A stretch of DNA of 64,000 nt, taken from an uncultured Pseudomonadota bacterium (lineage in GTDB: Bacteria; Pseudomonadota; Gammaproteobacteria; Acidiferrobacterales; UBA6901). The position numbers were made by a program, and so were the translations under genes. The DNA lies in contig CAVOQN010000006.1 of assembly GCA_963698375.1 (NCBI GenBank), positions 165,488 through 229,487 on the forward strand, in the 5' to 3' direction. The notes under the pieces were generated by a model. That model ran no database searches and was not told where the DNA came from. It saw only the letters and a program-made list of their open reading frames with translations. Within the stretch, counting starts at the first letter, position 1. Each line of letters opens with the position of its first letter. This document shows positions 1 to 64,000 of this stretch, one piece after another.

Positions 1-163
1 TCATGGTCAGGCGTGCCGCTCAAGTGTGTTGGGATTCGCACCATCGTCCGGCGTCGTTTGCGTGATTCGCAGCGTGAAAAGAGACATCTTTTTTACATGC
101 AAGGCGACGCGTACTCCCTGAATAAGGTTCGGTGTCCGGCCGATTGCTTGGGGAGAATGTTTT

Positions 164-1183
164 TTAGACGGCATTTTCCACGCCGAGGTTATCGGTCAGG
201 AACCGGTCGTATTCTCCGGTGCTGACGATGTGCGTGCCATCGCAATTGAATTGCATTCGTATGGCATCGCGGGTGATGCTGATCCCCATGTTGCGCAGAT
301 AAAAGTTGGGAATGGTGCGCAGGATTTGCAGCTTCTTGACGACGTGTATGATTTCTTCCTTTGTCAGGGGTTGCCAGTTCTGGTAGCGGCGTTTGTAGGC
401 GTCCGTGTAATTTTCGGGAAGGCTCAGATTACTGAATTCCGAGGCGAGCGTGTCGTATAGCCGGCGGATCAGGCGGGTTTTTTCCTCATAGGCCAGTACC
501 GGAAAATGGCGGTCCAGATAACTGGTGTCGATCAGTTTGTTGGCGGGATGGATTTCATAATTGAGCGGATCGAAGATCGACGTCAGCCGGATTTCACCGC
601 TGTTGAAGTGCAGGGAAACTTCGCTTACGCAACGTTCGACCAGCAGGACTTGCAGACTGGGAACCAGCTCCGGCAGCACCTTGTCCATCGGGCTTTCACG
701 CCGCTCGCGGTCAAAGACCGATTCGCGCATGGACGGGTCGCCTTTGATGCTGACTTGCAGGTGGTTGCCCTTGATGCCGGTGGTGGCGAGCAGGTTCTCC
801 TTGAGTGTAAGCTCTTTGGTGCGCTGCGCGATAATTCGGTTAACTTTTTCGCTCACTGCGCAATCGGAGGCCATGAGCTTGAGGAAATGTTCCTTGTCCA
901 GGACAATCAGCGTCGTGTCGGTCGTGGCGGTGACCGAGGCCGTGCGCTTTCCCTGGCTGATGATGGCCATTTCACCGAAGATATTGCCACGACCGCGCTG
1001 CCCGATTTCCACCCGGTTGGTGAACTCGTGCAAAAAAATCGAAACCTCGCCGGACTCGATAAAGTAGGCAGAATCCGCCGGCTCGCCCTCGGAAAAAACC
1101 ACTTCACTCGGCTGATAATGGCGTACCGTGCCGCAGGCCCGAATGGTGTCGAAGTCCAACGCTTCAAACATAATCTCTTCCAT
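164..1183 (-). CDS. cyclic nucleotide-binding domain protein with uncharacterised ~220-aa C-terminal domain
   Basis: ORF 164..1234. N-terminal cNMP-binding signature (FGEMAIISQGKRTASVTA). ATG at 1183 lies 7 nt after GGAGG. Confidence 0.8.
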   Translation of the reverse strand: MEEIMFEALDFDTIRACGTVRHYQPSEVVFSEGEPADSAYFIESGEVSIFLHEFTNRVEIGQRGRGNIFGEMAIISQGKRTASVTATTDTTLIVLDKEHFLKLMASDCAVSEKVNRIIAQRTKELTLKENLLATTGIKGNHLQVSIKGDPSMRESVFDRERRESPMDKVLPELVPSLQVLLVERCVSEVSLHFNSGEIRLTSIFDPLNYEIHPANKLIDTSYLDRHFPVLAYEEKTRLIRRLYDTLASEFSNLSLPENYTDAYKRRYQNWQPLTKEEIIHVVKKLQILRTIPNFYLRNMGISITRDAIRMQFNCDGTHIVSTGEYDRFLTDNLGVENAV

Positions 1184-1335
1184 TGCTCGCCTCCTCTGTG
1201 CACGATGGGGCAATCTATCGGGATATCCAAGCACGAATTCTGGCTAGCATACAACAATGTCCCGCCAGTTCCCTTCTGTTATCGTGGTCGCGCAGGACCA
1301 GATCGGGGAACGGCAGTCCCGGACATTGGCATGGA

Positions 1336-3606
1336 ATGAGCCGGTTTCGGGCGTACGATTGGCCTCAATCACTAGGATATATAAGGAAGGCGTTTATTCA
1401 TTCTGAACCAGAAGGCGTGACACATCGCGGGCGGGTTTGGGGCGCGCTTTCCGGCGGGGCGGCCGTAGCCGCGGCTTCCCTGCCACCCGTGATCGCCCTT
1501 GGAGTTCTCGCTGCCACACCGCTGGGTTCCTCGATGCTCGTGTCCGGTATGGTGGCTGCTTTTGTCGCGGCAATATTCGGCCGCGCCTGCGCCGCGTTTA
1601 TCTCACGCACGCCGGGAGAAGTCTCCACACCGGATATCGCACTCACGATCGTCTATGCATCACTCTGTGCCGACCTCATTCTCCGAAGCAACTCCCAGCT
1701 GGCAGTGGGTGAAGTAATCGCTGCATTGTCGCTCGCGGTCGTGCTGATGGGTGTGCTGCAGATCCTGGCCGGCTGGGCGCGGTTGGGCAAGATGCTCAAT
1801 TTTCTGCCTTATCCGGTTACCGCCGGTATCGTCACCGGCACGGGGCTGCTTCTGGTGTGGGTACAGCTTGGCCCGTTGATCGGGCTTGAGGGTCGTCTCA
1901 CAAATTACGACTGGGCAAGTCTTGTCCGGGGTTTTAATGCACTGGCGTTGCTGATCGGCGTTGCCTCCGCGCTGGCGGTGTGGTTTTCCCCGAAGCGGAT
2001 CCAGCCGCTGCTCGCCGGCCTCGTTGTCGGCACTGTCCTCTATCATGTTGTGGTCTCCTTTTCCGGAGCCGGCACCGCAGGACCAACGCTCGATGCGATG
2101 TCCGCGTTCAGCGTTGCCCACGAGCGGGTAGCAGGATTCTGGGGTCGGGTGGATTCGGCGTGGCTGCTGGAGACGAGCATTCGAGTCCTGCCGTATGCGG
2201 CCCTGCTTGCTCTCGAAGGCACGCTGGAACTCGCACACACTTCACATGCCGTCAGCGAAATATCCGGTGTGCGGACCGATATTCACAGGGGATTGATTGC
2301 CCAGGGCGTCGCGAATATTTTGTCCGGTGTGTTGGCCGGTCTGCCCGTGGCGCCGAACCATTCGCAATCGGCGACGGCGGCACGCATGGGCGAAGCAAGC
2401 GCATTTGTTCCAGGCGTGAGTGCCGCGGTCATCTTTCTGGCTGCGGTGGCGTTCGGAGGATTTCTCGCCTTTGTACCCGTTGCGGCGCTCGCCGGTGTGC
2501 TCGTGGCCGTTGGGCTGGGGCTGATCGACCACTGGACACGTGGCCTTGTCCACCAGGCGGCGCGCAATCAAGACGCACACGTCGAGATCAAATGGAATCT
2601 TGTCGGCGTTGCCGCGGTGGCGGGCGCGTTCTTTTTCAGCGGCGTGCCGTTGGCGCTGCTGGTAGGCACGGTGCTGGCCATGGTTCTGCTGGCTCGCAGT
2701 CTGTCCGCCGCAACCAGCTTTTCTCCCGAGCATGGCGTACATTTCACATCTACCCGCTTGTGGCCGACGGAACAGGCGTTGTGGCTCAAGTCGAAACGCC
2801 ATGTCATCCGTGTGTTACGGCCTCGCGGTGGTTTGTTTTTCGGCACCGCCGAACAGCTTGCCGAACAGCTTGCCGAGATCGAAGCGCCCATACGCTATTG
2901 CATCATCGACTGCTCGCAACTGACCGTAATGGATGCGACCGGCTGCCACATCATCGCCACCAGCGCGAGAAAACTCGCCGAACGGGGCGTGATTACCCTG
3001 CTCGCGGGGCTTGATACGGAAAATCCGCGCGACAAGGGACTGGTAACGCTTGGTCTCGACTCTCCATCGCCACAGAAGTACTGGTTCCGCGACCTGGATC
3101 ACGCGCTGGAATGGGCGGAAGCGGAACTCCTGCGTGAGCGCTGGCCAGAGGCCGCAGCCGACGATCCAATCGGGCTCGGTGACACGCTGCTGGCAAAGGG
3201 AATGTCCCATGCGGAGATGACGGCATTGCAGCCGCACCTCGGGGTGACCGATCTCGAGGCGGGGACGCTGTTGTTCGAGCGCGGAGCGGAGGGCGATTCC
3301 CTGTACGTCATCAGCCAGGGCCTGATCGAGATTTGTGTATCCACAAATACCCGGGATGGTCAGAACCGGCGCCTGGCCGTGATCGGCCCGGGTTGTATAT
3401 TCGGCGAGATCACCATGCTGACAAATGGACCGCGCACAGCGGATGCGGTGTGCGTGAAACCCGCGCGGCTTTACGTGTTGCGGCGCGAAGGACTGCTCGA
3501 AATCGAAAGGCTGTTTCCAGGAATCCACGCAAAGATCATCGTCAATCTAAATCAGCACCTTGTGACACGGCTGACGGCGACGACCGAGATCGCGCGTGAA
3601 CGCTAG
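1336..3606 (+). CDS. SulP-family anion permease fused to STAS and C-terminal cyclic nucleotide-binding domains
   Basis: ORF 1183..3606. Multi-TM SulP core, STAS-like segment (VIRVLRPRGGLFFGTAEQL) and C-terminal cNMP motif (FGEITMLTNGPRTADAV). Start set at the MSRFRAY ATG. Confidence 0.85.
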   Translation: MSRFRAYDWPQSLGYIRKAFIHSEPEGVTHRGRVWGALSGGAAVAAASLPPVIALGVLAATPLGSSMLVSGMVAAFVAAIFGRACAAFISRTPGEVSTPDIALTIVYASLCADLILRSNSQLAVGEVIAALSLAVVLMGVLQILAGWARLGKMLNFLPYPVTAGIVTGTGLLLVWVQLGPLIGLEGRLTNYDWASLVRGFNALALLIGVASALAVWFSPKRIQPLLAGLVVGTVLYHVVVSFSGAGTAGPTLDAMSAFSVAHERVAGFWGRVDSAWLLETSIRVLPYAALLALEGTLELAHTSHAVSEISGVRTDIHRGLIAQGVANILSGVLAGLPVAPNHSQSATAARMGEASAFVPGVSAAVIFLAAVAFGGFLAFVPVAALAGVLVAVGLGLIDHWTRGLVHQAARNQDAHVEIKWNLVGVAAVAGAFFFSGVPLALLVGTVLAMVLLARSLSAATSFSPEHGVHFTSTRLWPTEQALWLKSKRHVIRVLRPRGGLFFGTAEQLAEQLAEIEAPIRYCIIDCSQLTVMDATGCHIIATSARKLAERGVITLLAGLDTENPRDKGLVTLGLDSPSPQKYWFRDLDHALEWAEAELLRERWPEAAADDPIGLGDTLLAKGMSHAEMTALQPHLGVTDLEAGTLLFERGAEGDSLYVISQGLIEICVSTNTRDGQNRRLAVIGPGCIFGEITMLTNGPRTADAVCVKPARLYVLRREGLLEIERLFPGIHAKIIVNLNQHLVTRLTATTEIARER

Positions 3607-3634
3607 TCGCGCGATCTCGGCTTGCTCCGCTTGA

Positions 3635-3873
3635 ATCTCGATCTTTGCAGAAAGTGCGCTTGCTTTTGATGCCTCGGGCATCTCTTGCCCCTGCCAGTAT
3701 TGAAAACCAGGGGATCGTTGTAAGACATGGACTCCGGGCAGATTCTGCGCGTGATATCCACCGACCCCGGTTCGGTGTGCGACATGGCTGCGTTTGCTGC
3801 ACAAACCGGCAACCAACGGTTGGAGCAAGGCAGCGAAAACAGCAAGTTTGTTTTCCATCCGATAAAAGCCTGA
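3635..3873 (+). pseudogene. TusA/SirA-like sulfurtransferase remnant (no start codon, one frameshift, one in-frame TAA)
   Basis: My own translation gives FDASGISCP in one frame and PLPVLKTRGSL*DMDSGQILRVISTDPGSVCDMAAFAAQTGNQ..FHPIKA* in another. Frame break at C-run 3688-3691, TAA at 3721-3723. Confidence 0.6.
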
Positions 3874-4042
3874 ACGCCAGTCACAGCCAACAATCCGATT
3901 CGTGGCGAGTTTCTCGCTAAAGGCATCCGCGGCAGTTCGGCAGCAAGCGGCGGTTAATACCATAGTGTATCTGTCGGGTATAGTGTCGTGATTCAACTGT
4001 CATTTATCGAATGCGCCGTTAGGGCAGCATAATCTCGCCCAT

Positions 4043-4117
4043 GTTTGGTGCGCGCCGCAGGCGTTCGGTGTAAGTTTGGTGCACGTTGTTGGCATTCGGT
4101 GAAAGTTTGAATGTGAC
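4043..4117. repeat. 31-nt tandem direct repeat, about 2.4 copies
   Basis: GTTTGGTGCGCGCCGCAGGCGTTCGGTGTAA / GTTTGGTGCACGTTGTTGGCATTCGGTGAAA / GTTTGAATGTGAC. It lies ~230 nt upstream of the FecR/TPR gene. Confidence 0.6.
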
Positions 4118-4347
4118 AAAGTAATTATATTCTTCACCAGCTAGAGTATCCCGCAGTTTTTTCAGTACAATGAATCGCGTCGTGTAGTTCTCGAACAGTC
4201 AAATCAGAACCAGTGTGTGAATCACTCGTTCTGTTGTGAATCCAAGAACAACAAAGCTGTAACAAGCCTGACTGCGTTTGAAGTGCCAGGAGCTGTCTGC
4301 CATGGATCCAAGGCAACAATAAAAAAATCGCGTTGGAGGTTATGGGG

Positions 4348-7300
4348 ATGGCAAGGAATTCTTCTGGCACGCATGCGTGCCACGAAAGTCTTGTGCGCTT
4401 GACGTTCGTCACAGCTGTCTTCGCATTTCTTTTCATTCCGAATTCGTATGCTGCCGCGCCTTGCGATCCTGCCGCCGGACAGATTGCGAGTGTGGAAGGC
4501 AAGATTGAAATCCAACGTGGCGTCGACGCACGTTGGGAGACGGTCAAGTTGAAAGACACCCTGTGCGAGGGTGATTCATTGCGGGCCGCCGAACGCAGCC
4601 GCGCGACGATTGCACTGGCGAATCAGGCAGTCTTCCGCATCGATCAAAACAGCACCATTCGCCTGACCAATATCAGCAGCAAGCCCGAGGAGCGCTCGTT
4701 CCTGAACCTTCTGAAGGGAGCGGTTCAGTCGTTCAGCCGCAAGCCGCGTCAGTTCGAAGTCAGCACCCCCTACCTGAACGGTTCTATCGAGGGCACCGAG
4801 TTCGTCATTCGCGTGACCGAGAATCAGACCATTCTTACGGTTTTAGAAGGCACGGTGCGGGCGGCCAATGAACAGGGGAGCGTAACGGTTCCTTCCGGAC
4901 AGGCGGTCGCCGCCGAGGCCGGCAAGGCACCACAATCGCTTACCGTAGTGCGCCCGCGCGACGCCGCCCAGTGGACGCTTTACTATCCGCCGGTATTGGA
5001 TCTGACGGATAGCGCCGCTGCACCAGCCTCCTTGCGCGATGCCCAGGAGCACGCGGCCCGCGGTGACTACCCCGCGGCGTTTACCGCGCTGGATGCCGTG
5101 AAGCAGGGTGAGCGTGACGCCCGCTATTCTCTTCTTCGCGCTTCGCTATTACTGTCTGTTGGCCGGATAGACGAGGGGCGTAAGGAGATCGACCGCGCCC
5201 TGGCGCTGGATGCCAATTCCGGTGTGAGCCATGCCCTCAATGCAGTCATTGCCGTAGTATTGAACGAGCGCGACCTGGCCTTGGCGGAAGGCCGCAAGGC
5301 AGTCGAATTGGCGCCGGATTCTGCCGCGGCATACATCGCCTTGTCTTACGCACATCAGGCACGTTTTGACTTGCCTGCGGCCCGCGAAACACTGCTGACG
5401 GCTGTGAAGCGTCAGCCGAAGGATGCCCTGGCCTGGGCACGTCTGGCCGAATTGCAGCTGATGCTCGGCGAACGCAACGAAGCCATTGCCGCAGCCGAGA
5501 AGTCTTCGGCCCTGGCACCTGGCCTGGGACGGGCGCACACAATCCTTGGTTTTGCAGCCCTTTCGGGCTTCCGTGTCGCGGCGGCAACCAAGTCTTTTGA
5601 AAAGGCGATCGCCGCCGATAACGCCGACCCCATGCCGCATCTGGGTCTCGGTCTGGCGCGCATCAATCGCGGTCAACTGGAAGCAGGTCGACGCGAGATT
5701 GAGCTGGCAGTTGGTCTGGATTCGAATAACGCCTTGCTGCGCGCCTATTTGGGCAAAGCCTATTTCGAGGAACGCCGCACGGACATCGACGCCCAGCAGT
5801 TCCAGGTCGCCAAGGAACTCGATCCGCGTGATCCCACGCCATACCTTTACGACGGTATCCGGCTGCAAACCGAGAACCGCCCGGTCGAGGCCGTACAGGC
5901 GTTGGAAGACTCGTCTGACCGCAACGATGATCGTGCCGCTTATCGCGGGCGACTGCTGCTGGACCAGGACCGTGCCGCGCGCGGCACCAGTGTGGCGCGC
6001 GCCTACAGCGACCTCGGTTTCTCGTCGGTGGCTGCCAACGAAGCCACGAATTCCCTGGCGGCGGATCCGAGCAATGCCTCGGCCCATCGCTTCCTGGCCG
6101 ATTCACTGCGTGATGATCCGCGCCGCGAGGTCGCGCGGGTGAGCGAGGAACTGCAGTCGCAATTGTTGCAGGATATTTCGATCTATCCGGTGCAGCCGAG
6201 TGCCGGTGAAACCGGCCTGAACGTGGTGACCGCCGGTGGCCCGGCGAACGCCGGCTTCAATGAATTCACGCCGCTGTTCCAGCGTGATCAGGTGCAGGCG
6301 ACGGTCAGCGCATTCATGGGCGGCCAAAATACCTCCGGTTACGAAGTGGCGGCGTCGGGTCTTTATAAACGCTTTTCCGTGAGTGTCGGCGCCTACGAAT
6401 ACACGAGCGACGGTTTCCGCCCGAACAACGACAACAAGCACTCCGTCAATAACTTCTTTGCCCAGGCCGAGGTGGCCGACGGGTTTAACGTGCAGGTCGA
6501 GCACCGCCATCGCTATTCCGAGAACGGCGATCTCGTCATGCAATTTGACCCGACGACGTTCTATCCGGACGCTCGTCAGAAGCGGGAAATCGAAAGCGAT
6601 CGCATTGGTGCCCGCCTGAACATCGGTCCGCGCTCGACGCTGTTGCTCTCTTCCATATTCTCGGATCGTTCGGAGGATGGCGGACTCACGCTGGTAAATA
6701 TCCCCAACGTTTTCGTCTTCCGCAGGGATTTTACGGTTCGAGAGGACAGCAATCAGCACGAACTGCAGTACCTGTATCGCGGCGATCAGTTCAAGCTTCA
6801 GGCTGGCGCCTCGCGCTCGAGTTCCGATGTGGATACCCTGGATCTGGCATCGTCGACGGTGTGGGTGCCCCTGCCGTCACCGCCGTTCCCCCCGGGCTCG
6901 ACAACGCCGGTCACGAGTGTGATCCCGACCCAGGCGAACAACGAACTGATCGACACGCGCGGCTATCTCTACGGCTACACCCGGTTCCCGTCGGTCGTGC
7001 AATGGACGGTGGGAGCCGGGTATGACAAGCATGAAGAAGATGCCTACAACTACGACGACGCGCAAATCAGCCCCAAGCTGGGCGCCAAGTGGGACATCAC
7101 CAAAGCGGTGGCCTTGCGCGCGGCCTACATCAAGTCCGTCAAGCCGGGCCTGTCGGCCAACCGCACGCTGGAACCGACCCAGGTGGCCGGGTTCAACCAG
7201 ATTTTCGATGACGCGAACGGCACCAAGGCAACACGGTATGGCGCCGGCCTGGATTGGCGCGCGGCGCGCAACGTGTTCACAGGTCTCGAGGCCACCTGGC

Positions 7301-7812
7301 GCGACATCGAGCACCCGAATATCGTCAGCAGCACCATCCAGTTCGAGGACTGGAACGAACAGTTGCATCGCCTGTACGCCTACTGGGTGCCCACCGCACG
7401 CTGGAGTCTGGGTGTCGAGGGAGCCTATGACATGTTCGAAAGTAACTCCCTGGACATCAGCCGGCCGCGCAATGTCACCACGTTCACGGCGCCTGTGCGT
7501 TTGCAATATTTCCACCCGAGTGGCTGGTTCGCCTCTCTGGTGACGACGTACGTCGATCAGACGGTCGAAAACAACAATCTTGCACCGCCGCCCGCAACGA
7601 TTCAGCTGGACAGCAAGTTCACCGTGACCGACTTTGCACTGGGTTACCGGTTACCGAAGCGGGCGGGCATCGCCAGCATCACAGTGCAGAACCTGTTCGA
7701 CCGGTCGTTCGACTATCAGGACAACAGCTATCGTGCCTTTCAGGATGTGAGTATCACGACGCCGTATCAGCCGGAACGTGTGGTGATGGGTCGCGTGACA
7801 CTAAGTTTCTAG
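4348..7812 (+). CDS. secreted FecR-domain / TPR-repeat / C-terminal beta-barrel outer-membrane protein
   Basis: ORF 4333..7812. Signal peptide ...FIPNSYA/AAP, FecR-like N-domain, ~350 aa of TPR-like repeats, ~550 aa beta-rich C-terminus ending ...VMGRVTLSF (aromatic terminus). GGAGG lies 7 nt before ATG 4348. Confidence 0.8.
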   Translation: MARNSSGTHACHESLVRLTFVTAVFAFLFIPNSYAAAPCDPAAGQIASVEGKIEIQRGVDARWETVKLKDTLCEGDSLRAAERSRATIALANQAVFRIDQNSTIRLTNISSKPEERSFLNLLKGAVQSFSRKPRQFEVSTPYLNGSIEGTEFVIRVTENQTILTVLEGTVRAANEQGSVTVPSGQAVAAEAGKAPQSLTVVRPRDAAQWTLYYPPVLDLTDSAAAPASLRDAQEHAARGDYPAAFTALDAVKQGERDARYSLLRASLLLSVGRIDEGRKEIDRALALDANSGVSHALNAVIAVVLNERDLALAEGRKAVELAPDSAAAYIALSYAHQARFDLPAARETLLTAVKRQPKDALAWARLAELQLMLGERNEAIAAAEKSSALAPGLGRAHTILGFAALSGFRVAAATKSFEKAIAADNADPMPHLGLGLARINRGQLEAGRREIELAVGLDSNNALLRAYLGKAYFEERRTDIDAQQFQVAKELDPRDPTPYLYDGIRLQTENRPVEAVQALEDSSDRNDDRAAYRGRLLLDQDRAARGTSVARAYSDLGFSSVAANEATNSLAADPSNASAHRFLADSLRDDPRREVARVSEELQSQLLQDISIYPVQPSAGETGLNVVTAGGPANAGFNEFTPLFQRDQVQATVSAFMGGQNTSGYEVAASGLYKRFSVSVGAYEYTSDGFRPNNDNKHSVNNFFAQAEVADGFNVQVEHRHRYSENGDLVMQFDPTTFYPDARQKREIESDRIGARLNIGPRSTLLLSSIFSDRSEDGGLTLVNIPNVFVFRRDFTVREDSNQHELQYLYRGDQFKLQAGASRSSSDVDTLDLASSTVWVPLPSPPFPPGSTTPVTSVIPTQANNELIDTRGYLYGYTRFPSVVQWTVGAGYDKHEEDAYNYDDAQISPKLGAKWDITKAVALRAAYIKSVKPGLSANRTLEPTQVAGFNQIFDDANGTKATRYGAGLDWRAARNVFTGLEATWRDIEHPNIVSSTIQFEDWNEQLHRLYAYWVPTARWSLGVEGAYDMFESNSLDISRPRNVTTFTAPVRLQYFHPSGWFASLVTTYVDQTVENNNLAPPPATIQLDSKFTVTDFALGYRLPKRAGIASITVQNLFDRSFDYQDNSYRAFQDVSITTPYQPERVVMGRVTLSF

Positions 7813-7896
7813 TAATGTAATACAGAAATTGGAGCGTCTTGTTTATTGTGCCAAGGAAACAGGGCCAAACCTCATAACTCAAGCAGGAGAACAGCA

Positions 7897-8724
7897 ATGA
7901 TCAACAAGTCAGGTGTGAAGTGGTTACTAAAGTTGGCTCTGGCCTCTCTGGCGATTGGAGCTTCGAGCAACATCTGGGCAGCCTGTACACAGGCCGCGCC
8001 CGGTGCAAAGACAGTTCTAAATCTCAAAGGCGTTGTGGCATGCGATGCCGTCGCCGGACGAGTTGGCTGTGACATCGCCAATGGTAGTGGCAGTTGTACT
8101 GCGTACTCAGGTAGCACCCCGATGTTCACCGCCAATAGCTCGATTAATTCAGACGGAAGCATCAGCTGGAACATCACTTCTGGTTCCCAATACAATGTCG
8201 ACGAGGTTTTTGTGCAGGGCACCACCGGAGGCGAGACGTGCGAGTACGCGTACGCGGACGAAGCCACAGCGGGACAGTTGCTCGGCTTCTATAAGGATAA
8301 CCAAACTTACCAAACCGTGAAAAATGTCAGCTTCTGCACCGATGGCAAAAATCAGGTAAAGCAGGTGGCTAAGCCGCTGCCGGGTTGCCCGGCTGACGTG
8401 CAGGCGGCCCTGAATGATGGCACCATTCCGGGTGACTACGCCATCGTCGGTACCATCACCGACGGTGACTCGGCGACCCTGTGTCTCAAGAGTGGTGTCA
8501 CGGTCGAGCCGTGCATCAACGAGGAAGGCAAGGGTCTCGGAACCACACCCGCCGGTAAAGTACCGCGCTGCTCGGAAGGTCCGAACGCGGCTGGCTCACC
8601 GTCCTTCAAGCGCAACCTGACCTTCTCGATGAACAAGACTGGCGAAAACAGCCAGCTGTTCGTCTGCCTGCCCCCGACCTATACCTTCGGCGGTGGTCAG
8701 TCCTGCGGTTGGGTATACTATTGA
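7897..8724 (+). CDS. secreted cysteine-rich protein of unknown function
   Basis: ORF 7846..8724. AGGAGA RBS before ATG 7897, signal peptide ending SNIWA/AC, many Cys residues, followed by a terminator. Confidence 0.7.
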   Translation: MINKSGVKWLLKLALASLAIGASSNIWAACTQAAPGAKTVLNLKGVVACDAVAGRVGCDIANGSGSCTAYSGSTPMFTANSSINSDGSISWNITSGSQYNVDEVFVQGTTGGETCEYAYADEATAGQLLGFYKDNQTYQTVKNVSFCTDGKNQVKQVAKPLPGCPADVQAALNDGTIPGDYAIVGTITDGDSATLCLKSGVTVEPCINEEGKGLGTTPAGKVPRCSEGPNAAGSPSFKRNLTFSMNKTGENSQLFVCLPPTYTFGGGQSCGWVYY

Positions 8725-8750
8725 TTGCGTGACGCACTCGCGTGAGATCA

Positions 8751-8777
8751 ATGCCCCCGAAAGGGGGCATTTTTTTG
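8751..8777 (+). terminator. rho-independent terminator
   Basis: ATGCCCCC-GAAA-GGGGGCAT stem-loop followed by T7. Confidence 0.8.
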
Positions 8778-8898
8778 TTTCTAGTTTTTGTTAAGGCTGG
8801 CCAGCCCGCGTTTTGACACCCTTCCCTGAACCAGCACTTATTCTCACGGTTCAATCACAATTCTTTTGTTCCGGTGTGTATGCAGGTATGTTGCAGCC

Positions 8899-10068
8899 AT
8901 GCCCGTAAACATTGCGATTGCCGTGATTGTTGTCGCCGAATTGTTCGGCACCTCACTGTGGTTCAGTGCCAATGCCGTGGCCGATGCGCTGCAACGCCAG
9001 TGGGGCATCTCCGTTCTGGATCTCGGCCACCTCACGAGTGCGGTGCAGTTCGGGTTCATCAGCGGTACCTTTGTCTTCGCTTTCTCGGGCGTGGCCGACC
9101 GGTTTTCCGCGAGCCGCATTTTTGCGCTGTGCGCAGTACTGGGCGCGGCAACCAATGCGGCATTTGCCTGGTCGAGCGGCGGGCTCGCCAGTGCGCTGCT
9201 GTATCGCTTTCTCACCGGTCTTGCACTCGCCGGCATTTATCCAATTGGCATGAAGCTGGTGGTGAGCTGGGCGCCACAAAAGGCCGGCAATGTATTGGGT
9301 TGGCTGGTCGGCATGCTGGTGTTCGGCAGCGGCCTGCCGCATTTCGTGCGCGGTCTGGATGTGACGCCAAACTGGCAAGGTGTGATCTACACCGCCTCGG
9401 CTCTCGCGCTGCTCGCGGCGTTGATGGTGGGCTGGCTCGGCGACGGGCCGCATCACGGCACCGCCCGGCGGCTGCAATGGGGTGCCGTGCTGCAGACGTA
9501 CCGCATTCCGGATTTCCGCGCGGCCGCGTTCGGTTACTTCGGCCACATGTGGGAGCTGTATGCGTTCTATGCGCTGGTGCCGCTGCTGATCGCGCAACGC
9601 ATCGGGAGCGTTGCATCGAACGAAGTGTATCTCGCGGCAGCGGGCGTGTTTGCCGCGGGTGGCATCGGTTGCATTGCCGGTGGCCTGATTAGTCATCGTT
9701 GGGGCAGCGCGCGGGTGGCGATCGTGGCGCTAGCGGGTTCAGCCACCTGTTGCCTGTTGTATCCGCTCGCGCAGGACCTGTCGTCGCCGATGCTGCTTGC
9801 CTTGTTGCTGGCGTGGGGATTTTTTGTCGTAACCGACTCGCCGCAATTTTCAGCACTCGCCGCCGGCGCCTGCCCGCCGGAGCGGGTAGGGAGTGCACTG
9901 GCGCTGATGAACAGTGTTGGATTTGCTATCACCATCGTGGCTATCGAACTTGCCACCAGCCAGTGGGAAGGCATGCGAACCCATATCGCCTGGTTGCTGT
10001 TGCCGGGCCCGCTGCTGGGCCTCATTGCCATGCGCCGGTTGTGGCACCATAACGAAACAGCCTTCTAA
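8899..10068 (+). CDS. MFS transporter
   Basis: ORF 8866..10068. About 12 hydrophobic segments with MFS-like loops. Start set at MPVNIAIAV. Confidence 0.85.
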
Positions 10069-10069
10069 A

Positions 10070-10112
10070 ATTCGGCCAGCCCGGCGAGGTGTGGTTGCCG
10101 GAGTCGAGGGGC
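10070..10112 (+). repeat. relic of the 3' end of a Vgb-like beta-propeller gene (left flank of the PhoX-like gene)
   Basis: About 36 nt nearly identical to 40966-41010 (GGCCAGCCCGGCGAGGTGTGGTTGCCGGAGTCGAGGGG; encodes ..GQPGEVWLPES..). Confidence 0.6.
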
Positions 10113-10133
10113 TGGAAGCGGTAATGGAGACAA

Positions 10134-11453
10134 ATGAAAAACGGCCCTGACCTTATATATCTGCTGCTTGCTGCCATGGTCGGTAGCAACACGCATTCCA
10201 TGTCTGTCGCCGATTCGACCGTCGTCAATGGTTCAATGGCGTTTAACCCGATCGCCGGTTCTGCGTACACCGCGCTTACCTCGGATCCCGTCATTCTCTC
10301 CAGCCAGCCGTGGGTCATCCCCGAGGGCTATACGCAGCGCATCATCGCAGACGAAACCAACCTGAATATTTATGCCGGCCCCGACTGGAGCGACATGAAT
10401 GTGGCCAACGAAACCGGCAAACACGCCGGCCGATATTTGTATCGCACCCACGAAGTGCGTCCGAGTTCGAGCAACCCCGGCGCCTACACCGGTGGCGCCG
10501 TGTCGGTGGTGGATCTTAAAACCGGCAAGGCCAGGGTTATGGCGCAGCGTCACGATTGGGAAGCAGTGGATGGACTCGTGTGGTCGCCGTGGGGCACGCT
10601 GCTGTTTGGCGAGGAGACCGGCAACGCCCGGTTGCGCGATCCGGATCATCCGGCGGCGATCCGCGGCCTGATTTACGAAATGAAGCCCGACACGCACGAT
10701 CCGACCCGTGCCGAATGGATAAAGGCGCGACCGATGCTCGGTTCGGTGTCGCATGAAGGCATTGAGCTCGACAGCGAGGGCAATGTGTATGTGATCGACG
10801 AATTCGCCTCGGGCGCGATCTACAAGTTCGTGCCGAAAAAGCACGGTGACCTGAGAGACGGCCAGTTGTACGCCCTAAAGCTTGATGGCAACAGCAACGC
10901 GGATCGCACCGGTCCGGCTACCTGGGTGGCGCTCGACATGGACCGCGTGCAAGTCGATGCGCGCACCGCCGCCGCAAACGCCGGTGCCACCGGCTACGGC
11001 CGCCCCGAGGATCTGGAACGCATCGGCGACAAGCTGTACGTCGCAATCACCAGCGAAGCGCGTGTGCTGTCCATCAGCCTGGGCGGCAAGCCAGTGGTGC
11101 AGAATTTTGTCCGTGCCGGGCTGAATGTCCCGGTCGAGAACCGCTCCGCCGGCATCACCGGTTTCCGCAAACCGGACAACCTGGCCAACGGACCGGACGG
11201 CAACCTCTGGATCGTGGAAGACAACGTCCCAAGTGATCTCTGGGTGGCACTGCCGGACAGCGATGGTGACGGCGCCAGCGATGGCGTGTCTCTGTTCGGT
11301 TCGCTCAAGGACAACGGTGCCGAGGGAACCGGCATCTACTTTGGCAAGGACCCCGACACGTTGTTCGTGAACGTGCAGCACTCGGTCACCGGCAATGACA
11401 AGACCATGGCGATCACGAGTCGCAAGCACCAGATTCCCAGCCGTCCCCGTTAA
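10134..11453 (+). CDS. PhoX/DUF839-like secreted beta-propeller protein, paralog 1
   Basis: ORF. Motifs GRPEDLERIGDKLYVAITSE, NLANGPDGNLWIVEDN and EGTGIYFGKDPDTLFVNVQHS resemble the PhoX C-terminal region. About 80% aa identity by eye to 23415..24737. Confidence 0.75.
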   Translation: MKNGPDLIYLLLAAMVGSNTHSMSVADSTVVNGSMAFNPIAGSAYTALTSDPVILSSQPWVIPEGYTQRIIADETNLNIYAGPDWSDMNVANETGKHAGRYLYRTHEVRPSSSNPGAYTGGAVSVVDLKTGKARVMAQRHDWEAVDGLVWSPWGTLLFGEETGNARLRDPDHPAAIRGLIYEMKPDTHDPTRAEWIKARPMLGSVSHEGIELDSEGNVYVIDEFASGAIYKFVPKKHGDLRDGQLYALKLDGNSNADRTGPATWVALDMDRVQVDARTAAANAGATGYGRPEDLERIGDKLYVAITSEARVLSISLGGKPVVQNFVRAGLNVPVENRSAGITGFRKPDNLANGPDGNLWIVEDNVPSDLWVALPDSDGDGASDGVSLFGSLKDNGAEGTGIYFGKDPDTLFVNVQHSVTGNDKTMAITSRKHQIPSRPR

Positions 11454-11456
11454 ACT

Positions 11457-11504
11457 TGGTTATCGGAGTCGGGGGCGTATAAGCTGGTAGTGATCCGGGA
11501 GTGA
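11457..11504 (+). repeat. relic of the Vgb-like gene 3' end (right flank of the PhoX-like gene)
   Basis: Translates WLSESGAYKLVVIRE*, compared with WLPESGADKLVVIRE* at 40987..41030. Confidence 0.6.
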
Positions 11505-11629
11505 AGCTTGGTTGTGGGTGGGAACTGACAAGGCCAGATATTATTCGGTGAAGGGCGGCTCTTTGCCTGACGTTGACAGCAGCGAGCCGGCAACTTATCT
11601 CAATGTGAGCAACAGCCTTGGGAGGAAAC

Positions 11630-12580
11630 ATGAAAATACGTCGCCTAGGCAGCGTGGCAGTGATGGCGAGTTTGGTGAGTGTGCTGGCGCAGGCGGCACC
11701 CACGGCGGTCGTTCTTGGCACGGCCACCAAGGGCGGCGGATTTGAACTCTACGGACAGCACCTGGCTGAGGTAATCGACGAAGCCGATGCGTCCTTGAAA
11801 ATCGAAATACGCGCCACCCGCGGCAGCGCGGAGAATCTGCCGCTGCTCGAAGCCGGCAAACTCGACATCGGACTGGTCGAAGGCAATGCCGTGCATGCGG
11901 CCTTCGAGGGCATCGACCGGCCGAAGTCCGCATTGCGTATTGTGGCCGCCATGTATCCGGGCCCCGGCATGTTCGTGGTGCGCGGCGACAGTCCGTATCG
12001 GACTGTCAGCGATTTAAAAGGAAAATCCGTGGCCTTCGGCACGCCGGCCTCGGGCCTGACCAAACTCGCGCGTGATGTGCTCGATGGTCTGGGGCTGACA
12101 CCGGAACGCGATTTTAAAGCGGTGTTTCTGGACAAGGCCGGCGATGGCCCGGCATTCGTGCTGGACGGAAAAGTCGCCGCGCTCTGGGGCGGCGGCATCG
12201 GCTGGCCGGGATTCACCAAGGTAGCCGCCGGCCCGCACGGTGCGCGCTTTATTGTTCCGGATGCAGGCGAAATCAAGTTTATTCAGGCCAAGCATCCGCA
12301 CCTGCGCCGCATGACTGTACCGGCCGGGACCTATGCCGGGCAGGACGCGCCCATTCATTCGGTAGGTTTGTGGTCGTTCGTGCTGGCACGCGCCGATCTG
12401 CCGGACGACGTGGCCTACAAGCTGGCGCGCGCCGTGCACCGCGGCGAAGCAAAACTGGCCGCGCGCCTGGCGCAGGGCCAGTATTCCACCGCGGCCAATA
12501 CCGCGAGCGAAGCGCCGCGCGCCGAGTTGCTGCATCCCGGCACGGCACGCTACCTGCGCGAAATCGGCGCACTGCGCTGA
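11630..12580 (+). CDS. TAXI-family TRAP transporter solute receptor
   Basis: ORF 11618..12580. GGAGG RBS, signal peptide, TAXI-like motif ATRGSAENLPLLEAGKLDIGLVEG. Confidence 0.85.
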   Translation: MKIRRLGSVAVMASLVSVLAQAAPTAVVLGTATKGGGFELYGQHLAEVIDEADASLKIEIRATRGSAENLPLLEAGKLDIGLVEGNAVHAAFEGIDRPKSALRIVAAMYPGPGMFVVRGDSPYRTVSDLKGKSVAFGTPASGLTKLARDVLDGLGLTPERDFKAVFLDKAGDGPAFVLDGKVAALWGGGIGWPGFTKVAAGPHGARFIVPDAGEIKFIQAKHPHLRRMTVPAGTYAGQDAPIHSVGLWSFVLARADLPDDVAYKLARAVHRGEAKLAARLAQGQYSTAANTASEAPRAELLHPGTARYLREIGALR

Positions 12581-12607
12581 AGCGGAATTATCGGCGGAAG
12601 CCCCATC

Positions 12608-12814
12608 GTGCCATACAAGACGGTTGCCGATCTGCCCGATGCCGTGCGCCAGCATCTGCCACCGGATGCCCAGCACATCTACCTGGCGGTGTTCAACAAT
12701 GCCTGGACTGAGTATGCGGAACGTGCCGACCGGGAGGTGATTGCGCACAAGGTGGCGTGGTCAGCGGTGAAGAAGCAATTCGTGAAACGCGGTGACCAGT
12801 GGGTGAAGAAGTAG
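12608..12814 (+). CDS. chaB: ChaB family protein
   Basis: 68-aa ORF. PYKTVADLPDAVRQHLPPDAQHIYLAVFNNAW...HKVAWSAVKK is typical of ChaB. Confidence 0.8.
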   Translation: MPYKTVADLPDAVRQHLPPDAQHIYLAVFNNAWTEYAERADREVIAHKVAWSAVKKQFVKRGDQWVKK

Positions 12815-12853
12815 CGGCCGCAACGCCATGACCTCAACATTGGCAGAGGCCGG

Positions 12854-13087
12854 TCAGTCTGGACAGTAGCAGTTGGTTACATGCCAGTCCGGATGGAAAC
12901 GCTTGCCGTGCTCTTCGCATGCGCCGCGCGCCGCGGCGATCGTGTCCGCGTAGAAATATTCGTGGCACAGGCGACACTTGCAGAATTTTGGTTCCTTGGT
13001 GACGGAGTGTGTTGTCGGCCTGTGCTTCGGTTCGCTCACATTCTCTTCCTGTTGTGCTTCACACACGCTTGCGTCGGGTGCACACAT
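12854..13087 (-). CDS. small cysteine-rich hypothetical protein
   Basis: 77-aa ORF. Its ATG overlaps the stop of the upstream PfpI gene (TGATG). I recognise no family. Confidence 0.45.
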   Translation of the reverse strand: MCAPDASVCEAQQEENVSEPKHRPTTHSVTKEPKFCKCRLCHEYFYADTIAAARGACEEHGKRFHPDWHVTNCYCPD

Positions 13088-13608
13088 CAGGCCGCGGTCG
13101 CGGCGACAGCCTGCAGTATTTTTATGAACTCGCGCAGGAAGGCGGGCAGGTCGGCCGGCGTGCGCGAGGTGACGAGATTGCCATCCACCACCACCTCGGC
13201 ATCGCGATAATTGGCACCGGCGGCCTTGAGTTCGTCCGCCACCGAGCGGTAAGCCGTGGCCGTGCGGCCAGACAACACGCCGGCCGAGATCAGCACTTGT
13301 GGTCCGTGGCAGATGGCGGCCACCGGTTTGCCAGCCGCAAAGAAATGCCGTACCAACGCCAGAACTTGTGCATCCTGGCGCAGTGCCGCCGGCGCCTTGC
13401 CGCCCGGCAGCAGGAGCGCGTCGTAGTCTTCGGGGCGAATCCCGGCTATCGCGCGGTTGGCGTGCACGCTTTCGCCGTGCTTGCCGCGAATCGGACCGAC
13501 CGTGAACGAACCGATATCCACCTGCATGCCTTCATCGCGCAGTCGCGCCAGCGGCACAAGCAGCTCTGAATCCTCGAAGCGGTCAGCGCCCAGAATCAGG
13601 ATCTTCAT
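13087..13608 (-). CDS. DJ-1/PfpI family protein
   Basis: MKILILGADRFEDSEL...GKPVAAICHGPQVLISAG nucleophile-elbow motif. Confidence 0.9.
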   Translation of the reverse strand: MKILILGADRFEDSELLVPLARLRDEGMQVDIGSFTVGPIRGKHGESVHANRAIAGIRPEDYDALLLPGGKAPAALRQDAQVLALVRHFFAAGKPVAAICHGPQVLISAGVLSGRTATAYRSVADELKAAGANYRDAEVVVDGNLVTSRTPADLPAFLREFIKILQAVAATAA

Positions 13609-14351
13609 TTCCGCCCTGCGACGCGCCGGACTTCCAGGTGGTTGACCACGTTGCGCACTCCGACCAGATACCAGGCGTTGTACTCGGTTTGGCGCCGCTC
13701 CTCCTCGTTGGTGACCACGCCGCTCAACGTGACAACATGATCGCGAACGCTGATACCGATATCGCCGGCATGCGGCATGAGCGGGTCTTTCTCCAGAACC
13801 AGGCGCAAGGCATCGGTGATCTCGCCATCGTTATCGGCCTCGGGTGGCACGACCTTCATCTCGTTCAGCACGTCGCGGCAACCCGGTGCCCACCACGCCA
13901 GTGCCCCGGTCAGCCGTTTGTGCGACAGGCTGCCGAGATGTCCGTTGAGTTCTACCACGCCATCCACAACGGTCACGCCGATAACGTCCTTGCCGCCCGG
14001 CGGGACGCGCAACGTCTCCATCACGCCCTTGTGATAAACATGCAGTGCACAATCGCGCAGTGTCGGCTCGTTGAGGATCGCCTGCGTGATCGACTCGCGG
14101 ATCGCGCCATCGCCGCGCGGCTCGCTCGGTCGCACGCGCAGCCGGTCCATGATGCCGTCGACACCGTCCACACGGCTGACACACTCGTAGGCGCGCCGCT
14201 TGGCGATGACACTGTCGACCTCGCCTTCGAGTATGAGTGAGCGGTCCACAACGTTGTATTCGATTTGCACCGGCCTGCGGTGCTGCTTCACCGCCGGCTC
14301 GCGCTCGAGCGCCGCAAGCACGGCCTTCTCCACTGCGGTTCGTTCGGCCAT
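13605..14351 (-). CDS. BON domain-containing protein
   Basis: ORF 13605..14378. Repeated BON-like segments. GGAGG before ATG 14351. ATGA overlap with the PfpI start. Confidence 0.8.
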   Translation of the reverse strand: MAERTAVEKAVLAALEREPAVKQHRRPVQIEYNVVDRSLILEGEVDSVIAKRRAYECVSRVDGVDGIMDRLRVRPSEPRGDGAIRESITQAILNEPTLRDCALHVYHKGVMETLRVPPGGKDVIGVTVVDGVVELNGHLGSLSHKRLTGALAWWAPGCRDVLNEMKVVPPEADNDGEITDALRLVLEKDPLMPHAGDIGISVRDHVVTLSGVVTNEEERRQTEYNAWYLVGVRNVVNHLEVRRVAGRK

Positions 14352-14644
14352 ACCGCCTCCTTCATCCGGTTGAGGCATTGATGAGGAAAATAGTGTATGC
14401 CGCGAAACACGGCGGCTGCATTGCGGAAGGTCAAAAAAAACCGCTTCGTAGCGGGAGGATCGGGGCGAAAATCATTCGCGACAACTCCTCTGTGGCCCGG
14501 TTTTCTGCCGATATTGGCAATCGGCAGGTGTCGGGTTGTTGAAAACGCCTGCCTGTGCGTAAATGCCAGCAGTCGTGCAGAAGTTGCAGGGCCCCCTCGA
14601 TCACATGGCGCACTCATGATCCATTCACATTTCGCTGCACCCTC

Positions 14645-15472
14645 ATGCCGGTAGCTTTCTGGTTGCTGCGTCTGGCGATACATCTGTTGAGTCTGGTCTC
14701 ACCAGAATTGGCCGCGCGCTGGGTGTATCGCCTGTGGTTTCAGCCGCTGCGTTATCCCGAACCACAGCAGGAAAAGGAATGGCGCCGCACGGCCCAACCG
14801 CTAACCGTGATGCATCGCGGTCAAACGCTGGCGGTTGAGTCCTGGGGAGCGGGGCCGACTGTATTGATGGTGCACGGCTGGAACGGGCGCGGCATGCAAC
14901 TCGGTGCCTTCGCGCCCGCGCTGGTAAAGGCCGGCTACCGGGTTGTGACGTTTGATACGCCGGCACACGGCCGCTCGCCGGGGCGCGCCACCAACATGCC
15001 GGAAATCAGCGAAGCCATCCAGGAGGTCGCGCGCGCCTGCGGGCCGGTGCACGCGGTGATCGGTCATTCCTTTGGTGTCGCCTGCACGCTCCTCGCGGTG
15101 CAGCAGGGGCTGAACGTGAACCGCATTGTCGCCATCAGCCCGCCGCACAACGTGCGCGGCCTCACGCAGAAGTTTTTCACGGCACTGGATATCGGCACGC
15201 CGGTACAGGAAATCTTTAACCGGAAATTTGAGAAGAAATTCGGCGCCGACCTGTGGGAACGATTTTCCACTGAAGTGCTGGCACGCCAACTCAGTGTGCC
15301 GGGCCTGATTGTTCACGACCAGGACGACCGCGACGTTCCCCTGGCCGAAGGCGAAGCCGTGGCACAGGCCTGGCCGGGGGCGCAGCTCGTTCGCACCACG
15401 GGCCTCGGCCATCGCCGCATCCTGCGCGACCCGGAAGTCATTGCGCGCGTCACGGCGTTTATCGCAGCCTGA
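14645..15472 (+). CDS. alpha/beta hydrolase
   Basis: ORF 14555..15472. HGWNGRG oxyanion region and GHSFG nucleophile elbow. Confidence 0.8.
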   Translation: MPVAFWLLRLAIHLLSLVSPELAARWVYRLWFQPLRYPEPQQEKEWRRTAQPLTVMHRGQTLAVESWGAGPTVLMVHGWNGRGMQLGAFAPALVKAGYRVVTFDTPAHGRSPGRATNMPEISEAIQEVARACGPVHAVIGHSFGVACTLLAVQQGLNVNRIVAISPPHNVRGLTQKFFTALDIGTPVQEIFNRKFEKKFGADLWERFSTEVLARQLSVPGLIVHDQDDRDVPLAEGEAVAQAWPGAQLVRTTGLGHRRILRDPEVIARVTAFIAA

Positions 15473-15627
15473 CCCCAGGCTGTACGGTAACGCCGCAATC
15501 AAGGCGTTACGGGTGGCGGTCGTGTACGCGTGTTCATGACATGAACTAATTCAATCCAGAGCAGCACTCATGGCATCCGTAGAAGGGGTGTCTCTCGGGA
15601 CCGGATTGCTGTGCTGATATGCCACGT

Positions 15628-16975
15628 TCAGGTATCGACCGCAAACGACACTTCCACGCACAGGCCCTTGCCGTCCTCGCCCGCGGCGAGGGTGACGTGC
15701 GCGTGATGCAGATCGGCTATGCGCTTGACGATGGACAGGCCAAGGCCGCTGCCGGTTTGTTCGGTGCCGAGCACGCGATAGAAGCGCTCCCAAACAAGTG
15801 GCTGCGCCTCGGCCGGGATGCCCGGGCCCTGATCGACAACGGAAAAAACTGCCTGGCCATCGCGGCTTGCGATGGCCACCCGCACCTGGCTTCCGGATGG
15901 GCTGTAGCGTATGGCGTTGTCGATGAGATTGCGCATCAGGATACCGAGCAAGGTGGCAACGCCGGGCGCGCGCACCGCGGCACCTTCCGCCAGTTGCAGC
16001 GTCGATGTTTTTTTGAATGGCAACGGGCGCCAGCGCGGAGATCACGTCCACGGCCAGCGCGCGCAAGTCGCAGGATTCGCCTGACTGAAGTTGTTCCGGC
16101 TCCAGCCGGGCGAGCGTCAGCAGTTGCTCCACCAGGTGCGCGGCACGCGTGCAGCCGAGCACGACGTTGTCCAGTGCACGCTGCCGTTCCGCATCCGCTG
16201 CGGCGGCGCGTGCCACTTGCGCCTGGGTCATGATGGCGGCCAACGGCGTGCGCAATTCATGCGCGGCATCGGCGGTGAAGCGCCGCTCCTTGTCGAGCGA
16301 GTCGCGCAGACGCGCGAACAGCTGGTTGAGTCCCTCCACCAGCGGCATGACCTCGACGGGAACAGAACTGCCTTCCAGCGGCGTGAGATTGTCGGCGCGC
16401 CGTTGCGCAACCTGGTTACTCAGTGATTGCAAAGGGCGCAGGCTGCGCGCGACGCCGAACCAGATGAGCAGGCCCAGCACTGGCAGCGCGAACAGCATCG
16501 GCCGCAACAGGTTTTCGGCAATGGTTTCCGCCAGCTCGTCGCGCACTTTGCGACGCTCGCCGACCTGGATGAGGTAGTGCCGCGAGTCGTCCCAGGCGCT
16601 GAACACGCGCCAGGATTTGCCATCGACACGGCTGTTGCTGAATCCTTCCTGCGTGGTTGACAACGGTGAGTTCGGCGCGCTGGCCGAATGCAGCACCAGC
16701 TTGCGTCCTTTCTCCCACACCTGAAACGCCACGTTGCGGCTGTAGCGGTGCAGTGGCGGTGCGTGTTCGGTGTCGTAGTCATCGGCTTCGTGGCCGATCT
16801 GAACGAACAGCAGTGAGGCGGACTGGGCCAGGTGCGCGTCGAGCAGTTCATCCAGCTCGTGACGCGTGTCCCGATAGCTGAAGATCAGGGTAACGCCCCA
16901 GGCCAGCAGCGTGACCAGCAGCAACACCACCAGCAGGCGGCGCTTGATGGAATGCCGGGTGCGTCGCTCAGTCAT
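15628..16975 (-). pseudogene. two-component sensor histidine kinase (QseC-like), frameshifted in a 7-nt homopolymer
   Basis: ORF 15551..16984 carries TM/HAMP/HisKA (FTADAAHELRTPL) and then leaves frame. ORF 15628..16023 carries HATPase_c (NLIDNAIRYS, GSGLGLSIV). The join is at T7 (fwd) 16008-16014. Confidence 0.8.
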
Positions 16976-17636
16976 GCGCGTCACGCGGTATCAGGTAGCC
17001 CACGCCCCGGATGGTGTGCACCAGTTCCGGCGCCAGTTTACGTCGCAGGTGGTGCACATGCACTTCTATTGCGTTGCTGCCTGGTTCTTCGCCCCACGCG
17101 TACAGCCGCTGCTCCAGTTGCTCGCGCGACAGCACGCGCCCGGCGTTGAGCATCAGTTCATGCAGCAGGGAAAATTCGCGCGCGCTGAGTTCAACCGGCT
17201 GGCCGCGGAACAGCACGCGGTGTTCCGCCGGATTCAACTCCAGATCATTCACATGCAGGGTCGCCGCCGCTTCGCCGCGGCTGCGGCGTGTGAGGGCGCG
17301 CACGCGCGCCGCCAGTTCATGCAGATCGAACGGCTTCACGACATAGTCGTCCGCGCCACTGTCCAGCCCTTTGATGCGATCTTCAATAGCATCGCGCGCT
17401 GTCAGGATCAGCACTGGCACGGTATTACCGCGGGTACGCACGCGATTCAGCAGTTCCAGTCCGGAAAGCTTCGGCAGGCCGAGATCAAGCACCACCGCCG
17501 CATAGGTTTCGGTTTGCAGCGCCGCATCCGCCTGCGCGCCGTCCTTCACCCAATCGACCGCGAAACCGGCTTGACCCAGTCCGGCCTGAATACCGTCACC
17601 GAGCAGACTGTCGTCTTCGACCAGCAATAGGCGCAT
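16968..17636 (-). CDS. OmpR-family response regulator
   Basis: MRLLLVEDD...VLDLGLP receiver domain plus winged-helix C-terminus. Overlaps the kinase start by 8 nt. Confidence 0.9.
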   Translation of the reverse strand: MRLLLVEDDSLLGDGIQAGLGQAGFAVDWVKDGAQADAALQTETYAAVVLDLGLPKLSGLELLNRVRTRGNTVPVLILTARDAIEDRIKGLDSGADDYVVKPFDLHELAARVRALTRRSRGEAAATLHVNDLELNPAEHRVLFRGQPVELSAREFSLLHELMLNAGRVLSREQLEQRLYAWGEEPGSNAIEVHVHHLRRKLAPELVHTIRGVGYLIPRDAHD

Positions 17637-17640
17637 GCCG

Positions 17641-18246
17641 CTATCTTATGACACTCCACAGCACAGCCATACTGGTCAGCAGGCCGGCACCGAGCAGCCA
17701 ATGCGCACGGCCCACACCCTGACCGGGTTCGCCGGTTTTGTAACCGTTGATCATCGCGCGCACCAGATTCTCGCGGTGCAACAGGCTGCTGACCAGCACG
17801 CCGAGCACATGCACCGACACAAGCGCCAGCATGGTGTTGGCAATACCTTCGTGCAGATCTTCCAGCCACTCGCCGCCAATCTTTTCGTAGGTCGCGTAGC
17901 CGGTAACGCCCGCGAGCAGACCCAGGAACAGCAGTCCGAAAATCACCCAGCTGCCCGCCGGGTTATGGCCCACGTAGTGTTGTGGAGAACGGGTGAGCAG
18001 CGACTTGAGGTAGGCCACAACTTTGGCGGGACGCAAGGTAAAGGCACTGAAGCGCGCATAACGTGTCCCGACGATGCCCCACAGCAGGCGGAAGCCGATC
18101 AGCCCGAGCATGGAATAACCGATCAGCACGTGCACGTCTCGAAAGTATTCCGACTCTGCGGTCAGAAACGCGCCGACAAAGGAAATGGCCAGCAGCCAGT
18201 GAAACAGGCGAGTAGGGATATCCCACACCAGAATGCGTGTTTTCAT
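17641..18246 (-). CDS. cytochrome b561 family protein
   Basis: Start MKTRILVWDIPTRLFHWLL with a GAAGGAGAA RBS. Four TM segments with conserved His residues. The longer 393-aa ORF is a spurious extension. Confidence 0.85.
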   Translation of the reverse strand: MKTRILVWDIPTRLFHWLLAISFVGAFLTAESEYFRDVHVLIGYSMLGLIGFRLLWGIVGTRYARFSAFTLRPAKVVAYLKSLLTRSPQHYVGHNPAGSWVIFGLLFLGLLAGVTGYATYEKIGGEWLEDLHEGIANTMLALVSVHVLGVLVSSLLHRENLVRAMINGYKTGEPGQGVGRAHWLLGAGLLTSMAVLWSVIR

Positions 18247-18257
18247 GCTGTTCTCCT

Positions 18258-18716
18258 TCATTTCGGCAGTCGTATGCCGCGTTCGCTGTAATTGCCCTTG
18301 TCGCCGTCGACATGGCAGGCCGAGCAGTTGGCCGCGCTTTTTACTTTCGGGTTGTTCCAGGTGTGCGCCGGCACCTCGTCGTGCTCGTGCATGAACCAGC
18401 GGGTTTCGGTAATGCGCAGCACCGGCGTCGAGGAGCCGGTACGATCGCGCCCCGCGTTCTGTTCCAGGAAGGCTGTAACGCGGGCCGCGGTCTGCGGATC
18501 GAGGCTGGCGTCTGTGCCGAAATGCTTGTCGAGTCCGGACATCAGTGCGCGCCACGATCGCACCGGCAACAGCCGTGGCGGATAGGCGATGTGGCAGCTG
18601 GCGCATTCGGCCTGATAAGTCGGGTCGCTGATGTTGTAGACATGGTCGCCGGCCTCGGCCAGGCCGGTGCCGCCGGCAAGCGCAAGAATAAAACCAAAAC
18701 GTTTCATCAAGTGCAT
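18258..18716 (-). CDS. diheme cytochrome c
   Basis: Signal peptide and two CxxCH motifs (CASCH, CSACH). Confidence 0.8.
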   Translation of the reverse strand: MHLMKRFGFILALAGGTGLAEAGDHVYNISDPTYQAECASCHIAYPPRLLPVRSWRALMSGLDKHFGTDASLDPQTAARVTAFLEQNAGRDRTGSSTPVLRITETRWFMHEHDEVPAHTWNNPKVKSAANCSACHVDGDKGNYSERGIRLPK

Positions 18717-18728
18717 GACAGGCTCCTG

Positions 18729-19145
18729 TTAGCGGACGGACATGAGATAGGTGAGCACATCGCCTTTTTCCGCGGGCGTGCAGGCGCGGCCGAGCACATC
18801 GTTGCAATTGCGCCGGAACCACTTCTCAACCTTGTCGGCCCGGGCAAAGCGTTCGGCATTGGCTGCTGGCGCGAGCGGCGCAATTGGCTTGTCGGTTTTG
18901 GCATGCCGGCCCTCAGTCGCCGGATTGCGCGTATGGCAGGCGGCACAACTCCACTCCCGCCCATGGGTACTGGTAAAGAAGGCCGCGCCGCGCGTGGCGG
19001 AGAAACCGGCGAAGCCGGTCTGTTCCTGTCGCGCTGCCGCCTCAAAGGTACGCAGGAAATCCGCCGGGGTTTCGGCGCGGGCCGAGACGGCAAGCGCCAC
19101 AGCCAGCGCGGCGAGGCCGGCTCGGACCAGAGGGAATGTGTGCAT
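18729..19145 (-). CDS. DUF1924-type monoheme cytochrome c
   Basis: Signal peptide, CAACH, and the C-terminal motif KVEKWFRRNCNDVLGRACTPAEKGDVLTYL. Confidence 0.75.
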   Translation of the reverse strand: MHTFPLVRAGLAALAVALAVSARAETPADFLRTFEAAARQEQTGFAGFSATRGAAFFTSTHGREWSCAACHTRNPATEGRHAKTDKPIAPLAPAANAERFARADKVEKWFRRNCNDVLGRACTPAEKGDVLTYLMSVR

Positions 19146-19553
19146 GGTGATGTCTCCCGCAGCGGTTGATTGCGGGACATACCCTAGCGCCCGAACCTTA
19201 TGGGAAACTTAACAGTGGCAATGAATCCGCGAGTATCCGGGCAGGAGAGGAGTTGTCGCGTATATTAGGAAGAATTCCCCTCTGGCGCGGGTTTTCGATG
19301 AGCAACTTCCGCACCTGATGAGCAAGATCGGTGTCTACACCTTATATAACCCGGAAGACTCGGTGACCAGAAAGAATTCAGCCGTCCCATCCAGGCCGAC
19401 GCTCGCGCCTGGAACGTTTCCTCATCCGGCACCAGGCCGGCATGCCGCGCACCATGTTGCGCTACGCCATTGGGCATCTGCCAGTGCCACAGCGCGGCGT
19501 TATCTTCAGGACAAGTCAGCACGAAGAGCGCAGCCGTTCGGAGCTTTACCGGA

Positions 19554-20528
19554 CTATGTACAGCACATGTATCGCCACACCGGTGCATACAAGGGCGTCC
19601 CGTCCGGCAGCAGCGGCGTCTTCTCGTCGGTGACAACCGCGCCGTGGGCGTCGTTGTAACTGCCGGTGGACGGCAACGCATCGCTGTGCAGCATGTGCGT
19701 GTTGTTGTAGGGCGCGGCGACGCTGTCGACATCGATCGGCGCGCCATAGTCGGCCAAACCCATCAGCGTCCACGCCGCCAGCTTCGCCGGCAGGTTGTCA
19801 CGGTCGTGGTTGAAGCCAAAGTAGCCAGCGGTCGGGGTCACGTGGTTGCGGTCCTGCCACGGTGCCACGCCATAGCTGTTGCCGTCGCCGGGGGCTGCAA
19901 ACATCAGCACCCGGTCGAGAACATAATACTTCCCGATCACGGCGGCGTGCCCGGCGCCTTGCGAGTGGCCGGAAAACTGCAGGCGTGACCAGAACGGCTG
20001 CCCGTTGTCCAGGTATTGGTCCCAGCCTTCACCCGGCCAGGTCGCGTGCAGGTATTGCAGCAGTTTGATCAGCCGGTTGATGATGGAATTGTTGGCGTTG
20101 ACCGCCACCAGCGTGCTGCGATCGGTACCGTCAATGATCTCGAGGCGAACCCGTTCGTAGCAGGTCAGGTCCGGATCGGTGGCGCACAGATCGATGACCT
20201 CCCAGGAGTTCGGGTAGCGCAAGCCGATGACATGGTTGCCGGCTGCCGCCATCTCCTGCATGTAGCGCTGACTGTTTTCGGGTTTGCCGTAGGAACCCGG
20301 CAAGTGCACCAGCAACCGGCCGCGTGCCACGACGCGCGTGTCGCGGTAGGCGTAGTGGTCGTCGAGCCAGTTGTTGATATTGGTGTCGGTGGCAGCTGGC
20401 GCCACGATGTGTTCGGACAGCGCACCGGCGGGTGGCGCGATGGGGGTGTCGCCACCGCCACCGCTCCCGCCACACCCGGCAATGTTCAACATCACTACCA
20501 AACCGGCAAATCCCGCCTGCCATGACAT
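19554..20528 (-). CDS. lipoprotein, alpha/beta-hydrolase-like (GHSQG)
   Basis: ORF 19554..20846 trimmed to the ATG after GGGAGG. Lipobox LNIAGC. GHSQG nucleophile elbow. Confidence 0.75.
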   Translation of the reverse strand: MSWQAGFAGLVVMLNIAGCGGSGGGGDTPIAPPAGALSEHIVAPAATDTNINNWLDDHYAYRDTRVVARGRLLVHLPGSYGKPENSQRYMQEMAAAGNHVIGLRYPNSWEVIDLCATDPDLTCYERVRLEIIDGTDRSTLVAVNANNSIINRLIKLLQYLHATWPGEGWDQYLDNGQPFWSRLQFSGHSQGAGHAAVIGKYYVLDRVLMFAAPGDGNSYGVAPWQDRNHVTPTAGYFGFNHDRDNLPAKLAAWTLMGLADYGAPIDVDSVAAPYNNTHMLHSDALPSTGSYNDAHGAVVTDEKTPLLPDGTPLYAPVWRYMCCT

Positions 20529-20582
20529 CGTATCCTCCCGTGGGCGCGCTTCGCCCCAACCCGAATGGCGGAGCATGCAATC

Positions 20583-20610
20583 ATAACGCACCGATTGGCC
20601 AGCGGTTGAC
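20583..20610 (-). promoter_or_regulatory. candidate ECF-type promoter GTCAACC-N15-CGTTAT (copy A)
   Basis: The same -35/-10 blocks at identical spacing, with a divergent spacer, occur at 22318..22345 and 25597..25624. Confidence 0.5.
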
Positions 20611-20668
20611 GCCGGCTGAATCTCCCCCACCAGAAATAGTCGTCTCCGATTGGAAGCGACTCGGATTG

Positions 20669-22261
20669 TTAACGTTTTCCAATCGGAGTGTCGGCACGGC
20701 GCAGGGCCCAGACACTGGTGGTGAAGTTCGAGCCGTTGGGCACCGCCGAGTAGAACACCCACGTCTTGGAGGTTCCGATGTAGGGCTCGGGTTCGGATTT
20801 CGCCAGGCTGGCGACGGTCAAGTCGCTCGTATTGGACAGTCGCCATTGCGATTCCGTAGGCGGCGATTGCAGCACCGTCGAGAGCCAGATCTCGCCAGTG
20901 TTGGTGATGGTGTCGTAGAAACCGAGGCCTCTTTCGTTCACCTGGTAAGTGGTGTAGAGCAAGTCATCGAAGACAATGCTCTGGTTGGATTGTGCGAGTG
21001 CCGGATTGACGAGCAGCGAGTCGGGCGGCGTAATCTGCTCGACACTGGTGAACAGCGTCTCCCCCGAACTGCGCTGGTAAACCGTGGTGGTGGCGGTAGC
21101 ATTGATGCCCGGAAGGATCAGCTCACTGTCGCCGAACACCATGGACCACGGGTCGATCTTGTTGCTCGGATCGCCGGTCACGAAATAGGGCGGCGTGCCC
21201 GGGCTGTCCACATCGAACTCCTTCACCTGCACGTAACCCCGCGCGTCGAAGCTGCCAAAACTGAGCGCGGCCTTGCCGCGGAACCAGCGCGCGAAGCCTG
21301 CATCCATCGGGGCGAAGCCGTTCGCGGGCAGCGGCTGGGTTTCCACATCGTGCACGCTGGCGGGATCGGCCAGGCTGATGTACTGCAACGTGAACGAGGT
21401 GTTGCCCGGGGGGCTGTAGCCGGCGCCGGCGACCGTCGAGTTGCGGATCCAGAAGACGTAGTTAGTCGCGTTCGGAAGGTTGGTGGGATAAATAGCGCGG
21501 CGCAGCGTGTCCACCGCGGTCGCGAGTGTGGTAACGGTTCCGGTGGTGGCACTGGTCGGGCGCACGAGAATCAGTTGCCCGGTACGATTCATGCCCACGT
21601 AGAACGCACCCTGCGCATCAATGCCGGCATTGGCCCGGCCCCAGGCGCTGCTGTCGAAAGCGCGAAAGCCTTTGCCGTCCGGCGGGTCGAGTGTTCCGGT
21701 GGCGGGGTCCACGGCACAGTGCCACATGGTGCCCAATCCGGAACCATCGGTGGACTGCTCAAACCAGACCATGTAGCGGCTATCGTCCGTGAACTCCACG
21801 TTGGCATAGCTTACGAGCGGGTCGCCCACCTGCACGTCGTTTACCGCAAAGGTGTGCGTCTGCGCGACCACCGCAGAGGACGGCGCCGACATGGCGCCCG
21901 CGCTGTCCTGGGAAGCCACTTGGTAACTGAAGCTGGTACCTGCAAACAGCCCGCTGTCGTTGAAATGGTTGCTGGTTGAGGTAGTGACTGGCTGGCCGTT
22001 GCGGTAGATCACGTACGAAGCCGCCGCGGTGACCACATCCCAGGCGAGGCTGATCTCCGACGACGACACTGCATTCGCCGTCAGGCCTGTGGGCGCCGTC
22101 AGCGAACCGGGTGGCGGGGGCGTCGAGCCAGAACCACCTCCGCCTCCGCACGCTGACAGGAATACGCATGACAAGAGGAGTATCGTCAGTCCAGTTGAAC
22201 GCATCATCACTGTTAACCCCGGTTTCAATTTATGTGTGAACACAGCTCGTCTGCATGACAT
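20669..22261 (-). CDS. lipoprotein with N-terminal fibronectin type III domain and unknown C-terminal domain
   Basis: ORF. Lipobox FLSAC followed by a G-rich linker. FN3-like LTANAVSSSEISLAWD...YVIYRNG. The start context GGAGGACACGATGTCATG is conserved with 20528. Confidence 0.75.
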   Translation of the reverse strand: MSCRRAVFTHKLKPGLTVMMRSTGLTILLLSCVFLSACGGGGGSGSTPPPPGSLTAPTGLTANAVSSSEISLAWDVVTAAASYVIYRNGQPVTTSTSNHFNDSGLFAGTSFSYQVASQDSAGAMSAPSSAVVAQTHTFAVNDVQVGDPLVSYANVEFTDDSRYMVWFEQSTDGSGLGTMWHCAVDPATGTLDPPDGKGFRAFDSSAWGRANAGIDAQGAFYVGMNRTGQLILVRPTSATTGTVTTLATAVDTLRRAIYPTNLPNATNYVFWIRNSTVAGAGYSPPGNTSFTLQYISLADPASVHDVETQPLPANGFAPMDAGFARWFRGKAALSFGSFDARGYVQVKEFDVDSPGTPPYFVTGDPSNKIDPWSMVFGDSELILPGINATATTTVYQRSSGETLFTSVEQITPPDSLLVNPALAQSNQSIVFDDLLYTTYQVNERGLGFYDTITNTGEIWLSTVLQSPPTESQWRLSNTSDLTVASLAKSEPEPYIGTSKTWVFYSAVPNGSNFTTSVWALRRADTPIGKR

Positions 22262-22317
22262 CGTGTCCTCCCCGTGGGCGCGTTTCGCCCGGGCCCGGAA
22301 ACCGGGGGCATGCAGTC

Positions 22318-22345
22318 ATAACGCACCGACAGGCTAGCGGTTGAC
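22318..22345 (-). promoter_or_regulatory. candidate ECF-type promoter GTCAACC-N15-CGTTAT (copy B)
   Basis: See 20583..20610. Confidence 0.5.
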
Positions 22346-22561
22346 ACGGCTGAACCTCCCACACCAGAAATAGCCGTCTCCAATCAGAAGCGGCCAAGGC
22401 ATCAGATGTTTGCGTTGACACACTCGACCCGCGCCGTGATGATTCAACAAGCCGGCAAGGAGAATATTAAGAAGAAACTGTTACGAGCCGGCCTCCGTCC
22501 GAAGGGAGAGTTCCGCATGCGCACGAGCACTCATGTTCTGCTGGCAGCGGCAAAAAAACCC

Positions 22562-22611
22562 GGGTCAGAGAGGAATTGTTGCTAATATTAGAAAATATTC
22601 CTCTCTGACCC
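22562..22611. repeat. 50-nt palindromic repeat, GGGTCAGAGAGG family
   Basis: GGGTCAGAGAGGAAT-N20-ATTCCTCTCTGACCC. Related copies at 44950, 45825 and 52796. Confidence 0.8.
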
Positions 22612-22657
22612 TGATTACCCAGTCCCCTCACGACGTAGTCAACGAAACAACACAGCA

Positions 22658-22999
22658 ATGAGCAGCCAACCCAAGTGCCCGAAGTGCGCTTCCGTCTACA
22701 CCTACGAAGACGGAAACATGTTTGTCTGCCCGGAATGCGCGCATGAATGGTCGAAGGAGGCGGCAGCCGAAATTATTGATGAGGGCCTGATAGTCAAAGA
22801 TGCGCACGGCAACCTGCTGCACGACGGTGACAGTGTGTCCGTCATCAAGGATCTCAAGGTCAAGGGTTCCTCGTCGGTGGTGAAGGTTGGCACCAAAGTG
22901 AAAAACATCCGGCTGGTCGAGGGCGACCACAATATCGACTGCAAAATCGACGGCATTGGGCCGATGAAACTGAAGTCAGAGTTTTTAAAGAAGGCGTAG
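22658..22999 (+). CDS. phnA: PhnA/YjdM zinc-ribbon protein
   Basis: CPKC...CPEC zinc ribbon and a C-terminal domain with [16 protein letters not shown]. Confidence 0.9.
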
Positions 23000-23089
23000 T
23001 TTATGAAAAGATGATGTAGTGATTAAACTTTTGTCACTGCGTACCCTAAAATGTCTTTAACAATTTCATCTTTCATCACCGTGGAATCC

Positions 23090-23239
23090 ATGAAAGCAGT
23101 TGTCCACGACCACTACGGCCCACCGGATGTGCTTCGGGTCTCGGAAATCGACAGGCCCATCCCCCGTAACCTGTGTTGGGCGAATGTCGCGAATACTGCA
23201 CTGAATTCCTTTCCGGCGCGGATCAGCTGGCGTATTTAA
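23090..23239 (+). pseudogene. N-terminal fragment of an MDR-family quinone oxidoreductase
   Basis: MKAVVHDHYGPPDVLRVSEIDRPIP matches the N-terminus of 43817..44797 ([25 protein letters not shown]) and then diverges into nonsense. Confidence 0.5.
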
Positions 23240-23414
23240 AAAAATTTCACTTGTTCGTCATATGCCTGCCATGCAGGCAGGCATGTCCCCGGCTCGCTCC
23301 GGCGCGCGCCGCGGCGGCGCCTGAGCCGATTTAATGAACAGGTAACAAACGGCCACTAGAGTTCCTGTCGCAGTGCGCACCCGCACCCCAAACCTTTGCT
23401 TACCGGGAGACAAA

Positions 23415-24737
23415 ATGAACAGGAAATCCTTGCTTGCCGCCGCGATCAGTGCCGTCGTGGTTTCCGCCGCCGTTGCCGATTCGACCGTCGTCAAGGGCCC
23501 GATCGCATTCAACCCGATCGCCGCCTCCGCGTACGCGGAGCTGACCACCGATCCGGTCATCCTCAACAGCCAGCCGTGGGTTATTCCCCAGGGCTTTTCG
23601 CAGCGCATCGTGTCCGACGAAAACAACCTGAATATTTATGCCGGCTCCGACTGGAACGACATGAACACGGTCAATGAGACCGGGAAACATGCCGGCCGAT
23701 ACATGTACCGCACTCATGAAGTGCGTCCGGACACCAGCAACCTCGGCGCGTACACCGGCGGTGCGGTGTCGGTGGTGGACCTGAAGACCGGCGAGGCCAG
23801 GCTTGTGGTGCAGCGCCTCGATTGGGAAGCCCTCGATGGCATCGTCTGGACGCCGTGGGGCACGGTGCTGTTTGCCGAGGAAACCGGCAGCGCCGTGTTT
23901 GCCGACCCGGATTATCCGGCCGCGATCCGCGGCCTGGTCTACGAGATGAAGCTCGACCGGAGGGACCCGACCCGCGCCGAATGGGTCAAGGTGCGTCCGA
24001 TGCTCGGTTCGGTGTCGCACGAAGGCATTGAATTCGACAGCGAAGGCAACGTGTACGTAATTGATGAAACCAGCCCAGGCGCAATCTTCAAGTTTGTGCC
24101 GAAGCACTATGGCGACCTGAGCGATGGACAGCTGTACGCGCTGAAGGTGGACGACAGCGCCAACGGTGATCGCGTCGGCCCGGCCGAATGGGTGGCGCTC
24201 GACATGAACCTGGCGCCGATGGATGCACGCACTGCCGCCGCCAATGTCGGCGCTACCGGCTACGGCCGCCCCGAGGACCTGGAGCGCATCGGCAACACGC
24301 TGTACGTCGCGATTACCAGCGAGGCGCGCGTGCTGTCAATCAGCCTCGGCAACACGCCGGTGGTGAAGAACTTCGTCAAGGCCGGCCTGAATGTCCCGGT
24401 GGAGAATCGCACGGCCGGCATCACCGGCTTCCGCAACCCTGACAACCTCGCGAACGGACCGGACGGCAAGCTCTGGATTGTAGAAGACAATGTGCCGAGT
24501 GATATCTGGGTGGCACTGCCGGACAAGGACGGCGACGGCGTCAGCGACGGCGTTTACCTGTTCGCCACGCTCAAGGATAACGGCGCCGAAGGCACCGGCA
24601 TCTACTTCGGCAAGGACCCGCACACCCTGTTCGTGAACGTGCAGCACTCGGCCACCGGCAATGACAAGACCATGGCGATTACCAATCGTCAACGCGGTCA
24701 TGGTGGCGATGACGACGATTATCACGTCGGCCGTTAA
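23415..24737 (+). CDS. PhoX/DUF839-like secreted beta-propeller protein, paralog 2
   Basis: ORF 23373..24737. Signal peptide MNRKSLLAAAISAVVVSAAVA. Colinear with 10134..11453. Confidence 0.75.
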   Translation: MNRKSLLAAAISAVVVSAAVADSTVVKGPIAFNPIAASAYAELTTDPVILNSQPWVIPQGFSQRIVSDENNLNIYAGSDWNDMNTVNETGKHAGRYMYRTHEVRPDTSNLGAYTGGAVSVVDLKTGEARLVVQRLDWEALDGIVWTPWGTVLFAEETGSAVFADPDYPAAIRGLVYEMKLDRRDPTRAEWVKVRPMLGSVSHEGIEFDSEGNVYVIDETSPGAIFKFVPKHYGDLSDGQLYALKVDDSANGDRVGPAEWVALDMNLAPMDARTAAANVGATGYGRPEDLERIGNTLYVAITSEARVLSISLGNTPVVKNFVKAGLNVPVENRTAGITGFRNPDNLANGPDGKLWIVEDNVPSDIWVALPDKDGDGVSDGVYLFATLKDNGAEGTGIYFGKDPHTLFVNVQHSATGNDKTMAITNRQRGHGGDDDDYHVGR

Positions 24738-24782
24738 CGCTGATTCGTATCAGGTTACCAGTTAGGGAATAGTCTTCATGAT

Positions 24783-24818
24783 TGCCGCGGCGCTGCAATG
24801 CGCCGCGGCATTTTTTTT
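24783..24818 (+). terminator. rho-independent terminator
   Basis: TGCCGCGGCG-loop-CGCCGCGGCA followed by T8. Confidence 0.8.
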
Positions 24819-24915
24819 GCCCAGCGAGCCTGCGGCCGTTTCATCTGAAAAATATCATCGCGCCAAAATCACACTGATCAACGCAATCGCTACCTCTGCA
24901 AATTCCGGATTGGAC

Positions 24916-25533
24916 TTATAAATAATTGCTGGAGTCCACCGGCCGGAAGTAGTTGCCAATCGCCGCCACATGGCGGTGATCGGTGCCGCAGCAGCCGCCG
25001 ACCACGCGCAGTTTCGGCAGCAGTGTGCCGAGCGCGCGGTATTCGTGTCCCAGTTCCACCGGGTTGCCGGCATCGAGGTCGGTGCTTTCGTCGAGTTCGG
25101 CATGGCTGCGTTTCGAGGCATTGGCGCGCAGCCCGCGAATGCGCTGCGTCCACGCGCCGCCATTTTTCAGCTCGCGCTCGAAGTGCGTGGGGTGTGCGCA
25201 GTTGATCATGAAGTAAGCCGCGTAGCCGCCGGTCTCGGCGTCGGTGCGCTCGATCGCGCGTTGCAGCGTGTCACCGCTCGGCAACTTGCCGTCGGTTTCG
25301 AGCGTGAACGAAATCACCACTGGCATCTGCGCGTCGCGCGCCGCCACGCGCGTGTCGCGGTAGGCGTAGTGGTCGTCGAGCCAGTTGTTGATATTGGTGT
25401 CGGTGGCAGCTGGCGCCACGATGTGTTCCGCCAGTGAACCGCCGATTGGGCTGCCCGGATTGTTGCTTCCGCCGCCACAGCCGGACAGGGCCAGCATCAT
25501 CACCAGACCAATAATCAGCAATTGTAAAGACAT
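24916..25533 (-). CDS. chimeric ORF: lipoprotein signal/N-terminus fused in frame to the C-terminal half of a homocysteine S-methyltransferase paralog
   Basis: The N-terminus MSLQLLIIGLVMMLALSGC...AEHIVAPAATDTNINNWLDDHYAYRDTRV matches 19554..20528. The C-terminus DAQMPVVISFTLETDG...GGCCGTDHRHV matches 32196..32626. Confidence 0.6.
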   Translation of the reverse strand: MSLQLLIIGLVMMLALSGCGGGSNNPGSPIGGSLAEHIVAPAATDTNINNWLDDHYAYRDTRVAARDAQMPVVISFTLETDGKLPSGDTLQRAIERTDAETGGYAAYFMINCAHPTHFERELKNGGAWTQRIRGLRANASKRSHAELDESTDLDAGNPVELGHEYRALGTLLPKLRVVGGCCGTDHRHVAAIGNYFRPVDSSNYL

Positions 25534-25596
25534 CAGAAATGAACCCTTCTGGTTGCACAGCATTCTGTTCCAGCCCGGTGTCCGGCGTATACAGCC

Positions 25597-25624
25597 ATAA
25601 CGCACCGGTCGACAAATGGTTGAC
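25597..25624 (-). promoter_or_regulatory. candidate ECF-type promoter GTCAACC-N15-CGTTAT (copy C)
   Basis: See 20583..20610. Confidence 0.45.
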
Positions 25625-25675
25625 GTCGTTTCGATATTCAATGCGTAGGCAGCCGGGTTTTGATCGAGGCACAAG

Positions 25676-26458
25676 TTACTGCGCCAGAATCTCGCGAATT
25701 GCCTCGATCACGAACTCCGGTTTGTCTGACTGGATGAAGTGCCCGCTCTCCACCCACTGCTGACGGCCCTCCGGGTACAGGCGCGCGAAATCCGCACGCG
25801 TATTGTTGGAGTGCTTCACGACGTCGCTGTCCCGCTTGTCCACCGCGCTCAGGATACTTACCGGTTTGTTGGTAACCGTGGGCAGGGCCAGCACTGCCTG
25901 ACCGGTGGCGGGTGCGGCATCGAACTCTCTTTTCTTTTCGCCGGTTAAATAAACGTGCAGGAGCGCGCGCACCCACCACGATTGCTTGTCGAGCGCGCCG
26001 GCGCCCTCCATCTGGGTGGGGTGTGTGGCGTCCACCAGCACCAGGCCACGGACTTCATCCGGATACTGGCGCGCGAACAGTTGCATGTACAAACCGCCGA
26101 GCGAATGGCCCACCAGCACATACGGCGGCATCAGCCCCTGGCGGCGCAGCAGCGTGCGCAGCTCGTCCACGATATGCGCGCCGTCGCGCGGCGTTACGGC
26201 CGGGTCGCTGCCGCCATAACCCGGCCGGTTGTAGGCGAACACCGTGGCGTCCTGACCGATGTCGCGAAATACCTTGTCCCAGCTGTGCAGGGACGCACCG
26301 AGACCATTCTCAAACACCACCACCGGCGCACCGCCCTTGATCAGCGCGAATTCGATATGTCGTTGATCAATCGTTGCCACGTCGACAGCGGGCAGGCTGG
26401 CGCAACCCGACAGGAGAGCGAGAAGCAAGAATGGAATTCCCAAAAAGCAATTTTTCAC
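25676..26458 (-). CDS. alpha/beta hydrolase lipoprotein
   Basis: Lipobox LLSGC and GHSLGG nucleophile elbow. Confidence 0.85.
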   Translation of the reverse strand: MKNCFLGIPFLLLALLSGCASLPAVDVATIDQRHIEFALIKGGAPVVVFENGLGASLHSWDKVFRDIGQDATVFAYNRPGYGGSDPAVTPRDGAHIVDELRTLLRRQGLMPPYVLVGHSLGGLYMQLFARQYPDEVRGLVLVDATHPTQMEGAGALDKQSWWVRALLHVYLTGEKKREFDAAPATGQAVLALPTVTNKPVSILSAVDKRDSDVVKHSNNTRADFARLYPEGRQQWVESGHFIQSDKPEFVIEAIREILAQ

Positions 26459-26602
26459 CAGCTATCCTCGGCATGCATGATTCGTGACAAAGATTCTCCG
26501 TGTGACCATGGCCGCAAGATGCAGAACCTACCGTAAACGGTTAAGGTGATCATTCACAGAGTGCTCATGCAATCGGCGCAGCCCTTGTCGGTGTCGGAGA
26601 AA

Positions 26603-29264
26603 TTATTTCAGCGGTGTGGCCGGGTTCGCTCGATTACCGTCGCGGGCGGCGCGTGCGCGATCCTGTAGATAGGCCTTGATCCCGGGGTTTTCCTGCGAGG
26701 TCGCAATGTCGGAATAATGCAGAGCGATGCGGGAACGAAGGCTCTCGTTCCAGGGCGCGAGCGCCAGCGCGTCGTCGTATTGACGAAAGATCTCCATCGC
26801 GGATCCCGGCCCCAGGCTGATGCGGTAGCCGTTCAGGTAAGCCTGTTCGGCGGCCAGCGCGCGTTCGAGTTTCTCTGCCTCGCCCTTGCTGCGCAGCTTG
26901 ATCGCCGCCAGGAAGTCGTGTGCGGCGGCACGTTTCAGGTCCGCAATAAACTCGATGTTTGCAGCGATCCGCAGTTTGTGCGGGACCGCATAATCCCACG
27001 GTGAGAAGAATTCGTAACGTGGATGGACCAGCGTATTCTCCGGCACGTCCCGCAGCACGCGCCGGATATGCTCGCCGTCTGTTACGAACTGCGCCAACAC
27101 CGCCTCCGGCGTCGTCAGGCCGTAACGCGCGAGCCCGGCGAGGGCTTCGTGCCCGGAGCGCATGACCCGTTCAATGCGGGTGCTGTCGAGTACAATCTTC
27201 TCGTTCGAGCCGATCAGGATTGTGTTGTAGCCGCTCGCCTTGAGTGCGGGCATGAAGAAGCCCATCAGCATATGCGGGAAGCTGTCGGCGAAGGTCTTCA
27301 ACACCATGGTGTACTGGCTCGGCGGCAGGTTCGCCGGCATCCACTGAATCAGCATGCCACCGGGTGCCAGGCGTTGCCGCAGCAGGTTGTAGTATTCACG
27401 AGAGTAGGAGAACCCGTTAGACGCAAAGTCGAGCGATGTCTTCTCATCGGCGGAGATCACGCGGTAGCGATCGTTCGTGGTCCGCAAGTAGTTCGCGATG
27501 TCGTCGATCACCACGCGTGCTCGCGGGTCAGACAGGACGCGGTGGTTTTCGTTGGTGAAGAACACCGCACCCGTGACGACGCTTGGCTCGATTTCCACGC
27601 AGGTAATCGTTTGCACCCGCGCATGGCGGATGCTTTCGCCCGCGAGAATGCCGGAACCAAGCCCGATCGACAGTTCGGTCGAGACATCGTCCAGCAGCAA
27701 CTTTGGCAAATGGGCCAACAACAGTTGCTTGTACTCGGTGAACGTATTGCCGCCGATGACGATGCCGTCGATGGCCATTACCTTCTCGCCCGTGACCGGG
27801 TCGAGTGTCACCTTGGTTGTGGCCGACGGTCCGTCCTGGTAGAACATGGTCAGATGCGTCGGGCTCTCATTTTCGGAGGGAAAATGAAAGTCGAGCGGCA
27901 CGTGCGCAAGAACCAGCAGCGCGCCCACGGCCGCCGCGGGCACGGCCCAGCGCAAACGTCGTGCGCCGGCCAGACGCAGCGCCAGGAAGGTAAATCCGAT
28001 ACAGGCGTTCAGTGCCGCCATCAGCAGGATGCCGCGCTGGATACCGAGCCAGTTCAGCAGCACGAAACCGGGCAGCAAGGCACCGGCCACATTGCCGAGG
28101 GTATTGCTCGCGTAAATCAGCCCGACGCGCCTGCCCGTGTGCTGAAGGTCGACAATGCCGACGCGCCCCACCAGCGGGAAGGTCGCGCCAATCAAGGTCG
28201 CCGGCACCAGCATCACGAGTAAACGCGATGCCGAAGCGCGCGACAGTGAGCAACCCGATATTGCCCGTCGCTTCACTCAGGAATTCGCGGATTGCCTGCG
28301 GCCCGAGGAATGCAAACAGCACCGGTAGCGCCACAGCCGAAGACACGGCAATGAGCACCTGAATCCAGCCAAACAGTGCCACCCGGTCAACGACCCGATC
28401 AACGAACAGGCGGGCCAGGTAACCACCAAGCGCGATGCCGGTAATAAATGCCGTGAGCATCGTCGTGAGCGCGTAGGTCGAATTGCCCAGGAGAAAAACG
28501 AGCGATCGCGTCCAGTAGATCTCGTAGGCAAAGGATGTCAGGCCGGACACACCGAGAGCGAAGAGCAGCAATGCATAGGTTCTGGGCGAGAGCGCCTCGC
28601 CGTTCGGTGCCGGCCTTGCGTCGGGTAGCGGCACCGCCGTCGCTGGCACCGGGTTCACGCGGCGGGACGCGGCCCACGCGATCAAGCCCAGACCCAGGTT
28701 GCCCACGACCGCGACGTAGACAGTCACGTGGATACCAAAGGTTCCGATCAGGTAAAAGCCGCTTGCCATGGCGCCTGCAACTGCGCCAATGGTGTTGATG
28801 GCATAGAGAGTGCTCAGATCGGCACCCGCCGCGGAGAGCCGCCGGACCACGAACCGCGCGAGCACCGGCAGCGTCGCGCCCATGAGAAAGGTCGGTATCA
28901 TGACCAGACCAAAGGCGAGCACGAAACGCGAAGCCGCGAGCATCGCTTCGGAATGACCCGAGATCTCGTAGAGTGCGAGATAGGCGGGCGTAATTCGCAA
29001 CAGCAGAAAATGTACGGCGAGCGCCGCGAGACCAATCCCGATTTCCAGGAGGGCATAGAAGCGCAGCGAATTGGTGTTCCGGTCCGCGACTTTTCCGAGC
29101 AGCCAACTCCCCAGCGCGAGTCCCGACATGAACGCTGCCAGCACGACACCCACGGCAACGGCCGTTGTTCCGAACACATGCGTGAGCATTCGTACCCAGA
29201 CGATCTGGTAGACGAGGCCGCAGGCGCCGGAGAAGAAAAACAGGGTTAGGATGAGTAGCCGCAT
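26603..29264 (-). pseudogene. spermidine synthase-like protein with N-terminal polytopic membrane region and C-terminal TPR-like tail, one frameshift
   Basis: ORFs 27867..29264 and 26603..28276 join at ..LLTVARFGIA / LLVMLVPATLIG (homopolymer at 28221-28223). The aminopropyltransferase-like core has IGLGSG and DAYKQ-type segments. Confidence 0.7.
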
Positions 29265-29401
29265 ACCACGCCTATTCTGACTGATAATGCAGTCAGATAT
29301 TAAGGGTATCGACCCCTTTATTTCCGCGGGGCGGTTGCGTTAAACCTGTTTTGTATTTGCAAGTAGCTTTCGCGGTACTGTACATCGTTAGGGATCAGGC
29401 G

Positions 29402-29917
29402 TTACGCATGGCCGAGATAGGCGAGCGCCTGATCCATGCAGCAGTTCGAGTGCGACAGGTTCAGGCCTAGCTGATACGACAGCTCGGCGATCATGGCTTC
29501 ATCGTTGGTTCCCAGCTCTCGCGTGTCCATGGACATTGGCCCGTAGCACTGTGAATCGTAGAGCACGGTGTAGTGGACAATCGCCGGATAGCGTGCCACC
29601 TCGAGCCGGAACACGCTGCAGGGCACCTCCTTGTCACAGTCATTCCTGCACACGCCCGTGCCGAGGTGCAGGGCTTCCTCGGGAACACCCGCCGGCGTCG
29701 CGATCTTGCAGGTTTGGCGCGGAGCAGCTGTGTCGTGTTCTGTCAGTTGAAACACACGCGGCCCGTCGTGCCGGAAGCTGGCCACCGCCTTCGGCACCAC
29801 GCCGCCCTGGAAGAACAGCCGATAGCGGCCGCGTGTGTATTCGCCGCAAAGCCAAGCGCAGCGGCGAACAGCAAGCCGCAGCAGGTGGTTCGTGCCGGCC
29901 CTGGGCGGTTTTTTCAA
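29402..29917 (-). CDS. hypothetical protein
   Basis: 171-aa ORF with a TTG start, divergent from 30018. I recognise no family and the start is uncertain. Confidence 0.4.
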   Translation of the reverse strand: MKKPPRAGTNHLLRLAVRRCAWLCGEYTRGRYRLFFQGGVVPKAVASFRHDGPRVFQLTEHDTAAPRQTCKIATPAGVPEEALHLGTGVCRNDCDKEVPCSVFRLEVARYPAIVHYTVLYDSQCYGPMSMDTRELGTNDEAMIAELSYQLGLNLSHSNCCMDQALAYLGHA

Positions 29918-29922
29918 GATCG

Positions 29923-29951
29923 TTGACTCTGCAAACCAAGCTGGCGAATAT
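29923..29951 (+). promoter_or_regulatory. candidate sigma70 promoter TTGACT-N17-GAATAT
   Basis: Lies 67 nt upstream of ATG 30018. Confidence 0.4.
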
Positions 29952-30017
29952 CGGCAGGCGGCAGGGGAGATGGAAAATCCAGGCCCCCCGCATCGAATGA
30001 TAGTGGGGGGTTAGCGC

Positions 30018-31991
30018 ATGCGAGTATCGTTCATCAGGACCGCACAGTTTTACAGCATATTGCTGCTGCTCTGGACCGCAAGCGGCATGTCGCCGGCCTC
30101 TGCCAACAGTCCGCCTGACACACCGTCAATTGACGCCCCGAGCGTCGATGGAACGATCGTCCACCCCGCCGACGTGCACATGGAAACGAATACGACGTTT
30201 TCCGACCCCGATCCCGGCGACACACATGTCTGTACCGATTTTGAAATCTGGATCGTCGCGCCTTCGGAACGCGTCTGGGTAGCATCGTGCATAGCCGGCC
30301 CGCAGAAGTATCACACCCACATCGGCGACGGCGTGTTTGAGAACTCGCACGCGGGAAGAACCGCGTTCATGTTCGAAACCGACTATCTGCTTCGCGCACG
30401 CTTCAAGGACAGCAGCGGTGATCCAGGCACGGAGTGGAGCGATTGGGGCCAGCGCCTTTTCCGCACCGCTTCCACCCCCGCGCCCGGCGGGCCGATCGCC
30501 TGGACCGTGATGCAACCGGATTACGAAGTCGAGATTTTTGCCACGGGGTTCGAGCTTCCGGTCAACATCGCCTTTGTGCCAAATCCGGGGCCGAATCCGG
30601 ACGACATTTTCTTTTACGTGACGGAGCTGTACGGCCGCATCAAGGTGGTCACGCGCGACGGCACCGTCACGGATTACTTTAGTGGTGCACTCAATACAAC
30701 GCCGAGTGGGGAGTTTCCTGGCTCGGGCGAGATGGGCCTGGCCGGAATCGTCGTTGATCCGGCGACCGGCGATGTCTTCGCCAGCATGCTTTACGATGCC
30801 GATGGCGTTGTGGGCGGCCCGAGTTATCCCAAAGTTGTGCGCTTCCACAGTCACAGCGACGGCAGAATAGCGGACGACGCCACCACGATCCTGGATATGC
30901 CCGGCGAGGACAATTACGAATCGCACCAGATATCCAACCTTACCATCGGCCCCGACGGCAAGCTCTACGTGCACTTGGGCGATGGCTTCGATGAATCTAC
31001 CGCGCAGTACCTCGACTCCTACCGTGGCAAGATACTGCGCATGAACCTCGACGGCTCACCCGCGAGCGACAATCCGTTTTACGACCTCAGCGACGGCATT
31101 AATTCCAGAGACTACATATTCGCCTATGGATTCCGCAATCCGTTCGGCGGCGCCTGGCGGGCGGCCGATAACGCTCACTACGCAGTTGAAAACGGACCTG
31201 GTGTAGACCGGTTCGCCAAGATTGTGCGCGGCTGGAATTACCTCTGGGATGGAACCGATGACAGCATGCTGAATTTTGCCATCTACAATTGGTCACCCGC
31301 CGTCGCGCCGGTAAACATTGCTTTCGTCCAAACGGCGACTTTCAACGGAAGCAGGTTTCCTCTAATAAAGATGGATCACGCCTACGTTACCGAATCCGGC
31401 CCGACGTGGGCCACCGGCCCCGTGGGTGAATTCGGAAAGCGAATCAGCGAATTCGCCCTCGATCCGGTTGGCAACTTGCTGAGCGGTTACCCCAGGACAT
31501 TGATCGAATATAGCGGCACTGGCAAAGCGACGGCTGCCGGTTTGGCCGCGGGTCCCGACGGACTCTATTTCACGGATTTGTACGTTGACCAGCGCTTCGA
31601 CACCGCAGTCGCCGTGGGCGCCAACGTTCTTCGAATCAGGTACGTCGGTACACTGCCTGTTCCTGAACCGCCGCCTGTCCCGTCGCCGTCCGCCAAGGCG
31701 GATGGGGCAAAGTGCTTTATCGCCACCGCGGCCTACGGATCGCCAATGGCGCATGAAGTGCGATACCTGCGCGCGATGCGCGACCGCTATCTGCTTCCCA
31801 GCAATCTCGGCCGCTGGTTTGTTGAACAGTACTATCGGTTCAGCCCGCCGCTCGCACAGACGCTGCGCGTGCATGATGATTTAAGGGCGGTCGTGCGCGT
31901 TGGCCTTGCACCGCTGGTGGCGTTCAGCAAGTGGTTGGTGGGTTCCGATGAGTCCGAAGGCGATACGATCGGTGGGGTCAGGGTCAATTAA
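30018..31991 (+). CDS. PQQ-dependent sugar dehydrogenase-like beta-propeller protein with C-terminal CFIATAAYGS module
   Basis: Signal peptide. Motifs GPDGKLYVHLGDG, GKILRMNLDGSPASDNPF and FAYGFRNPFG. C-terminal CFIATAAYGSPMAHEVRYLRAMRDRYL. Confidence 0.8.
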   Translation: MRVSFIRTAQFYSILLLLWTASGMSPASANSPPDTPSIDAPSVDGTIVHPADVHMETNTTFSDPDPGDTHVCTDFEIWIVAPSERVWVASCIAGPQKYHTHIGDGVFENSHAGRTAFMFETDYLLRARFKDSSGDPGTEWSDWGQRLFRTASTPAPGGPIAWTVMQPDYEVEIFATGFELPVNIAFVPNPGPNPDDIFFYVTELYGRIKVVTRDGTVTDYFSGALNTTPSGEFPGSGEMGLAGIVVDPATGDVFASMLYDADGVVGGPSYPKVVRFHSHSDGRIADDATTILDMPGEDNYESHQISNLTIGPDGKLYVHLGDGFDESTAQYLDSYRGKILRMNLDGSPASDNPFYDLSDGINSRDYIFAYGFRNPFGGAWRAADNAHYAVENGPGVDRFAKIVRGWNYLWDGTDDSMLNFAIYNWSPAVAPVNIAFVQTATFNGSRFPLIKMDHAYVTESGPTWATGPVGEFGKRISEFALDPVGNLLSGYPRTLIEYSGTGKATAAGLAAGPDGLYFTDLYVDQRFDTAVAVGANVLRIRYVGTLPVPEPPPVPSPSAKADGAKCFIATAAYGSPMAHEVRYLRAMRDRYLLPSNLGRWFVEQYYRFSPPLAQTLRVHDDLRAVVRVGLAPLVAFSKWLVGSDESEGDTIGGVRVN

Positions 31992-32050
31992 ATCCCGTCG
32001 CGCTGCCGCCATCACGCAGGCAATCAACGATGCAACCTAGCAAATGACGA

Positions 32051-32093
32051 GGTCAGGTCTTGCAAAGATCATTGGATCTAGCAAGACCTGACC
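32051..32093. repeat. palindromic repeat, GGTCAGGTCTTGC family
   Basis: GGTCAGGTCTTGC-N17-GCAAGACCTGACC. Related to 43669..43742. Confidence 0.8.
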
Positions 32094-32195
32094 CTATTGT
32101 CTTGTGTCTTGCAGGCGTATATCGGCATGCACGCTGCCCTGAAAATCGCCAAACCGTTGCATGTATTCAATGATCAGCGACGACCGGATCGGGCT

Positions 32196-33158
32196 TCATA
32201 AAAAACTGCTGGAGTGCACCGGCCGGAAGTAGTTGCCAATCGCCGCCACATGGCGGTGATCGGTGCCGCAGCAGCCGCCGATCACGCGCAGTTTCGGCAG
32301 CAACTTGCCAAGCGCGCGGTACGCGTGTCCCAGCTCCACCGGGTTGCCGGCATCGAGGTCGGTGCTTTCGTCGAGTTCGGCATGGCTGCGTTTCGAGGCA
32401 TTGGCGCGCAGCCCGCGAATGCGCTGCGTCCACGCGCCGCCATGTTTCAGCTCGCGCTCGAAGTGCGTGGGGTGCGCGCAGTTGATCATGAAGTAGGCCG
32501 GGTAGCCGCCGGTGTCGGCGTCGGTGCGCTCGATCGCGCGTTGCAGCGTGTCGCCGCTCGGCAGCTTGCCGTCGGTTTCGAGCGTGAACGAAATCACTAC
32601 CGGCATCTGCGCATCGCGCGCCGCCAGCACAATGCCGATCGCCTCCTCGACATAGGTCATGGTGAACGCCGCCACCAGATCGGCGTCGGTCTGCGCGAAG
32701 GTTTCAATCTGCGGCGCGTGGTAGGCGCGCGCCTCTTCCACCGACATGCGCGCATCGACGCGGTAGCCGTCGCCGCGCGGGCCGAGGTTGCCGCTGATCG
32801 GCATCGGTGATTGCGCGGTTTCGAACGCATCGCGGATTTCCAGCATCAGGCCAATCGCCTTGCGGTTGGCGTCGGCCAGCGCGACCGCGTCGTAGCCGAG
32901 TTTGGCCGCCCAGTCCGGGTTGGCGCGCCAGGTGGGAGCTTCCAGTACCAGCCCCATGCCCTGGTCGCGGGCAATGCCGGCATAGCAGCGATAATAATCG
33001 CGCAGCCGTTCGAAACCGGCATCGTCCTTGAGCAGGTCGAAGGACGCGAAATACGGCAGGTCGAGCCCGTCGTGGAAAATCAGTGTGGTTTCGAGGCCGC
33101 CGTCGGTGAGGAACAGCTGGTCGCGAAGTTGTGGGAGATGCTCGCGGTATTTGCTCAT
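32196..33158 (-). CDS. homocysteine S-methyltransferase family protein
   Basis: ORF 32196..33278 trimmed to MSKYREHL. Motifs LFLTDGGLETTLIF and C-terminal GGCCGT. Confidence 0.85.
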   Translation of the reverse strand: MSKYREHLPQLRDQLFLTDGGLETTLIFHDGLDLPYFASFDLLKDDAGFERLRDYYRCYAGIARDQGMGLVLEAPTWRANPDWAAKLGYDAVALADANRKAIGLMLEIRDAFETAQSPMPISGNLGPRGDGYRVDARMSVEEARAYHAPQIETFAQTDADLVAAFTMTYVEEAIGIVLAARDAQMPVVISFTLETDGKLPSGDTLQRAIERTDADTGGYPAYFMINCAHPTHFERELKHGGAWTQRIRGLRANASKRSHAELDESTDLDAGNPVELGHAYRALGKLLPKLRVIGGCCGTDHRHVAAIGNYFRPVHSSSFL

Positions 33159-33216
33159 GACGTTTCTCCGTATTGAGTTGATGGTATTCGGTTTCAGGAA
33201 TGTTCGTTCGCCCGGC

Positions 33217-34011
33217 TCAGCCACTGCGCTGCTGCAGCACCTCCAGTTCCTCGTCTTCGGAACGCGGGCGCGACACATCCTGCCACCGCAGCATGTCGAT
33301 CACCCGCGCCGAGGCCCCGTCGTAGAAGCCGGTTTCGCGCGCGAAGTCCTTCGGGTTGTGGAAGGTGCCGAACAGGATGTCGAACAGCGGCAGGTCGCTG
33401 TAGTTGCGCGCGTGCACGCCGCGCTCGTGGTGCGCGGAGTGGCTTTCCGGACGCTGGATGATGTAGCCCAGCCACCGTGGCGTGCGAATATTGCTGTGCT
33501 GGAACACGCCGAGGAAGGTGGTGGTATAGATCACCAGCACCGTCGCCTCGGGGGTGATGCCGACGATCATCGTGAGGCACAGGCTGCTGAGTGCCGTCCA
33601 GCCGATCATGTCGAGCGGGCTGAACCAGAAGGCGCCGGCCGCATCCAGTCGCTCGGCGCTGTGGTGCATCTGGTGCACGCTGCGCCACAGCCAGGTCGAG
33701 GCGTGCATGCTGCGGTGATAGACCCAGGCACCGGCCTCGTACACCAACAGGCCGGCGAGTGCGCCGCCCCAGGTGCCGAGGGCGGTGAGATCAAACAGCC
33801 GCAGGCCGGCGAGCGCCTCGCCCCACACGAACGGCAGGTACGACGACACCAGGAAAAACACCGCAAACATGGCGATTCCCTTCGCTTGCCAGCCGCGCAC
33901 TTTCGGCAGTTTCCGCGCCGGGGCCACGGTTTCCCACAGCATCAGGCCGCCGATGATGGTAAAGATCACAAGCGAAACGGGGTCGAGGATCAATTGCAAA
34001 AGGGTTGGCAT
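33217..34011 (-). CDS. sterol desaturase / fatty acid hydroxylase family protein
   Basis: Histidine boxes HQMHHS and HSAHHE. TM-rich N-terminus. AAGGAG RBS before ATG 34011. Confidence 0.85.
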   Translation of the reverse strand: MPTLLQLILDPVSLVIFTIIGGLMLWETVAPARKLPKVRGWQAKGIAMFAVFFLVSSYLPFVWGEALAGLRLFDLTALGTWGGALAGLLVYEAGAWVYHRSMHASTWLWRSVHQMHHSAERLDAAGAFWFSPLDMIGWTALSSLCLTMIVGITPEATVLVIYTTTFLGVFQHSNIRTPRWLGYIIQRPESHSAHHERGVHARNYSDLPLFDILFGTFHNPKDFARETGFYDGASARVIDMLRWQDVSRPRSEDEELEVLQQRSG

Positions 34012-34109
34012 GACAGGGCTCCTTGGATAATGATGAACGTGCACGCAGGCTACGCCGCCCGACCCCGGCCCACTAAAGCCAAACACGCCACCAACCGGAC
34101 ATATCAGCC

Positions 34110-35168
34110 ATGCTCAATCCGAATCCGCCTGATTCACCGCCTATTCCGGTCGCGATGCTGGTGTTTCCCGAGACCACGGCCTCGGTGGTGTATGGCATGT
34201 ACGACATGTTCATGTCGGCCGGGCGCGACTGGAGCGTGATTCTCGATGGCCGGCCCGGCCCGCAGCGGATGCAGCCGATGCTGGTGTCCGCGCGTCCCGG
34301 TCCGGTTGCCGTCGGCAACGACGTGTCGATTGCCGTGCACGCAACGTTCGCCGACTGCCCGCCGGTCGAGATCATCTGCGTACCGGAAATGAACCTGCCG
34401 CCCGGCGAACCGTTGGGCGATCGCTTCAAGGCCGAGATCGACTGGCTGCATCGAGCGCCACGCGCAGGGCGCCATTCTCGCCAGCGCCTGCTCGGGCGCC
34501 ATGCTGCTGGCCGAGGCCGGACTGCTCGACGGGCTCGATGCCACCACCCACTGGGCATGGTGCGCCGATGCTGTGCGAGCAGTACCCGAAGGTGAAGGTG
34601 CGCGAACAGCGCGCGCTGGTGGTGAGCGGCGAGGGCCAGCGTCTGGTGATGGCCGGTGGCGGCACCACCTGGCTCGACCTCGCGTTGTATCTCATCGCGC
34701 GCAGCGTCGGCGTCGAAGCCGCGATGCAGGTGGCGCGCATTAACCTCATCGACTGGCACGCCATCGGTCAGCAGCCGTTCGCGCGCCTCGCGCGTTCACG
34801 CCAGGTGGAAGATGCCGTCATCGCCCGCTGCCAGGCGTGGATCGCCGAGCACTACAACGAGCCCAACCCGGTGCACCGCGCTGGTGCGACTCTCGGGCCT
34901 CGCCGAACGTTCGTTCAAGCGCCGCTTCCAGCAGGCCACCGGCATGCCGCCGCTGGAATACGTGCACGCGCTGCGCATCGAGGAAGCCAAACAGATGCTG
35001 GAGGCGGGCGAGGAACCGATCGAGACCATCGCCCTTGAGGTGGGTTACGAAGACGCGGCGTTTTTCAGCCGCCTGTTCAAGCGCAAGGTGGCCTTGAGCC
35101 CGGCGCAGTACCGCAAGCGCTTCGGGGCGCTGCGGCAATCGCTGATGAATCCGCCGTCGCCCGGTTGA
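34110..35168 (+). pseudogene. GlxA-like (DJ-1 domain + AraC HTH) transcriptional regulator with three frameshifts
   Basis: The coding signal passes through four frames: 34110.., HAQGAILASACSGAMLLAEAGLL.., CEQYPKVKV.., ..LSGLAERSFKRRFQQATGMPPLEYV... Breaks are near 34458, 34561 and 34875. Confidence 0.75.
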
Positions 35169-35279
35169 CCTGTCCTCGTGCACGGGTGCTTCGCTTCATT
35201 TGCAGTAGCCCGGGTTTCGGCAGACACTGCAAGGCTTGGTCCGCAACCGCGGAGCAAGCGAGCGAAACGGAGGCCGACC

Positions 35280-36128
35280 ATGAACAAGGTGGAAGCGAAA
35301 GACAAGCAGCACAAGAGCTGGACGCTGGTCGCGCCGGGCTGGGGCAAGTATGACTCGTTGATGCGCGCCTGGAGCGCGCCGGTCACCGAGCGCATGATCG
35401 CGCTGGCCGCCATTCGCGAAGGTTCGCGCGTGCTCGACATCGCCTGCGGCGCCGGCGAGCCGGCGCTGACCGTGGCCGAGAAGGTCGGGCCGACGGGTGC
35501 CGTGCTGGCCACCGACTTCGTCGAGGAAATGGTCGGCTTCGCGCGCTCCAAGGCCCAGGCGCGCGCGCTCACCAACGTCGAGTTCCGCTGTGTCGATGGC
35601 GAAGCGCTCGACGCCACGGGCGGCGCGTTCGACGCCGTGACCATGCGTTGGGGCCTCATGTTTATGCCCGACCCGGTCGCGTGCATGCGCCGCGTGCACG
35701 ACGCGCTCCGGCCCGGCGGCAAGGCGGTGGTGTGCTGCTGGACCGAGGCCGCAGACAACCCGTTCGTCACTGTGCCGCTCGGGGTGCTCAAGCGGCACAT
35801 GGAGGTTCCCCAGCCGCCCGCCGGCGCCCCCGGCATCTTTGCGCTCGCCAGCGCCGACCGGTTACACGAAATCTTTGCCGAAGCCGGGTTTCGCAACGTG
35901 GCCATCGAGCAGGTGACCATCCCGATGGCCGATTTCGCCACCGGTGCCGAGTACGACGAATTCATTCGCGAACTGGCGGGACCGGTGGCCAGCCTGTTTG
36001 TGCAGCTGCCAGCCGAAACACAGGAAGTAGTAAAAAAAGAAATCGCCCGCGATGCCGAGGCCTACAGCGCCACGCCCGGGCGCGTGGTGCTGCATGGCAT
36101 CACCCATGTTGTGGTCGGCACCAAGTAG
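35280..36128 (+). CDS. class I SAM-dependent methyltransferase
   Basis: ORF 35178..36128 trimmed to the ATG after GGAGG. SAM motif VLDIACGAGEP. Confidence 0.85.
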   Translation: MNKVEAKDKQHKSWTLVAPGWGKYDSLMRAWSAPVTERMIALAAIREGSRVLDIACGAGEPALTVAEKVGPTGAVLATDFVEEMVGFARSKAQARALTNVEFRCVDGEALDATGGAFDAVTMRWGLMFMPDPVACMRRVHDALRPGGKAVVCCWTEAADNPFVTVPLGVLKRHMEVPQPPAGAPGIFALASADRLHEIFAEAGFRNVAIEQVTIPMADFATGAEYDEFIRELAGPVASLFVQLPAETQEVVKKEIARDAEAYSATPGRVVLHGITHVVVGTK

Positions 36129-36220
36129 CCGGATCCAGTCCGTAGCGTTGTGTTGACACACCCAGTCACCGCCACAGGGGGGAAGCAGCACAGGCGCAGG
36201 GAAGCACGGGTTTTCATATT

Positions 36221-36252
36221 TATAAAAAGAAAAGGCCCGGTGATGACCGGGC
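36221..36252 (-). terminator. rho-independent terminator (hairpin GCCCGGT-CATC-ACCGGGC plus T-rich tail on the minus strand)
   Basis: Lies between convergent genes. An A-rich run on the plus side could make it bidirectional. Confidence 0.6.
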
Positions 36253-36285
36253 TCGAAGACAAAGTGAAAATGATTTATGAACCGT

Positions 36286-37829
36286 TCAGGCCTGGCCCGG
36301 ATCGCCCGGTGATCCCTTGAGCGGTTGGCCGCCCTGCCGGGCACAATCGTCGGCGGGCAGAATCAGGTAGCCCTTGCCCTTGCAGCTGTTCATTCCACCG
36401 CAGGCGTTGCTGGCGGTGGCGCACACGGTCTTGCCCTTGCAGCTGTTGATACCGTAGCAGGCGATCTCGCCGGCCTCGACCTTGGGCGCGTACACATCGA
36501 CGGATTTGTACAGGCCGTAGAAGGCGCCGGCCGCGGCGATGCTCAGGGCGGCGCCGCGGGTGAGTTGCGCCTGGCGCGGGCGCTCGCGCCTGGCCACCGA
36601 GCGGATCATTTCCTCCAGGCACCGGTCCGGTTGCAATGGCAGCCACAGGCAGTACACGCTGGCGGCAAGCAGAACCGCCAGCGGCGCGATGAGTGACCAC
36701 AGCGGCAGGGTCATGGTATTGGTGATCATGAGCCACAGCACGACTGCCGAAATGGCGGCGCTGGCGGTGCCGACCCAGAACGGCGCGAGCCGGTCGCGGC
36801 GGATGCCTTCGCGGTACAAGCCGTAACTCGCAGCCGCGACGGAGGCGACGAATAGCGGGTACATGTAGGCGTGCGTGGCGAAGGCCGCGGCGCCCACCGC
36901 GCCGAACGCGGCGACCAGCAGCGGAATACCCGCGCACACGCCGGCGGCAACCACGGCGCCGGCGAGTGTGAACAGCTGACGCGCCATGACGCTACCACGG
37001 CGACGCCACGAGGATTGTTCATCGATGAACTGCTGCAAGGCGGCGCCGGCCGGCTTGTCCGCTTTCAACACCACGCTGTGGGCGCCGAACAGGCCGGCGA
37101 CCTCGCGTGTCTTGTCGCTGTTGCTGCCGGTAAAGTAATCGAGCTGGTCGACAATTTCGACATTGCCGAAGCCGGCGGCGCGGAACATTTCCAGGTAGCG
37201 GTCTTCGGACACCGCCCGACAACACATTCGGCCCACAGGGCCGGGTCGTTCTGGAACTGCGCGCCAATCGGCTGGCGCAGCGCGATGTCCGCCAGTTGCA
37301 GCCGCCCGCCCGGGCGCAGCACGCGGAAAATTTCCGCCAGCGCGCGCGCCTTGTCGGGCACCAGGTTCAGCACACCGTTGCTGGTGACGACGTCCACCGA
37401 GGCGTCGGGCAGCGGAATGGATTCGGCATTGCCGCCCAGGATCTCGACATTGCGGATGCCGTGTTGATCGAGGATGCCGCGCAGCTTCGTGCGCATCGCC
37501 TCGGTCATGTCGAGCGCATAGACCTTGCCGCGTTCGCCCGCCTGTCGCTGCGCGATCATCACGTCGGTGCCGGAACCCGAGCCGATGTCGAGCACGGTAT
37601 CCCCTTCCCGGATCGCGTCGGCGGCAAAGGGGTAGCCGACACCGGCAAACGATTCCAGCGCCGCCGCCGGCAATCCGGCGAGGACCGTGGCCGGGTAGTG
37701 CACAAACTCGCAGGCCGTGCGGCCGGTGGGGAAATGAAAATCGGACTGTGGCGCGTTCGCGACCTGGGTGTACATCTGCTTCACCGCGCCGAGTATGTGC
37801 TCGCGCTTGTTGCTGGTGATGGCAACCAT
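36286..37829 (-). CDS. ArsM-like SAM methyltransferase fused to a 5-TM domain and a C-terminal 6-Cys (CYGINSCKG...) domain, one frameshift in a G-run
   Basis: ORFs 37065..38030 and 36286..37236 join at ..LWAECVVG/AVSEDRYLEMFRAAGF (C-run fwd 37215-17). Motifs VLDIGSGSG and SNGVLNLVPDK. No stop codon before the TM region. Confidence 0.7.
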
Positions 37830-37903
37830 GCTTTTCTCCCGTGGTGATCGGCGCAGGGCTTTGTTGTGTGGGTCGACGTGATTATCCGAAACCGGACGCC
37901 GGA

Positions 37904-38146
37904 TTAAAACCGTTTGGTCAATTTCCGGATGCGCTGTCGCAGGGCGTCCGGCGCGACGGCGATTTCGGGGGCCTTGATCATCCCGTGCAGGCGCTTGTCG
38001 AACTCCATGCGTGAGAAGCAGGCGCGGCATTTGTGCAGGTGCGCATCAACCGCGGCGTGATCGTTCGGTTCCAGTTCGTTGTCGAGGAACTCGAACAGCA
38101 TGCGGATGGCTTCGTCACAGTTCAGTGTGCGGGGTTCTTTGCTCAT
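37904..38146 (-). CDS. RsrA-type ZAS anti-sigma factor (small, soluble)
   Basis: 80 aa. C10, H36-x3-C40-x2-C43 (HLHKCRAC). ATGA overlap with the sigma gene stop. Confidence 0.85.
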   Translation of the reverse strand: MSKEPRTLNCDEAIRMLFEFLDNELEPNDHAAVDAHLHKCRACFSRMEFDKRLHGMIKAPEIAVAPDALRQRIRKLTKRF

Positions 38147-38793
38147 TGTTCCTCTTTCGGTGGCGCGTCCACCAGCCCCTTGTCGAGGGCGTGTTGCCAT
38201 AGACACTTCTGCATCATGCTGCGCGCCCTGGCCAGGCGCGAGCGCACGGTGCCGACCGGGAGGTCCAGGTTCTCCGCGATCTCGTGGTACTTGAAACCTT
38301 CAACGTCGGCCAGCATCAGCACCACGCGAAAAGATTCGGGCAGGCTGGCGAGCGCCGACTCGATGTCATCATGCAGCAGCCGGTCGAGGAACTGTTGTTC
38401 GGGGTTTCCCCACCACAGTAGCACCGGCTGGTGCAGGCGCTCGAAGATCGAGAACGGCCGGTCATCGCCCTCCGGCTCCTCGATGTATTCCTCGTGCGGT
38501 GTGCGGTTCACGGCCCGGCGCCGCTCGCTGATGAAATGATTGGTCATGATGCGCATCAGCCACGCCCCGATGCGCGTCGGGTCCTGCAGCGTGTCGATAC
38601 TTTTCCACGCATGCTCAACCGTGTCGGCCACCAGGTCTTCGGCGTCGTGCGGATTGCGCGTCAGTCGCCGGGCCTTGCAAAAGAGCTGGCCGAGGTTGGT
38701 GTCGATGTACTGCCCCAGCAGCTCGAGGGAGGGAGTCGGAGAGTTCATCTGCCGAATGATCACCACGTCTGTTTTAAGTGTGATCCCGATCAT
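38143..38793 (-). CDS. ECF (sigma-70 family) RNA polymerase sigma factor
   Basis: Region 2 DAEDLVADTVEHAW and region 4 VGTVRSRLARAR. Start at 38793 (GGAGGG 8 nt upstream). Alternative start ATG 38748. Confidence 0.9.
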   Translation of the reverse strand: MIGITLKTDVVIIRQMNSPTPSLELLGQYIDTNLGQLFCKARRLTRNPHDAEDLVADTVEHAWKSIDTLQDPTRIGAWLMRIMTNHFISERRRAVNRTPHEEYIEEPEGDDRPFSIFERLHQPVLLWWGNPEQQFLDRLLHDDIESALASLPESFRVVLMLADVEGFKYHEIAENLDLPVGTVRSRLARARSMMQKCLWQHALDKGLVDAPPKEEQ

Positions 38794-38880
38794 ACACGAA
38801 CCCTCCGGCTTCCCGGGGCACGGGCCGCCGCGGGGGAGCAAGTGTAGTCGGAATGCGGTGTTTTCCTGTTCATAAGGGGC

Positions 38881-38909
38881 AAGACGCAAACCCCCGGCAA
38901 ATGGTTCCC
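38881..38909 (-). promoter_or_regulatory. candidate ECF promoter GGGAAC-N17-CGTCTT (sigma operon)
   Basis: The motif recurs at 38955, 58192 and 58732. Confidence 0.55.
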
Positions 38910-38954
38910 GCCAGTTTCGATGTTCCGGAAAAAGTTTTGCCCCTGCCCGGGGAC

Positions 38955-38984
38955 GGGAACTCTTTCGCGGGCGTGTTGCGTCAT
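38955..38984 (+). promoter_or_regulatory. candidate ECF promoter GGGAAC-N18-CGTCAT (divergent methyltransferase)
   Basis: Lies 67 nt upstream of ATG 39051. Confidence 0.5.
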
Positions 38985-39050
38985 GCAGCCTAACGGCGGA
39001 ATAAACCGCCCAATACCAACCACCAGCACTACTACTACGGAGGATTTACC

Positions 39051-39854
39051 ATGAGCCTGACCTGCCCAGTTAATTTTGACGTGGACTACCTGCGCCAGCA
39101 GGTGGAAATTGAATACGACCGCGTGGCCCGCGAGCCGCATGGCGAGTTTCACTTTCACCGTGGTGCGGAATACGCCCATCGCTACCTCAACTATTCGCGC
39201 GAGGACCTGAGCCTTGTGCCGACCGTAGCCAGCGACCGTTTCGCCGGGGTCGGCAACCCGCACCGGGTCGGGCCGATTTATCCCGGCGAAGTGGTGCTGG
39301 ATCATGCCTGCGGTGCCGGCATGGACCTGATCATTGCCGCGCACCACGTTGGCCCGCGCGGCCGGGTGATCGGCGTGGACATGACACGTTCCATGCGCGA
39401 GAAAGCGGCCGAGGGCGTGCGACTCGCCGGTGTGGCCGACCGCACCCAGATCCTCGACGGGCTCTATGAGCAGCTGCCATTGGAAGACAACAGCGTGGAT
39501 GTCGTGATCTCGAACGGTGTCATCAACCTGGCGCCCGACAAGACCCAGGTGTTCAGCGAGATCAACCGGGTCCTGCGCCCGGGTGGCCGGGTGTTCATCT
39601 CCGACGTGGTGATCGCGCACGAGCTGAAGGTCGAAACGCGCAGCAATCCCGATATCTGGGCGGCCTGCATCGGCGGCGCGTTGCAGGAGCATGAGCTGGT
39701 CGAACTGGCCCTCGGCGCCGGCATGAAGAATGCGCGCATCACCGAGCACTTCGACTGCTTCCGCGACACCCCGGCGGAGCGCAAGGTGGCCAAGGCGCTG
39801 AACGTGCACGGCGTGAATTTCTTCGCCAACAAGGCCTATCAGGTGTATCAATAG
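39051..39854 (+). CDS. ArsM-like SAM-dependent methyltransferase
   Basis: Motifs VLDHACGAGMD, SNGVINLAPDK and IWAACIGGAL. GGAGGA RBS. Confidence 0.85.
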   Translation: MSLTCPVNFDVDYLRQQVEIEYDRVAREPHGEFHFHRGAEYAHRYLNYSREDLSLVPTVASDRFAGVGNPHRVGPIYPGEVVLDHACGAGMDLIIAAHHVGPRGRVIGVDMTRSMREKAAEGVRLAGVADRTQILDGLYEQLPLEDNSVDVVISNGVINLAPDKTQVFSEINRVLRPGGRVFISDVVIAHELKVETRSNPDIWAACIGGALQEHELVELALGAGMKNARITEHFDCFRDTPAERKVAKALNVHGVNFFANKAYQVYQ

Positions 39855-39882
39855 TAGAGGCATCGAGGTGAAGCGGAAGATC

Positions 39883-39913
39883 AAAACCCGGCCACTGCCG
39901 GGTTTTGATTTTT
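39883..39913 (+). terminator. rho-independent terminator
   Basis: AAAACCCGGC-CACT-GCCGGGTTTT followed by GATTTTT. Confidence 0.8.
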
Positions 39914-40071
39914 AAGCGCGTCGACCTGATGCTCGGTTGGCATTTGTTGGTCAGGGCCCGGCCCGCGCATTGACACACCCCGCCCGCGGCCGCGATGATT
40001 CAGCAAGGCTGGCGATGTATATATAAGGATAAACTGTAACGCGCCGGCCACCGCCACAGGGGAGAGAGCGC

Positions 40072-41030
40072 ATGCGCAAGGAAACCCGGGCTTTACTGGC
40101 CGTCCTGCTGCTCGTTACCAGCACGCTGTGCGCCGCGTTCGAAATCAAGGAATACCCGGTTCCGAAAGGCGCGCACCCGCACGATGTCGCGCCGGCCGCC
40201 GATGGCGGCGTGTGGTACACCGCCCAGCATCAGGGCGCGCTCGGGTATCTCGACCCGAAAACCGGCAAGACCCGCCACATCCCGCTCGGCAATGGTTCCC
40301 GTCCACATGGGGTTATCGTGGGGCCGGATGGCGCCGCGTGGATCACCGATTCCGGTCTCAACGCCAATCGTGCGCGTCGACCCGAAAACCGACAAGGTCG
40401 AAGTCTTCCCGCTGCCCAAGGGCACGCCGAACGTCAACCTCAACACCGCCACGTTCGATAACGCCGGCATCCTGTGGTTCACCGGCCAGAACGGTTACTA
40501 CGGCAGCTTCGATCCCAAAACCAAAAATAACCAAGGTGTTCGAGGCCCCGCAAGGCCGCGGGCCGTATGGCATCTGCACCGCGCCGGATGGCAGCGTGTA
40601 TTACGCCTCGCTCGCCGGCAGCCACATCGCGCGCATCGATACCAAAACCGGCAAGGCCACGGTCATCGAGCCGCCCACGCCGTACCAGGGCGCGCGCCGC
40701 GTGTGGGCGGATTCACAAAACCGAATCTGGGTCAGCGAATGGATCTCCGGCCAGGTGTCGCTGTACGACCCGAAAACAAAAAAATGGAAAGAATGGAAAG
40801 CCCCGGGCGACAACCCGCAGGTGTATGCGGTGTACGTGGACAACAAGGACATTGTCTGGCTGTCGGATTTCGGCGCCAACGCCATGCTGCGCTTCGACCC
40901 GAAGACCGAAAAGTTCACCGTGATCCCGAGCAAGAGCGGCAACGCGCGCGTGCGCCAGATTCTCGGCCGGCCCGGCGAGGTGTGGTTGCCGGAGTCGGGG
41001 GCGGATAAGTTGGTGGTGATACGGGAGTGA
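40072..41030 (+). pseudogene. Vgb (streptogramin lyase)-like beta-propeller protein with two homopolymer frameshifts
   Basis: Three ORF segments (40072.., 40184.., 40128..41030) read through as FEIKEYPVPKGAHPHDVAPAADGGVWYT...IVRVDPKT...KITKVFEAPQGRGPYGI... Breaks at AA 40366-67 and A5 40523-27. Confidence 0.75.
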
Positions 41031-41117
41031 TGGAATAAGAGTGACTAGCCAGAAAATAAATCTGTCCCGGTTTTAGTCCCGATTCTGTTTTTTATGACGG
41101 CATGTTTTTTTATCAGA

Positions 41118-41150
41118 CCTTAATGCCGGGTTGCAAACCCGGCATTAAGG
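41118..41150. repeat. perfect 15-bp inverted repeat (CCTTAATGCCGGGTT-GCA-AACCCGGCATTAAGG)
   Basis: Read directly from the sequence. Lies 37 nt upstream of the NYN gene start. Confidence 0.8.
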
Positions 41151-41186
41151 AGGTCTAATAAAAGTTGGTGCTCAAGGAGAAACACT

Positions 41187-41730
41187 GTGGCCGAACTCGT
41201 ATATGTCGACAATTCCAACGTGTTCATCGAAGGCGAACGCGTTATGGCTGTTGAAACAGGGATTGCGATGAACATTTACGACGCTATGAACAACCGAATT
41301 CTGGACAACTCCTACAAGATTGATTTCGGTCGTTTGCACGAATTTCATAGCCGGTAAAGATCGGTCCAATATTAAGAGATGCATGCTATTCGGCAGCCGT
41401 CCTCCCCCCAACGATTCAATTTGGCAAATCGCCAGAAAAGCAGGCTTCGAGGTAATCACCGAAGATCGAAATGTTGCAAACAAAGAAAAGAAGATCGACA
41501 CAGGAATCGTCGCGGCTATGACGAAAGACGCCTATACCATCGCAGACAAAGCTAATGATACGATTACCCTCGTCGCGGGTGACGCAGATTTCGTACCGTC
41601 GATTCGAATGCTCAAGGATGACGGATTCAATATAGAAGTAGCGTTCTGGGATCATGCTTCCAGAGAGTTGCGGGAGGTATGTTCTAGATTCATCTCCCTT
41701 AACCCAATACTCAAGCATTTAGCCTATTAG
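41187..41730 (+). pseudogene. NYN (LabA-like) domain protein, one frameshift
   Basis: GTG 41187 after AAGGAGA gives VAELVYVDNSNVFIEGE...RLHEF. Continues in ORF 41320..41730 (..LVAGDADFVPSIRMLKDDGFNIEV). Break at TTT 41343-45. Confidence 0.7.
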
Positions 41731-41811
41731 GCTTGAGCGCTAACGAGTCAATCGCGCTATGCTAAAAGTGTCGAGGCTATTTAACTTGATGGAAAAACCA
41801 GTATTCCCTTA

Positions 41812-42002
41812 GACAACAAGGTTTTCGTCTAGATGTCGGATTTCGGCGCGAATGCCATGCTGCGCTTCGACCCGAAGACCGAAAAGTTCACCGTGATCCC
41901 GAGCAAGAGCGGTAACGCGCGCGCGCCAGATTCTCGGCCGGCCCGGCGAGGTGTGGTTACCGGAGTCGGGGGGCGAATAGGTTGGTGGTGGTGAGGGAGT
42001 GA
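41812..42002 (+). repeat. degenerate duplicate of the Vgb-like gene 3' end
   Basis: Aligns base for base with 40839..41030 apart from a few substitutions, a 2-nt deletion and a premature TAG. Confidence 0.8.
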
Positions 42003-42138
42003 CTGATAGTTTTGAATCTATTATTTCGAATGGCGTAACAAAGTATTACAGAGCTTTCGGGCCACTTGACTGCCTCACCGTACTTTACCATTATGAACCG
42101 AAGTATCCCAAAGGACTAAAGATCTTCCATGTACGTCT

Positions 42139-42585
42139 ATGACAATGAAACAGGCTGAAGGCAACACGGCGATGAAGTGTCTCGCACCCCTTGTCGGGAT
42201 ATTTTCCGGATCGATGCTTGGCTGGGCACTGTTTTTTCTATCGCCGGATTTCGCATCGGAAAAAATCACTGTGGGCGATATTTGCGCGCGACTATATGGC
42301 TTGGCATTCGGATTTTATGGTTGGGGTATTGCCATTGTTATCGGCCAAAACAAGAGTCTTTTTTGCGGTGGCTTCAATGAGTTTATGAGTGAAGATCGTT
42401 TAAGGATAAGCGGGCTTGCAGTGGTTTCTGTCGTGCTTCTCATAGTAGATGCGGGTTTGTTAGTGAAAGGCCACTACGAGATTTATTCAGTAATCTGGGT
42501 TATTTTGATGTTTGGATTTCTCGGCGAGGTTGGCTGGGCAAATCCGTTATATATACCTAAAAAGTTTATCGACTTTTTTATTTGA
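42139..42585 (+). CDS. hypothetical membrane protein (AT-rich)
   Basis: 148-aa ORF with about 4 hydrophobic segments. I recognise no family. Confidence 0.55.
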   Translation: MTMKQAEGNTAMKCLAPLVGIFSGSMLGWALFFLSPDFASEKITVGDICARLYGLAFGFYGWGIAIVIGQNKSLFCGGFNEFMSEDRLRISGLAVVSVVLLIVDAGLLVKGHYEIYSVIWVILMFGFLGEVGWANPLYIPKKFIDFFI

Positions 42586-42624
42586 GTGAATGACTGTGTT
42601 TGTCTGGAAAACGGATACTGTCTT

Positions 42625-43077
42625 ATGAAAAAGATGATTATTGCCAAACGCAACGCACGTGTACTCGGTCTGGTTGTCGGTATCATGTGGCTGACCACGT
42701 GCCTAACCTCAATGCTTTTGGTTCTAGATTTAATTCTAAGCCGAAGTGTGACCATTTATGGTTTGGTTTACCCATTGGTCTTGGCCTCGTGCGTGATAGC
42801 AGGTTTTGTCGGCGCTACCGTATTGTCGAAGCTGCTTGCGTCGTTATTTACGGTTCCCAGCGCACCAAGTGTCCGGACTATTTCTTCACCGAATAAGTAC
42901 ACTCTCGCCGGAAGTCCGGCAGCCTTTTGTTCGATAGTAGCTATTGCAGTGATTGCACCGGTTCATTTCGTTGGCGGTGTGGCGTTATCTTCCGATACGA
43001 CATCCGCCCCTATTTACCTCAGTGATGACACACAGGCAACTCCTAGCCCATCGGAAGTAAAAAATTTCGGTAATTAA
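42625..43077 (+). CDS. hypothetical membrane protein (AT-rich)
   Basis: ORF 42586..43077 trimmed to MKKMIIAKRN. Hydrophobic segments are present. Confidence 0.55.
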   Translation: MKKMIIAKRNARVLGLVVGIMWLTTCLTSMLLVLDLILSRSVTIYGLVYPLVLASCVIAGFVGATVLSKLLASLFTVPSAPSVRTISSPNKYTLAGSPAAFCSIVAIAVIAPVHFVGGVALSSDTTSAPIYLSDDTQATPSPSEVKNFGN

Positions 43078-43096
43078 TCTGAGCGCTACTTAAAAC

Positions 43097-43513
43097 ATGT
43101 CAAACGATAAAAAATATCCATCGGTTATTTGGTCCATCCTTGCGGATGACGTCAGACAGGAAACGGGCTCCAAGATATCCATCATTGGCGCTTATACTGG
43201 CAACGATATAACAGTTACGCCAACACAGCAGTTGCCGACAGGTCAATCGATTGGATTTCCGTTGACAGTATTGTATGTATTCGAAGGTGTCGAAGGTGAG
43301 CACGAAGCGCGGCTAAACATCTTCGATCCATTAGGTAAAGCAGTTGGGAATGGAGTTCTGAAGTTTAATCCGGGCAAGGTGAGTACTGTTAACGCGATAT
43401 TTAAGTTACCAAATTTTGTTGTATCTGAGTCTGGTCAATATACCGCCAAACTTTCATTTGGTGATCAAAAACCATACGAATTCAAGTTCAAGGTTAAAAT
43501 CGCACAAGCGTAA
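43097..43513 (+). CDS. hypothetical soluble protein (AT-rich)
   Basis: 138-aa ORF with beta-rich composition. I recognise no family. Confidence 0.6.
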   Translation: MSNDKKYPSVIWSILADDVRQETGSKISIIGAYTGNDITVTPTQQLPTGQSIGFPLTVLYVFEGVEGEHEARLNIFDPLGKAVGNGVLKFNPGKVSTVNAIFKLPNFVVSESGQYTAKLSFGDQKPYEFKFKVKIAQA

Positions 43514-43516
43514 GAA

Positions 43517-43661
43517 TTAAAGGGGTCAGTACCCTTTTAGCCTCGCAGTACCGCAGAATCCAGTCAGATTGAACGGCCACGCCATTTCATTGCACGTGCT
43601 GTAACAACGCCTGTTCGACCTCGTCCAGCGAAAACTTGCCCACCTCGACAACCGTGGCCCG
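43517..43661. repeat. 145-nt direct repeat, copy 1 (contains the 3' end of a lost minus-strand gene)
   Basis: About 90% identical to 44794..44939. The minus strand reads ..ATVVEVGKFSLDEVEQALLQHVQ*. Confidence 0.8.
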
Positions 43662-43668
43662 CAACTAT

Positions 43669-43742
43669 GGGGTCAGGTCTTGCAAGTTAACTTCCACTAA
43701 AATCAAATCATGGCGCAAATTGATTGCTCAAGACCTGACCCC
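43669..43742. repeat. palindromic repeat, GGGGTCAGGTCTTG family
   Basis: GGGGTCAGGTCTTG-N46-CAAGACCTGACCCC. Confidence 0.75.
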
Positions 43743-43816
43743 GTTTCACAGCGGAGTTGGTTTCTCGGACAATGTGAACGATTGCGGATCAAAGCTGCCT
43801 GCGAAGGAGATAACGC

Positions 43817-44797
43817 ATGAAAGCAGTTGTGTATGAGAAATACGGGCCGCCCGAGGTTCTTCAAATTCGGGAGGTTGAAAAGCCCGTACCCAAGGACAAT
43901 GAAGTCCTGATAAAAACACATGCGACAACGGTTACATCCGGGGACTGGAGGGTGCGGAGTCTCAATGTGCCTGTCGGCTTCGGGCTCATCACGCGTTTGG
44001 TATTTGGAATTACAAGACCAAGGCAACCCATACTCGGGACAGAGCTGGCGGGTGTCGTTGAATCGGTCGGCAACCATGTAAGCAAATTCAAGGTCGGTGA
44101 CCAGGTTTTTGCGTTCAGCGATGCCGCCATGGGTTGTTATGCGGAGTACAAATGCATGCCACAAGACGGGGCGATGGCATTAAAACCGGCCAACCTGACC
44201 TTTGACGAAGCCGCCGCCATCTCGTTTGGCGGCACAACGGCATTGAATTTCCTCAGGAGAGGAAAACTTCAGCGCGGAGAAAGCGTACTCGTCATTGGGG
44301 CGTCCGGCGGGGTAGGCACCGCAGTGGTGCAGCTTGCCAGGCACTTCGGCGCCGACGTGACCGGGGTGTGCAGTAGCGCGAACGTGGAATTGGTGAGGTC
44401 ACTGGGCGCCCGTCATGTTATCGACTACACCAAAGAAGACTTCACGCAGAATGGCAAAACCTATGACATCATTGTCGATACCGCCGGCACGGCGCCGTTC
44501 TCCCGCAGCAAGGCTTCATTAAAGGCAGGCGGCCGCCTGCTACTGGTTCTGGCTGGGCTGCCAGACATGCTTCTGATTCCATGGGGGGCAATGACAAGCA
44601 ACAAGAAGATCATCGCCGGGCCAGCGTCCGGACGCGCGGAAGATCTGCGTTTTCTCGCGAGTCTGGCTGAGACCGGTGAATTCAAACCTGTCATTGATCG
44701 GCGCTATCCGTTTGAGCAGATCGCCGAGGCACACCGCTACGTCGATTCCGGACGCAAGAGGGGAAACGTCGTCATCACGCTGAAACATGACAATTAA
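43817..44797 (+). CDS. NADPH:quinone oxidoreductase / zinc-type alcohol dehydrogenase (MDR) family protein
   Basis: MKAVVYEKYGPPEVL..., GASGGVGTAVVQLA Rossmann motif, AAGGAGA RBS. Confidence 0.9.
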   Translation: MKAVVYEKYGPPEVLQIREVEKPVPKDNEVLIKTHATTVTSGDWRVRSLNVPVGFGLITRLVFGITRPRQPILGTELAGVVESVGNHVSKFKVGDQVFAFSDAAMGCYAEYKCMPQDGAMALKPANLTFDEAAAISFGGTTALNFLRRGKLQRGESVLVIGASGGVGTAVVQLARHFGADVTGVCSSANVELVRSLGARHVIDYTKEDFTQNGKTYDIIVDTAGTAPFSRSKASLKAGGRLLLVLAGLPDMLLIPWGAMTSNKKIIAGPASGRAEDLRFLASLAETGEFKPVIDRRYPFEQIAEAHRYVDSGRKRGNVVITLKHDN

Positions 44798-44939
44798 AGG
44801 GGTCAGCACCCTTATAGCCTCGCAATACCGCAGTACCCGGTTCAGATTGAACGGCCCCGCCGTTTCATTGCACGTGCTGTGACAACGCCTGTTCGACCTC
44901 ATCCAGCGAAAACTTACCCACCTCGACGACCGTGGCCCG
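44794..44939. repeat. 145-nt direct repeat, copy 2
   Basis: See 43517..43661. Both copies begin at the stop codon of the preceding gene. Confidence 0.8.
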
Positions 44940-44949
44940 AAAATAATGT

Positions 44950-44998
44950 GGGTCAGAGAGGATTATTCCCTATAGTAGGGAACATTGTTCTCTAACCC
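44950..44998. repeat. palindromic repeat, GGGTCAGAGAGG family (degenerate)
   Basis: GGGTCAGAGAGGATT...TTGTTCTCTAACCC. Confidence 0.65.
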
Positions 44999-45036
44999 GG
45001 TTATCCGTTCGTACTCCACCTGGCCACTGACCTGTC

Positions 45037-45816
45037 ATGCTGTTAGGAAGTAATCGACTTCTCTTCACCGCCGTGTTTGTTTCCGTGGCCTTGCATGCCA
45101 TGGCGTTTGTGCTGTCTGGCCATCTGTTCAAACTCACCGGCAAGCCAGAAGTCCTCGAACTGAAGAACGAGATTATCCTTACGGAGGTGTTGCCGCCTGC
45201 GGACAATCCGGTCACGACACCCGTCACGAAGAACCAACCGGCCTCGCAGGCAGCCCCGCCTGCCCCGACGGCGGAAGCATGGGCCTTTGCGGGCCGGTAC
45301 ACGCTCAAAAACAGCAAGGGCTACCGGTATAACTGGGGACAACAGGTTCGCAGCATGATGGGCACCGCCGTCGATGGGCCCGATCAGGGCCTCGTCCGGT
45401 TTCGTCTGGAAATTGCACCCGACGGGACGTTGGCAAAACTGGAAACGCTGTGGACCACCTCTGCCGCCGCCGAGCGGCTGGCTCGCCAGGCCATCCGCAA
45501 CCTGCCGCCGTTGCCGCCCACCCCGACTGGCAAGCCGTTGATCTTTGATCGAACGATTTCGTTCCTGTCCGATACCACGGAAAGCCCGCCGACCTACAAG
45601 GACGACTGTGATCCGGTGCCACCCGCGTTCGAGAGCCCGTACACCTGGGACGGCAAAGAACCGTGGGTGCCGCCCAAACCGAAACCTGTTGTAAAGCCCG
45701 ACCCGCAGGCCATGGAAGAGTGCCTCAAGCAACTGCCGCAGGATTCGATCGAGGCAGAACTCGGGCGCAACGAGGACCTGTACGGACGATGGGGGACCCG
45801 CGAGTCGGAGCGGTAG
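45037..45816 (+). CDS. TonB C-terminal domain family protein
   Basis: N-terminal TM segment, Pro-rich linker, and a C-terminal segment GLVRFRLEIAPDGTLAKLE...AERLARQAIRNLPPLPP. Confidence 0.7.
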   Translation: MLLGSNRLLFTAVFVSVALHAMAFVLSGHLFKLTGKPEVLELKNEIILTEVLPPADNPVTTPVTKNQPASQAAPPAPTAEAWAFAGRYTLKNSKGYRYNWGQQVRSMMGTAVDGPDQGLVRFRLEIAPDGTLAKLETLWTTSAAAERLARQAIRNLPPLPPTPTGKPLIFDRTISFLSDTTESPPTYKDDCDPVPPAFESPYTWDGKEPWVPPKPKPVVKPDPQAMEECLKQLPQDSIEAELGRNEDLYGRWGTRESER

Positions 45817-45824
45817 AAAAAACC

Positions 45825-45874
45825 GGGTCAGAGAGCAATTCTTTCCAATATAAGCAACAATTCCTCTCTGACCC
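45825..45874. repeat. 50-nt palindromic repeat, GGGTCAGAGAG family
   Basis: GGGTCAGAGAGCAATT...AATTCCTCTCTGACCC. Confidence 0.8.
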
Positions 45875-45987
45875 AGATTTTCCTAAATGCTACGAGCAGG
45901 CATGGACCAAACTAAAGTTGGCCCGTGGCCAAGCCGTGAGGCTTTGCAGCGCAGGTATAGGGCAAATGAAACTATGACCAAACTAAA

Positions 45988-46023
45988 GGGGTCGGAGTGA
46001 TTTAACTTTAATCACTCCGACCC
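45988..46023. repeat. hairpin repeat, GGGGnCGGAG family (possible bidirectional terminator)
   Basis: GGGGTCGGAGTGATT-TAACTTT-AATCACTCCGACCC flanked by A-rich and T-rich runs. Lies between convergent genes. Confidence 0.75.
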
Positions 46024-46053
46024 TTATTAACTTTTTAAACTTGCGTTCGATCC

Positions 46054-46491
46054 TTACGGCTTCAGGTAGGCGTACTTTTCCTTGACCTGGAGTCGCGTGA
46101 CCTCACGGACGCCGGAGGGCACGAGCTTGATGACCGACAGAAACTTCTTCGGGTCGAGGTTTCTGCGTTTCAGGGTGATTTCGCAGACGCGGAATTCCAC
46201 ACCCTTGGACGCCAGCTTTTCCACGGGAATGCTGTAGGGATTACCTTTCTTGTCTTCCGTGCCTTCCATCAGGAAATCGACCCCGCTGGAGTGAGTGACC
46301 ACGACGATCTTTGCATTCGGTTCGACTTCCAGATGGTTGCTGATGTTGCGCAACGCGTCCGAAGCCTGCTCATTGCCGAGGTTCACGTGATAAAGCACCT
46401 TCTCCACGTCGCTGTCGGCAGCCATCGCCATGCCCGAAATTGCAATAGCACCGATCGCACCGGCGATCAGAAATACTTTACGAATACCCAT
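46054..46491 (-). CDS. periplasmic DsrE/DsrF-like (COG1416-type) protein
   Basis: Signal peptide. Motifs KVLYHVN...IVVVTHSSGV...GVEFRVCEITL...VPSGVREVTRLQ..YAYLKP. Confidence 0.75.
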   Translation of the reverse strand: MGIRKVFLIAGAIGAIAISGMAMAADSDVEKVLYHVNLGNEQASDALRNISNHLEVEPNAKIVVVTHSSGVDFLMEGTEDKKGNPYSIPVEKLASKGVEFRVCEITLKRRNLDPKKFLSVIKLVPSGVREVTRLQVKEKYAYLKP

Positions 46492-46837
46492 AGTCCAGCT
46501 CCTCGTTGGTGGTTGTTGGGAATCAAATCCCGTTGTTCCGAAGGGAACATGAGGGAGACGGGCGCGAAGGGGCTAATATTTCAGAAGAATTATTACTTAT
46601 AACGATTAATACCATTGATGGTATCGGGATGCGAGGCAAGCCAAACCGTGCCGCTATCCGGATGCTCCGAAAGGAGGGGAAAGATTGATTTTCTGCACCA
46701 AACGATGAAAGTGGACGCTAATTCAAGGTGTCAGGAGTTAGAATTATAAAGAGTCGTAGTGATGTATCGTTAATCACTCCGACCCTTTTAATTCGACGCT
46801 TTAATCGTTTGCTATTAACGTTTTTCCACTTTTCCTT

Positions 46838-47749
46838 ATGACTAAAATAAACGCGATGCGGGTTTTGTTTTCAGTTGTTTGTTTGAGCATGGTGGCTTTA
46901 AGCGCGCAGGCGGCGGAACCCATTCGCCACTACGCTGGCCCATTGTTTGATGCCCATTTGCATTACAACGCCGAGGCGGGTGATGGCCAGACTGACCCGT
47001 TTCCGCTCCCGGATGTGTTGGCGCGCATGCAGCGCAATGGCGTGCGCGGCATCCTTGCCAACTCGCGCCCGAATGATGGCACGCTGGCGCTCGCCGCAAC
47101 GCCGCTCGCGCGAAAAGCAAATGTGCAGGTGGTTCCTTTTGTGCGCCTCTATCGTAACCAGGCGGATTACGACAGCTGGTTCGGCGATGAGTCTATTTAC
47201 CAGATGGTGCAAACTGAATTGGCACGTGGCACGGGAGCCGGGCCATTCAGGGGTTTGGGCGAATTTCATCTTTACGACAGCGCCAACGCCAATGGCGTGG
47301 TGGTGAAAAAAATAATGGCGTTGGCGGAGGAAAAGAATCTGGTGCTGCTCGCACATGTGGACGATGTGGCGATTGACCTATTAATGGCCAGCACCGTGTC
47401 GCGCGGCCAGAAAGTCCGCCTGATCTGGGCGCACACCGGTATTGACGGCGCACCTGTAGCACGAGTGGAGGAGTTGCTGGTCAAGTACCCGTTGCTCATG
47501 GGGGAGTTGTCCTACCGGCCGGGGCTGGCTTGCGGCGATTTCAATTTTTGCCCCGAGTGGCGCGCCTTGTTCATCAAATACCCCGGCCGCTTCCTGATCG
47601 GTTCGGACACCTGGAACAATCAACGTTGGCTGAGTTATGACGACCTTATCAAGCGTTACCGCATCCTGCTGGCGGATTTACCTGCCGATGTGGCGCGACG
47701 CATCGGATGGTTGAATGGCAAGGAGTTGTTTGGGCTGTCGGAGCCTTGA
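46838..47749 (+). CDS. secreted metal-dependent amidohydrolase (TIM-barrel) family protein
   Basis: Signal peptide. FDAHLHYN metal-binding motif. HVDD and IWAHTG segments. Confidence 0.7.
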
Positions 47750-47897
47750 TTTTTTAAATGCGAGCTAAAACCACGAAAATCGGGTCAGACCACAGTTTCT
47801 TAAGGTATCTGTAATATAAGGGGACGGCGGGATTGCTGTTCGTGGTTAAGCTGATCAACACCAGACCTTATGTGCTTATAGATTTATAGGAGTAAAA

Positions 47898-48242
47898 ATG
47901 AGATTTTCAATTATTATTTTACTAATAATGTTTTTAGGCGGCTGCGCATCAGGATTAGAAAAGTTGCGTAATGTAAATTCTGGTATGACGCCGAATGAAG
48001 TAGATCAAATTATGGGAAACAGGGATGATTTCAGTACTATAGAAAAAAATGGTGATACATTCACCCTCTATAAATACACAAATCGATTTTGCAATTCTCA
48101 CGTCGACATAAAAGATAAATGTGATTACTTTGTCGTATTTAAAAACGATAAGGTAACTGAAACGGGTATAAAAAATATAGGCGCCAACAAACCGAGTCTG
48201 GAATATACGAATATGAAATATATTAATCTTTTTCAGAAATAA
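47898..48242 (+). CDS. small lipoprotein (AT-rich), BamE/SmpA-like motif
   Basis: Lipobox FLGGC. GMTPNEVDQIMG. Confidence 0.65.
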   Translation: MRFSIIILLIMFLGGCASGLEKLRNVNSGMTPNEVDQIMGNRDDFSTIEKNGDTFTLYKYTNRFCNSHVDIKDKCDYFVVFKNDKVTETGIKNIGANKPSLEYTNMKYINLFQK

Positions 48243-48298
48243 ACTATTGCGTAACAAGTCGCCCGTTGGGACGCTTTGCCGCGATGCGGCTAATAAAA

Positions 48299-48331
48299 GG
48301 GGACGGAGGGATTAAAGTTTAATTCCTCCGT
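48299..48331. repeat. hairpin repeat, GGGGnCGGAG family
   Basis: GGGGACGGAGGGATTAAAGTTTAATTCCTCCGT. Confidence 0.7.
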
Positions 48332-48387
48332 TTTGTGAATTCATTAAGTTTCTCCGGCCTTTTTGTTACCCCGTGCTTGTGCTGTTC

Positions 48388-49242
48388 TCAGCTGCGGGGG
48401 ACGGTTTGTTTACGTGCGTGCTGCAACTCCAGTTCAAGCAACATGTCTTTTTCCAGATTCTTTAAATAACCCGGGTTCGTATTGTGGTAGCCGTTAAGAA
48501 AGGCGATGCGGACTTTATTGTCCGGTAGCGACAGGATTTCGACACGGTACTCGATTTCCTTGCGTGTGTAGCTTCCAGTGCTCCGACCTGGTTCGCTTTT
48601 CAATACGGTCCAACCACGCTTTAACAGGGCAATATTCGCCACTTGTTGCAGGGTGGCGGGTGTGGCATTGAACTTCTCCACATTGAGCGTAACGTATTCA
48701 ACAAACAGGGCCGGTTCATCCACCGCCTTTTTGGCCACAGGCTTTACTGCACCGGGCGTACCCGTGTTTGATTGGGGCGTTGGCAGTGTCGGAATTGTTT
48801 TGGCCAGGTAGTCGGCCATGGCTATCATGTCGGGATCGCTACGGGGGCTTATGGTAAATCTTTCGACGGCTTCCTGCGCTGTGAGTTTAGCGTTATTCCG
48901 AATTCGGAAATCAGCGCCGTTCCTGAGTAAAATTGCCGCCACCGGCCGGTGCATGTAGACGCCCGCCAGATGCAGGGCGGTATCCCCATTGTTGTCCTGA
49001 AGATTGAGGTCGGCCCCGGCCTGGACCAATTCCTCGACGGCGTTCTGTTTTCCATAGCGTGCCGCAATCATCAAGGCACTGCGGCCGATATCGTAGCGCT
49101 TGTTGATGTCCGCGCCGGTGCTGAGTTGCGCACGCAGCGCTCCCACATTGCCTTTTTTGGCAGCCTCATCCAGGGTCGGCGCGGCGTGTACTACCGGTAC
49201 CAGCAGTGAGATATTCAAAAAAAATATGATATAGCGAAACAT
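48388..49242 (-). CDS. secreted ankyrin-repeat protein with unknown C-terminal domain
   Basis: Signal peptide. Three to four ANK repeats (GRSALMIAARYGKQNAVEELVQAGADLN, NGDTALHLA). Confidence 0.8.
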   Translation of the reverse strand: MFRYIIFFLNISLLVPVVHAAPTLDEAAKKGNVGALRAQLSTGADINKRYDIGRSALMIAARYGKQNAVEELVQAGADLNLQDNNGDTALHLAGVYMHRPVAAILLRNGADFRIRNNAKLTAQEAVERFTISPRSDPDMIAMADYLAKTIPTLPTPQSNTGTPGAVKPVAKKAVDEPALFVEYVTLNVEKFNATPATLQQVANIALLKRGWTVLKSEPGRSTGSYTRKEIEYRVEILSLPDNKVRIAFLNGYHNTNPGYLKNLEKDMLLELELQHARKQTVPRS

Positions 49243-49479
49243 GGATTCTCCAGATGTAACAGACCGGTGAGTATGCAGAAATAGTAAGCGTTCCTTTCAG
49301 GAAAAACCACGCGTGCTCAATCGACGTCGTTTCTTGCTCACAACTATGCAAGAATCTGTGTCAAATATTCAGGGTCAGAGTCAAAACTGCGCACTTCTGT
49401 ACAATTAGTTAAAGGGAACGCAGTGATTTAGGTTTGATCCCCCTATCTCCGTACCACCACCGACACACGAGGACCACCC

Positions 49480-49944
49480 ATGGATATCCAACGACTTGCC
49501 GTTCTCCTTTCCATTTGTTTTGCCGTAACCGCTTCTGTTGTCGTGGCCGACGATGTCCCGGGCATCAAGGACGGCGACCGGTTGACACAGGACGTTGCCG
49601 GCAAAGTCGCTGACATCTCCACCCCGGACTTGCAGCGCGCGATCGAGAAGATTCCGGACCTGGTGCTGATCGACATCCGCATGCCGAGCGAAATCGAGTC
49701 CATGGGCGGCGCCATCAAGGCGCCGCAGAACGTCAACATCCCGCGCGGCTGGCTTGAATTCCGCGTTACCAACACTGCCCGGAGCAAGGACACGCCCATC
49801 GTCGTGTACTGCGGCGGCAACATTCGCAGCGTTCTGGCCGCCCACACGCTACAGCAGATGGGCTACACCAACGTGAAGAACTACGCCGACGGTTTCTTCG
49901 GCTGGAAGCAGAAGGGGTTGCCGGTCAAACAGCAAGACAAATAG
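49480..49944 (+). CDS. secreted rhodanese-domain sulfurtransferase
   Basis: Signal peptide. Active-site loop VVYCGGNIRS. Confidence 0.85.
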   Translation: MDIQRLAVLLSICFAVTASVVVADDVPGIKDGDRLTQDVAGKVADISTPDLQRAIEKIPDLVLIDIRMPSEIESMGGAIKAPQNVNIPRGWLEFRVTNTARSKDTPIVVYCGGNIRSVLAAHTLQQMGYTNVKNYADGFFGWKQKGLPVKQQDK

Positions 49945-50030
49945 GGTCAGTGAGCATTTGTTGCTTGTAAGAGGGAAATTGGTGTCGGAAGGATCAGTAC
50001 CCAATTATTCGTTGCGAGTTGGACTGTAAA

Positions 50031-50064
50031 GGGGGACGGAGAGAGTTTAACCCCTCCGTCCCCC
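50031..50064. repeat. hairpin repeat, GGGGnCGGAG family (terminator-like)
   Basis: GGGGGACGGAGAGAGTTTAACCCCTCCGTCCCCC followed by TTTTTA. Confidence 0.75.
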
Positions 50065-50207
50065 TTTTTACGTCCTGAATTCCTTGCGGTTTGACAGCGA
50101 TTCCGTCCACGCGCAAGCTGTAAGCCGCTTCAAGTCCCGGTCTGAATCGCTTTCTCGCAAGATCCGTTCCGCGCCGTCCTGGCGCCCCTGCACGAGGAGA
50201 GATCGTC

Positions 50208-50486
50208 ATGCCACGTTATATGATTGAAGTCCCGCACAGCGCCGACAAGCGCGCCTGCCTGAATGCCGTTCACATTTTTCTCAAGACCGGCTCCCACTAC
50301 CTGACCCACTGTGACTGGGGTTGTTTCGATGGCGAACACAAGGCCTGGATCACGGTTGAAACCGACAGCCGCGATGATGCGCTGCGCATCGTGCCGCCCG
50401 CGTTCCGGCACGAGGCGAAGGTGACCCAGCTCAACGGCTTCAGCCTCGAACAGATCGAAGGCATGATGGAAAAACACCCCGGCTAA
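50208..50486 (+). CDS. hypothetical small protein
   Basis: 92-aa ORF with a GAGGAGAG RBS. I recognise no family. Confidence 0.6.
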   Translation: MPRYMIEVPHSADKRACLNAVHIFLKTGSHYLTHCDWGCFDGEHKAWITVETDSRDDALRIVPPAFRHEAKVTQLNGFSLEQIEGMMEKHPG

Positions 50487-50523
50487 CTGTTTGCATCGCC
50501 GATGCCCCGGGAGGGGAAAATTC

Positions 50524-51135
50524 ATGTCAGACTTTTATCTCGACAGTCATCGTGAACTGCAGGATCGCTTCGACACCCGGCGTCTCGCCGACCGCCTGGA
50601 CGAGGCGCTGGTGCATGACACCATCACCGAATCCGAGAAGGCGTTCATCGAAAGCCGCATGATGTTCTTCATTGCGACCGTGGACGAACGCGGGCACGCC
50701 ACCTGTTCCTATCGCGGCGGCGACCCCGGGTTCGTGCGGGTGGTGGACGAGCACACTATTGCCTTTCCCAACTACGACGGCAACGGGATGTACCAGTCCA
50801 TGGGGAACGTGCTCAACACCGGCCAGGTTGGGATCCTGTTTATCGACTTCGAACGGCCGCAGCGACTGCGCTTCAATGGCGAGGCGCGTATCGACCACAG
50901 CGATCCGCTCATGGCGGCGTATCCGGAAGCGCAATTCGTGGTCCGGGTACGGGCGCGCGAAATTTTCGGCAATTGTCCGCGCTACATTCACAAAATGAAG
51001 CTCGTCGAACGCTCCCATTTCGTACCCAAGCGCGGTTGCCAGACACCGGTACCCGGCTGGAAGGCCGGGGAATGGGTGGCGGATGTGTTGCCGCAGAGCG
51101 ATCCGGCCCGGGACAAGACCCGCGAAGTGCTGTAA
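50524..51135 (+). CDS. pyridoxamine 5'-phosphate oxidase-like FMN-binding protein
   Basis: ORF 50491..51135 trimmed to MSDFYL. Motifs MFFIATVDERGHATCSYRGG...NYDGNGMYQSMGN. Confidence 0.8.
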   Translation: MSDFYLDSHRELQDRFDTRRLADRLDEALVHDTITESEKAFIESRMMFFIATVDERGHATCSYRGGDPGFVRVVDEHTIAFPNYDGNGMYQSMGNVLNTGQVGILFIDFERPQRLRFNGEARIDHSDPLMAAYPEAQFVVRVRAREIFGNCPRYIHKMKLVERSHFVPKRGCQTPVPGWKAGEWVADVLPQSDPARDKTREVL

Positions 51136-51314
51136 CCGCCCACCTGACGGGCGCTCGGAATAACATAGATAGAGTCTGTGTGTCGCCATGCCAGCACATG
51201 CCTGGGCTATCCCTTGGGTGCTCAGTCCGGCTCGACTAGACTTATTGTCAATGGCACGTGGTAGGCCAGCGGATGGGCGTGTGCCGAAAGCCACATGGGC
51301 GGTAACCATAACGC

Positions 51315-52769
51315 ATGCGCTTCGTCCCATCTCTACGACTCATCGGTGCGCTGTACGCGACGATCGTCACCCTCATCATTGGGGCCGCATCGGGCTACGT
51401 ACTCTACGATCTCTATCGCCAGTCGCAGCAGCAGGGTGCGCAACGCATCGAGCGTGAATTCGCGCAGCAGGCGCAGGGCATCACCCAGCTCGTGCAGTTC
51501 TACAGCGGGGTGGCCGAACGCCTGGCGCGGCAGAGAACGGTTGTTGACCTCGCCCTGTTCGCCGACCACACCAAGGCGCAGGAATGGTCCGCCTCGTTGC
51601 GTGCGCATCTGCCCGATGTCACCGGACTTGCCTTGTTCGCCACCGACGGCGGAATCCTGGGTGAGTCGGCACCGCAACGTGTCGGACAACTCTGTCTTGC
51701 CGATATGCGCCGCCTGGCGACGGGCATGGCGGCACCGCGCTTTCCGGTACACAGCGAACGTGCCGGATTGGAGCATGTCGACATCACCGCAATGGTCAAA
51801 GAGAGCGAGAACACCGCGGGCATTCTGTTCCTCAGCCTTTCACTGCAGCGACTGCAGCAGACACTCGAAGAGGCGGCAGTCGCCGGTCAGGCCCTTGTGT
51901 TGCGCGACGCCGAAGGCAAGCGGATCGCAAGCATCGACAAGCTCGGGGAAGCGTCCGACGCTCAAACCGAGCAAGGACCGATTCCCGGCACACCCTGGTC
52001 GCTGGAACTCACACAGCGCAGTCCGGATGTCTGGCGTCTGTACCAGGTGTTTATTCCCGCCACCGTCGTGGCCGCACTCGCAGCGATCGTGCTGATCCTG
52101 GTTTTGTCCTGGAACTCGACGCGCCTGTTCACGCGCGAACTCGACCAGTTGCGAACCATGTTGCAGCAAGTGGCCGAAGGCGCGCCGCTTGGGCCTCAGC
52201 GGCAGCCGTGGTTACGTGAGTTGCAGCCCATCATTCCGGCCATTCACGTGCTCGCCGCTCAGATTCAAGACAAGCAAAATCAACTTGCCGAGCTCAGCGC
52301 GACCGACGCCCTCACGAAACTTGCCAACCGACGGCGCTTCGAGACGGACCTGGCCAGCGCGTTTGCCAACGCCCAACGCGGTCACGCGATGTATCTGGCG
52401 CTCATCGACCTCGATTATTTCAAGGACATCAACGATCAACAGGGGCACGACACCGGTGATCGCGTGTTGTGTGCACTGGCCGACGTACTGCGTCACGAAT
52501 GTCGTGCCGGCGACCAGGTCGCGCGTCTTGGAGGCGATGAGTTTGCGGCGATTCTGGCCGATACCACCAGCGAGGGAGTGGAGCAGTGGTACGAACGTCT
52601 CCGTGAGCATTTACGTAGTACCGCGGTGACGGCGTCCCTCACGATCAGCGTGGGTTTCATTGCCCTCGGGGGCGACCGCTTTGACCAGACGAGTGACGCA
52701 CTGCGTGCGGCCGATGCCGCACTCTATCAAGCCAAGGAGCGCGGTCGCAATTGTGTGATCGAGGGCTGA
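51315..52769 (+). CDS. membrane sensor diguanylate cyclase (GGDEF)
   Basis: Two TM segments flank a periplasmic region. Motifs DALTKLANRRRF and GGDEFAAIL. Confidence 0.85.
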   Translation: MRFVPSLRLIGALYATIVTLIIGAASGYVLYDLYRQSQQQGAQRIEREFAQQAQGITQLVQFYSGVAERLARQRTVVDLALFADHTKAQEWSASLRAHLPDVTGLALFATDGGILGESAPQRVGQLCLADMRRLATGMAAPRFPVHSERAGLEHVDITAMVKESENTAGILFLSLSLQRLQQTLEEAAVAGQALVLRDAEGKRIASIDKLGEASDAQTEQGPIPGTPWSLELTQRSPDVWRLYQVFIPATVVAALAAIVLILVLSWNSTRLFTRELDQLRTMLQQVAEGAPLGPQRQPWLRELQPIIPAIHVLAAQIQDKQNQLAELSATDALTKLANRRRFETDLASAFANAQRGHAMYLALIDLDYFKDINDQQGHDTGDRVLCALADVLRHECRAGDQVARLGGDEFAAILADTTSEGVEQWYERLREHLRSTAVTASLTISVGFIALGGDRFDQTSDALRAADAALYQAKERGRNCVIEG

Positions 52770-52795
52770 CAGGTTCCGGAGCGGGGTGCAATAGC

Positions 52796-52852
52796 TGTCA
52801 GAGAGAAATTCTTTCTAATACAAGAGCAATTGCTCTCTGTCCTCGTTTCATT
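52796..52852. repeat. palindromic repeat, GTCAGAGAG family (degenerate)
   Basis: CTGTCAGAGAGAAATTC...CAATTGCTCTCTGTCC. Confidence 0.65.
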
Positions 52853-52916
52853 CTCTATACCCACGCGGCCTGCACCATGCGTTTTTCTCAGTCGTTCAAA
52901 TGGAGGAGAATGCACG

Positions 52917-53214
52917 ATGCGTATTGGAAATCCCGGCACACTCGATTTCCGTAGCGTCGTAGCCGAGAATGGGAAAGAGGTTGTGACCTTTTGCTTGACA
53001 CGTGCCCAGGGAAGTCCTGCATCTGCATGTTTGCGTGCAGGACCGAGACGGTCTGTGGGTATATGACTGCTGTCCCACCCGCGAGGGCTTTGAGTCGTTT
53101 GCTGAAAGTGAGAATTTTCAGAATGCAGTGAAGGCCGCAGGGCTCCCGGCGCCGAAGGTAACGCCGATGGGTGATGTGCACGCCGCATTTCTGGCAGGAC
53201 AGCGTGCCCTGTAA
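52917..53214 (+). pseudogene. small conserved-looking protein, apparently frameshifted near 53000
   Basis: GGAGGAG RBS before ATG 52917 (MRIGNPGTLDF...). Continues in ORF 53002..53214 (..GLWVYDCCPTREGFESFAESENFQNAV..). Confidence 0.4.
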
Positions 53215-53267
53215 AAACAAGAAACAAGTCGTGAATGGATTCTGAATCCACTCCACAGGAAAACCAA

Positions 53268-54230
53268 ATGCCAACGGCACGCTTTCGAAATGCAGCACTG
53301 GTGATAGTGGGCGCAGTGGTTGTCGGGCTGGGCGTAGTGACGGCTTCGTATCAACGCGACATTCAACAGGCCCGCGAGCGGGTGGCGACTGGCAGCCGCA
53401 TTGCCCAGACGCCCTGCGGTCCGATTGAATACGCCGTGGTGGGTGACGGTCCGCCAGTGCTGGTGGTGCATGGCGCCGGCGGTGGATTCGACCAGGGACT
53501 GGATTTCGCGACGCCACTGGCTGGACGCGGCTTTCGCCTTATCGCCATGTCACGCTTCGGTTATTTGCGCACGCCGCTGCCGACGGATGCCTCGCCGCCG
53601 GCGCAGGCCGATGCGCATGCCTGCCTGCTGGACGCACTCGGCATCAAGCGCGTCGGCGTTTTCGGCGCTTCGGCCGGTGCCCCGTCTTCCCTGCAGTTTG
53701 CCTTGCGGCACCCGCAACGAATCAGCGCACTTGTGTTGCTCGTTCCGGCCACTTATGTACCGCGACCCGGCGACGCACCGTCGGTGACCAAGCCCAGTGG
53801 CCTGGAATTCGTGATTGATATGGGCCTGCGGTCGGATTTTCTGTTTTGGGCAGCTGCGCGGCTCGCGCCTCAAACCTTGACCCGCGCAATACTCGCGACA
53901 CCGCCGGCCGTGGTGGCGGGCGCCAGCCCTGAGGAGCAGGCACGCGTGCAGATGATGCTGGACCACATCCTGCCGATTTCGCAGCGCCGGTTCGGCCTGC
54001 TGAACGAGGCCGCCGTTATCCCTTCCATCCAGCGCTATGCGCTCGAACGCATCCGCACCCCGACCTTGACGATGAGTTTTGCTGACGACCTGTTTGGTAC
54101 CTATGAAGCTGCCCGCTACACGGCCGAGCAGATACGCGGCGCTCACTTTGTCGGCTACCCGAGTGGTGGACACCTGGCAGTTGGACGCCAGCAAGAAGTA
54201 TGGAACGAGATTGCGCGTTTTCTGAAATAG
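53268..54230 (+). CDS. alpha/beta hydrolase
   Basis: ORF 53235..54230. Motifs VVHGAGGG and GASAGA nucleophile elbow. N-terminal TM segment. Confidence 0.8.
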   Translation: MPTARFRNAALVIVGAVVVGLGVVTASYQRDIQQARERVATGSRIAQTPCGPIEYAVVGDGPPVLVVHGAGGGFDQGLDFATPLAGRGFRLIAMSRFGYLRTPLPTDASPPAQADAHACLLDALGIKRVGVFGASAGAPSSLQFALRHPQRISALVLLVPATYVPRPGDAPSVTKPSGLEFVIDMGLRSDFLFWAAARLAPQTLTRAILATPPAVVAGASPEEQARVQMMLDHILPISQRRFGLLNEAAVIPSIQRYALERIRTPTLTMSFADDLFGTYEAARYTAEQIRGAHFVGYPSGGHLAVGRQQEVWNEIARFLK

Positions 54231-54470
54231 CAGCTAACAACGTGGACCAGGTAATCGTGTCAGCGATAAGAGTGGTCAGAACACATCCAGGAGATACGAA
54301 TAGTAAGGGCCAACGTATAAACAGCTCACTTCTGCACCATTGCATGTTTTCCGGTTGATTCGACCCCATGCCCCATATGACTATTCCATCCAGGCTGGTT
54401 ATACCAATAGCCCGGGCCTTCGCACGTGGATTAGATTGGGATACCTTCCCTGGAACGAGATAAAGGTGAA

Positions 54471-55079
54471 ATGAAGATGAAAAACAAAATACTGATCGGA
54501 ATTGGAATTCTGGTTGTCATTCTGGCTGTTGCATGGGTCTTTGCCGAGCCAGTGGAAAAGTATAAGGCTGGCGACGCGTTCCCGCCGACGAAACTCGTGA
54601 ACATACACGGTGTTGAGGTCACCATCCCGAACTCAAAATCAAAATGGATTCACCTTCAATTCCGCAGATTTGCCGGCTGCCCAATCTGCAACTTGCATCT
54701 TCAGTCATTCTTAAAAAGAAACTCAGAGATTGAAGCAGCGGGTATTCGTGAGGTTGTCGTATTCCACTCGCCCAGAGAGTCGCTGCTGCCGTATCAGGGT
54801 AAATTCCCGTTTGATGTCATCGGCGATCCCGACAAGAAGTTGTACGCACAATTCGGCGTCGGGACGTCAATATTTTCCTTGCTGGATGTACGCGCCTGGC
54901 CGGCTATCGTGCGAGGCAATTCTGCAAAAGACAAACCGACAGTGGATCCGGAGGGCAGCGTTTTGGGTTTACCGGCAGACTTCCTCGTCAATTCAGAGGG
55001 CACAATTGTCGCCAGTCATTATGGCAGACATTCCTACGATCAGTGGTCGGTAGATGAACTTCTGGCGCTTGCGAAATAG
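54471..55079 (+). CDS. peroxiredoxin-like (AhpC/TSA, redoxin) family protein
   Basis: N-terminal TM or signal segment. FRRFAGCPICNLHL motif. Confidence 0.8.
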   Translation: MKMKNKILIGIGILVVILAVAWVFAEPVEKYKAGDAFPPTKLVNIHGVEVTIPNSKSKWIHLQFRRFAGCPICNLHLQSFLKRNSEIEAAGIREVVVFHSPRESLLPYQGKFPFDVIGDPDKKLYAQFGVGTSIFSLLDVRAWPAIVRGNSAKDKPTVDPEGSVLGLPADFLVNSEGTIVASHYGRHSYDQWSVDELLALAK

Positions 55080-55192
55080 AAATTCGAATCCGGGGGCAGA
55101 TTTATTTACAGCGCGCGTATCTGCAGGGACAGTGGAAAGTGCTTGCGTTGATAAGCAATATTCCCTCTGCCCCCTTTCCCGTCCTCGTCAGA

Positions 55193-55498
55193 TTAGAAAC
55201 TGGAGCAGGCTGGCCCATCCTTGCCCGCAAGGACGCCTTTGATATCCGGATGATTTTTTAGCTCGCCCAGTATTTTGCTGTAGAGCGCGTCAGGCGTATT
55301 TCTGGCGAAGACAACATCAAGATAGCCGTCCTCTCCAATGACATAACTTGTGAATTCGTCCGCATCGTACTTAAAAAGTATATTGGTAACGGCAGTACTG
55401 GTTTTTGCCTGAGCATCCTCTGCAAGAACTGTTTCAGTACCAGCGATTCCGCAGAACATCATGAACGTAAATAAAAAAGGCGTTATTTTCCGACGCAT
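55193..55498 (-). CDS. small secreted hypothetical protein
   Basis: 101-aa ORF with a signal peptide. I recognise no family. Confidence 0.55.
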   Translation of the reverse strand: MRRKITPFLFTFMMFCGIAGTETVLAEDAQAKTSTAVTNILFKYDADEFTSYVIGEDGYLDVVFARNTPDALYSKILGELKNHPDIKGVLAGKDGPACSSF

Positions 55499-55915
55499 TG
55501 TAATTCCTCGCTTGTAGATCAGGGCAACACCCTGACGATCCTAATCACCAGCAGTTGATATATTAGGTGTGGCAAAGGCGTATCGTTTTTTTGTCGTCCG
55601 TGTTTTGAGTGTAGTTCGACTGAGTGCAGAGTACAGGCGCATCTCATTGCCTGTCAGGCCCTCGTTTGGGATGGGCGTCAACTGATCGCCGGCTATCCGA
55701 TCGAAGAAACCAGCCCCATCGACTGCTCCAGTGAGAAGAGACGAGTGATGTCTATCCGGAAACCCAAGGCAAAAAGTAGACGCCTTGTTGCGGCGTATTT
55801 TCTTTCAGGACCTGACGGTTTGCATGCTCATGGTAGTGTCCTTTTTGGTAGTTAGGGACACCAAGCCTAGCCGGGGCCTGCTGACAGCCTTATGTCAGTA
55901 GGCTTTGAAAAATAA

Positions 55916-55940
55916 TGCCTGTCGAAGCGGGGATCGAACT
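55916..55940 (-). other. tRNA 3'-end-like fragment (T-loop plus acceptor 3' strand), not a complete tRNA
   Basis: The minus strand reads GTTCGATCCCCGCTTCGACAGGCA. No matching 5' half or anticodon arm. Confidence 0.3.
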
Positions 55941-56073
55941 ATGGGGGCAGACCACGGATCCTTCTGTATTGATGAATGGGCCTGGTGCAAGACGCAGCCT
56001 TTGTCCCAACTTCTCAACTGAGAATCTTTTGTCCTTGACCTGAACTAATACCGGAAGATTGGTCATTCCCGAC

Positions 56074-56526
56074 TCAGTGTAAATAGGCGTAACCGTCGTG
56101 TTGCAAGCGGACGATCTCCGCATCCGCCATGGGCACGAGCTTGATGAAGTCCTCAAAATCGTTCCGGCCGAAGCCTTGCATTTTTGCCGAAGCCTGACAA
56201 AGCCGGAATTGGATCACGTCGCCGATAGCGAGATCCCGTGCGCGCCTGGCATGGTCCTGGTGATGTTTGCGCGTGCCTTTCGCGAACGGTTGAATCGCAC
56301 CGTCGTGGATTACGACGACGATTGAGGCGGCGAAGGGATCGCTGCCATAAATAGTCTGCAGCAGACTAACCCGATCGAGAATCTGCATTAATTTGGAAGG
56401 ATCGGCGCTGGAGACGTCGTACACCACCTTTGCCGGTGCATACCGACCTGAATCGGTCGCCCTGACGGGCGCGGCAACCAATACCAGCATCAATGCGGCG
56501 ATGACGTAACGGATTGGCATGTTCAT
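56074..56526 (-). CDS. periplasmic DsrE/DsrF-like (COG1416-type) protein
   Basis: Signal peptide. Motifs KVVYDVS...IVVVIHDGAI...FRLCQASA...VRLQHDGYAYLH. Lies 8 nt after the anti-sigma stop. Confidence 0.7.
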   Translation of the reverse strand: MNMPIRYVIAALMLVLVAAPVRATDSGRYAPAKVVYDVSSADPSKLMQILDRVSLLQTIYGSDPFAASIVVVIHDGAIQPFAKGTRKHHQDHARRARDLAIGDVIQFRLCQASAKMQGFGRNDFEDFIKLVPMADAEIVRLQHDGYAYLH

Positions 56527-56534
56527 CCGGCGAA

Positions 56535-56795
56535 TCAGAAATTGTCGATCAGCTTCTTCAAACGATTCTGCAGCGAAGGGGGAGTTTTATCCGCGCCGGT
56601 TTTCTTCAGGCGCTCGTTGATCTCCCGCTCGATCTGGGCGCGGGAAAAGCAGCTGCGGCAGTGGTCGAGGTGGTGCTCGATCATGTTTATGTCTTTCGGA
56701 TTCTTCAGCTCGCCATTCAAGTACGCATAGAGATGATCGAACGCCTCCAGGCAGTCGCTGTCCAGGTTTTCGGGCTTGTCGGGTGTGTGTGTCAT
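56535..56795 (-). CDS. RsrA-type ZAS anti-sigma factor (small, soluble)
   Basis: 86 aa. C15, H42-x3-C46-x2-C49 (HLDHCRSC). ATGA overlap with the sigma stop. Confidence 0.85.
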   Translation of the reverse strand: MTHTPDKPENLDSDCLEAFDHLYAYLNGELKNPKDINMIEHHLDHCRSCFSRAQIEREINERLKKTGADKTPPSLQNRLKKLIDNF

Positions 56796-57409
56796 GAGTG
56801 CGATTCCATCTGGTTGCAGTTAGGTACAAGACCGGCATCCTGTGCGTGCTGCCACAGGGATTTTTGCAGCAAGGTGCGGCCCCGGTTCATTCGTGAACGG
56901 ATGGTGCCGGGTGAGACATCCAGAACCTCGGCGGCATCGTCGTAGGACAGCCCTTCGATGTTGATCAGCACCACCACCACACGGAACGACTCGGGCAGGC
57001 TTTCAATCGCGGCGAGCAGGTCGTTGCCGAGCAGTTTATTGAATACTTCCCGCTCCGGGTTGGCCCACCAATTAAGAAACTCATCGGATTGATGGATAAG
57101 CAGGCTGGCGATTTCACTGTCATCACCTGCCGTGGACAATTCATCGTATGCGGTTTCCGTCGGGCGAACGGATTTCTTGCGGTAATCGCTGAAATAGCAG
57201 TTGTGGAGAATGCGGAACATCCACGGGCGGAAACGACCCTGATCCTCCAGGCTGTCGAGGGACGACCACGCCCTCGATGCGGCCTCCGCGACCAGGTCTT
57301 CGGCATCGGCGCTGTTGCGGGTGAGCCGCAGCGCCACCGAATACAGTGAGTGCATGTTGTCGTCGATGCGTCGGCTGAAGAAGGCCTTCTTGTCGTCTTG
57401 ATCCGACAT
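56792..57409 (-). CDS. ECF sigma factor, paralog of 38143..38793
   Basis: Motifs DAEDLVAEAASRAW, WWANPE, LPESFRVVVVL and PGTIRSRMNRGR. Confidence 0.9.
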   Translation of the reverse strand: MSDQDDKKAFFSRRIDDNMHSLYSVALRLTRNSADAEDLVAEAASRAWSSLDSLEDQGRFRPWMFRILHNCYFSDYRKKSVRPTETAYDELSTAGDDSEIASLLIHQSDEFLNWWANPEREVFNKLLGNDLLAAIESLPESFRVVVVLINIEGLSYDDAAEVLDVSPGTIRSRMNRGRTLLQKSLWQHAQDAGLVPNCNQMESHS

Positions 57410-57413
57410 CGTG

Positions 57414-58145
57414 TTATCCCGCGGCCATTCCCGATTGATAAACCCGTATACCACCCGGAGACAGCAGGCGCCAGTTCTCGTTCGTCAATGGCGCGGTTGC
57501 CAGCAGCACCTGCGAGTTCCGGCTGATCGATGTATAGAAGGTCTGTTCCAGCACATGCAGCTGTGTGTGGGCATGAACAAAGAGGTATTCGCCGTTGCTG
57601 AGAATGAAATTGAATTCCCCGAGTGCAGACAGCTCGTTGACGACCGGCTCTATCGCGGCCGTCACGTCGCCCGGAAAAATTGCGCTGCCGTGTTTAACAT
57701 TGGTTGCGATGGCATCCAGCAGCATGCAAAAAGCCCGCTCGGAATCGGTATTCCCCAGCGGCTGAAACCGGCCGGGGGTGCATTGACTCACATCGGCCAA
57801 CCCCGGCAGTTTGCCGTTGTGCGCGAAAATCCAGGAGTGGCCATTCCATTCCCTCTCGAAGGGGTGGGTGTTGGCGGCCGTCCGGCCAGCGCTGGCGGGA
57901 TTGGCCCTGCGAATATGGGCAACCACGGTTGTGCTTTTCAGACGCGATTTCGCCAGCAAGGAGAGATAGCGACTCTCTGACGCGGGGACCGCGTCCTTGA
58001 AGACGCGCGAAGCACGGCCCTCGAAATAGGCTACCCCCCAACCGTCGGCGTGCGGTCCACTCTTCCCACCGCGGGGGATCAGGCGCGTCAAATAATGGCC
58101 AACATCCGTTGGCTGGTTCGCGCTCATTGCAAAAAGTTCGCACAT
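57414..58145 (-). CDS. class II glutamine amidotransferase (YafJ-like)
   Basis: N-terminal MCELFAMSAN... with nucleophile Cys2. DGWGVAYFEG. Confidence 0.85.
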   Translation of the reverse strand: MCELFAMSANQPTDVGHYLTRLIPRGGKSGPHADGWGVAYFEGRASRVFKDAVPASESRYLSLLAKSRLKSTTVVAHIRRANPASAGRTAANTHPFEREWNGHSWIFAHNGKLPGLADVSQCTPGRFQPLGNTDSERAFCMLLDAIATNVKHGSAIFPGDVTAAIEPVVNELSALGEFNFILSNGEYLFVHAHTQLHVLEQTFYTSISRNSQVLLATAPLTNENWRLLSPGGIRVYQSGMAAG

Positions 58146-58191
58146 GATCCACCTGTCTTTCGTTATGCCGGAAGCCGGGCCTCTATGGCTA

Positions 58192-58220
58192 TAGACGCAG
58201 TGCGTGGCACGTCAGGTCCC
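58192..58220 (-). promoter_or_regulatory. candidate ECF promoter GGGACC-N17-CGTCTA (amidotransferase-sigma operon)
   Basis: Same architecture as 38881..38909. The -35 lies within hairpin 58211..58249. Confidence 0.5.
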
Positions 58221-58249
58221 GAAAAGAAGAATAAATTTCGGGACCTGAC
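58211..58249. repeat. hairpin GTCAGGTCCCGAAA-N11-TTTCGGGACCTGAC
   Basis: 14-bp perfect stem, downstream of gene 58261..58629. Related to the GTCAGGTC repeats. Confidence 0.75.
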
Positions 58250-58260
58250 GCCAGGGCCGG

Positions 58261-58629
58261 TTAAAACGTAAGCGTTGCCGCGCCTTCGCTGACCACACCC
58301 AGCATGGCGACCGACCCGGCCAGCACTGCGCCATCGATCAGGTCTTCCTTCTCGTAACCGCGCACCTTGGCGCAGGGTGGGCAAACCATTATGGTGCCGC
58401 CGTTGTCCATGATGTTCTTCATCATGTCCTTGATCGGCGGGTCGAGCGGGTTCGGCCGGGCCATTTCCGCCGCACCCTTGCGCGCCCAATCGGCGCCTGA
58501 GCTCACCAGAAACATCGTCACGTTGTAGCCGGAAGCGATGCCGCCATTGGCAACGCTCCATGCCACGGAGGCGCGTTCATCGTTAAAACCGTTCGTTACC
58601 ACAACGACCAGCTTCTTTGTGTCTGACAT
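58261..58629 (-). CDS. DsrE-family protein with CPPC motif (cytoplasmic)
   Basis: ORF 58261..58701 trimmed to MSDTKKLVVVV after GGGAGA. Motifs FLVSSGADW and IMVCPPCAKVRG. Confidence 0.8.
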   Translation of the reverse strand: MSDTKKLVVVVTNGFNDERASVAWSVANGGIASGYNVTMFLVSSGADWARKGAAEMARPNPLDPPIKDMMKNIMDNGGTIMVCPPCAKVRGYEKEDLIDGAVLAGSVAMLGVVSEGAATLTF

Positions 58630-58731
58630 GTGTATTCTCCCAGTTTGGTTGAACTCAGGACATTCGCAATGTCCGTCGATTTGCTCCTCAAGAGCCCGCA
58701 TGTTCCGCAGTTTTGGACATGCTTATGGGTG

Positions 58732-58760
58732 AAGACGCATTGCCATGTCATCCAGGTCCC
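58732..58760 (-). promoter_or_regulatory. candidate ECF promoter GGGACC-N17-CGTCTT (DsrE-family gene)
   Basis: Same architecture as the other three sites. Confidence 0.5.
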
Positions 58761-59014
58761 GGGAATTCAGAAATTTTTATAAAAGCAGAGTTTAAACGTT
58801 GTTTACCCCAACCCATTTCGTTGCTGCGTTTCAGAAAGTGCCAAGCCCGGCAATACCATGGCTGTTATCCCCCCGGTACTTCGTGATAGCCGGATTGAAG
58901 AACTATTTCCCTGTTTTGATCACGCCCACGTCTGATCTCGATCAAGGAAATGGAGGCGTATGGGCGTAAGGTGATAAACGGAATCAAGTAATTCTCAGCG
59001 AGGAGGTGTGTTCC

Positions 59015-59137
59015 ATGCTTCCTGCTCAACCCCAATTACCTGTCAGACAGCCTGTCTGTGGATTATTGCACCCGGTCGATCGTGCCTTTCTTGTTTCAAA
59101 CCGACTGCACGCTGACAAGAAAATGATTAATTGTTGA
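59015..59137 (+). CDS. 40-codon ORF with a strong RBS (speculative small protein)
   Basis: GAGGAGG lies 8 nt before the ATG. Encodes MLPAQPQLPVRQPVCGLLHPVDRAFLVSNRLHADKKMINC. Ends 10 nt before the next gene. Confidence 0.3.
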   Translation: MLPAQPQLPVRQPVCGLLHPVDRAFLVSNRLHADKKMINC

Positions 59138-59146
59138 AAACATACG

Positions 59147-59887
59147 ATGACACACCTTGTAAACGCGAATATCACGATATCGAAACGGTTAACAGAGTTA
59201 CCGGATCAACATATCCAGCGCATGGCAGAAATTGTTGTCCACTATTTTCCCGATCAGAGGTTAATGGAAGAGACGATACGCAATCACCTGAAACAAGCAG
59301 GCACGGTGCGCCTTGCCTGGCGTCAGGATCGAATTGTCGGTTTTTCGATCGCATCAGGATACAAAATGCTGACACCTTTTTACCCGAAACCGGCGAACGT
59401 CATCTTTCAGCGCATGTTGTATCTGGATCCGGATATTTTGTATCGTGGTCTGGGTCTGCGGCTGCTGTCGGTCACCCTGAAAGATCTGTTCGGCTGGCTG
59501 TGGCCGCTCAAACGGCTGGTCTGTATTTGCCGCACCCAAAATCCTGTCGTGGCCAGGATCATGGACATGTATAACGTGTCCTATCCGCAGCATCAGCAGC
59601 CAGTGCCACAAGAAATCAGAAAGTTTGGCGAAAGTTTGTTGCCCATTCTTGGCGCCGATTCTCTGGATGAACAATGTCGGCTGGTCGGCACGCTTACATC
59701 GTTTGCCGGCAGGGACTACACGGATATCTGGAATCGGTTTCTGCATCGTCGTAATAACAAATATGAGACGCTGATGTTGAACAGCGCATTCAAGGAAGAA
59801 AAAGGCCGCATAATCAATAGTGGCGCATTTGTGTTGATGATCGCCTATGCGAAACCACTCCGGTTTATTCGTTATATTTTCCATTGA
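59147..59887 (+). CDS. hypothetical protein with GNAT-like N-terminal half
   Basis: 246-aa ORF. YRGLGLRLL resembles GNAT motif A. The C-terminal half is unrecognised. Confidence 0.55.
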   Translation: MTHLVNANITISKRLTELPDQHIQRMAEIVVHYFPDQRLMEETIRNHLKQAGTVRLAWRQDRIVGFSIASGYKMLTPFYPKPANVIFQRMLYLDPDILYRGLGLRLLSVTLKDLFGWLWPLKRLVCICRTQNPVVARIMDMYNVSYPQHQQPVPQEIRKFGESLLPILGADSLDEQCRLVGTLTSFAGRDYTDIWNRFLHRRNNKYETLMLNSAFKEEKGRIINSGAFVLMIAYAKPLRFIRYIFH

Positions 59888-59931
59888 TGTCGAAGTGGAG
59901 GAATTTCAGCGACGAAAGGGATCGACCAAAT

Positions 59932-59966
59932 GGGTGGGAGTGATTTTCACTTTAAACTCTCCGCCC
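59932..59966. repeat. hairpin repeat, GGGnGGGAG family
   Basis: GGGTGGGAGTGATTTTCACTTTAAACTCTCCGCCCC. Confidence 0.65.
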
Positions 59967-60215
59967 CATTATCGTTCGCTAATGTAGATCAGAAATCTCT
60001 GGCCAGAGCGGAATTTTCTACAATAACCTGTTGCTGCTAGTATTTACGCGTCCTCGACGAGGTATACGAACAGTACCGCAGCCGAGTGAAAAACTGGTTC
60101 TGACTCGAGGGCAGGGCCGGTGGCGAGTAGCCGGTTCTGCGGCGCCCGAATGGACAGGGGTGTCAGGGCGAGTAGCAGCTGGCATGCCGAAGTGTTCACA
60201 GAGAGTTGGATTGGG

Positions 60216-60656
60216 ATGGCATCTGCAAAAGAACAGGCGCAAAAGCTTTCTCGGGAAATTCGCGAGGCGATACGGACTGCACGCACAGCGAGCACACGCG
60301 CCCGGATGGCGGGTGAGGAGTTCAAGGAATTGCTGGTGAAAGTCGAGGCCGAGGCCGAGGCGGCGAGAAATGTGGTGGAATATCCGGGCGGGCGCTACGA
60401 GTGCAACGCCTGTCACCAGCCGGTGATTTTTACGGAAACCCAACGCGAGTTTCCGCCGTGCGACAGTTGCGGCAGTAGCCGTGGGTTTAGCGGCCCGCCC
60501 CCGCGGGTGCTCGACGTGATACCTGCTACGCCTCGAAGATTTTCTGCCGGGCTCTATGAATGCACGCAATGCAACGCACCGGTGGCCTTGGTCGAGAACA
60601 GCGATACGCTCTTGCCTTGCGAGTTTTGTGGCGCAACAGAGTTCCGCGAATTGTAG
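60216..60656 (+). CDS. double zinc-ribbon protein with N-terminal coiled coil
   Basis: ORF 60120..60656 trimmed to MASAKEQ. CNAC...CDSC and CTQC...CEFC. Confidence 0.6.
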   Translation: MASAKEQAQKLSREIREAIRTARTASTRARMAGEEFKELLVKVEAEAEAARNVVEYPGGRYECNACHQPVIFTETQREFPPCDSCGSSRGFSGPPPRVLDVIPATPRRFSAGLYECTQCNAPVALVENSDTLLPCEFCGATEFREL

Positions 60657-60850
60657 AGTTGACGCGGATTATTCAGGACGAAAAGAATAAAAGAGGCTGG
60701 AAAGATATAACATTAATCACCCGACGAAGGGGGTTGAATCAACGGACCAGTGTTGATGAAATGTTTTCCAGCAATGCAGGCTTATTGAACTTCGGATTCC
60801 ATACAACACCGGCTAGACTCACTCACGCACTCAAACAACTGGAGTCAACA

Positions 60851-61651
60851 ATGTCTCTCCTGACCCGTCTCGTTCTCGCAGTTTTGTTGGCGGCCACTCT
60901 GGCCACCCCGGTGCTCGCGCGTGACGAGGCACCAGCTACCGATGCGCAGGGGCTTGTGACGTTTGCCTCGGAGGATGGCCTGGCGCGCCTGGCGCGTTCG
61001 CCGGCGAAGATCGACTTTCCCGCGCTCGCGAACCAGTTCGAGGCGCAAACCAATGCCATGTTCTGCGGTCCGACCACTGCGGCCATTGTGCTCAACGCCG
61101 TGCGCACCCGTAGCTCCGAGCTGCCGCGTGATCGCAGCCGCCTGCGTGCCGATGACTTGCGGTACATACCGGGCACGATCGATCCGGTTATCCCGCGCTA
61201 CACGCAGGATAACGTCATAACGAAAGGTCCGAAGACCCGCGCCCAGGTGATGGGCGAGCCCATCACTGTCGATGGAAAGCAAATCAAGGACTTCGGCTAT
61301 CAGCTACGCCAGTTCGATGAACTGCTCAAAGCGCACGCGCTCCACACCCGACTCGTCATCGTCGACGACAAAAAGTCCGAGAAGGAAATACGCACCGACC
61401 TGGTTGAAAACCTCAAGCGCCTCGGCGACTACGTGGTCGTCAACTACTGGCGCAAGGCGGTTGGCCAGCAGGGCGGTGGCCATATATCACCACTGGGCGC
61501 CTACGATGCGGAATCGGATTCGTTCCTCGTCCTGGACGTGAATCCCGCCAGCGCCGGATGGGTCTGGATGCCAACCACGACACTGGTCAACGGCATGCGC
61601 ACGCTTGATACGGTCGAGAACCGCGGGTATATCCACGTGGAATTGCGCTAA
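60851..61651 (+). CDS. secreted phytochelatin synthase-like (papain-fold) protein
   Basis: Signal peptide. Motifs QTNAMFCGPTTAAIVLNA and GGGHISPLGAYDAESDSFLVLDV...RGYIHV. Confidence 0.9.
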   Translation: MSLLTRLVLAVLLAATLATPVLARDEAPATDAQGLVTFASEDGLARLARSPAKIDFPALANQFEAQTNAMFCGPTTAAIVLNAVRTRSSELPRDRSRLRADDLRYIPGTIDPVIPRYTQDNVITKGPKTRAQVMGEPITVDGKQIKDFGYQLRQFDELLKAHALHTRLVIVDDKKSEKEIRTDLVENLKRLGDYVVVNYWRKAVGQQGGGHISPLGAYDAESDSFLVLDVNPASAGWVWMPTTTLVNGMRTLDTVENRGYIHVELR

Positions 61652-61701
61652 GCGAGAATGGGCTGTCACTGGAGTCAGACTGCCGTGGAAAACACTGGCG
61701 A

Positions 61702-62364
61702 GTGAACGGATACTGGGCAATGATGCGAAATCATTTCAGTAATATCCGTCATGACGATTTTTTTCCTGCTATCCAGCGGGTGGCACTGGCGGCCGTGATG
61801 TTGTCTCTGGCTGTGCCAGCCATTGCAGTCATCAATACCGGCACTGATGCGGAGGCCGAGCTTCCGTACTGGGAGGTTGTCGATCAGGGTGTTTCGATAC
61901 GCCTGGTGCAGCGCCTGCCCGATCAGACGCGCGGTTTCTACCAGGCTCGCGGATTTTCTATTGCCGACTCGGAGTTGATCGCGCAAAGCTGCATGTTTCA
62001 GACTGTGATCAAGAATGTCACACCGCCTTCTGACCCGGCCGTAATCGAGTACAACATGGAAGAGTGGATTGTGCATGCCGTTGGTGCGCAACGCAGAATG
62101 AAAACCCGCGAAGACTGGAAGAAGGAATGGATGGCGCGTGGCGCACCGAAGGCCGCGCAACTGGCTTTTGAATGGGGGCTCATACCAACCCGCCAGACTT
62201 ACCGACCGGGTGATTACAACTGGGGCTTGTCTGTATACAACCTCCCACCCGGCACGCCATTCGATCTCGACGTTGTCTGGTACCAGAACGGCGAACGCCG
62301 AAGCGCGCTGCTGAAAGGTGTGGTTTGTGCGCCAGATATACACGTGTCGCCGGCCCCACAATGA
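61702..62364 (+). CDS. hypothetical periplasmic protein
   Basis: 220-aa ORF with one N-terminal hydrophobic segment. The stop overlaps the TlpA start (ATGA). The start is uncertain. Confidence 0.65.
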   Translation: MNGYWAMMRNHFSNIRHDDFFPAIQRVALAAVMLSLAVPAIAVINTGTDAEAELPYWEVVDQGVSIRLVQRLPDQTRGFYQARGFSIADSELIAQSCMFQTVIKNVTPPSDPAVIEYNMEEWIVHAVGAQRRMKTREDWKKEWMARGAPKAAQLAFEWGLIPTRQTYRPGDYNWGLSVYNLPPGTPFDLDVVWYQNGERRSALLKGVVCAPDIHVSPAPQ

Positions 62365-62897
62365 AGACACTGAGACGCTCATTCCTCCGCTGCACGATTC
62401 TCGTGTCGTGGTTTGTGCTGTACGCGGCGCAGGCTGCCGGCAACGATGCGGCGCAATTCTTGCCGCCCCTGCAAAAACCATTTGCCGCACCGGATTTCAC
62501 GTTGCGGGGCGAAGACGGAAAAACTTACCGGCTGTCGGATTATCGCGGCAGTGTCGTCGTGCTGAACTTCTGGGCGACATGGTGCCCGCCGTGCCGTTAC
62601 GAAATGCCCTCAATGGAGCGCGCCCACAAGAAGCTGCAGGGCGAGAAGATTGTGCTGCTGGCAATCAATGTGGGTGAAAGCGAAGACAAGGTCTTTGAGT
62701 TTACCGGTCAATACCCGGTAACGTTCCCGCTGTTGCTGGATACCGAAGGTGCCATCATCCGCAAATATAAGGTGATCGGGATGCCTACGACCTTTGTGAT
62801 CGACCCGCGCGGTATCGTCACGCACCGTGCTGTCGGTAGCCGTGAGTGGGATGATGAACAATTGCTCGCGCAGCTGCGCAAACTGCTGAAGCCGTAA
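62361..62897 (+). CDS. TlpA-family thiol:disulfide oxidoreductase
   Basis: Signal peptide. FWATWCPPCRYEMP. Confidence 0.9.
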   Translation: MKTLRRSFLRCTILVSWFVLYAAQAAGNDAAQFLPPLQKPFAAPDFTLRGEDGKTYRLSDYRGSVVVLNFWATWCPPCRYEMPSMERAHKKLQGEKIVLLAINVGESEDKVFEFTGQYPVTFPLLLDTEGAIIRKYKVIGMPTTFVIDPRGIVTHRAVGSREWDDEQLLAQLRKLLKP

Positions 62898-63287
62898 TCG
62901 CCAACCAGCGGCTTGGCCGTGCCCGGCATGCTGCACTCGTACCCGCAATTAAAATCACGCAACGAAATGGTTTTGTGTACTTATTTGTTGTAGCCCCCGG
63001 AACTGGAAAAGCAAGCCGGTAATTTTTCGTAAAATCCATGCACGCCATTGCCCCGGACTAGCCTTACAAATATCAAAGGCACCGCTTTAGCTGTTTGATC
63101 CATCCTGCGGAATTTTCGAACATTCTTGCCCGAGTTTCAGCCTTATCCCGAATGGCTTCCCGGTTGCCCATTGACGTCTAATCACCGTTCCATCACCATT
63201 CGCGCCGAACGCGAACTTATAAATGCGTAACCAAGAACCAGAAGTGATGGCCTGACTCAGGCCCATCGTTTACAAAGGGGCCCACAC

Positions 63288-64000
63288 ATGTCGTTGTTCG
63301 TCGCTTATGTCCGGCGCTTGTTCGCCGCGTCTGTTATTTTGCTGCTCGCAGCCTGCGGCGGCGGCGGAGGTGGCGGGGCCAGTGCCCCCGGGTTTTCGGT
63401 CGCGCCACAAAGTCTGACGTTCAGTGCAGCATCTGCCGCAAGCGCAACCCCGTCAGCACAGACGATCACGGTCACTGTCACGAGCGGCACTGTTTATCTG
63501 GCTGCCGCCTACGGCGGCACCGCCATTGCGAATGCCACGTTTTATATCACGGGACCAACGACAGCGGAGGTGACGGTTTTTCCGGCCGCACCATCCAGTC
63601 TCGGTCCCGGACAGCACAGCGGCACGGTGGCAATCATTGGCTGTAATGACGTCGCCTGCAATTCACAAGTTGCCGGTAGTCCCTATTACGTAACGGTAAC
63701 CTACAATATCCAAGGTGTAGTGGCTTCTCCTTCCGCGTTGACTTATACACTTGGCAACTCGCCGGTTGCCGGCGATTTAAGCCGTCAATTCACCATTACC
63801 GGATACCCGAATCAGAACTGGAGCATTGGCACTAATGTTTCATGGCTTAGTGTGACACCATTGGTTGGCAATACCGGTGGCCCCGTTCAGGTTACGGCTT
63901 CTCTTGTGCAGGCACAGATTGATGCGCTCGGTAATGGAGTCTATACGGGATCCATCACGGTAACCCCGGCTTCCAGCCCTCCTTTTGCTGTACCGGTAAC
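63288..64000 (+). CDS. lipoprotein with repeated Ig/BACON-like domains (3' end truncated by the window)
   Basis: My own translation from ATG 63288 gives MSLFVAYVRRLFAASVILLLAAC-GGGGGG..., open to the window end. It is absent from the ORF track because it has no stop codon. Confidence 0.75.
   Translation, partial: MSLFVAYVRRLFAASVILLLAACGGGGGGGASAPGFSVAPQSLTFSAASAASATPSAQTITVTVTSGTVYLAAAYGGTAIANATFYITGPTTAEVTVFPAAPSSLGPGQHSGTVAIIGCNDVACNSQVAGSPYYVTVTYNIQGVVASPSALTYTLGNSPVAGDLSRQFTITGYPNQNWSIGTNVSWLSVTPLVGNTGGPVQVTASLVQAQIDALGNGVYTGSITVTPASSPPFAVPV

Follow-up and report, generated by a model that had tools for sequence, protein, structure and literature searches.

We found that a gene in the window, i.e. 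the whole 64-kb stretch of DNA analysed here, encodes an ArsM-like methyltransferase fused to a MerC-like membrane domain and a six-cysteine bufferin domain of the BufA2 type. By sequence comparison this fusion architecture is real and not a chance match, because the BufA2 model was matched at E=9e-21 and intact fusions were present in many other assemblies. Our preferred reading, for which we consider the balance to be even, is that the product is a rare three-module protein of the inner membrane, controlled by an ECF sigma factor and a zinc-binding anti-sigma factor (ZAS), that captures, relays and methylates a thiophilic substrate without the help of an MNIO enzyme. The features of the locus are as follows.

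36286–37829, minus strand: whole fusion gene (ArsM-like methyltransferase, MerC-like four-helix part, TM5 and BufA2-type domain)
37066–37829, minus strand: SAM methyltransferase domain, ArsM-like, class I, cytoplasmic (aa 1–255; Pfam Methyltransf_31, 1.5e-27)
37215–37217, minus strand: frame break at CCC (GGG in coding orientation), where the Gly205 codon lacks 1 nt
36970–37065, minus strand: linker (aa 256–287) ending in the Arg-rich WRRRGSVMARQ (alignments)
36640–36969, minus strand: divergent MerC-family four-helix domain (aa 288–397; phmmer, Pfam and NCBIfam matches of the family)
36556–36639, minus strand: Arg-rich cytoplasmic loop (7 Arg) with the invariant Cys404 in DRCLEEM (alignment, charge count)
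36508–36555, minus strand: TM5, signal anchor, homologous to the Sec signal peptide that free BufA2 precursors carry (profile alignment)
36289–36507, minus strand: BufA2/BUF_6/12Cys-type domain with six Cys, predicted periplasmic (NF050166)
37904–38146, minus strand: 80-aa ZAS, RsrA-like, cytoplasmic (zf-HC2, 1.8e-9)
38143–38889, minus strand: ECF sigma factor (Pfam Sigma70_r2/r4_2)
38883–38909, minus strand: ECF-type promoter GGGAACC-N14-TTGCGTC, driving the sigma, anti-sigma and fusion genes
38955–38982, plus strand: twin ECF-type promoter GGGAACT-N15-TTGCGTC, facing the MT2 gene
39051–39854, plus strand: MT2, paralogue of the fused methyltransferase, soluble, 267 aa (alignment, profile search)

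The gene is divided between two reading frames. The first starts with the ATG at 37829 and encodes MVAITSNKREH...ALWAECVVG, and the second resumes with AVSEDRYLEMF and ends at the stop codon at 36286–36288. The original prediction had placed one indel at 37215–37217, parting the methyltransferase from the five-helix section, and this was borne out by DNA alignment: the Gly205 codon reads GG- in the window versus GGC, GGT or GGG in the four orthologues L003–L006, and is exactly one base short within a short G run of the coding strand. Strong coding signal was present in both halves of the gene (GC3 of 0.81 and 0.84), with a switch of the GC3 phase at approx. 37100–37200. After repair of the one base the product is 514 aa long and collinear with intact orthologues of 511–516 aa from more than 30 independent assemblies, drawn from NCBI, JGI, ENA and Logan. 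No stop separates the methyltransferase from the membrane part in any intact orthologue, as the original prediction required. The orthologues include a 514-aa protein from a Sulfuricaulis MAG (WP_368429407.1, 79% identity), one of 516 aa in CP070641.1 and those of L010 and P0032 (511 aa); the collinear orthologues of L005 and L006 are 79% and 70% identical, respectively, and the 90%-identity cluster comprises 22 members, mostly of 514 aa. Split versions, which had been proposed as a search target together with the intact fusion, were not found, and in L042 no MerC-like gene lies downstream. Programmed frameshifting was ruled out, because all orthologues read through in one frame.

The N-terminal domain matched Pfam Methyltransf_31, 11 and 25 (E 1e-27 to 1e-19) and carries the SAM motif VLDIGSGSG(TD) of the class I SAM-binding fold. 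Its nearest structural-sequence relatives are the ArsM structures 5evj and 4fr0 (E 8e-27), while the score against the NCBIfam arsenite methyltransferase model PRK11873 was 202.1 bits, below the cut-off of 263. With CmArsM (4fr0) and CrArsM (5evj) the fusion shares the SAM-binding fold and the cysteine of WAEC(V/L)xGA. ArsM, however, has three arsenite-binding cysteines (C72, C174 and C224 in CmArsM numbering), of which the fusion has one: C72 is replaced by Val (FAGVGYP) and C174 by Gly (SNGVLNL, for SNCVINL in ArsM) in all fused members and in MT2, and C224 is retained as Cys202 in WAECVVGA. Cys202 is invariant in the 12 methyltransferase-fused members, which are 44–79% identical. As a one-Cys arsenite methyltransferase, TtArsM, has been described (PMC8649762), activity of the fused methyltransferase towards As(III) is conceivable. 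The cysteine pattern of MT2 is the same (FAGVGNP, SNGVINL, WAACIGGA), and its score against PRK11873 was 196 bits, likewise below 263.

All motifs listed in the original prediction for the membrane part (AGVCAGIP, SVYCLWL, REGIRRDR and RSVARRERPRQ) and the C-terminal six-Cys stretch are present. The five predicted helices also stood, but it had gone unrecognised that helices 1–4 belong to the MerC family and that helix 5 corresponds to the signal peptide of BufA2. In phmmer searches the membrane part matched proteins of approx. 232 aa bearing PF03203 (E 1e-57 to 1e-44), and the C-terminal 233 aa were 42–49% identical to such MerC|Buf2 proteins of approx. 232 aa over their full length. In the alignment these stand-alone proteins start where the fusion has Met282. 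Of 28 aligned family members 24 matched the Pfam MerC model and 21 the NCBIfam MerC model. The MerC-like domain of the window itself reached 11.7 bits (E=0.41) against a Pfam cut-off of 27.6, and the window protein had no match to the NCBIfam MerC models PRK13755 and NF033784 at E<=0.001; a weak PF03203 match is on record for the methyltransferase-fused P0032. The emphasis that the original prediction laid on two membrane cysteines held for that of TM1 and failed for that of TM4. Cys299 in TM1 is single in the fused members, where stand-alone relatives have a CC pair, whereas Cys394 in TM4 is replaced by Ser, Asp, Glu or Val in relatives. Cys404, in the loop after TM4, is the sole loop cysteine of all fused members, where stand-alone relatives have CxC or CxxxxC. 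Both Cys299 and Cys404 are invariant in the 12 fused members.

The NCBIfam BufA2 profile aligned from its position 2 at aa 427, that is over TM5, and free BufA2 proteins of approx. 88–95 aa matched profile positions approx. 140–225. A nearly invariant FYGxYKSV lies in the TM5 region. The periplasmic location proposed for the C-terminal domain was supported by charge, with 4, 4 and 7 Arg/Lys (15 in total) in the loops assigned to the cytoplasm versus none in the two short loops assigned to the periplasm. For MerC fusions the same topology has been predicted (PMC12452194). An AF2 model of the MerC|Buf2 part, made from the 28-sequence alignment, contained five helices with a mean pLDDT of 68; pLDDT was approx. 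86–94 for TM2–4 and below 50, i.e. low confidence, for the Buf2 domain.

The C-terminal domain had been proposed to be bufferin-like with resemblance to DUF2282, of which the bufferin part was upheld. The isolated C-terminus scored 73.8 bits (E=9e-21) against NCBIfam NF050166, above the cut-off of 60, the 233-aa part 70.3 bits and the whole protein 69.0 bits, covering profile positions 2–77 of 79; all 28 family members matched. With Pfam DUF2282 neither the whole protein nor its 233-aa part or 96-aa C-terminus gave a match at E<=1, and the DUF2282/BufA1 identity was dropped in favour of BufA2. The six cysteines (C458, C464, C470, C477, C483 and C496) are invariant across the 28-sequence alignment wherever the domain is present, and the domain bears a GGxPLKGSPxDP tail. 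It forms the C-terminus of a 514-aa polytopic protein and is not a small free precursor; in place of the cleavable Sec signal peptide of such precursors stands the internal helix TM5. In five of the 12 fused members (L003, P0003, L011, L012 and P0067) it is lost or decayed, and we therefore concluded that it is not essential to the role of the methyltransferase–MerC part.

As predicted from the start, no MNIO enzyme was found in the window: tblastn searches with queries for MNIO and BufC, two of each, yielded only E>=1. MNIO (PF05114) and DUF2063/HvfC (PF09836) genes were sought at 11 methyltransferase-fused loci, over the whole 64-kb window and up to 10 kb per side elsewhere. Nothing was found by tblastn at L003–L006 and L010–L012, nor among the called genes at L090–L093. 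Stand-alone MerC|Buf2 genes, on the other hand, have MNIO and DUF2063 directly downstream in L001, L002, L008 and L009 and adjoin MerR and MerA. Because these partners are missing from the DNA examined at the 11 fused loci, the cysteines of the bufferin domain probably act here as simple thiolates or disulfides, without conversion to thiooxazoles.

The fusion is the third gene of an operon, after the ECF sigma and the RsrA-like ZAS genes. The listed sigma ORF begins inside the promoter; the true start probably lies at approx. 38787, since sigma orthologues are 199–214 aa long. The best NCBIfam match of the sigma factor was SigH_actino TIGR02947 (124.4 bits, cut-off 251.6) and that of the ZAS was RsrA TIGR03988 (51.7 bits, cut-off 62.5), both below cut-off. 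The ZAS contains the HxxxCxxC motif as HLHKCRAC and has no hydrophobic segment, its gene overlaps the end of the sigma gene, and an anti-sigma gene takes the equivalent position in every related locus. The two promoters share the form GGAAC-N16/17-GCGTC, which occurs exactly twice in the 64 kb, versus 0.28 expected, both times in the divergent intergenic region. The minus-strand promoter lies in a block conserved over four loci and is equally placed in L003, L005, L006, L010, L042 and L090–93, and the motif recurs ahead of sigma, MT2 and DsrE genes in related loci. MT2 adjoins the operon in L003, L005, L006, L010, L012, L042, L090 and L091, and sigma, ZAS, fusion and MT2 genes co-occur in the window and in L003, L005, L006, L010, L012 and L090–L093. 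As in the SigR–RsrA system of actinomycetes, a small cytoplasmic anti-sigma factor with C...HxxxCxxC is combined with an autoregulated ECF sigma factor. The SigR–RsrA regulon, however, contains thioredoxin and mycothiol genes, where here methyltransferases and a DsrE-like protein are found, and the hosts here are proteobacteria, with both regulators of the window scoring under the family cut-offs.

We retrieved approx. 30 loci from soil and sediment metagenomes in which the sigma factor and ZAS accompany an unfused methyltransferase, 55–64% identical to the fused domain; in L042 the divergent module is complete, and its methyltransferase, of 262 aa, is unfused. This soluble module of sigma factor, anti-sigma factor and methyltransferase is widespread in soil metagenomes and is probably ancestral; the MerC|Buf2 part seems to have been added later, from the known chimaeras of mer and MNIO clusters. 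In the wider context of L010 (an ABC transporter, a globin and an MFS transporter) only the four-gene module is common to other loci. The 514-aa polytopic enzyme is labelled "BufA2 family periplasmic bufferin-type metallophore" in RefSeq/UniRef and "arsenite methyltransferase" in other sources. Neither name fits the evidence.

The original prediction had held the link between methyltransferase and bufferin-like domain to be undescribed. For the membrane–bufferin part this proved incorrect, as MerC|Buf1 and MerC|Buf2 chimaeras were published in Microb Genom 2025 (PMC12452194; example OOO01496.1), the latter in mer operons with MNIO and DUF2063 genes. The fusion of a methyltransferase to MerC|Buf2 is described neither in that paper nor elsewhere in the searchable literature, where MerC and ArsM appear together in reviews only. 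The MerC-type four helices and the helix that follows them are common to the chimaeras and our protein, as is a Buf2 domain with six Cys and a predicted periplasmic location. In contrast, the fusion has an additional N-terminal methyltransferase and linker of 280 aa, one Cys at each of the two sites where MerC|Buf2 has CC (TM1) and CxxxxC (loop), and an ECF sigma/ZAS regulator instead of the MerR/MerA and MNIO/DUF2063 neighbours seen in L001, L002, L008 and L009. BufA2 of Caulobacter vibrioides is a free, Sec-exported peptide of approx. 90 aa that chelates copper and whose four central cysteines are converted to thiooxazoles by BufB (MNIO) and BufC (PNAS 2024, PMC11626156). Six Cys in a core of approx. 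60 residues after a hydrophobic helix, and control by an ECF sigma factor, are shared with the fusion domain, but the Caulobacter peptide is under SigF/NrsF and comes with modifying enzymes, whereas the fusion domain is under a SigR/RsrA-like system and has none nearby. Four hydrophobic helices, a TM1 cysteine followed by Pro and an Arg-rich cytoplasmic loop are likewise common to the fusion and to MerC of the Tn21 type (PF03203); MerC, however, has Cys pairs and a mer operon, where the fusion has single Cys residues and no mer operon. In MerT and MerC the pair of TM1 cysteines is considered a requirement for the transport of Hg(II). No match to MerT or MerA was obtained by tblastn in the 64-kb window, and the neighbouring genes are unrelated to mer.

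Three aspects appear to be new: the N-terminal methyltransferase on MerC|Buf2; the absence of MNIO and DUF2063 from the window and from every related fused locus examined; and the conserved SigR/RsrA-like operon, with twin ECF promoters that also drive MT2 and, elsewhere, a DsrE-like gene. For the combination of ECF sigma factor, ZAS and methyltransferase no earlier description was found in the literature.

In the capture–relay–methylate reading that we prefer, thiol-reactive stress would inactivate the anti-sigma factor and thereby turn on the regulon. The periplasmic Cys-rich domain would capture a thiophilic substrate, which would be passed through the MerC-like domain via Cys299 and Cys404 and reach Cys202 of the tethered methyltransferase to be methylated with SAM. 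MT2 would act on the cytoplasmic pool or in later methylation steps. As the substrate we infer a soft metal(loid) first of all, although a reactive sulfur or selenium species is almost as probable. The loss of two arsenite-binding cysteines, the sub-threshold PRK11873 and Pfam MerC scores, the missing TM1 Cys pair and the loss or decay of the Buf2 domain in five of the 12 fused members speak against the preferred reading, and the recurrent neighbours and regulon members (DsrE, persulfide-dioxygenase/rhodanese, FCSD-like) suggest sulfur chemistry no less than metals. A more specific form, an import-coupled methylation machine in which a soft metal(loid), once captured by a periplasmic, MNIO-independent bufferin, moves over the single cysteines of a MerC-derived channel to the tethered methyltransferase and is methylated there, we regard as tentative and rather doubtful. 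Its sub-case of a SAM-dependent, HgcAB-independent mercury methylation is highly improbable.

Since the gene is frame-broken in the window, the fusion protein may not be made in this organism. That the break is real, and the gene a pseudogene in a decaying stretch, we judged to be unlikely, although to be taken seriously. The deletion is present in the sequence as given, and two neighbours are broken too: comparison of the AraC/DJ-1 gene (34110–35168) with its orthologue in L006 shows three insertions of 1 nt, which lie outside homopolymers, unlike the G-run break of the fusion gene, and the Vgb-lyase-like gene (40072–41030) carries two frame shifts. The breaks are locally clustered, because the long ORFs found in other parts of the window (up to 1093 aa) have stayed intact. 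Relatives also show independent decay at the 3' end, with an out-of-frame Buf2 remnant in L003 and an out-of-frame tail in P0065. Against decay, the loss of one base from a run of G, where the window is richest in GC (0.65–0.67), is what residual indel errors of long-read assemblies typically look like. The 310 codons past the break are free of stops at the GC3 of 0.84 and keep all invariant residues and conserved cysteines, and sigma, anti-sigma, MT2 and both promoters are intact. A pseudogene would at most yield a truncated methyltransferase, perhaps with MerC|Buf2 from Met282 or a BufA2-like protein from the internal ATG at 36607–36609. This concerns expression in this organism and leaves the identity of the protein family unchanged. 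The same ATG, which has GGAGGAA upstream and precedes the BufA2-like part, and the one-base repair would also suit a long ORF that is an artefact, with two or three separate genes (for a methyltransferase, merC and bufA2) joined by assembly or repair. The chance of this is next to nil: the uninterrupted ORFs in independent assemblies effectively refuted it, and the internal Met residues of the fusion are not conserved among relatives.

Among the functional alternatives, a regulon that handles reactive sulfur or selenium species and not metals is rather unlikely but has several observations on its side. By analogy with Mdd enzymes both methyltransferases may S- or Se-methylate sulfide, persulfide, methanethiol or selenide, and the MerC|Buf2 part may be a membrane anchor or a periplasmic or membrane acceptor of thiols or persulfides. 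A gene for a DsrE-like CPPC protein lies behind the same ECF promoter in L003, L005, L090 and L091 and adjoins the module in several unfused loci; L092/L093 contain a Lactamase_B+Rhodanese fusion of the persulfide-dioxygenase type, an FCSD-like flavoprotein gene adjoins the fusion gene in L006, and a homocysteine S-methyltransferase gene is a neighbour in both the window and L006. The regulators are SigR/RsrA-like, and the hosts include the sulfur oxidiser Sulfuricaulis. MddH and MddM are class I SAM methyltransferases of H2S and methanethiol, classed as UbiE/UbiG, of which some are tethered to the membrane and some are inducible by oxidative stress; genes of metal resistance adjoin MddH (PMC11445057, PMC12904073). 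The likeness, compared by described function alone, is the detoxification of small thiophilic molecules by methylation; by their descriptions the Mdd enzymes are set apart from the fused methyltransferase, which is nearest to ArsM models and not to UbiE, and no Mdd is fused to MerC or a bufferin. MerC has furthermore been tied only to Hg so far and bufferins only to Cu, and HMA and P-type ATPase genes follow the fusion gene in L004. Quite improbable, in our view, is that the protein is chiefly a RiPP precursor, cut after TM5 by signal peptidase into a free bufferin-2 copper metallophore whose four central cysteines are made into thiooxazoles by MNIO and DUF2063 proteins encoded elsewhere in the genome; the methyltransferase may then methylate the peptide ahead of export or be a passenger unrelated to it. 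The BufA2 equivalog model was passed, TM5 aligns with the BufA2 signal peptide, the stand-alone genes have both partners immediately downstream, and BufA1 modification does not need a signal peptide; a sizeable share of bufferin precursors is, moreover, genetically unlinked to an MNIO gene (PMC12452194). However, these partners are missing from the window and the other 10 fused loci examined, no AxA-type cleavage site was seen after TM5 when the sequence was read by eye, the domain is lost in five of 12 members that keep the methyltransferase–MerC–TM5 part, and a ZAS system controls the regulon, in place of the SigF/NrsF system that Caulobacter uses for copper.

Few clues to function that can be drawn from sequence alone are as strong as a domain fusion. 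Here a methyltransferase is joined to two modules known only for the handling of thiophilic metals, behind a thiol-stress switch, and the current database names of the 514-aa protein are an annotation problem. If the capture–relay–methylate reading is true, it would mean a new route of biomethylation of metal(loid)s or chalcogens and show that bufferin domains can function without MNIO maturation, and it would provide a directly testable hypothesis for the unfused regulon. If methylation is indeed coupled to import, the protein would be the first in which a transporter and a methyltransferase are fused for the biomethylation of metal(loid)s, and it would give a function to the widespread orphan regulon of sigma factor, ZAS and ArsM-like methyltransferase in soil bacteria.

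The fusion gene starts on the minus strand with an ATG at 37829, and its first frame encodes MVAITSNKREH…NDPALWAECVVG; the second frame, …AVSEDRYLEMFRAAGF…, is open without a stop to 36286. The two frames meet at the CCC at 37215-37217 (GGG on the coding strand), where the original prediction had placed a frameshift. DNA alignment with four orthologues showed that the Gly205 codon is short of exactly one base there (GG- versus GGC, GGT or GGG). Adding one base yielded a 514-aa protein containing all motifs quoted in that prediction, the observation being confirmed as a whole and its interpretation partly supported. The coding signature was strong in both halves of the gene (GC3 0.81 and 0.84, respectively), with a change of GC3 phase at the junction. 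The GC-richest stretch of the window holds clustered frame breaks, with two frame shifts in a Vgb-lyase-like gene and three 1-nt insertions in an AraC/DJ-1 gene relative to its orthologue in the related locus L006, while the long ORFs in the rest of the window are unbroken. Such a pattern could arise from residual errors of the assembly or from decay of this stretch. As the 310 codons downstream of the break contain no stop and retain every conserved residue, we consider an assembly or sequencing error the probable cause of the break in the fusion gene.

A search for the same fusion in other genomes found uninterrupted orthologues in a Sulfuricaulis MAG (514 aa, 79% identity to the window protein), in the complete chromosome CP070641.1 (516 aa, 70% identity), in the metagenome locus L010 (44% identity) and in Burkholderiales MAGs (P0032, 511 aa). 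Clustering at 90% identity placed the Sulfuricaulis protein in a group of 22, mostly of 514 aa, from NCBI, JGI, ENA and Logan assemblies. The fusion is real. It is also rare, since of 1.84 billion representatives at 50% identity the profile matched just two proteins above 500 aa in length. The Sulfuricaulis orthologue (WP_368429407.1) is named "BufA2 family periplasmic bufferin-type metallophore" in RefSeq and UniRef, and other sources call the same 514-aa protein "arsenite methyltransferase"; neither name was supported by the membership tests.

Residues ~1-255 form a class I SAM methyltransferase (Methyltransf_31, 1.5e-27). Its closest relatives are arsenite methyltransferases, with a PRK11873 score of 202 bits, below the curated cut-off of 263. 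In alignments to the structures 5evj and 4fr0, C72 of ArsM was replaced by Val (FAGVGYP) and C174 by Gly (SNGVLNL), and the third arsenite-binding Cys alone was retained, as Cys202 (WAECVVGA). An arsenite methyltransferase with one Cys is on record (TtArsM, PMC8649762), and As(III) therefore stays among the possible substrates.

The methyltransferase is followed by a MerC-like domain of four hydrophobic helices (residues 288-397). Taken alone, this domain scored 11.7 bits with Pfam MerC, which is under threshold. The C-terminal 233 aa aligned over their full length, with 42-49% identity, to ~232-aa proteins carrying PF03203 (E down to 3e-57), and among 28 aligned family members 24 matched Pfam MerC and 21 NCBIfam MerC. 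Residues 427-502, which comprise TM5 and the Cys-rich domain, scored 73.8 bits with the NCBIfam BufA2 equivalog, above its cut-off of 60. The bufferin-like character proposed for the C-terminus was thus upheld, but its assignment to DUF2282 was wrong, as no Pfam DUF2282 match was obtained. Because the match spans positions 2-77 of the 79 in the BufA2 profile, we equate TM5 with the Sec signal peptide of BufA2; free BufA2 proteins of ~90 aa aligned to the same profile region.

All six cysteines of the Cys-rich domain are invariant across the family. In TM1, the CC of the stand-alone MerC|Buf2 proteins corresponds to a single invariant Cys in the methyltransferase-fused subfamily, and the Cys pair in their loop after TM4 corresponds to another single invariant Cys (xC[L/I]). 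The Cys in TM4 that the original prediction had emphasized was not conserved in the family alignment.

Both termini of MerC are cytoplasmic, and with a fifth helix the C-terminal Cys-rich domain is therefore placed outside. The predicted periplasmic C-terminus agreed with the Arg/Lys counts: the presumed cytoplasmic loops have 4, 4 and 7 such residues, and the two short loops presumed to be periplasmic have none. An AF2 model contained five membrane helices and one short cytoplasmic helix, with the Cys-rich domain at low confidence. The same topology was predicted for MerC fusions in the 2025 survey of MNIO gene clusters (PMC12452194). An in-frame internal ATG (Met408, 36607-36609, minus strand), conserved in close relatives only, has a Shine-Dalgarno-like GGAGGAA upstream at a short spacing of 2 nt; initiation there would produce a BufA2-like precursor of 107 aa whose own N-terminus resembles a signal peptide.

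The Cys-rich domain was absent from five of the 12 fused members (L003, P0003, L011, L012, P0067). Three of these proteins (L011, L012, P0067) stop directly after TM5, and P0003 stops a few residues later. In L003 (~4000-4080) the bufferin coding region persists out of frame only, as ACYGVNACGG followed by a stop; in P0065 it is out of frame as well, and the protein ends in an Arg/Pro-rich tail. The remnants in L003 and P0065 suggest that the GC-rich 3' end has either decayed repeatedly or been hit by indel errors more than once.

The covalent link between a methyltransferase and a Cys-rich domain had been regarded as undescribed. Its MerC–bufferin part is published: the survey had already described MerC|Buf1 and MerC|Buf2 chimaeras with five transmembrane segments and a predicted periplasmic bufferin domain, located in mercury-detoxification clusters (PMC12452194). 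That paper nowhere uses the word "methyltransferase", and the triple fusion did not turn up in our literature search on MerC, ArsM and bufferin. In L001, L002, L008 and L009 the stand-alone MerC|Buf2 gene is preceded by a MerA-like gene and directly followed by MNIO (PF05114) and DUF2063 (PF09836) genes; MerR is nearby in L008 and L009, and L007 has MerR and no MNIO. In contrast, no MNIO or DUF2063 gene was found in the 64-kb window, as originally stated for MNIO, or in the DNA examined at ten other methyltransferase-fused loci. The fused subfamily further differs from stand-alone MerC|Buf2 in having fewer cysteines in the membrane part and in its regulation by an ECF sigma factor and a ZAS anti-sigma factor. 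What appears to be new is the fusion to a methyltransferase, the lack of MNIO genes nearby and the ZAS-controlled regulon.

L001, a Thermoanaerobaculia MAG contig, carries two bufferin systems (1549-3834, minus strand; 10001-12299, plus strand) in one mer-type island together with MerT, HMA, MerA-like and CsoR-type repressor genes. Each system has a separate MNIO and DUF2063; they accompany a canonical 150-aa, 12-Cys Buf2 precursor in one case and a MerC|Buf2 chimaera in the other.

At every fused locus, the genes immediately upstream encode an ECF sigma factor and, after it, an 80-aa soluble anti-sigma factor with HxxxCxxC; their best NCBIfam matches, SigH/SigR-type and RsrA, were both sub-threshold. 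Between sigma and the divergent gene for MT2, the soluble paralogue of the fused methyltransferase, four aligned loci share two conserved blocks that both fit GGGAAC-N15-18-GCGTC. These two were the only matches in the 64 kb, versus 0.28 expected:

38883-38909, minus strand, one of the twin divergent ECF-type promoters, GGAAC(C/T)nTTT…TTGCGTC
38955-38982, plus strand, the other twin promoter, GGAAC(C/T)nTTT…TTGCGTC

The listed 248-aa sigma ORF has its TTG start at 38889, within the promoter, which points to ~38787 as the probable true start. In related loci the motif was found upstream of sigma, of MT2 and of a gene for a DsrE-like protein of 125 aa with a C-terminal GICPPCG motif. It lies directly upstream of the DsrE-like gene at:

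L003, 4189-4215
L005, 11212-11238
L090, ~11651
L091, ~3831

This position makes the DsrE-like gene a likely regulon member. L034, L043 and L057 also have the motif upstream of this gene. The window's only DsrE-family gene (46054-46491) is without it.

Further genes lie beside the operon:

32196-33161, minus strand, homocysteine S-methyltransferase
33217-34086, minus strand, fatty-acid-hydroxylase-family gene
35178-36128, plus strand, third SAM methyltransferase

The AraC/DJ-1 (GlxA-like) regulator gene (34110-35168, plus strand) has its insertions near 34453, 34564 and 34873, none within a homopolymer by comparison with the 83% identical L006 orthologue. L006 has homocysteine S-methyltransferase and AraC/DJ-1 neighbours as in the window, and in L092 and L093 FA_hydroxylase and two more methyltransferase genes follow the fusion gene. 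The Vgb-lyase/NHL-like beta-propeller gene (40072-41030, plus strand) encodes a signal peptide and is spread over three frames; a Vgb-lyase-like gene also adjoins the stand-alone MerC|Buf2–MNIO cluster in L001 and L002. GC content was 0.46-0.51 at 42001-44000 and 46001-50000 versus ~0.60-0.67 around the locus. These stretches, with genes for NYN domain, DUF6941, ankyrin-repeat, DsrE and rhodanese proteins, may be foreign or mosaic DNA.

Since the anti-sigma factor is of the thiol-/zinc-sensing kind, a response of the regulon to thiol-reactive stress is expected. A plausible path from the periplasm to the methyltransferase can be traced through the invariant cysteines; it would run from the six periplasmic cysteines via Cys299 (TM1) and Cys404 (cytoplasmic loop) to Cys202 in the active-site region. 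Based on this path and the kind of anti-sigma factor, we favour a mechanism in which a thiophilic substrate is captured, relayed by cysteines and methylated with SAM; MT2 might serve the cytoplasmic pool or later methylation steps. We give this generic relay-and-methylate model an even chance, divided about equally between two kinds of substrate. A soft metal(loid) would fit what MerC and bufferins are known to do, the ArsM-like fold and the HMA/P-type ATPase genes in L004. Reactive sulfur or selenium would fit the DsrE in the regulon, a persulfide-dioxygenase/rhodanese fusion in L092 and L093, an FCSD-like neighbour in L006 and the homocysteine S-methyltransferase common to the window and L006; class I methyltransferases acting on H2S and methanethiol are documented (PMC11445057, PMC12904073).

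An unfused module of sigma, ZAS anti-sigma and a methyltransferase 55-64% identical to the fused domain occurred in ~30 further metagenome loci, and L042 has the full divergent module with an unfused methyltransferase of 262 aa. The ~30 contigs (within L013-L062, L072 and L079) are from soil and sediment, and their soluble ArsM-like methyltransferase is without a MerC/bufferin part. Our literature search found no description of this regulon. The sigma/ZAS/soluble methyltransferase operon looks like a widespread orphan regulon, and given its unfused occurrence the MerC|Buf2 part looks like an addition to this older soluble system.

Follow-up and report, generated by a model that had tools for sequence, protein, structure and literature searches.

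Two ECF sigma factor genes, each paired with the gene of a ZAS anti-sigma factor, lie in the 64-kb stretch of DNA analysed here (the window), and the preliminary description had linked them into one putative regulon through a single promoter motif, GGGA(A/C)C-N17/18-CGTC(T/A)(T/A), present at four sites. The question raised by this arrangement is whether the sites are promoters and, if so, whether they are read interchangeably or each sigma reads its own. A comparison with related loci in other genomes argues that all four are very probably genuine ECF sigma promoters, conserved in evolution, and that the window probably holds two paralogous ECF sigma/anti-sigma modules, each with two cognate promoters, rather than one regulon. 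The features concerned are collected in Table 1.

Table 1. Features of the window on which the argument draws; positions are counted from the first nucleotide of the 64-kb stretch.
Feature	Position	Strand	Remarks
Site 1, predicted class-1 promoter	38881..38909	-	GGGAAC-N17-CGTCTT; operon of sigma 1, anti-sigma 1 and methyltransferase 1 (MT1)
Site 2, predicted class-1 promoter	38955..38984	+	GGGAAC-N18-CGTCAT; divergent ArsM-like methyltransferase MT2
Site 3, predicted class-2 internal promoter	58192..58220	-	GGGACC-N17-CGTCTA; operon of amidotransferase, sigma 2, anti-sigma 2 and periplasmic DsrE-like protein
Site 4, predicted class-2 promoter	58732..58760	-	GGGACC-N17-CGTCTT; DsrE (CPPC), first gene of the conserved DsrE-sigma 2 cluster
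Hairpin, 16 bp, just after the DsrE stop codon	58209..58251	-	-35 of site 3 lies in its 3' arm
Sigma 1, ECF sigma factor, 216 aa	38143..38793	-	Pfam Sigma70_r2 and Sigma70_r4_2
Anti-sigma 1, soluble ZAS protein, RsrA-like, 80 aa	37904..38146	-	zf-HC2
MT1, ArsM-like methyltransferase with membrane segment and BufA2-like Cys-rich tail	36286..37829	-	frameshifted at about 37215
MT2, ArsM-like SAM methyltransferase, 267 aa	39051..39854	+	Methyltransf_31
DsrE-family protein with CPPC motif, 122 aa	58261..58629	-	Pfam DsrE, E = 9.7e-16
Class II glutamine amidotransferase (GATase_4; distant EgtC-like)	57414..58145	-	PF13230, E = 2.7e-68
Sigma 2, ECF sigma factor, 205 aa	56792..57409	-	41% identical to sigma 1
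Anti-sigma 2, soluble ZAS protein, RsrA-like, 86 aa	56535..56795	-	zf-HC2
DsrE-like protein with signal-peptide-like N-terminus, last gene of the sigma 2 operon	56074..56526	-	Pfam DsrE, E = 3.3e-05

All four sites were recovered as exact sequence matches at the coordinates and on the strands first assigned to them. The original pattern matches four times in the window against 0.13 matches expected by chance, and none of 100 shuffled sequences reached four; this count is circular because the pattern was fitted to the four sites, and evidence was therefore sought outside the window, in position weight matrices (PWMs) derived from the loci of other organisms. Each of the four sites is intergenic and points at the adjacent gene, at a distance of 40-95 nt from a start codon with a Shine-Dalgarno sequence, and sites 1 and 2 stand back to back. 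The observation that the window has no further copies was borne out by relaxed patterns and PWM scans, which returned nothing else above 13 bits; the additional hits of the relaxed motif (at 31529, 50683, 27025, 63645, 25596 and 23961) are chance matches in coding DNA, all scoring 13 bits or less. A promoter scan detected no sigma-70-like promoter in either intergenic region. Neither an Rfam scan nor a tRNA scan, both covering all 64 kb, gave a match to known RNAs, and, in view of the Rfam result, the leaders are not known riboswitches.

The sigma-1-type set comprises 80 loci, one genome per species, from six or more phyla. The nearest of them, in a Sulfuricaulis MAG, is 77% identical, which makes an Acidiferrobacteraceae bacterium the probable source of the window, and the other hosts belong to the Gamma- and Alphaproteobacteria, Burkholderiales, Nitrospirota, Gemmatimonadota and Latescibacterota, with singletons in one Akkermansiaceae and one Actinomycetes MAG. 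The gene order sigma, ZAS anti-sigma, MT1 is kept in 80 of the 80 loci, and many of them add MT2 and a DsrE homolog, placed divergently or upstream. About 70-200 nt upstream of sigma, GGAAC-N16/17-CGTC is present in 42 of the 80 loci, which, like those of the second class, are phylogenetically related, so that such counts are not counts of independent events. These 42 collected sites define the class-1 consensus C-GGGAAC-Y-TTT...N16/17...(T)GCGTC, in which flanking positions that were not part of the search are conserved as well (a G precedes GGAAC in 36/42 and CGTC in 38/42), together with the T-rich stretch 3' of the -35; the ortholog of site 1 in locus L001, for instance, reads CGGGAACCATTTTGGGCCCTTTTGCGTCATG. 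The remaining loci have a strong site farther upstream, before a DsrE-MT2-sigma arrangement or before the gene of a secreted ChrR-like cupin, and additional strong class-1 sites precede homologs of MT2, DsrE and MT1. Specifically, the same motif forms the predicted promoter of divergent MT2 orthologs in L001, L002, L004, L009, L023, L042, L043 and others, and 11 of 11 sites before MT2 orthologs have a spacer of 16 or 17 nt; site 2, with 18 nt, exceeds by 1 nt both these spacers and those of the 42 collected sites upstream of sigma, which likewise measure 16 or 17 nt. In L001 and L002, a promoter is also found between anti-sigma and MT1; its counterpart in the window is degenerate, and an internal MT1 promoter was discarded there.

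The sigma-2-type set consists of 80 metagenome contigs, which are fragmentary. Most of them have the fixed order DsrE (CPPC), sigma 2, ZAS anti-sigma 2, which differs from the sigma-1-type order, with the DsrE (CPPC) ortholog directly upstream of sigma 2; a periplasmic DsrE-like gene sometimes follows 3' of anti-sigma 2, and the amidotransferase is inserted between DsrE and sigma 2 in 6 of the 80. The class-2 motif lies upstream of DsrE in almost every contig that extends far enough, and where the spacer between DsrE and sigma 2 is long, it contains a second copy, which reproduces the arrangement of sites 4 and 3. Non-identical class-2 sites number 66, namely 47 equivalents of site 4, at a distance of 70-150 nt before DsrE, and 19 internal equivalents of site 3, located between DsrE and either sigma 2 or the amidotransferase. 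Their consensus is C-GGGACC-T-(G/A)-A...N17...TGCGTC-(A/T)-T; the hexamer searched as GGNANC proved to be GGGACC in 66/66 sites, and the spacer is mostly 17 nt long and unrelated in sequence. Placed ahead of the operon of its sigma and directed at it, as self-regulation would have it, the motif is found in about 60 of the 80 sigma-2-type loci.

The recurrence of these bipartite motifs at corresponding positions of the related loci, 80 of each type, upholds the view that these are ECF-type promoters, and the original remark that blocks and spacing are conserved while spacers are unrelated extends to the collected sites of both classes. The blocks as first delimited stand; the conserved stretch is longer, taking in C-GGGA(A/C)C and TGCGTC(T/A)T. 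Within the window, sites 1 and 2 have GGGAAC-Y-nTTT in common, and sites 3 and 4 have GGGACCTG in common.

PWMs were built solely from promoters of the orthologous loci in other organisms, from 42 sites for class 1 and from 66 sites for class 2. With these matrices, the four sites are the top four of the 64 kb: the class-1 PWM gives 31.3 bits to site 1 and 30.0 bits to site 2, the class-2 PWM gives 32.1 bits to site 4 and 30.8 bits to site 3, and the next-best site of the window reaches 10.4 bits (class 1) or 13.0 bits (class 2). The best score in 200 windows simulated with an order-1 Markov model was 22.1 bits for class 1 and 20.6 bits for class 2. A separate scan with a PWM of the 42 class-1 sites also placed the four sites first, with high scores for sites 1 and 2 alone (31.2 and 29.8 bits); it gave the class-2 sites 15.7 bits (site 4) and 11.1 bits (site 3), barely above the background maximum of 10.2 bits.

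The claim of a single motif is not borne out in its original form. The fifth position of the -35, which the search patterns left open to other bases, is A in 42/42 sigma-1-type sites and C in 66/66 sigma-2-type sites, and because the split follows the locus type in this way, the A/C difference is a class signature and not noise. Between the classes, the -10 is common and a single core base of the -35 changes (-32 when numbered as in E. coli sigmaE); accordingly, the AAC first reported for the -35 is present at sites 1 and 2 and is replaced by ACC at sites 3 and 4. At a PWM threshold of 18 bits, the fetched sigma-1-type loci contain 103 class-1 against 3 class-2 matches and the sigma-2-type loci 85 class-2 against 17 class-1 matches, and nearly all of the cross-class matches are cognate sites lifted by the common -10. 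Furthermore, DsrE homologs have GGGAAC ahead of them when they lie near a sigma-1-type gene and GGGACC when they lie near a sigma-2-type gene. Since these homologs carry the class of the neighbouring sigma, the promoter class follows the sigma and not the target gene.

The strongest rival is the model of the preliminary description itself, in which one of the sigmas, or both interchangeably, would read all four sites and the two loci would be co-regulated. Several observations speak in its favour, namely the identity of the -10 block TGCGTC(T/A)T in both classes, with a -35 that differs at one core base, the cross-class PWM scores of 11-17 bits, which are still among the best of the window, the distance of merely 19 kb between the two sigma loci, and the crosstalk that has been demonstrated in S. 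meliloti for a pair of paralogous ECF26 sigmas whose promoters are similar (PMC3511301). Against a single regulon, however, stand the A versus C split, which is absolute by locus type, the -35 flanks, which differ too (Y-TTT versus T-G/A-A), the -35 sub-scores of the four sites, which are about 17-18 bits with the matrix of their own class and -0.2 to 3.8 bits with that of the wrong class, and the class-specific residues in the -35 recognition helix described below; in sigmaE, moreover, A-33 and A-32 are described as the most conserved -35 positions (PMC1540707). A single regulon is thus unlikely, and with class-specific PWM scores and -35 sub-scores separating the loci, two regulons are most likely. 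In the simplest and most likely reading of the motifs, each sigma would drive two promoters at its own locus; the pairing of sigmas with classes is drawn from their co-location and from the usual self-regulation of ECF sigmas, and some crosstalk through the common -10 is possible, whereas a reciprocal or shared arrangement is less likely.

The recognition helix offers a plausible counterpart to the split. Residues are numbered here according to the E. coli sigmaE sequence. This numbering agrees with the residues given in PMC1540707, where R176, S172 and R171 of sigmaE read G-35, G-34 and C-31. In an alignment of about 120 members of each family, the equivalents of these three residues are invariant in both, which fits the GG..C common to the two classes. 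The position of F175, which in sigmaE contacts the base pair at -33, adjoining the base that differs, is Ala in 87% of the sigma-1-type and Asn in 89% of the sigma-2-type proteins, and its neighbours switch too (L/M and A/G). The Ala/Asn switch is a correlation, consistent with recognition of its own -35 by each sigma.

A second, narrower rival concerns site 3, which would be no promoter at all if its GGGACC were the 3' arm of a hairpin and nothing else, the amidotransferase-sigma 2 operon being read through from site 4. The hairpin has a G+C-rich stem, and the 90-nt segment that contains it has an MFE of -37.5 kcal/mol (z = -5.75). The arrangement is conserved: the consensus fold of 16 loci has 14 pairs, 6 of them with compensatory changes, which lie outside the invariant core, and among internal promoters 14/18 have GGGACC paired as a 3' arm, versus 10/46 DsrE-upstream and 12/42 sigma-1 promoters. 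The -35 of site 3 lies wholly within the 16-bp stem, and in most related contigs DsrE directly abuts sigma 2 without an internal promoter, as readthrough would have it. Nevertheless, the stem does not reach the -10 of site 3 (TGCGTCT), which has the correct spacing of 17 nt, with G before CGTC in 18/19 and T before that in 17/19; this -10 is conserved jointly with the -35 in the 19 non-identical loci, and both blocks occur in every contig that has a long DsrE-sigma 2 spacer. Because its -10 is outside the stem and conserved, site 3 is read as a promoter and not as a mere half hairpin, and its dismissal as a hairpin arm is very improbable. No U tract follows 3' of the stem, which continues with GCCACGCAC, and the hairpin is absent from the terminator scan; lacking the U tract, it is not a canonical intrinsic terminator. 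An antisense promoter starting from the 5' arm, on the plus strand, was also considered and rejected, there being no CGTC at the right spacing.

The weakest alternative, that the blocks are operators of a conventional DNA-binding regulator or chance matches and no promoters, might appeal to the back-to-back placement of sites 1 and 2 and to the palindrome around site 3, which could bind a dimer, but it has next to no probability, given that sites 1, 2 and 4 are not palindromic, that the motif lacks symmetry and consists of two parts at a fixed distance with a spacer free to vary in sequence, that across phyla it invariably faces the downstream gene and adjoins an ECF sigma gene, and that the simulated windows exclude chance matches.

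The reading of the four sites as two pairs of ECF promoters is matched by the proteins encoded beside them. For both sigmas, TIGR02947 (SigH_actino) is the best-scoring specific model, with 125.1 and 128.5 bits against a cut-off of 251.55, and the best solved relative of both is M. tuberculosis SigH (E = 2.4e-28 for sigma 1). Both anti-sigmas have RsrA as their best match, and their sequences contain the zinc ligands C...H-x3-C-x2-C and match PF13490; they score 51.7 bits (anti-sigma 1) and 53.3 bits (anti-sigma 2) with TIGR03988 (antisig_RsrA), whose cut-off is 62.5, RsrA is the sole PDB match of anti-sigma 1, and members of the anti-sigma 2 cluster are named 'anti-sigma factor (TIGR02949 family)' by JGI. 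As no score reaches its curated cut-off, these are SigH/RsrA-like proteins and not members of those equivalogs. The sigma and anti-sigma genes overlap by 4 nt at both loci, with the genes packed as operons; gene boundaries coincide with public protein calls, and the exact sigma 1 and sigma 2 proteins are present in public collections.

Among known systems, SigR-RsrA of Streptomyces coelicolor and SigH-RshA of Mycobacterium and Corynebacterium, which are ECF12 modules of thiol-oxidative stress, are the nearest, SigH being the closest solved sigma and RsrA the closest solved anti-sigma. As in these modules, the anti-sigma is small and soluble, has the C...HxxxCxxC motif and is translationally coupled to the sigma, and the promoter before the sigma operon predicts self-regulation. 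The differences are the scores below the curated cut-offs (125 versus 251 and 52-53 versus 62.5), the hosts, which here are Proteobacteria, Nitrospirota, Gemmatimonadota and others and rarely Actinobacteria, and the neighbouring genes, which here code for methyltransferases, DsrE proteins and an amidotransferase; no thioredoxin or mycothiol genes were found among those annotated around the two sigma loci. The promoters differ as well: the actinobacterial SigR/SigH consensus is GGAAT-N18-20-GTT (PMC11588781), whereas the motif found here is GGGA(A/C)C-N16-18-CGTC.

E. coli sigmaE (RpoE) provides a parallel for class-1 DNA, in that the class-1 -35 GGAAC-T-T and the GTC core of the -10 match sigmaE elements (PMC1540707; the GTC of the sigmaE -10 is seen in 4LUP, as cited in PMC11588781). 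In contrast, the class-2 -35 has ACC where ECF promoters have the AAC described by Lane and Darst (PMC1540707) as a nearly universal core, the equivalent of F175 is Ala or Asn, and the anti-sigma is a cytoplasmic ZAS protein instead of the membrane protein RseA. Lastly, RpoE1 and RpoE4 of S. meliloti (ECF26) are likewise two paralogous ECF sigmas with similar promoters and small sulfur-related regulons; they are self-regulated and respond to sulfite, and their crosstalk was shown by experiment (PMC3511301), whereas the motifs of the present loci, as judged from sequence, are cleanly separated. The S. meliloti pair also belongs to another ECF group; its anti-sigmas, of the COG5662 type, are membrane proteins, and it has sulfite-oxidase targets.

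Two of the predicted targets are methyltransferases related to ArsM. The N-terminal part of MT1 matches Methyltransf_31/11/25 and its tail matches NF050166 (BufA2) at 70 bits; in the window, the two MT1 pieces abut at 37215 in different frames, with one G missing from a G run, and the ortholog in L001 is a single gene of 514 aa (a 526-codon stop-to-stop ORF). MT2 scores 196 bits with PRK11873 (cut-off 263), and its best PDB matches are arsenite methyltransferases. Of the As(III)-binding cysteines of ArsM (in GCGNP, SNCV and ECL), MT2 keeps the third alone, having GVGNP and SNGV in place of the other two motifs, and the MT1 sequence shows the same replacements. With two of the three arsenic-binding cysteines replaced, arsenite is not an obvious substrate of MT1 or MT2. 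At the second locus, the amidotransferase scores 53 bits with TIGR03442 (EgtC), far below the cut-off, and the periplasmic DsrE-like gene is conserved after anti-sigma 2 in several contigs. DsrE proteins accompany both classes, joined by a rhodanese in some class-2 loci and by OsmC, DUF1858 and ChrR-like cupin proteins in some class-1 loci. This set of effectors suggests a response to thiol, reactive-sulfur or metalloid stress.

Mechanistically, each ECF sigma and its ZAS anti-sigma most likely form an ordinary self-regulating pair. The anti-sigma would hold the sigma until its cysteines are oxidised or modified, presumably by an inducing signal related to thiol or sulfur stress, and the freed sigma would then transcribe its own operon, amplifying itself, along with a few effectors. 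Specifically, sigma 1 would read GGGAAC-Y-TTT...N16-18...TGCGTC at sites 1 and 2 and, from the transcription starts predicted there, drive its own operon (sigma 1, the RsrA-like anti-sigma 1 and MT1) and the divergent MT2. Sigma 2 would read GGGACC-TG...N17...TGCGTC at sites 4 and 3 and drive, from the corresponding predicted starts, the DsrE (CPPC) gene and the operon of amidotransferase, sigma 2, anti-sigma 2 and DsrE-like protein. Between these two promoters, the hairpin may end or stabilise the DsrE message from site 4, and site 3 would restart transcription for the sigma operon, thereby uncoupling effector output from self-amplification of the sigma.

A literature search on ECF sigmas combined with DsrE, arsenite methyltransferase, TIGR02947/TIGR02949 and persulfide retrieved no study of either family, and the main text of the ECF re-classification paper makes no mention of these gene contexts. 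Self-regulation of an ECF sigma paired with a ZAS anti-sigma is a textbook mechanism, of which the loci are new members, with a clean natural example of specificity splitting between paralogous ECF sigmas. A more far-reaching reading is less likely than not: two widespread SigH/RsrA-like modules, found mostly outside the Actinobacteria, would be kept apart by an A or C at -32, read by Ala or Asn at the F175 position, with a terminator-promoter junction at the hairpin and a conserved thiol/reactive-sulfur (or metalloid) response whose core effector would be an ArsM-like methyltransferase without the arsenic-binding cysteines. The analysis supplies two testable promoter models (the 42- and 66-site PWMs) for two large ECF families, whose hosts include sulfur-oxidising Gammaproteobacteria, Nitrospirota and Gemmatimonadota. 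In both families the core regulons can be read from synteny. A pair of sigmas and promoters so close, with a common -10 and with one -35 base and a few helix residues that differ, is useful for understanding and engineering the specificity of ECF sigmas.

The gene order sigma factor, RsrA-like anti-sigma factor and ArsM-like methyltransferase is kept at all 80 sigma-1-type genome loci (L001-L080), which span at least six phyla, and forms a widespread module; a literature search on this combination found no publication. Besides the promoters of the sigma-1 operon and of the divergent methyltransferase MT2, further class-1 promoters (GGGAAC type) occur within and around the module. Specifically, the loci of the closest relatives, L001 (at 6887) and L002 (at 2617, 886 nt past the start of the sigma match), carry an additional copy, CGGGAACCTTTTTACA..AACGTCGTT, between the anti-sigma gene and the methyltransferase gene MT1, and the counterpart in the window (37830-37903) is degenerate. 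Moreover, at nine loci, mostly of Gemmatimonadota, a class-1 promoter located about 550-700 nt upstream of sigma (L013, L019, L025, L026, L037, L041, L057, L063 and others) lies ahead of a gene coding for a ChrR-like cupin (secreted, 161 aa, PF12973) that precedes sigma; at one of the nine, L019, the cupin gene is on the opposite strand, divergent from sigma.

At the sigma-2 locus, the -35 element of the internal promoter (site 3, between DsrE and the amidotransferase/sigma-2 operon) is formed by the 3' arm of a conserved 16-bp hairpin, in which compensatory changes are seen on the flanks of the invariant core and which is followed by no U tract on its 3' side.

The MT1 ortholog has an unusual fused architecture, in which an ArsM-like methyltransferase is joined to a membrane segment with some four predicted helices and, at the C-terminus, to a domain rich in Cys. 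This last domain matches BufA2 (NF050166; 70 bits, cut-off 60), a metallophore of the bufferin type, and none of the usual bufferin maturation genes was seen adjoining the fusion gene. The long form of MT1 is also found in L003, L033, L049, L067 and L068. In L001, the gene is undivided and codes for 514 aa (stop-to-stop ORF of 526 codons), and in the window it is divided in two where a run of G has lost one nucleotide (GTCGGG-CGGTG). This break could stem from a fault in the assembly or mark a true pseudogene.

Features of the two modules and their surroundings
Feature	Positions	Strand	Remark
Third class I SAM-methyltransferase-like ORF	35178-36128	+	convergent with sigma-1 operon
MT1 gene	36286-37829	-	frame break within 37205-37225; L001 ortholog 6944-8523
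MT1, membrane/BufA2-like part	36286-37215	-	Cys-rich C-terminal domain
MT1, methyltransferase part	37216-37829	-	ArsM-like
MT2	39051-39854	+	ArsM-like
16-bp hairpin after DsrE	58209-58251	-	kept in L081-L152 equivalents
MT2 homolog, sigma-2-type contig L095	9778-10561	-	55% identity

The DNA between the two sigma loci includes stretches of clearly lower G+C content (0.46-0.51 against about 0.60, at 42001-44000, 46001-50000 and 54001-56000), which may be acquired. In one sigma-2-type metagenome contig, L095, an MT2 homolog lies roughly 5 kb downstream, which is a hint of the sigma-1 and sigma-2 modules being neighbours in other genomes too.

The third methyltransferase-like ORF of the window shows weak similarity to L001 MT1 (tblastn), and no copy of the promoter motif was found ahead of it in the window. 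Of the three cysteines that bind As(III), both MT1 and MT2 are devoid of two, with GVGNP in place of GCGNP and SNGV in place of SNCV; judging from these residues, their substrate is probably not arsenite.

Follow-up and report, generated by a model that had tools for sequence, protein, structure and literature searches.

The NYN-gene unit that lies directly behind a Vgb-like gene in the window (the whole stretch of DNA analysed here, 64,000 nucleotides) has, in our judgement, about an even chance of being a non-autonomous cassette within a mosaic, low-GC island that would have built up behind the Vgb-like gene, at its 3′ end, by Campbell-type crossover. Two copies of the gene's 3′ end bracket the unit and the downstream copy is decaying. 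Related bacteria carry the same gene tails around other cargo, their tails are allelic and were once under selection, the layout recurs at a second locus of the window and no recombinase is found locally. The features discussed are listed below in window coordinates.

40072–41030, plus strand: gene for a Vgb_lyase-family beta-propeller with a signal peptide, host of the repeated 3′ end (Pfam PF24684)
40839–41030, plus strand: repeat copy A, the in-use 3′ end (last 192 nt) of the Vgb-like gene (BLAST)
41031–41087, plus strand: conserved post-stop stretch with motif M and two 12-nt iterated units (comparison of tails)
41118–41150, no strand assigned: hairpin with a perfect 15-bp stem and a 3-nt loop, imperfect arms extending to 41105–41163 (folding)
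41187–41730, plus strand: NYN/LabA-like cargo gene, 180 aa after removal of one extra A near 41341 (Pfam PF01936)
41812–42002, plus strand: repeat copy B, a displaced, decaying, 5′-truncated gene end (BLAST, 90.7% identity to A)
42065–43513, plus strand: next low-GC module, with a promoter-like site, two small membrane ORFs and a DUF6941 gene (homology, Pfam)
42066–94, plus strand: promoter-like site of that module (sequence match)
42139–42585 and 42625–43077, plus strand: its small membrane ORFs
43097–43513, plus strand: its DUF6941 gene (Pfam)
43515–44956, no strand assigned: 165-bp direct repeats of another gene's tail bracketing ADH_zinc (sequence comparison)
10069–10133, plus strand: tail copy C, final ~65 nt of the Vgb gene, lying between the stop of an MFS gene and the start of a PhoX-like gene (BLAST, alignment)
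11421–11504, plus strand: tail copy D, final ~84 nt of the Vgb gene (BLAST, alignment)

After frameshift correction the host protein scores 106.1 bits for PF24684, whose cut-off is 50 (E 2e-30), which places it in the Vgb_lyase family, its enzymatic function being a prediction; orthologues in GTDB representative genomes are at most 75% identical. As assembled, the gene is broken by two +1 frameshifts (near 40366 and 40528, compared with relatives) and the NYN gene is likewise split by one near 41341. All three are a surplus A adjoining an A and are thus probably assembly errors. BLAST of 40701–41040 against the window recovered the recurrence of the gene's last ~190 bp that the original prediction had described, with 90.7% identity across 193 alignment columns, 3 of them gapped, and an E value of 6e-72. 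The decay ascribed to the second copy is equally evident: besides substitutions, the two copies differ by a 2-nt deletion at 40946–47 and by one extra G within a G-run, the latter not part of the earlier description, and copy B read in the frame of A meets a premature TAG at 41830–41832. The TGA is the exact right edge of both copies. At nearly all positions where the two differ, copy A matches the relatives, and 14 of the 19 differences are states private to B among 36 aligned tails, so B is the copy that is decaying; since its private changes amount to ~7%, the event in the window is old. Three states (40865, 40934 and 40938) are common to A and B and absent from the 23–29 related tails, which indicates that the sequence of B came from the same lineage.

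The spacer between the copies (41031–41811, 781 bp) does have a much lower GC content, as had been noted (0.45–0.48 versus 0.61–0.64 in the Vgb-like gene), and its hairpin is indeed perfect, with arms at 41118–41132 and 41136–41150 that are complementary 15-mers and a fold z-score of −4.0. We rejected the hairpin as a terminator, as neither strand has a U-run and it is not canonical. No copy of it was found in the fetched related loci, and it is absent at NYN loci elsewhere, where DNA similarity begins only at 41170. The NYN gene is the sole gene inside the unit. Its family assignment, made earlier from the letters alone, holds up in an HMM search: with the extra A removed, the protein scores 68.4 bits against a PF01936 cut-off of 24.2 (E 1.3e-18), the alignment spanning model positions 16–144 of 145. 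PADLOC returned weak, partial matches alone (E 2e-5) and the gene is therefore only a candidate member of a defence system. More than 1600 NYN homologues exist, many of them 180 aa long and 70–91% identical, in unrelated contexts that include a Mu-like phage and a Nitrosomonas chromosome; their DNA similarity ends at the ORF ends, and no repeats were found flanking them. The 781-bp element itself was without a DNA match in phages or plasmids (BLAST) or in any fetched locus, had no second copy in the window (BLAST) and is not a recurring mobile unit. The gene tail, searched against plasmids, matched Vgb orthologues only.

The same Vgb tails are present on 28 metagenome contigs from relatives, most of them <10 kb and collected by an exact 24-mer, a procedure that contributes to the apparent invariance of the tail core. 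Five contigs (L094, L101, L102, L104 and L106) carry arrays with 2–3 tails each, ~1 kb or more apart, in the order full gene, ~1-kb cargo, 5′-truncated tail, cargo, tail. Between the tails lie Gp49/HTH, antitoxin/ParE, MNT/HEPN, patatin plus CD-NTase and DndB-like genes, and Eco57I-type methylase and XhoI genes are also present in tail-bearing contigs; the cargo comprises genes of toxin-antitoxin pairs, of CBASS and of restriction-modification. At least 12 distinct left junctions between cargo and tail occur, with starts from 40655 to 40967 (a 310-nt spread). Every tail reaches the stop codon and the last ~65 nt are always kept. The starts of four independent short tails cluster in a 21-nt interval (40947–40967), just left of a 53-nt stretch without informative variation. 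Neither extra tails nor motif M, described below, were found at 80 distant Vgb loci, so the phenomenon is lineage-specific.

The partial tails of the relatives have open frames with no internal stop, except at one doubtful coordinate in L112. Their pN/pS is 0.29 in comparisons among partial tails, 0.31 among full genes and 0.31 between full and partial copies; because the ratio equals that of full genes, we regard the relatives' tails as displaced working 3′ ends of different alleles. Tails within an array differ by 4–9 synonymous changes per about 42 sites (pS 0.09–0.21 versus 0.22 overall), and divergence of the kind seen between contigs, together with purifying selection, argues against simple in-place duplication in those arrays. 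HigBA-linked tails at orthologous positions in L102 and L104 show 8 nonsynonymous changes versus 2.5 in the adjacent full genes, an excess that would fit relaxed constraint once a tail is displaced. Four-gamete incompatibilities (Rm = 14) are scattered along the full length of the tail, a pattern that frequent homologous exchange would produce, and they count for a reading by homologous exchange; part of the signal could be recurrent mutation at synonymous sites. A role for Chi was considered and dropped. The sequence GCTGGTGG is found in the tails of many relatives, and in the window it is over-represented with a strand bias, but it is not required, since copy A has GTTGGTGG and the position is synonymously polymorphic among tails.

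The unit had been described as an unusually small element of ~0.8 kb. The bracketing by A and B is real, but the unit is not self-contained and forms a single module within a larger mosaic island: low GC runs on past B to about 44 kb and is patchy up to about 53 kb. A further portable module begins near 42065, past B, as similarity to L128 (80% aa) starts at that position and the upstream context of L128 differs. Behind it, a pair of repeats (43515–43676 and 44792–44956, 89.7% identity) encloses an ADH_zinc gene at 43817–44797; read on the minus strand, both give ...RATVVEVGKFSLDEVEQAL.QHVQ*, and they are a 3′-end fragment of a gene otherwise absent from the window. The arrangement of gene plus Vgb tail is also found at the MFS-PhoX locus, where copies C and D bracket the PhoX-like gene. 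Copy C matches A over 39 nt at 94.9% identity, and a C-like tail also lies upstream of PhoX in L129. Copy D is kept after PhoX in both L129 and L130; the PhoX-like ORF (10134–11453) reads in frame into it, and the similarity between two PhoX paralogues ends at 11422, where D starts.

In many loci, tail similarity to copy A continues past the stop codon to 41066–41074, and the onset of the relatives' cargo is nearly fixed, about 45–50 nt past the stop. This stretch contains a candidate site, motif M, with a 26-nt core at 41049–41074 (GAAAATAAATCTGTCCCGGTTTT), and the 12-nt iterated units GTCCCGGTTTTA and GTCCCGATTCTG. Motif M has 27 matches in 115 kb of related contigs versus 0 in 1.35 Mb of distant Vgb loci. 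It is enriched at module borders in both orientations, followed by one to three iterated units of 12–16 nt. It also ends a ParE module where no tail is present and abuts arbitrary sequence at Vgb position 40758 in L111 and at codon 45 of a hydrolase gene in L087. It was not found after B, where a test for a decayed M did no better than shuffles. Tail plus M folds like shuffled sequence on both strands (z −0.45 and +0.40). A whole-window Rfam scan returned no family and a tRNA scan no gene, so the site is not a tRNA or tmRNA attachment site or a known RNA. Fourteen matches to M in viral contigs all fall within unrelated conserved phage genes and are attributed to chance. The likeness of the M variant GGTCTGACGCT to a Tn3 inverted repeat conflicts in orientation with the junction data and is considered a coincidence.

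Under the cassette reading, the landing pad would be the last 65–190 nt of the Vgb-like gene, usually with about 45 nt past the stop. DNA bearing a copy of this tail segment would recombine with it through a single Campbell-type crossover, such that the complete 3′ end (copy A) would stay with the gene, the cargo would land directly behind it and a second, 5′-truncated gene end (copy B) would be left on the far side, where it would decay for want of selection. The unit encodes no recombinase, and the crossover would be made by host homologous recombination (RecA) acting on the shared tail. Each module of cargo plus tail would bring its own homology arm to the hotspot, repetition would produce arrays, and toxin-antitoxin and defence cargo would be the kind that persists where direct repeats make deletion by recombination likely. 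From these data we infer a single crossover, an intermediate that was circular or had repeats at its ends, and catalysis by RecA, although the catalyst may be either RecA or a recombinase acting in trans. The original prediction of Campbell-type integration of a small circle is partly supported, by the architecture, by the recurrence in relatives with other cargo and by the allelic tails; the 781 bp does not recur as a mobile unit. Several observations weigh against the cassette reading. For the window itself, local duplication or gene conversion fits the shared states of A and B and their 8 differences in 138 central positions equally well. Direct repeats of 190–376 bp should be unstable if RecA acts freely. 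The near-fixed cargo onset and the clustered starts of the short tails look like the work of a dedicated site-specific system, and the first joining of each cargo to a tail is unaccounted for.

A site-specific system acting in trans is possible, though clearly less probable than the cassette reading. It would treat the tail plus M as an attachment site (an attB/attC or attTn7 analogue) served by a tyrosine recombinase or a Tn7-like transposase whose gene would lie at another place in the genome or on a helper element, with the NYN unit and the toxin-antitoxin modules as decayed cis-mobilizable remnants or att-bounded cassettes. It would account well for varied cargos that begin at nearly one point (about 45–50 nt past the stop), for the start of the four short tails beside the 53-nt invariant stretch, and for M ending the ParE module without a tail and abutting arbitrary sequence in L111 and L087. 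The lineage-specific placement of M at borders, with its iterated units, resembles by analogy the arm or binding sites of recombinases and transposases. L109 and L113, near-identical otherwise, differ in their last ~25 nt, and A and B diverge in the same direction, with 5 mismatches in 31 positions at the end versus 8 in 138 in the central part (p = 0.065). Against such a system, apparent exchange is spread along the whole tail, and a Mantel test for association between the final 31 nt and the downstream flank gave only a marginal result (r 0.21, p 0.08). The tail starts on the 5′ side are spread over 310 nt, tail plus M is unstructured and lacks a GTTRRRY-type core, B in the window has no M behind it, and the invariance of the core derives in part from the exact 24-mer used to retrieve contigs.

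The enzyme such a system calls for was not found. The earlier statement that the element carries no integrase is borne out and extends beyond the element: tblastn with XerD and lambda Int queries detected neither tyrosine nor serine recombinases in the window or in L086–L113, a Pfam search of the ORFs between 41 and 63 kb of the window matched no recombinase or transposase family, and none is among the top 25 Pfam families listed for the related contigs (~115 kb). No integrase-bearing autonomous relative was found in the window, in L086–L113, most of which are <10 kb, or in viral contigs.

Known systems share parts of this architecture. The cis-mobilizable elements (CIMEs) and tandem accretion related to ICESt1/ICESt3 at fda in Streptococcus thermophilus are one example. 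As in CIMEs, the repeats A and B flank the 781-bp unit, which has no integration or transfer genes, whether by loss or from the outset, and successive insertions at one site produce tandem composites comparable to the arrays in relatives. Known att repeats have a short, fixed length of a few tens of bp. The repeats here are 65–376 bp with variable 5′ starts, and the units measure just ~1 kb, many of them comprising one gene or one toxin-antitoxin pair. Neither an integrase nor a related autonomous element was found, and tails also sit at unlinked loci. The CIME definition and its three-step scenario are taken from the literature (PMC5704250). In staphylococci, SCC elements use the 3′ end of rlmH (orfX) as a hotspot, and each element restores the gene end; arrays are separated by integration-site repeats and include ccr-less pseudo-SCC elements without a recombinase. 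The SCC repeats are about 15–18 bp, and CcrAB or CcrC is usually present somewhere in the island. The Vgb island resembles these composites in that its hotspot is where a conserved protein-coding gene ends, in the restored end, the separating repeats and members lacking a recombinase, and differs in its long tails, in the recombinase not being found and in its toxin-antitoxin and defence cargo. Papers on SCC composite islands include PMC7029136 and PMC12648241.

The modules also recall integrons and CALINs, with ~1-kb single-gene or toxin-antitoxin cassettes in one orientation, each followed by a repeated site and lacking an internal mobility gene, whereas the repeat here is a fragment of a protein gene and not an imperfect palindrome. 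An attC identity was rejected, as there is no single-strand hairpin (z about 0) and there are no RYYYAAC/GTTRRRY cores; tblastn found no IntI-type recombinase in the window or in L086–L113, where the ends of the relatives' arrays are only partly in view. Motif M with its left extension is unlike the 28-bp dif consensus, in which XerC and XerD arms flank a 6-bp spacer, with only GGTG in common by eye; dif/Xer was rejected on this sequence, the consensus being that of E. coli, which may not be the dif of this lineage. M acts at module borders similarly to the sites of Acinetobacter plasmid dif (pdif) modules, although the setting here is chromosomal and the main repeat is a gene tail. Excerpts of two papers describe pdif modules as small, often toxin-antitoxin units with short sites in either orientation that are shuffled between replicons by recombinases encoded elsewhere (PMC6449649, PMC13141974). 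As to a Tn7-type element, many copies have their boundary about 32–50 nt past the stop, and no tail lacks the last ~65 nt, but no tnsA/B/C or tniQ-type Pfam families were found in the scanned ORFs or among the top 25 families listed for the related contigs, only single copies of M were seen and no 5-bp target duplications were recognised. Motif M may resemble Tn7 TnsB sites (AAAATAGATCT), a lead only, and no Tn7 genes were found. Finally, defence hotspots beside core genes (PMC10121019, PMC10250203) likewise combine a fixed chromosomal position with variable content rich in defence and toxin-antitoxin genes. In E. coli, as far as an excerpt of one report describes, hotspot cargo rides mostly on recognisable mobile elements (PMC10121019), whereas no mobility genes are seen here and the modules carry the end of the flanking gene.

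A purely local origin is unlikely. It would begin with a tandem duplication from 40839, by unequal or illegitimate recombination, or with the 5′ loss of a tandem Vgb paralogue, after which foreign NYN DNA would have replaced the interval. Copies A and B are mutually closest, with the three lineage-specific states in common, the remaining differences of B are mostly private decay, and the 781-bp unit was found in no phage, plasmid or fetched locus. These points speak for a local origin. It requires two events (duplication and replacement) against one insertion, however, and no second copy of the spacer follows B, as a tandem duplication would have left. The last 15 nt of B encode the VVVRE allele found in other lineages (L094, L109 and L093) and not that of A. 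In relatives, the tails within arrays have diverged like alleles on different contigs and were under purifying selection in the past, and tail copies also sit at unlinked loci.

It is very improbable that the truncated tails are silent donors that vary the C-terminal blade of a secreted beta-propeller by gene conversion, in the manner of pilE/pilS, with the genes between them incidental. The relatives do retain 5′-truncated, direct, in-frame and stop-free copies, the alleles appear mosaic along the tail and most copies are followed by conserved sequence. The tail peptides, by contrast, are conservative and not hypervariable (pN/pS 0.29, as in full genes), the tails are single with selfish or defence cargo in between, tails of 65–84 nt and unlinked tails fused to other genes would make poor donors, and B and D in the window are disrupted. 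Least credible of all is an assembly artefact in which strain variants of the gene end were joined in tandem around an unrelated low-GC contig, since, for all that the window is apparently metagenome-assembled and contains three probable +1 A errors, several projects and assemblers have independently yielded the same layout, the private substitutions and premature stop of B are unlike strain-level variation, and C and D keep their positions in L129 and L130.

Returning to the cassette reading, its broadest form is a tentative proposal, well short of probable: an undescribed cassette system of small single-gene modules with toxin-antitoxin, defence or other cargo. Each module would carry a conserved host gene's 3′ end, accompanied or not by the 26-nt motif M, as recombination site or homology arm. 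If true, modules could insert into any genome possessing that gene, restore it, accumulate as arrays and create further landing pads at other loci, all without a recombinase of their own, as an integron analogue based on a gene tail. This bears on the question of how defence and toxin-antitoxin genes enter chromosomal hotspots that lack mobility genes, and it offers a testable route in which the cargo supplies its own homology or attachment site, repairs the target gene and leaves a new landing pad. Should a recombinase acting in trans be responsible instead, the tail plus motif M would be a new family of attachment sites. If the proposal is right, 5′-truncated copies of gene 3′ ends could mark such islands in metagenomes, and the pile-up of toxin-antitoxin pairs between recombination-prone repeats would be explained.

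The end of the Vgb-like gene is repeated in the window, and the second copy has decayed, as the original prediction described. Aligned over 193 columns, the last 192 nt and their second copy are 90.7% identical (E 6e-72). Each copy stops precisely at the TGA; the second has lost 2 nt, gained a G and acquired a premature TAG at 41830. The 781 bp between them have a GC content of 0.45-0.48, compared with 0.61-0.64 in the Vgb-like gene, so the predicted low-GC spacer with its hairpin holds, and the profile check of its single gene agrees with the NYN assignment (PF01936, 68 bits vs. 24).

40072-41030, Vgb_lyase-family gene (Pfam 106 bits vs. a cut-off of 50)
40839-41030, copy A, the in-use 3′ end of this gene
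41118-41150, perfect 15-bp hairpin in the 781-bp spacer (z -4.0)
41812-42002, copy B, the displaced tail
near 42065, start of a further low-GC module, with a promoter-like site at 42066-94

The 781 bp are not a recurrent element, as no DNA match was found in phage or plasmid collections or in the related loci compared. The NYN protein itself has >1600 homologues, of which many share 70-91% identity and the exact length of 180 aa; they lie in unrelated contexts including a Mu-like phage and a Nitrosomonas chromosome between ABC transporter and rotamase genes. DNA similarity to these homologues ends at the ORF boundaries and no flanking repeats surround them, thus the repeat belongs to the Vgb locus and not to NYN.

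GTDB representatives hold only distant Vgb orthologues (≤75% protein identity; the best are in an unclassified gammaproteobacterial MAG and a Sulfuricaulis MAG), and none of 80 distant Vgb loci has extra tails (5′-truncated copies of the gene's 3′ end) or motif M, a 26-nt motif described below. Scanning metagenomes for a 24-nt core of the tail recovered 28 contigs, which are short and have Vgb DNA 82-88% identical to the window; since they were found by an exact 24-mer, the apparent invariance of the core is inflated. Two or three tails occur in five of the 28 (L094, L101, L102, L104, L106). The order in L102 is a full gene, a HigB/HigA-like pair, a tail, an MNT/HEPN pair and a second tail; in L104, zwf and a tail are followed by a LON-domain gene, antitoxin/ParE, a cation-efflux gene, MNT/HEPN, the full gene, HigBA, another tail and restriction-modification genes; the other three arrays are similar. 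Among the best 25 of 62 Pfam families in the related contigs, the cargo (genes between tails) includes toxin-antitoxin pairs, a patatin and CD-NTase (CBASS) pair and a DndB-like gene; Eco57I-type and XhoI restriction-modification genes are present in these contigs too. At least 12 different left junctions join cargo to tail; the tails begin at positions between 40655 and 40967, and all reach the stop codon. An in-frame insertion of ~48 nt, GACTGCATGGATGCAGGAGGTAGAGCAACGCATGGAGC.GTTGCCGAGG, lies in a HigB-like toxin gene in two contigs (L094 ~1085-1135, L113 ~1250-1300) and within Vgb tails in two others (L101 ~720-770, L112). REP-like units starting GTAG (GTAGGGTGGGGCCCAGCCCCACC; longer GTAGGGTGCGC... 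palindromes) flank Vgb and some tails in relatives, upstream of Vgb in L095, L098, L102 and L104 and downstream of some tails.

The Vgb frame is open and without stops in the relatives' partial tails. pN/pS is 0.29 in partial tails, 0.31 in full genes and 0.31 between the two classes, and 4-9 synonymous changes in ~42 sites separate tails within an array from the resident gene end, about as many as separate alleles of different contigs. The relatives' tails thus once served as the functional 3′ ends of different alleles and were displaced recently; they are not old in-place duplicates. HigBA-linked orthologous tails of L102 and L104 differ by 8 nonsynonymous changes, compared with 2.5 in the adjacent full genes. 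The core of the original prediction, that incoming DNA brings or restores the gene's 3′ end and shifts the earlier end downstream, is thus supported by the relatives' tails.

A single Campbell-type crossover inside the shared tail would account for an intact gene with cargo immediately behind it, for the displaced tail and for the arrays. No recombinase was found in the 64-kb window or, by tblastn and among the best 25 of 62 Pfam families, in the related contigs, and we therefore consider the host's homologous recombination, working on 'cargo + tail' units, to be the most likely catalyst, at roughly an even chance. The prediction of an element without integrase stands: Pfam identified no recombinase or transposase family in ORFs between 41 and 63 kb and immediately upstream, and XerD, lambda Int and Tn3 resolvase as tblastn queries gave no match in the window, where tRNA genes and Rfam families were also absent. 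Incompatibilities occur all along the tail (Rm = 14), and both this spread and the long, variable-length homology fit host homologous recombination.

The main rival, a less likely reading that draws on the junctions, invokes a dedicated site-specific system in trans. In most relatives, similarity between copies runs ~45-50 nt beyond the stop and includes the lineage-specific motif M (26 nt, roughly AGGAAAATAAATCTGTC[AC]CnnnTTT), after which one to three iterated units of 12-16 nt often come. The related contigs have 27 M copies in 115 kb and the window has one (41049-41074; none follows copy B); 1.35 Mb of distant loci contain none. The fixed cargo start after M, the iterated units, four independent short tails beginning at 40947-40967 and allele switches within the last ~25 nt favor such a system, but the supporting statistics are weak. 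M is found in both orientations, at a ParE module end without a tail, abutting arbitrary sequence and as a 70-bp inverted pair; tail and M lack single-strand structure and are therefore not attC-like. The 70-bp unit (L093 1424-1493; L101 ~7170-7250) has a 27-nt spacer with a perfect TATAAT, and its presence in two different contexts suggests either a MITE-like or an operator-promoter unit. Two hairpin families were also observed, the first often at module borders, directly before a short tail in L093 and adjoining M in L101 and L087.

45806-45890, 22546-22616, 52797-52842 and 44945-45002, ~60-nt dispersed palindromic element (GGGTCAGAGAGGAATT...AATTCCTCTCTGACCC), also in L087, L093, L099, L101, L109 and L110
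45985-46030 and 46749-46793, second hairpin family (GGGGTCGGAGTGATT...AATCACTCCGACCC)

For the window's own pair, the picture of incoming DNA displacing the gene end is less clear. A and B show 19 differences, and in 14 of them the state of B is unique among 36 aligned tails; B is thus the copy in decay, and its ~7% private change indicates that the event here is old. Three states common to A and B are absent from all relatives and only 8 positions differ in the central 138 nt, so B either comes from the same lineage or was converted by A; the last 15 nt of B carry the VVVRE allele that other lineages have. A local duplication with later replacement is an improbable origin, and one that would apply to this window alone. 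Silent-cassette variation is very unlikely and an assembly artefact slightly more so; the +1 frameshifts in the NYN gene (41341) and the Vgb-like gene (40366, 40528) are all three an extra A beside an A relative to relatives, which points to assembly error, and they look like systematic error of this kind rather than pseudogenisation.

Low GC extends past copy B. The DNA after B is not old chromosome: the module at ~42065 has a homologue in L128 with a different upstream context. In L087, the closest long relative, positions 2760-2900 match window 53277-53400, the first ~45 codons of an alpha/beta-hydrolase gene (window gene 53235-54230), after which an inverted M copy cuts the gene off. As this lies only 2.2 kb after Vgb, the window's ~12 kb from Vgb to hydrolase is probably all island. 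The E. coli Chi octamer, GCTGGTGG, occurs 15 times in the window vs. 2.7 expected (11 on the minus strand) and is absent from 39027-52564, the low-GC island; it is also present in many relatives' tails, with GTTGGTGG instead in copy A. Related architectures occur elsewhere in the window.

10069-10133 and 11421-11504, tail copies C and D (last 65-84 nt of the Vgb gene, 30 kb away), bracketing a PhoX-like gene
43515-43676 and 44792-44956, 165-bp direct repeat (89.7% identity), bracketing an ADH_zinc gene (43817-44797)

The PhoX-like ORF runs in frame into tail D, exactly where similarity to its paralogue region (23373-24737) ends; the paralogues (10206-11422 and 23472-24688) are 81.8% identical over 1217 nt. 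The MFS-PhoX interval differs between related contigs and the PhoX/tail arrangement is conserved in two: L129 has tails on both sides (4940-4960, 6272-6349) and two extra genes upstream, and L130 the downstream tail only (6279-6362). In L100, a ParE module and a tail lie downstream of this MFS gene. Read on the minus strand, each copy of the ADH-bracketing repeat encodes ...RATVVEVGKFSLDEVEQAL.QHVQ*, the 3′ terminus of a gene that the window otherwise lacks, and also has a small hairpin; this architecture matches the NYN case, made with a different gene's tail, and no copy was found in the related loci compared. The high-GC part also holds direct repeats (24905-25346 vs. 32184-32626, 94.6% over 443 nt; 20321-20430 vs. 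25335-25444, 92.7% over 110 nt).

Closest in logic to the gene-tail cassettes are SCC composite islands and CIMEs, in which integrative elements accumulate at the 3′ end of a gene and leave remnants that lack ccr or integrase; in scale and cargo, the nearest parallels are integron and dif-module arrays. CIMEs are integrase-less remnants of element accretion at gene 3′ ends (PMC5704250); two of their three features are found here, and the third would be a cognate autonomous element, none of which turned up in the window, L086-L113 or the viral contigs. The cassettes differ from integron, Tn7-like and Xer modules in the tests that define these. The absence of any recombinase found, the long, variable, open-frame tails, the ~1-kb units and the spread to unlinked loci set the cassettes apart as a variant of this known theme. 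Between repeats that tend to delete, the cargo that survives would be toxin-antitoxin and defence genes.
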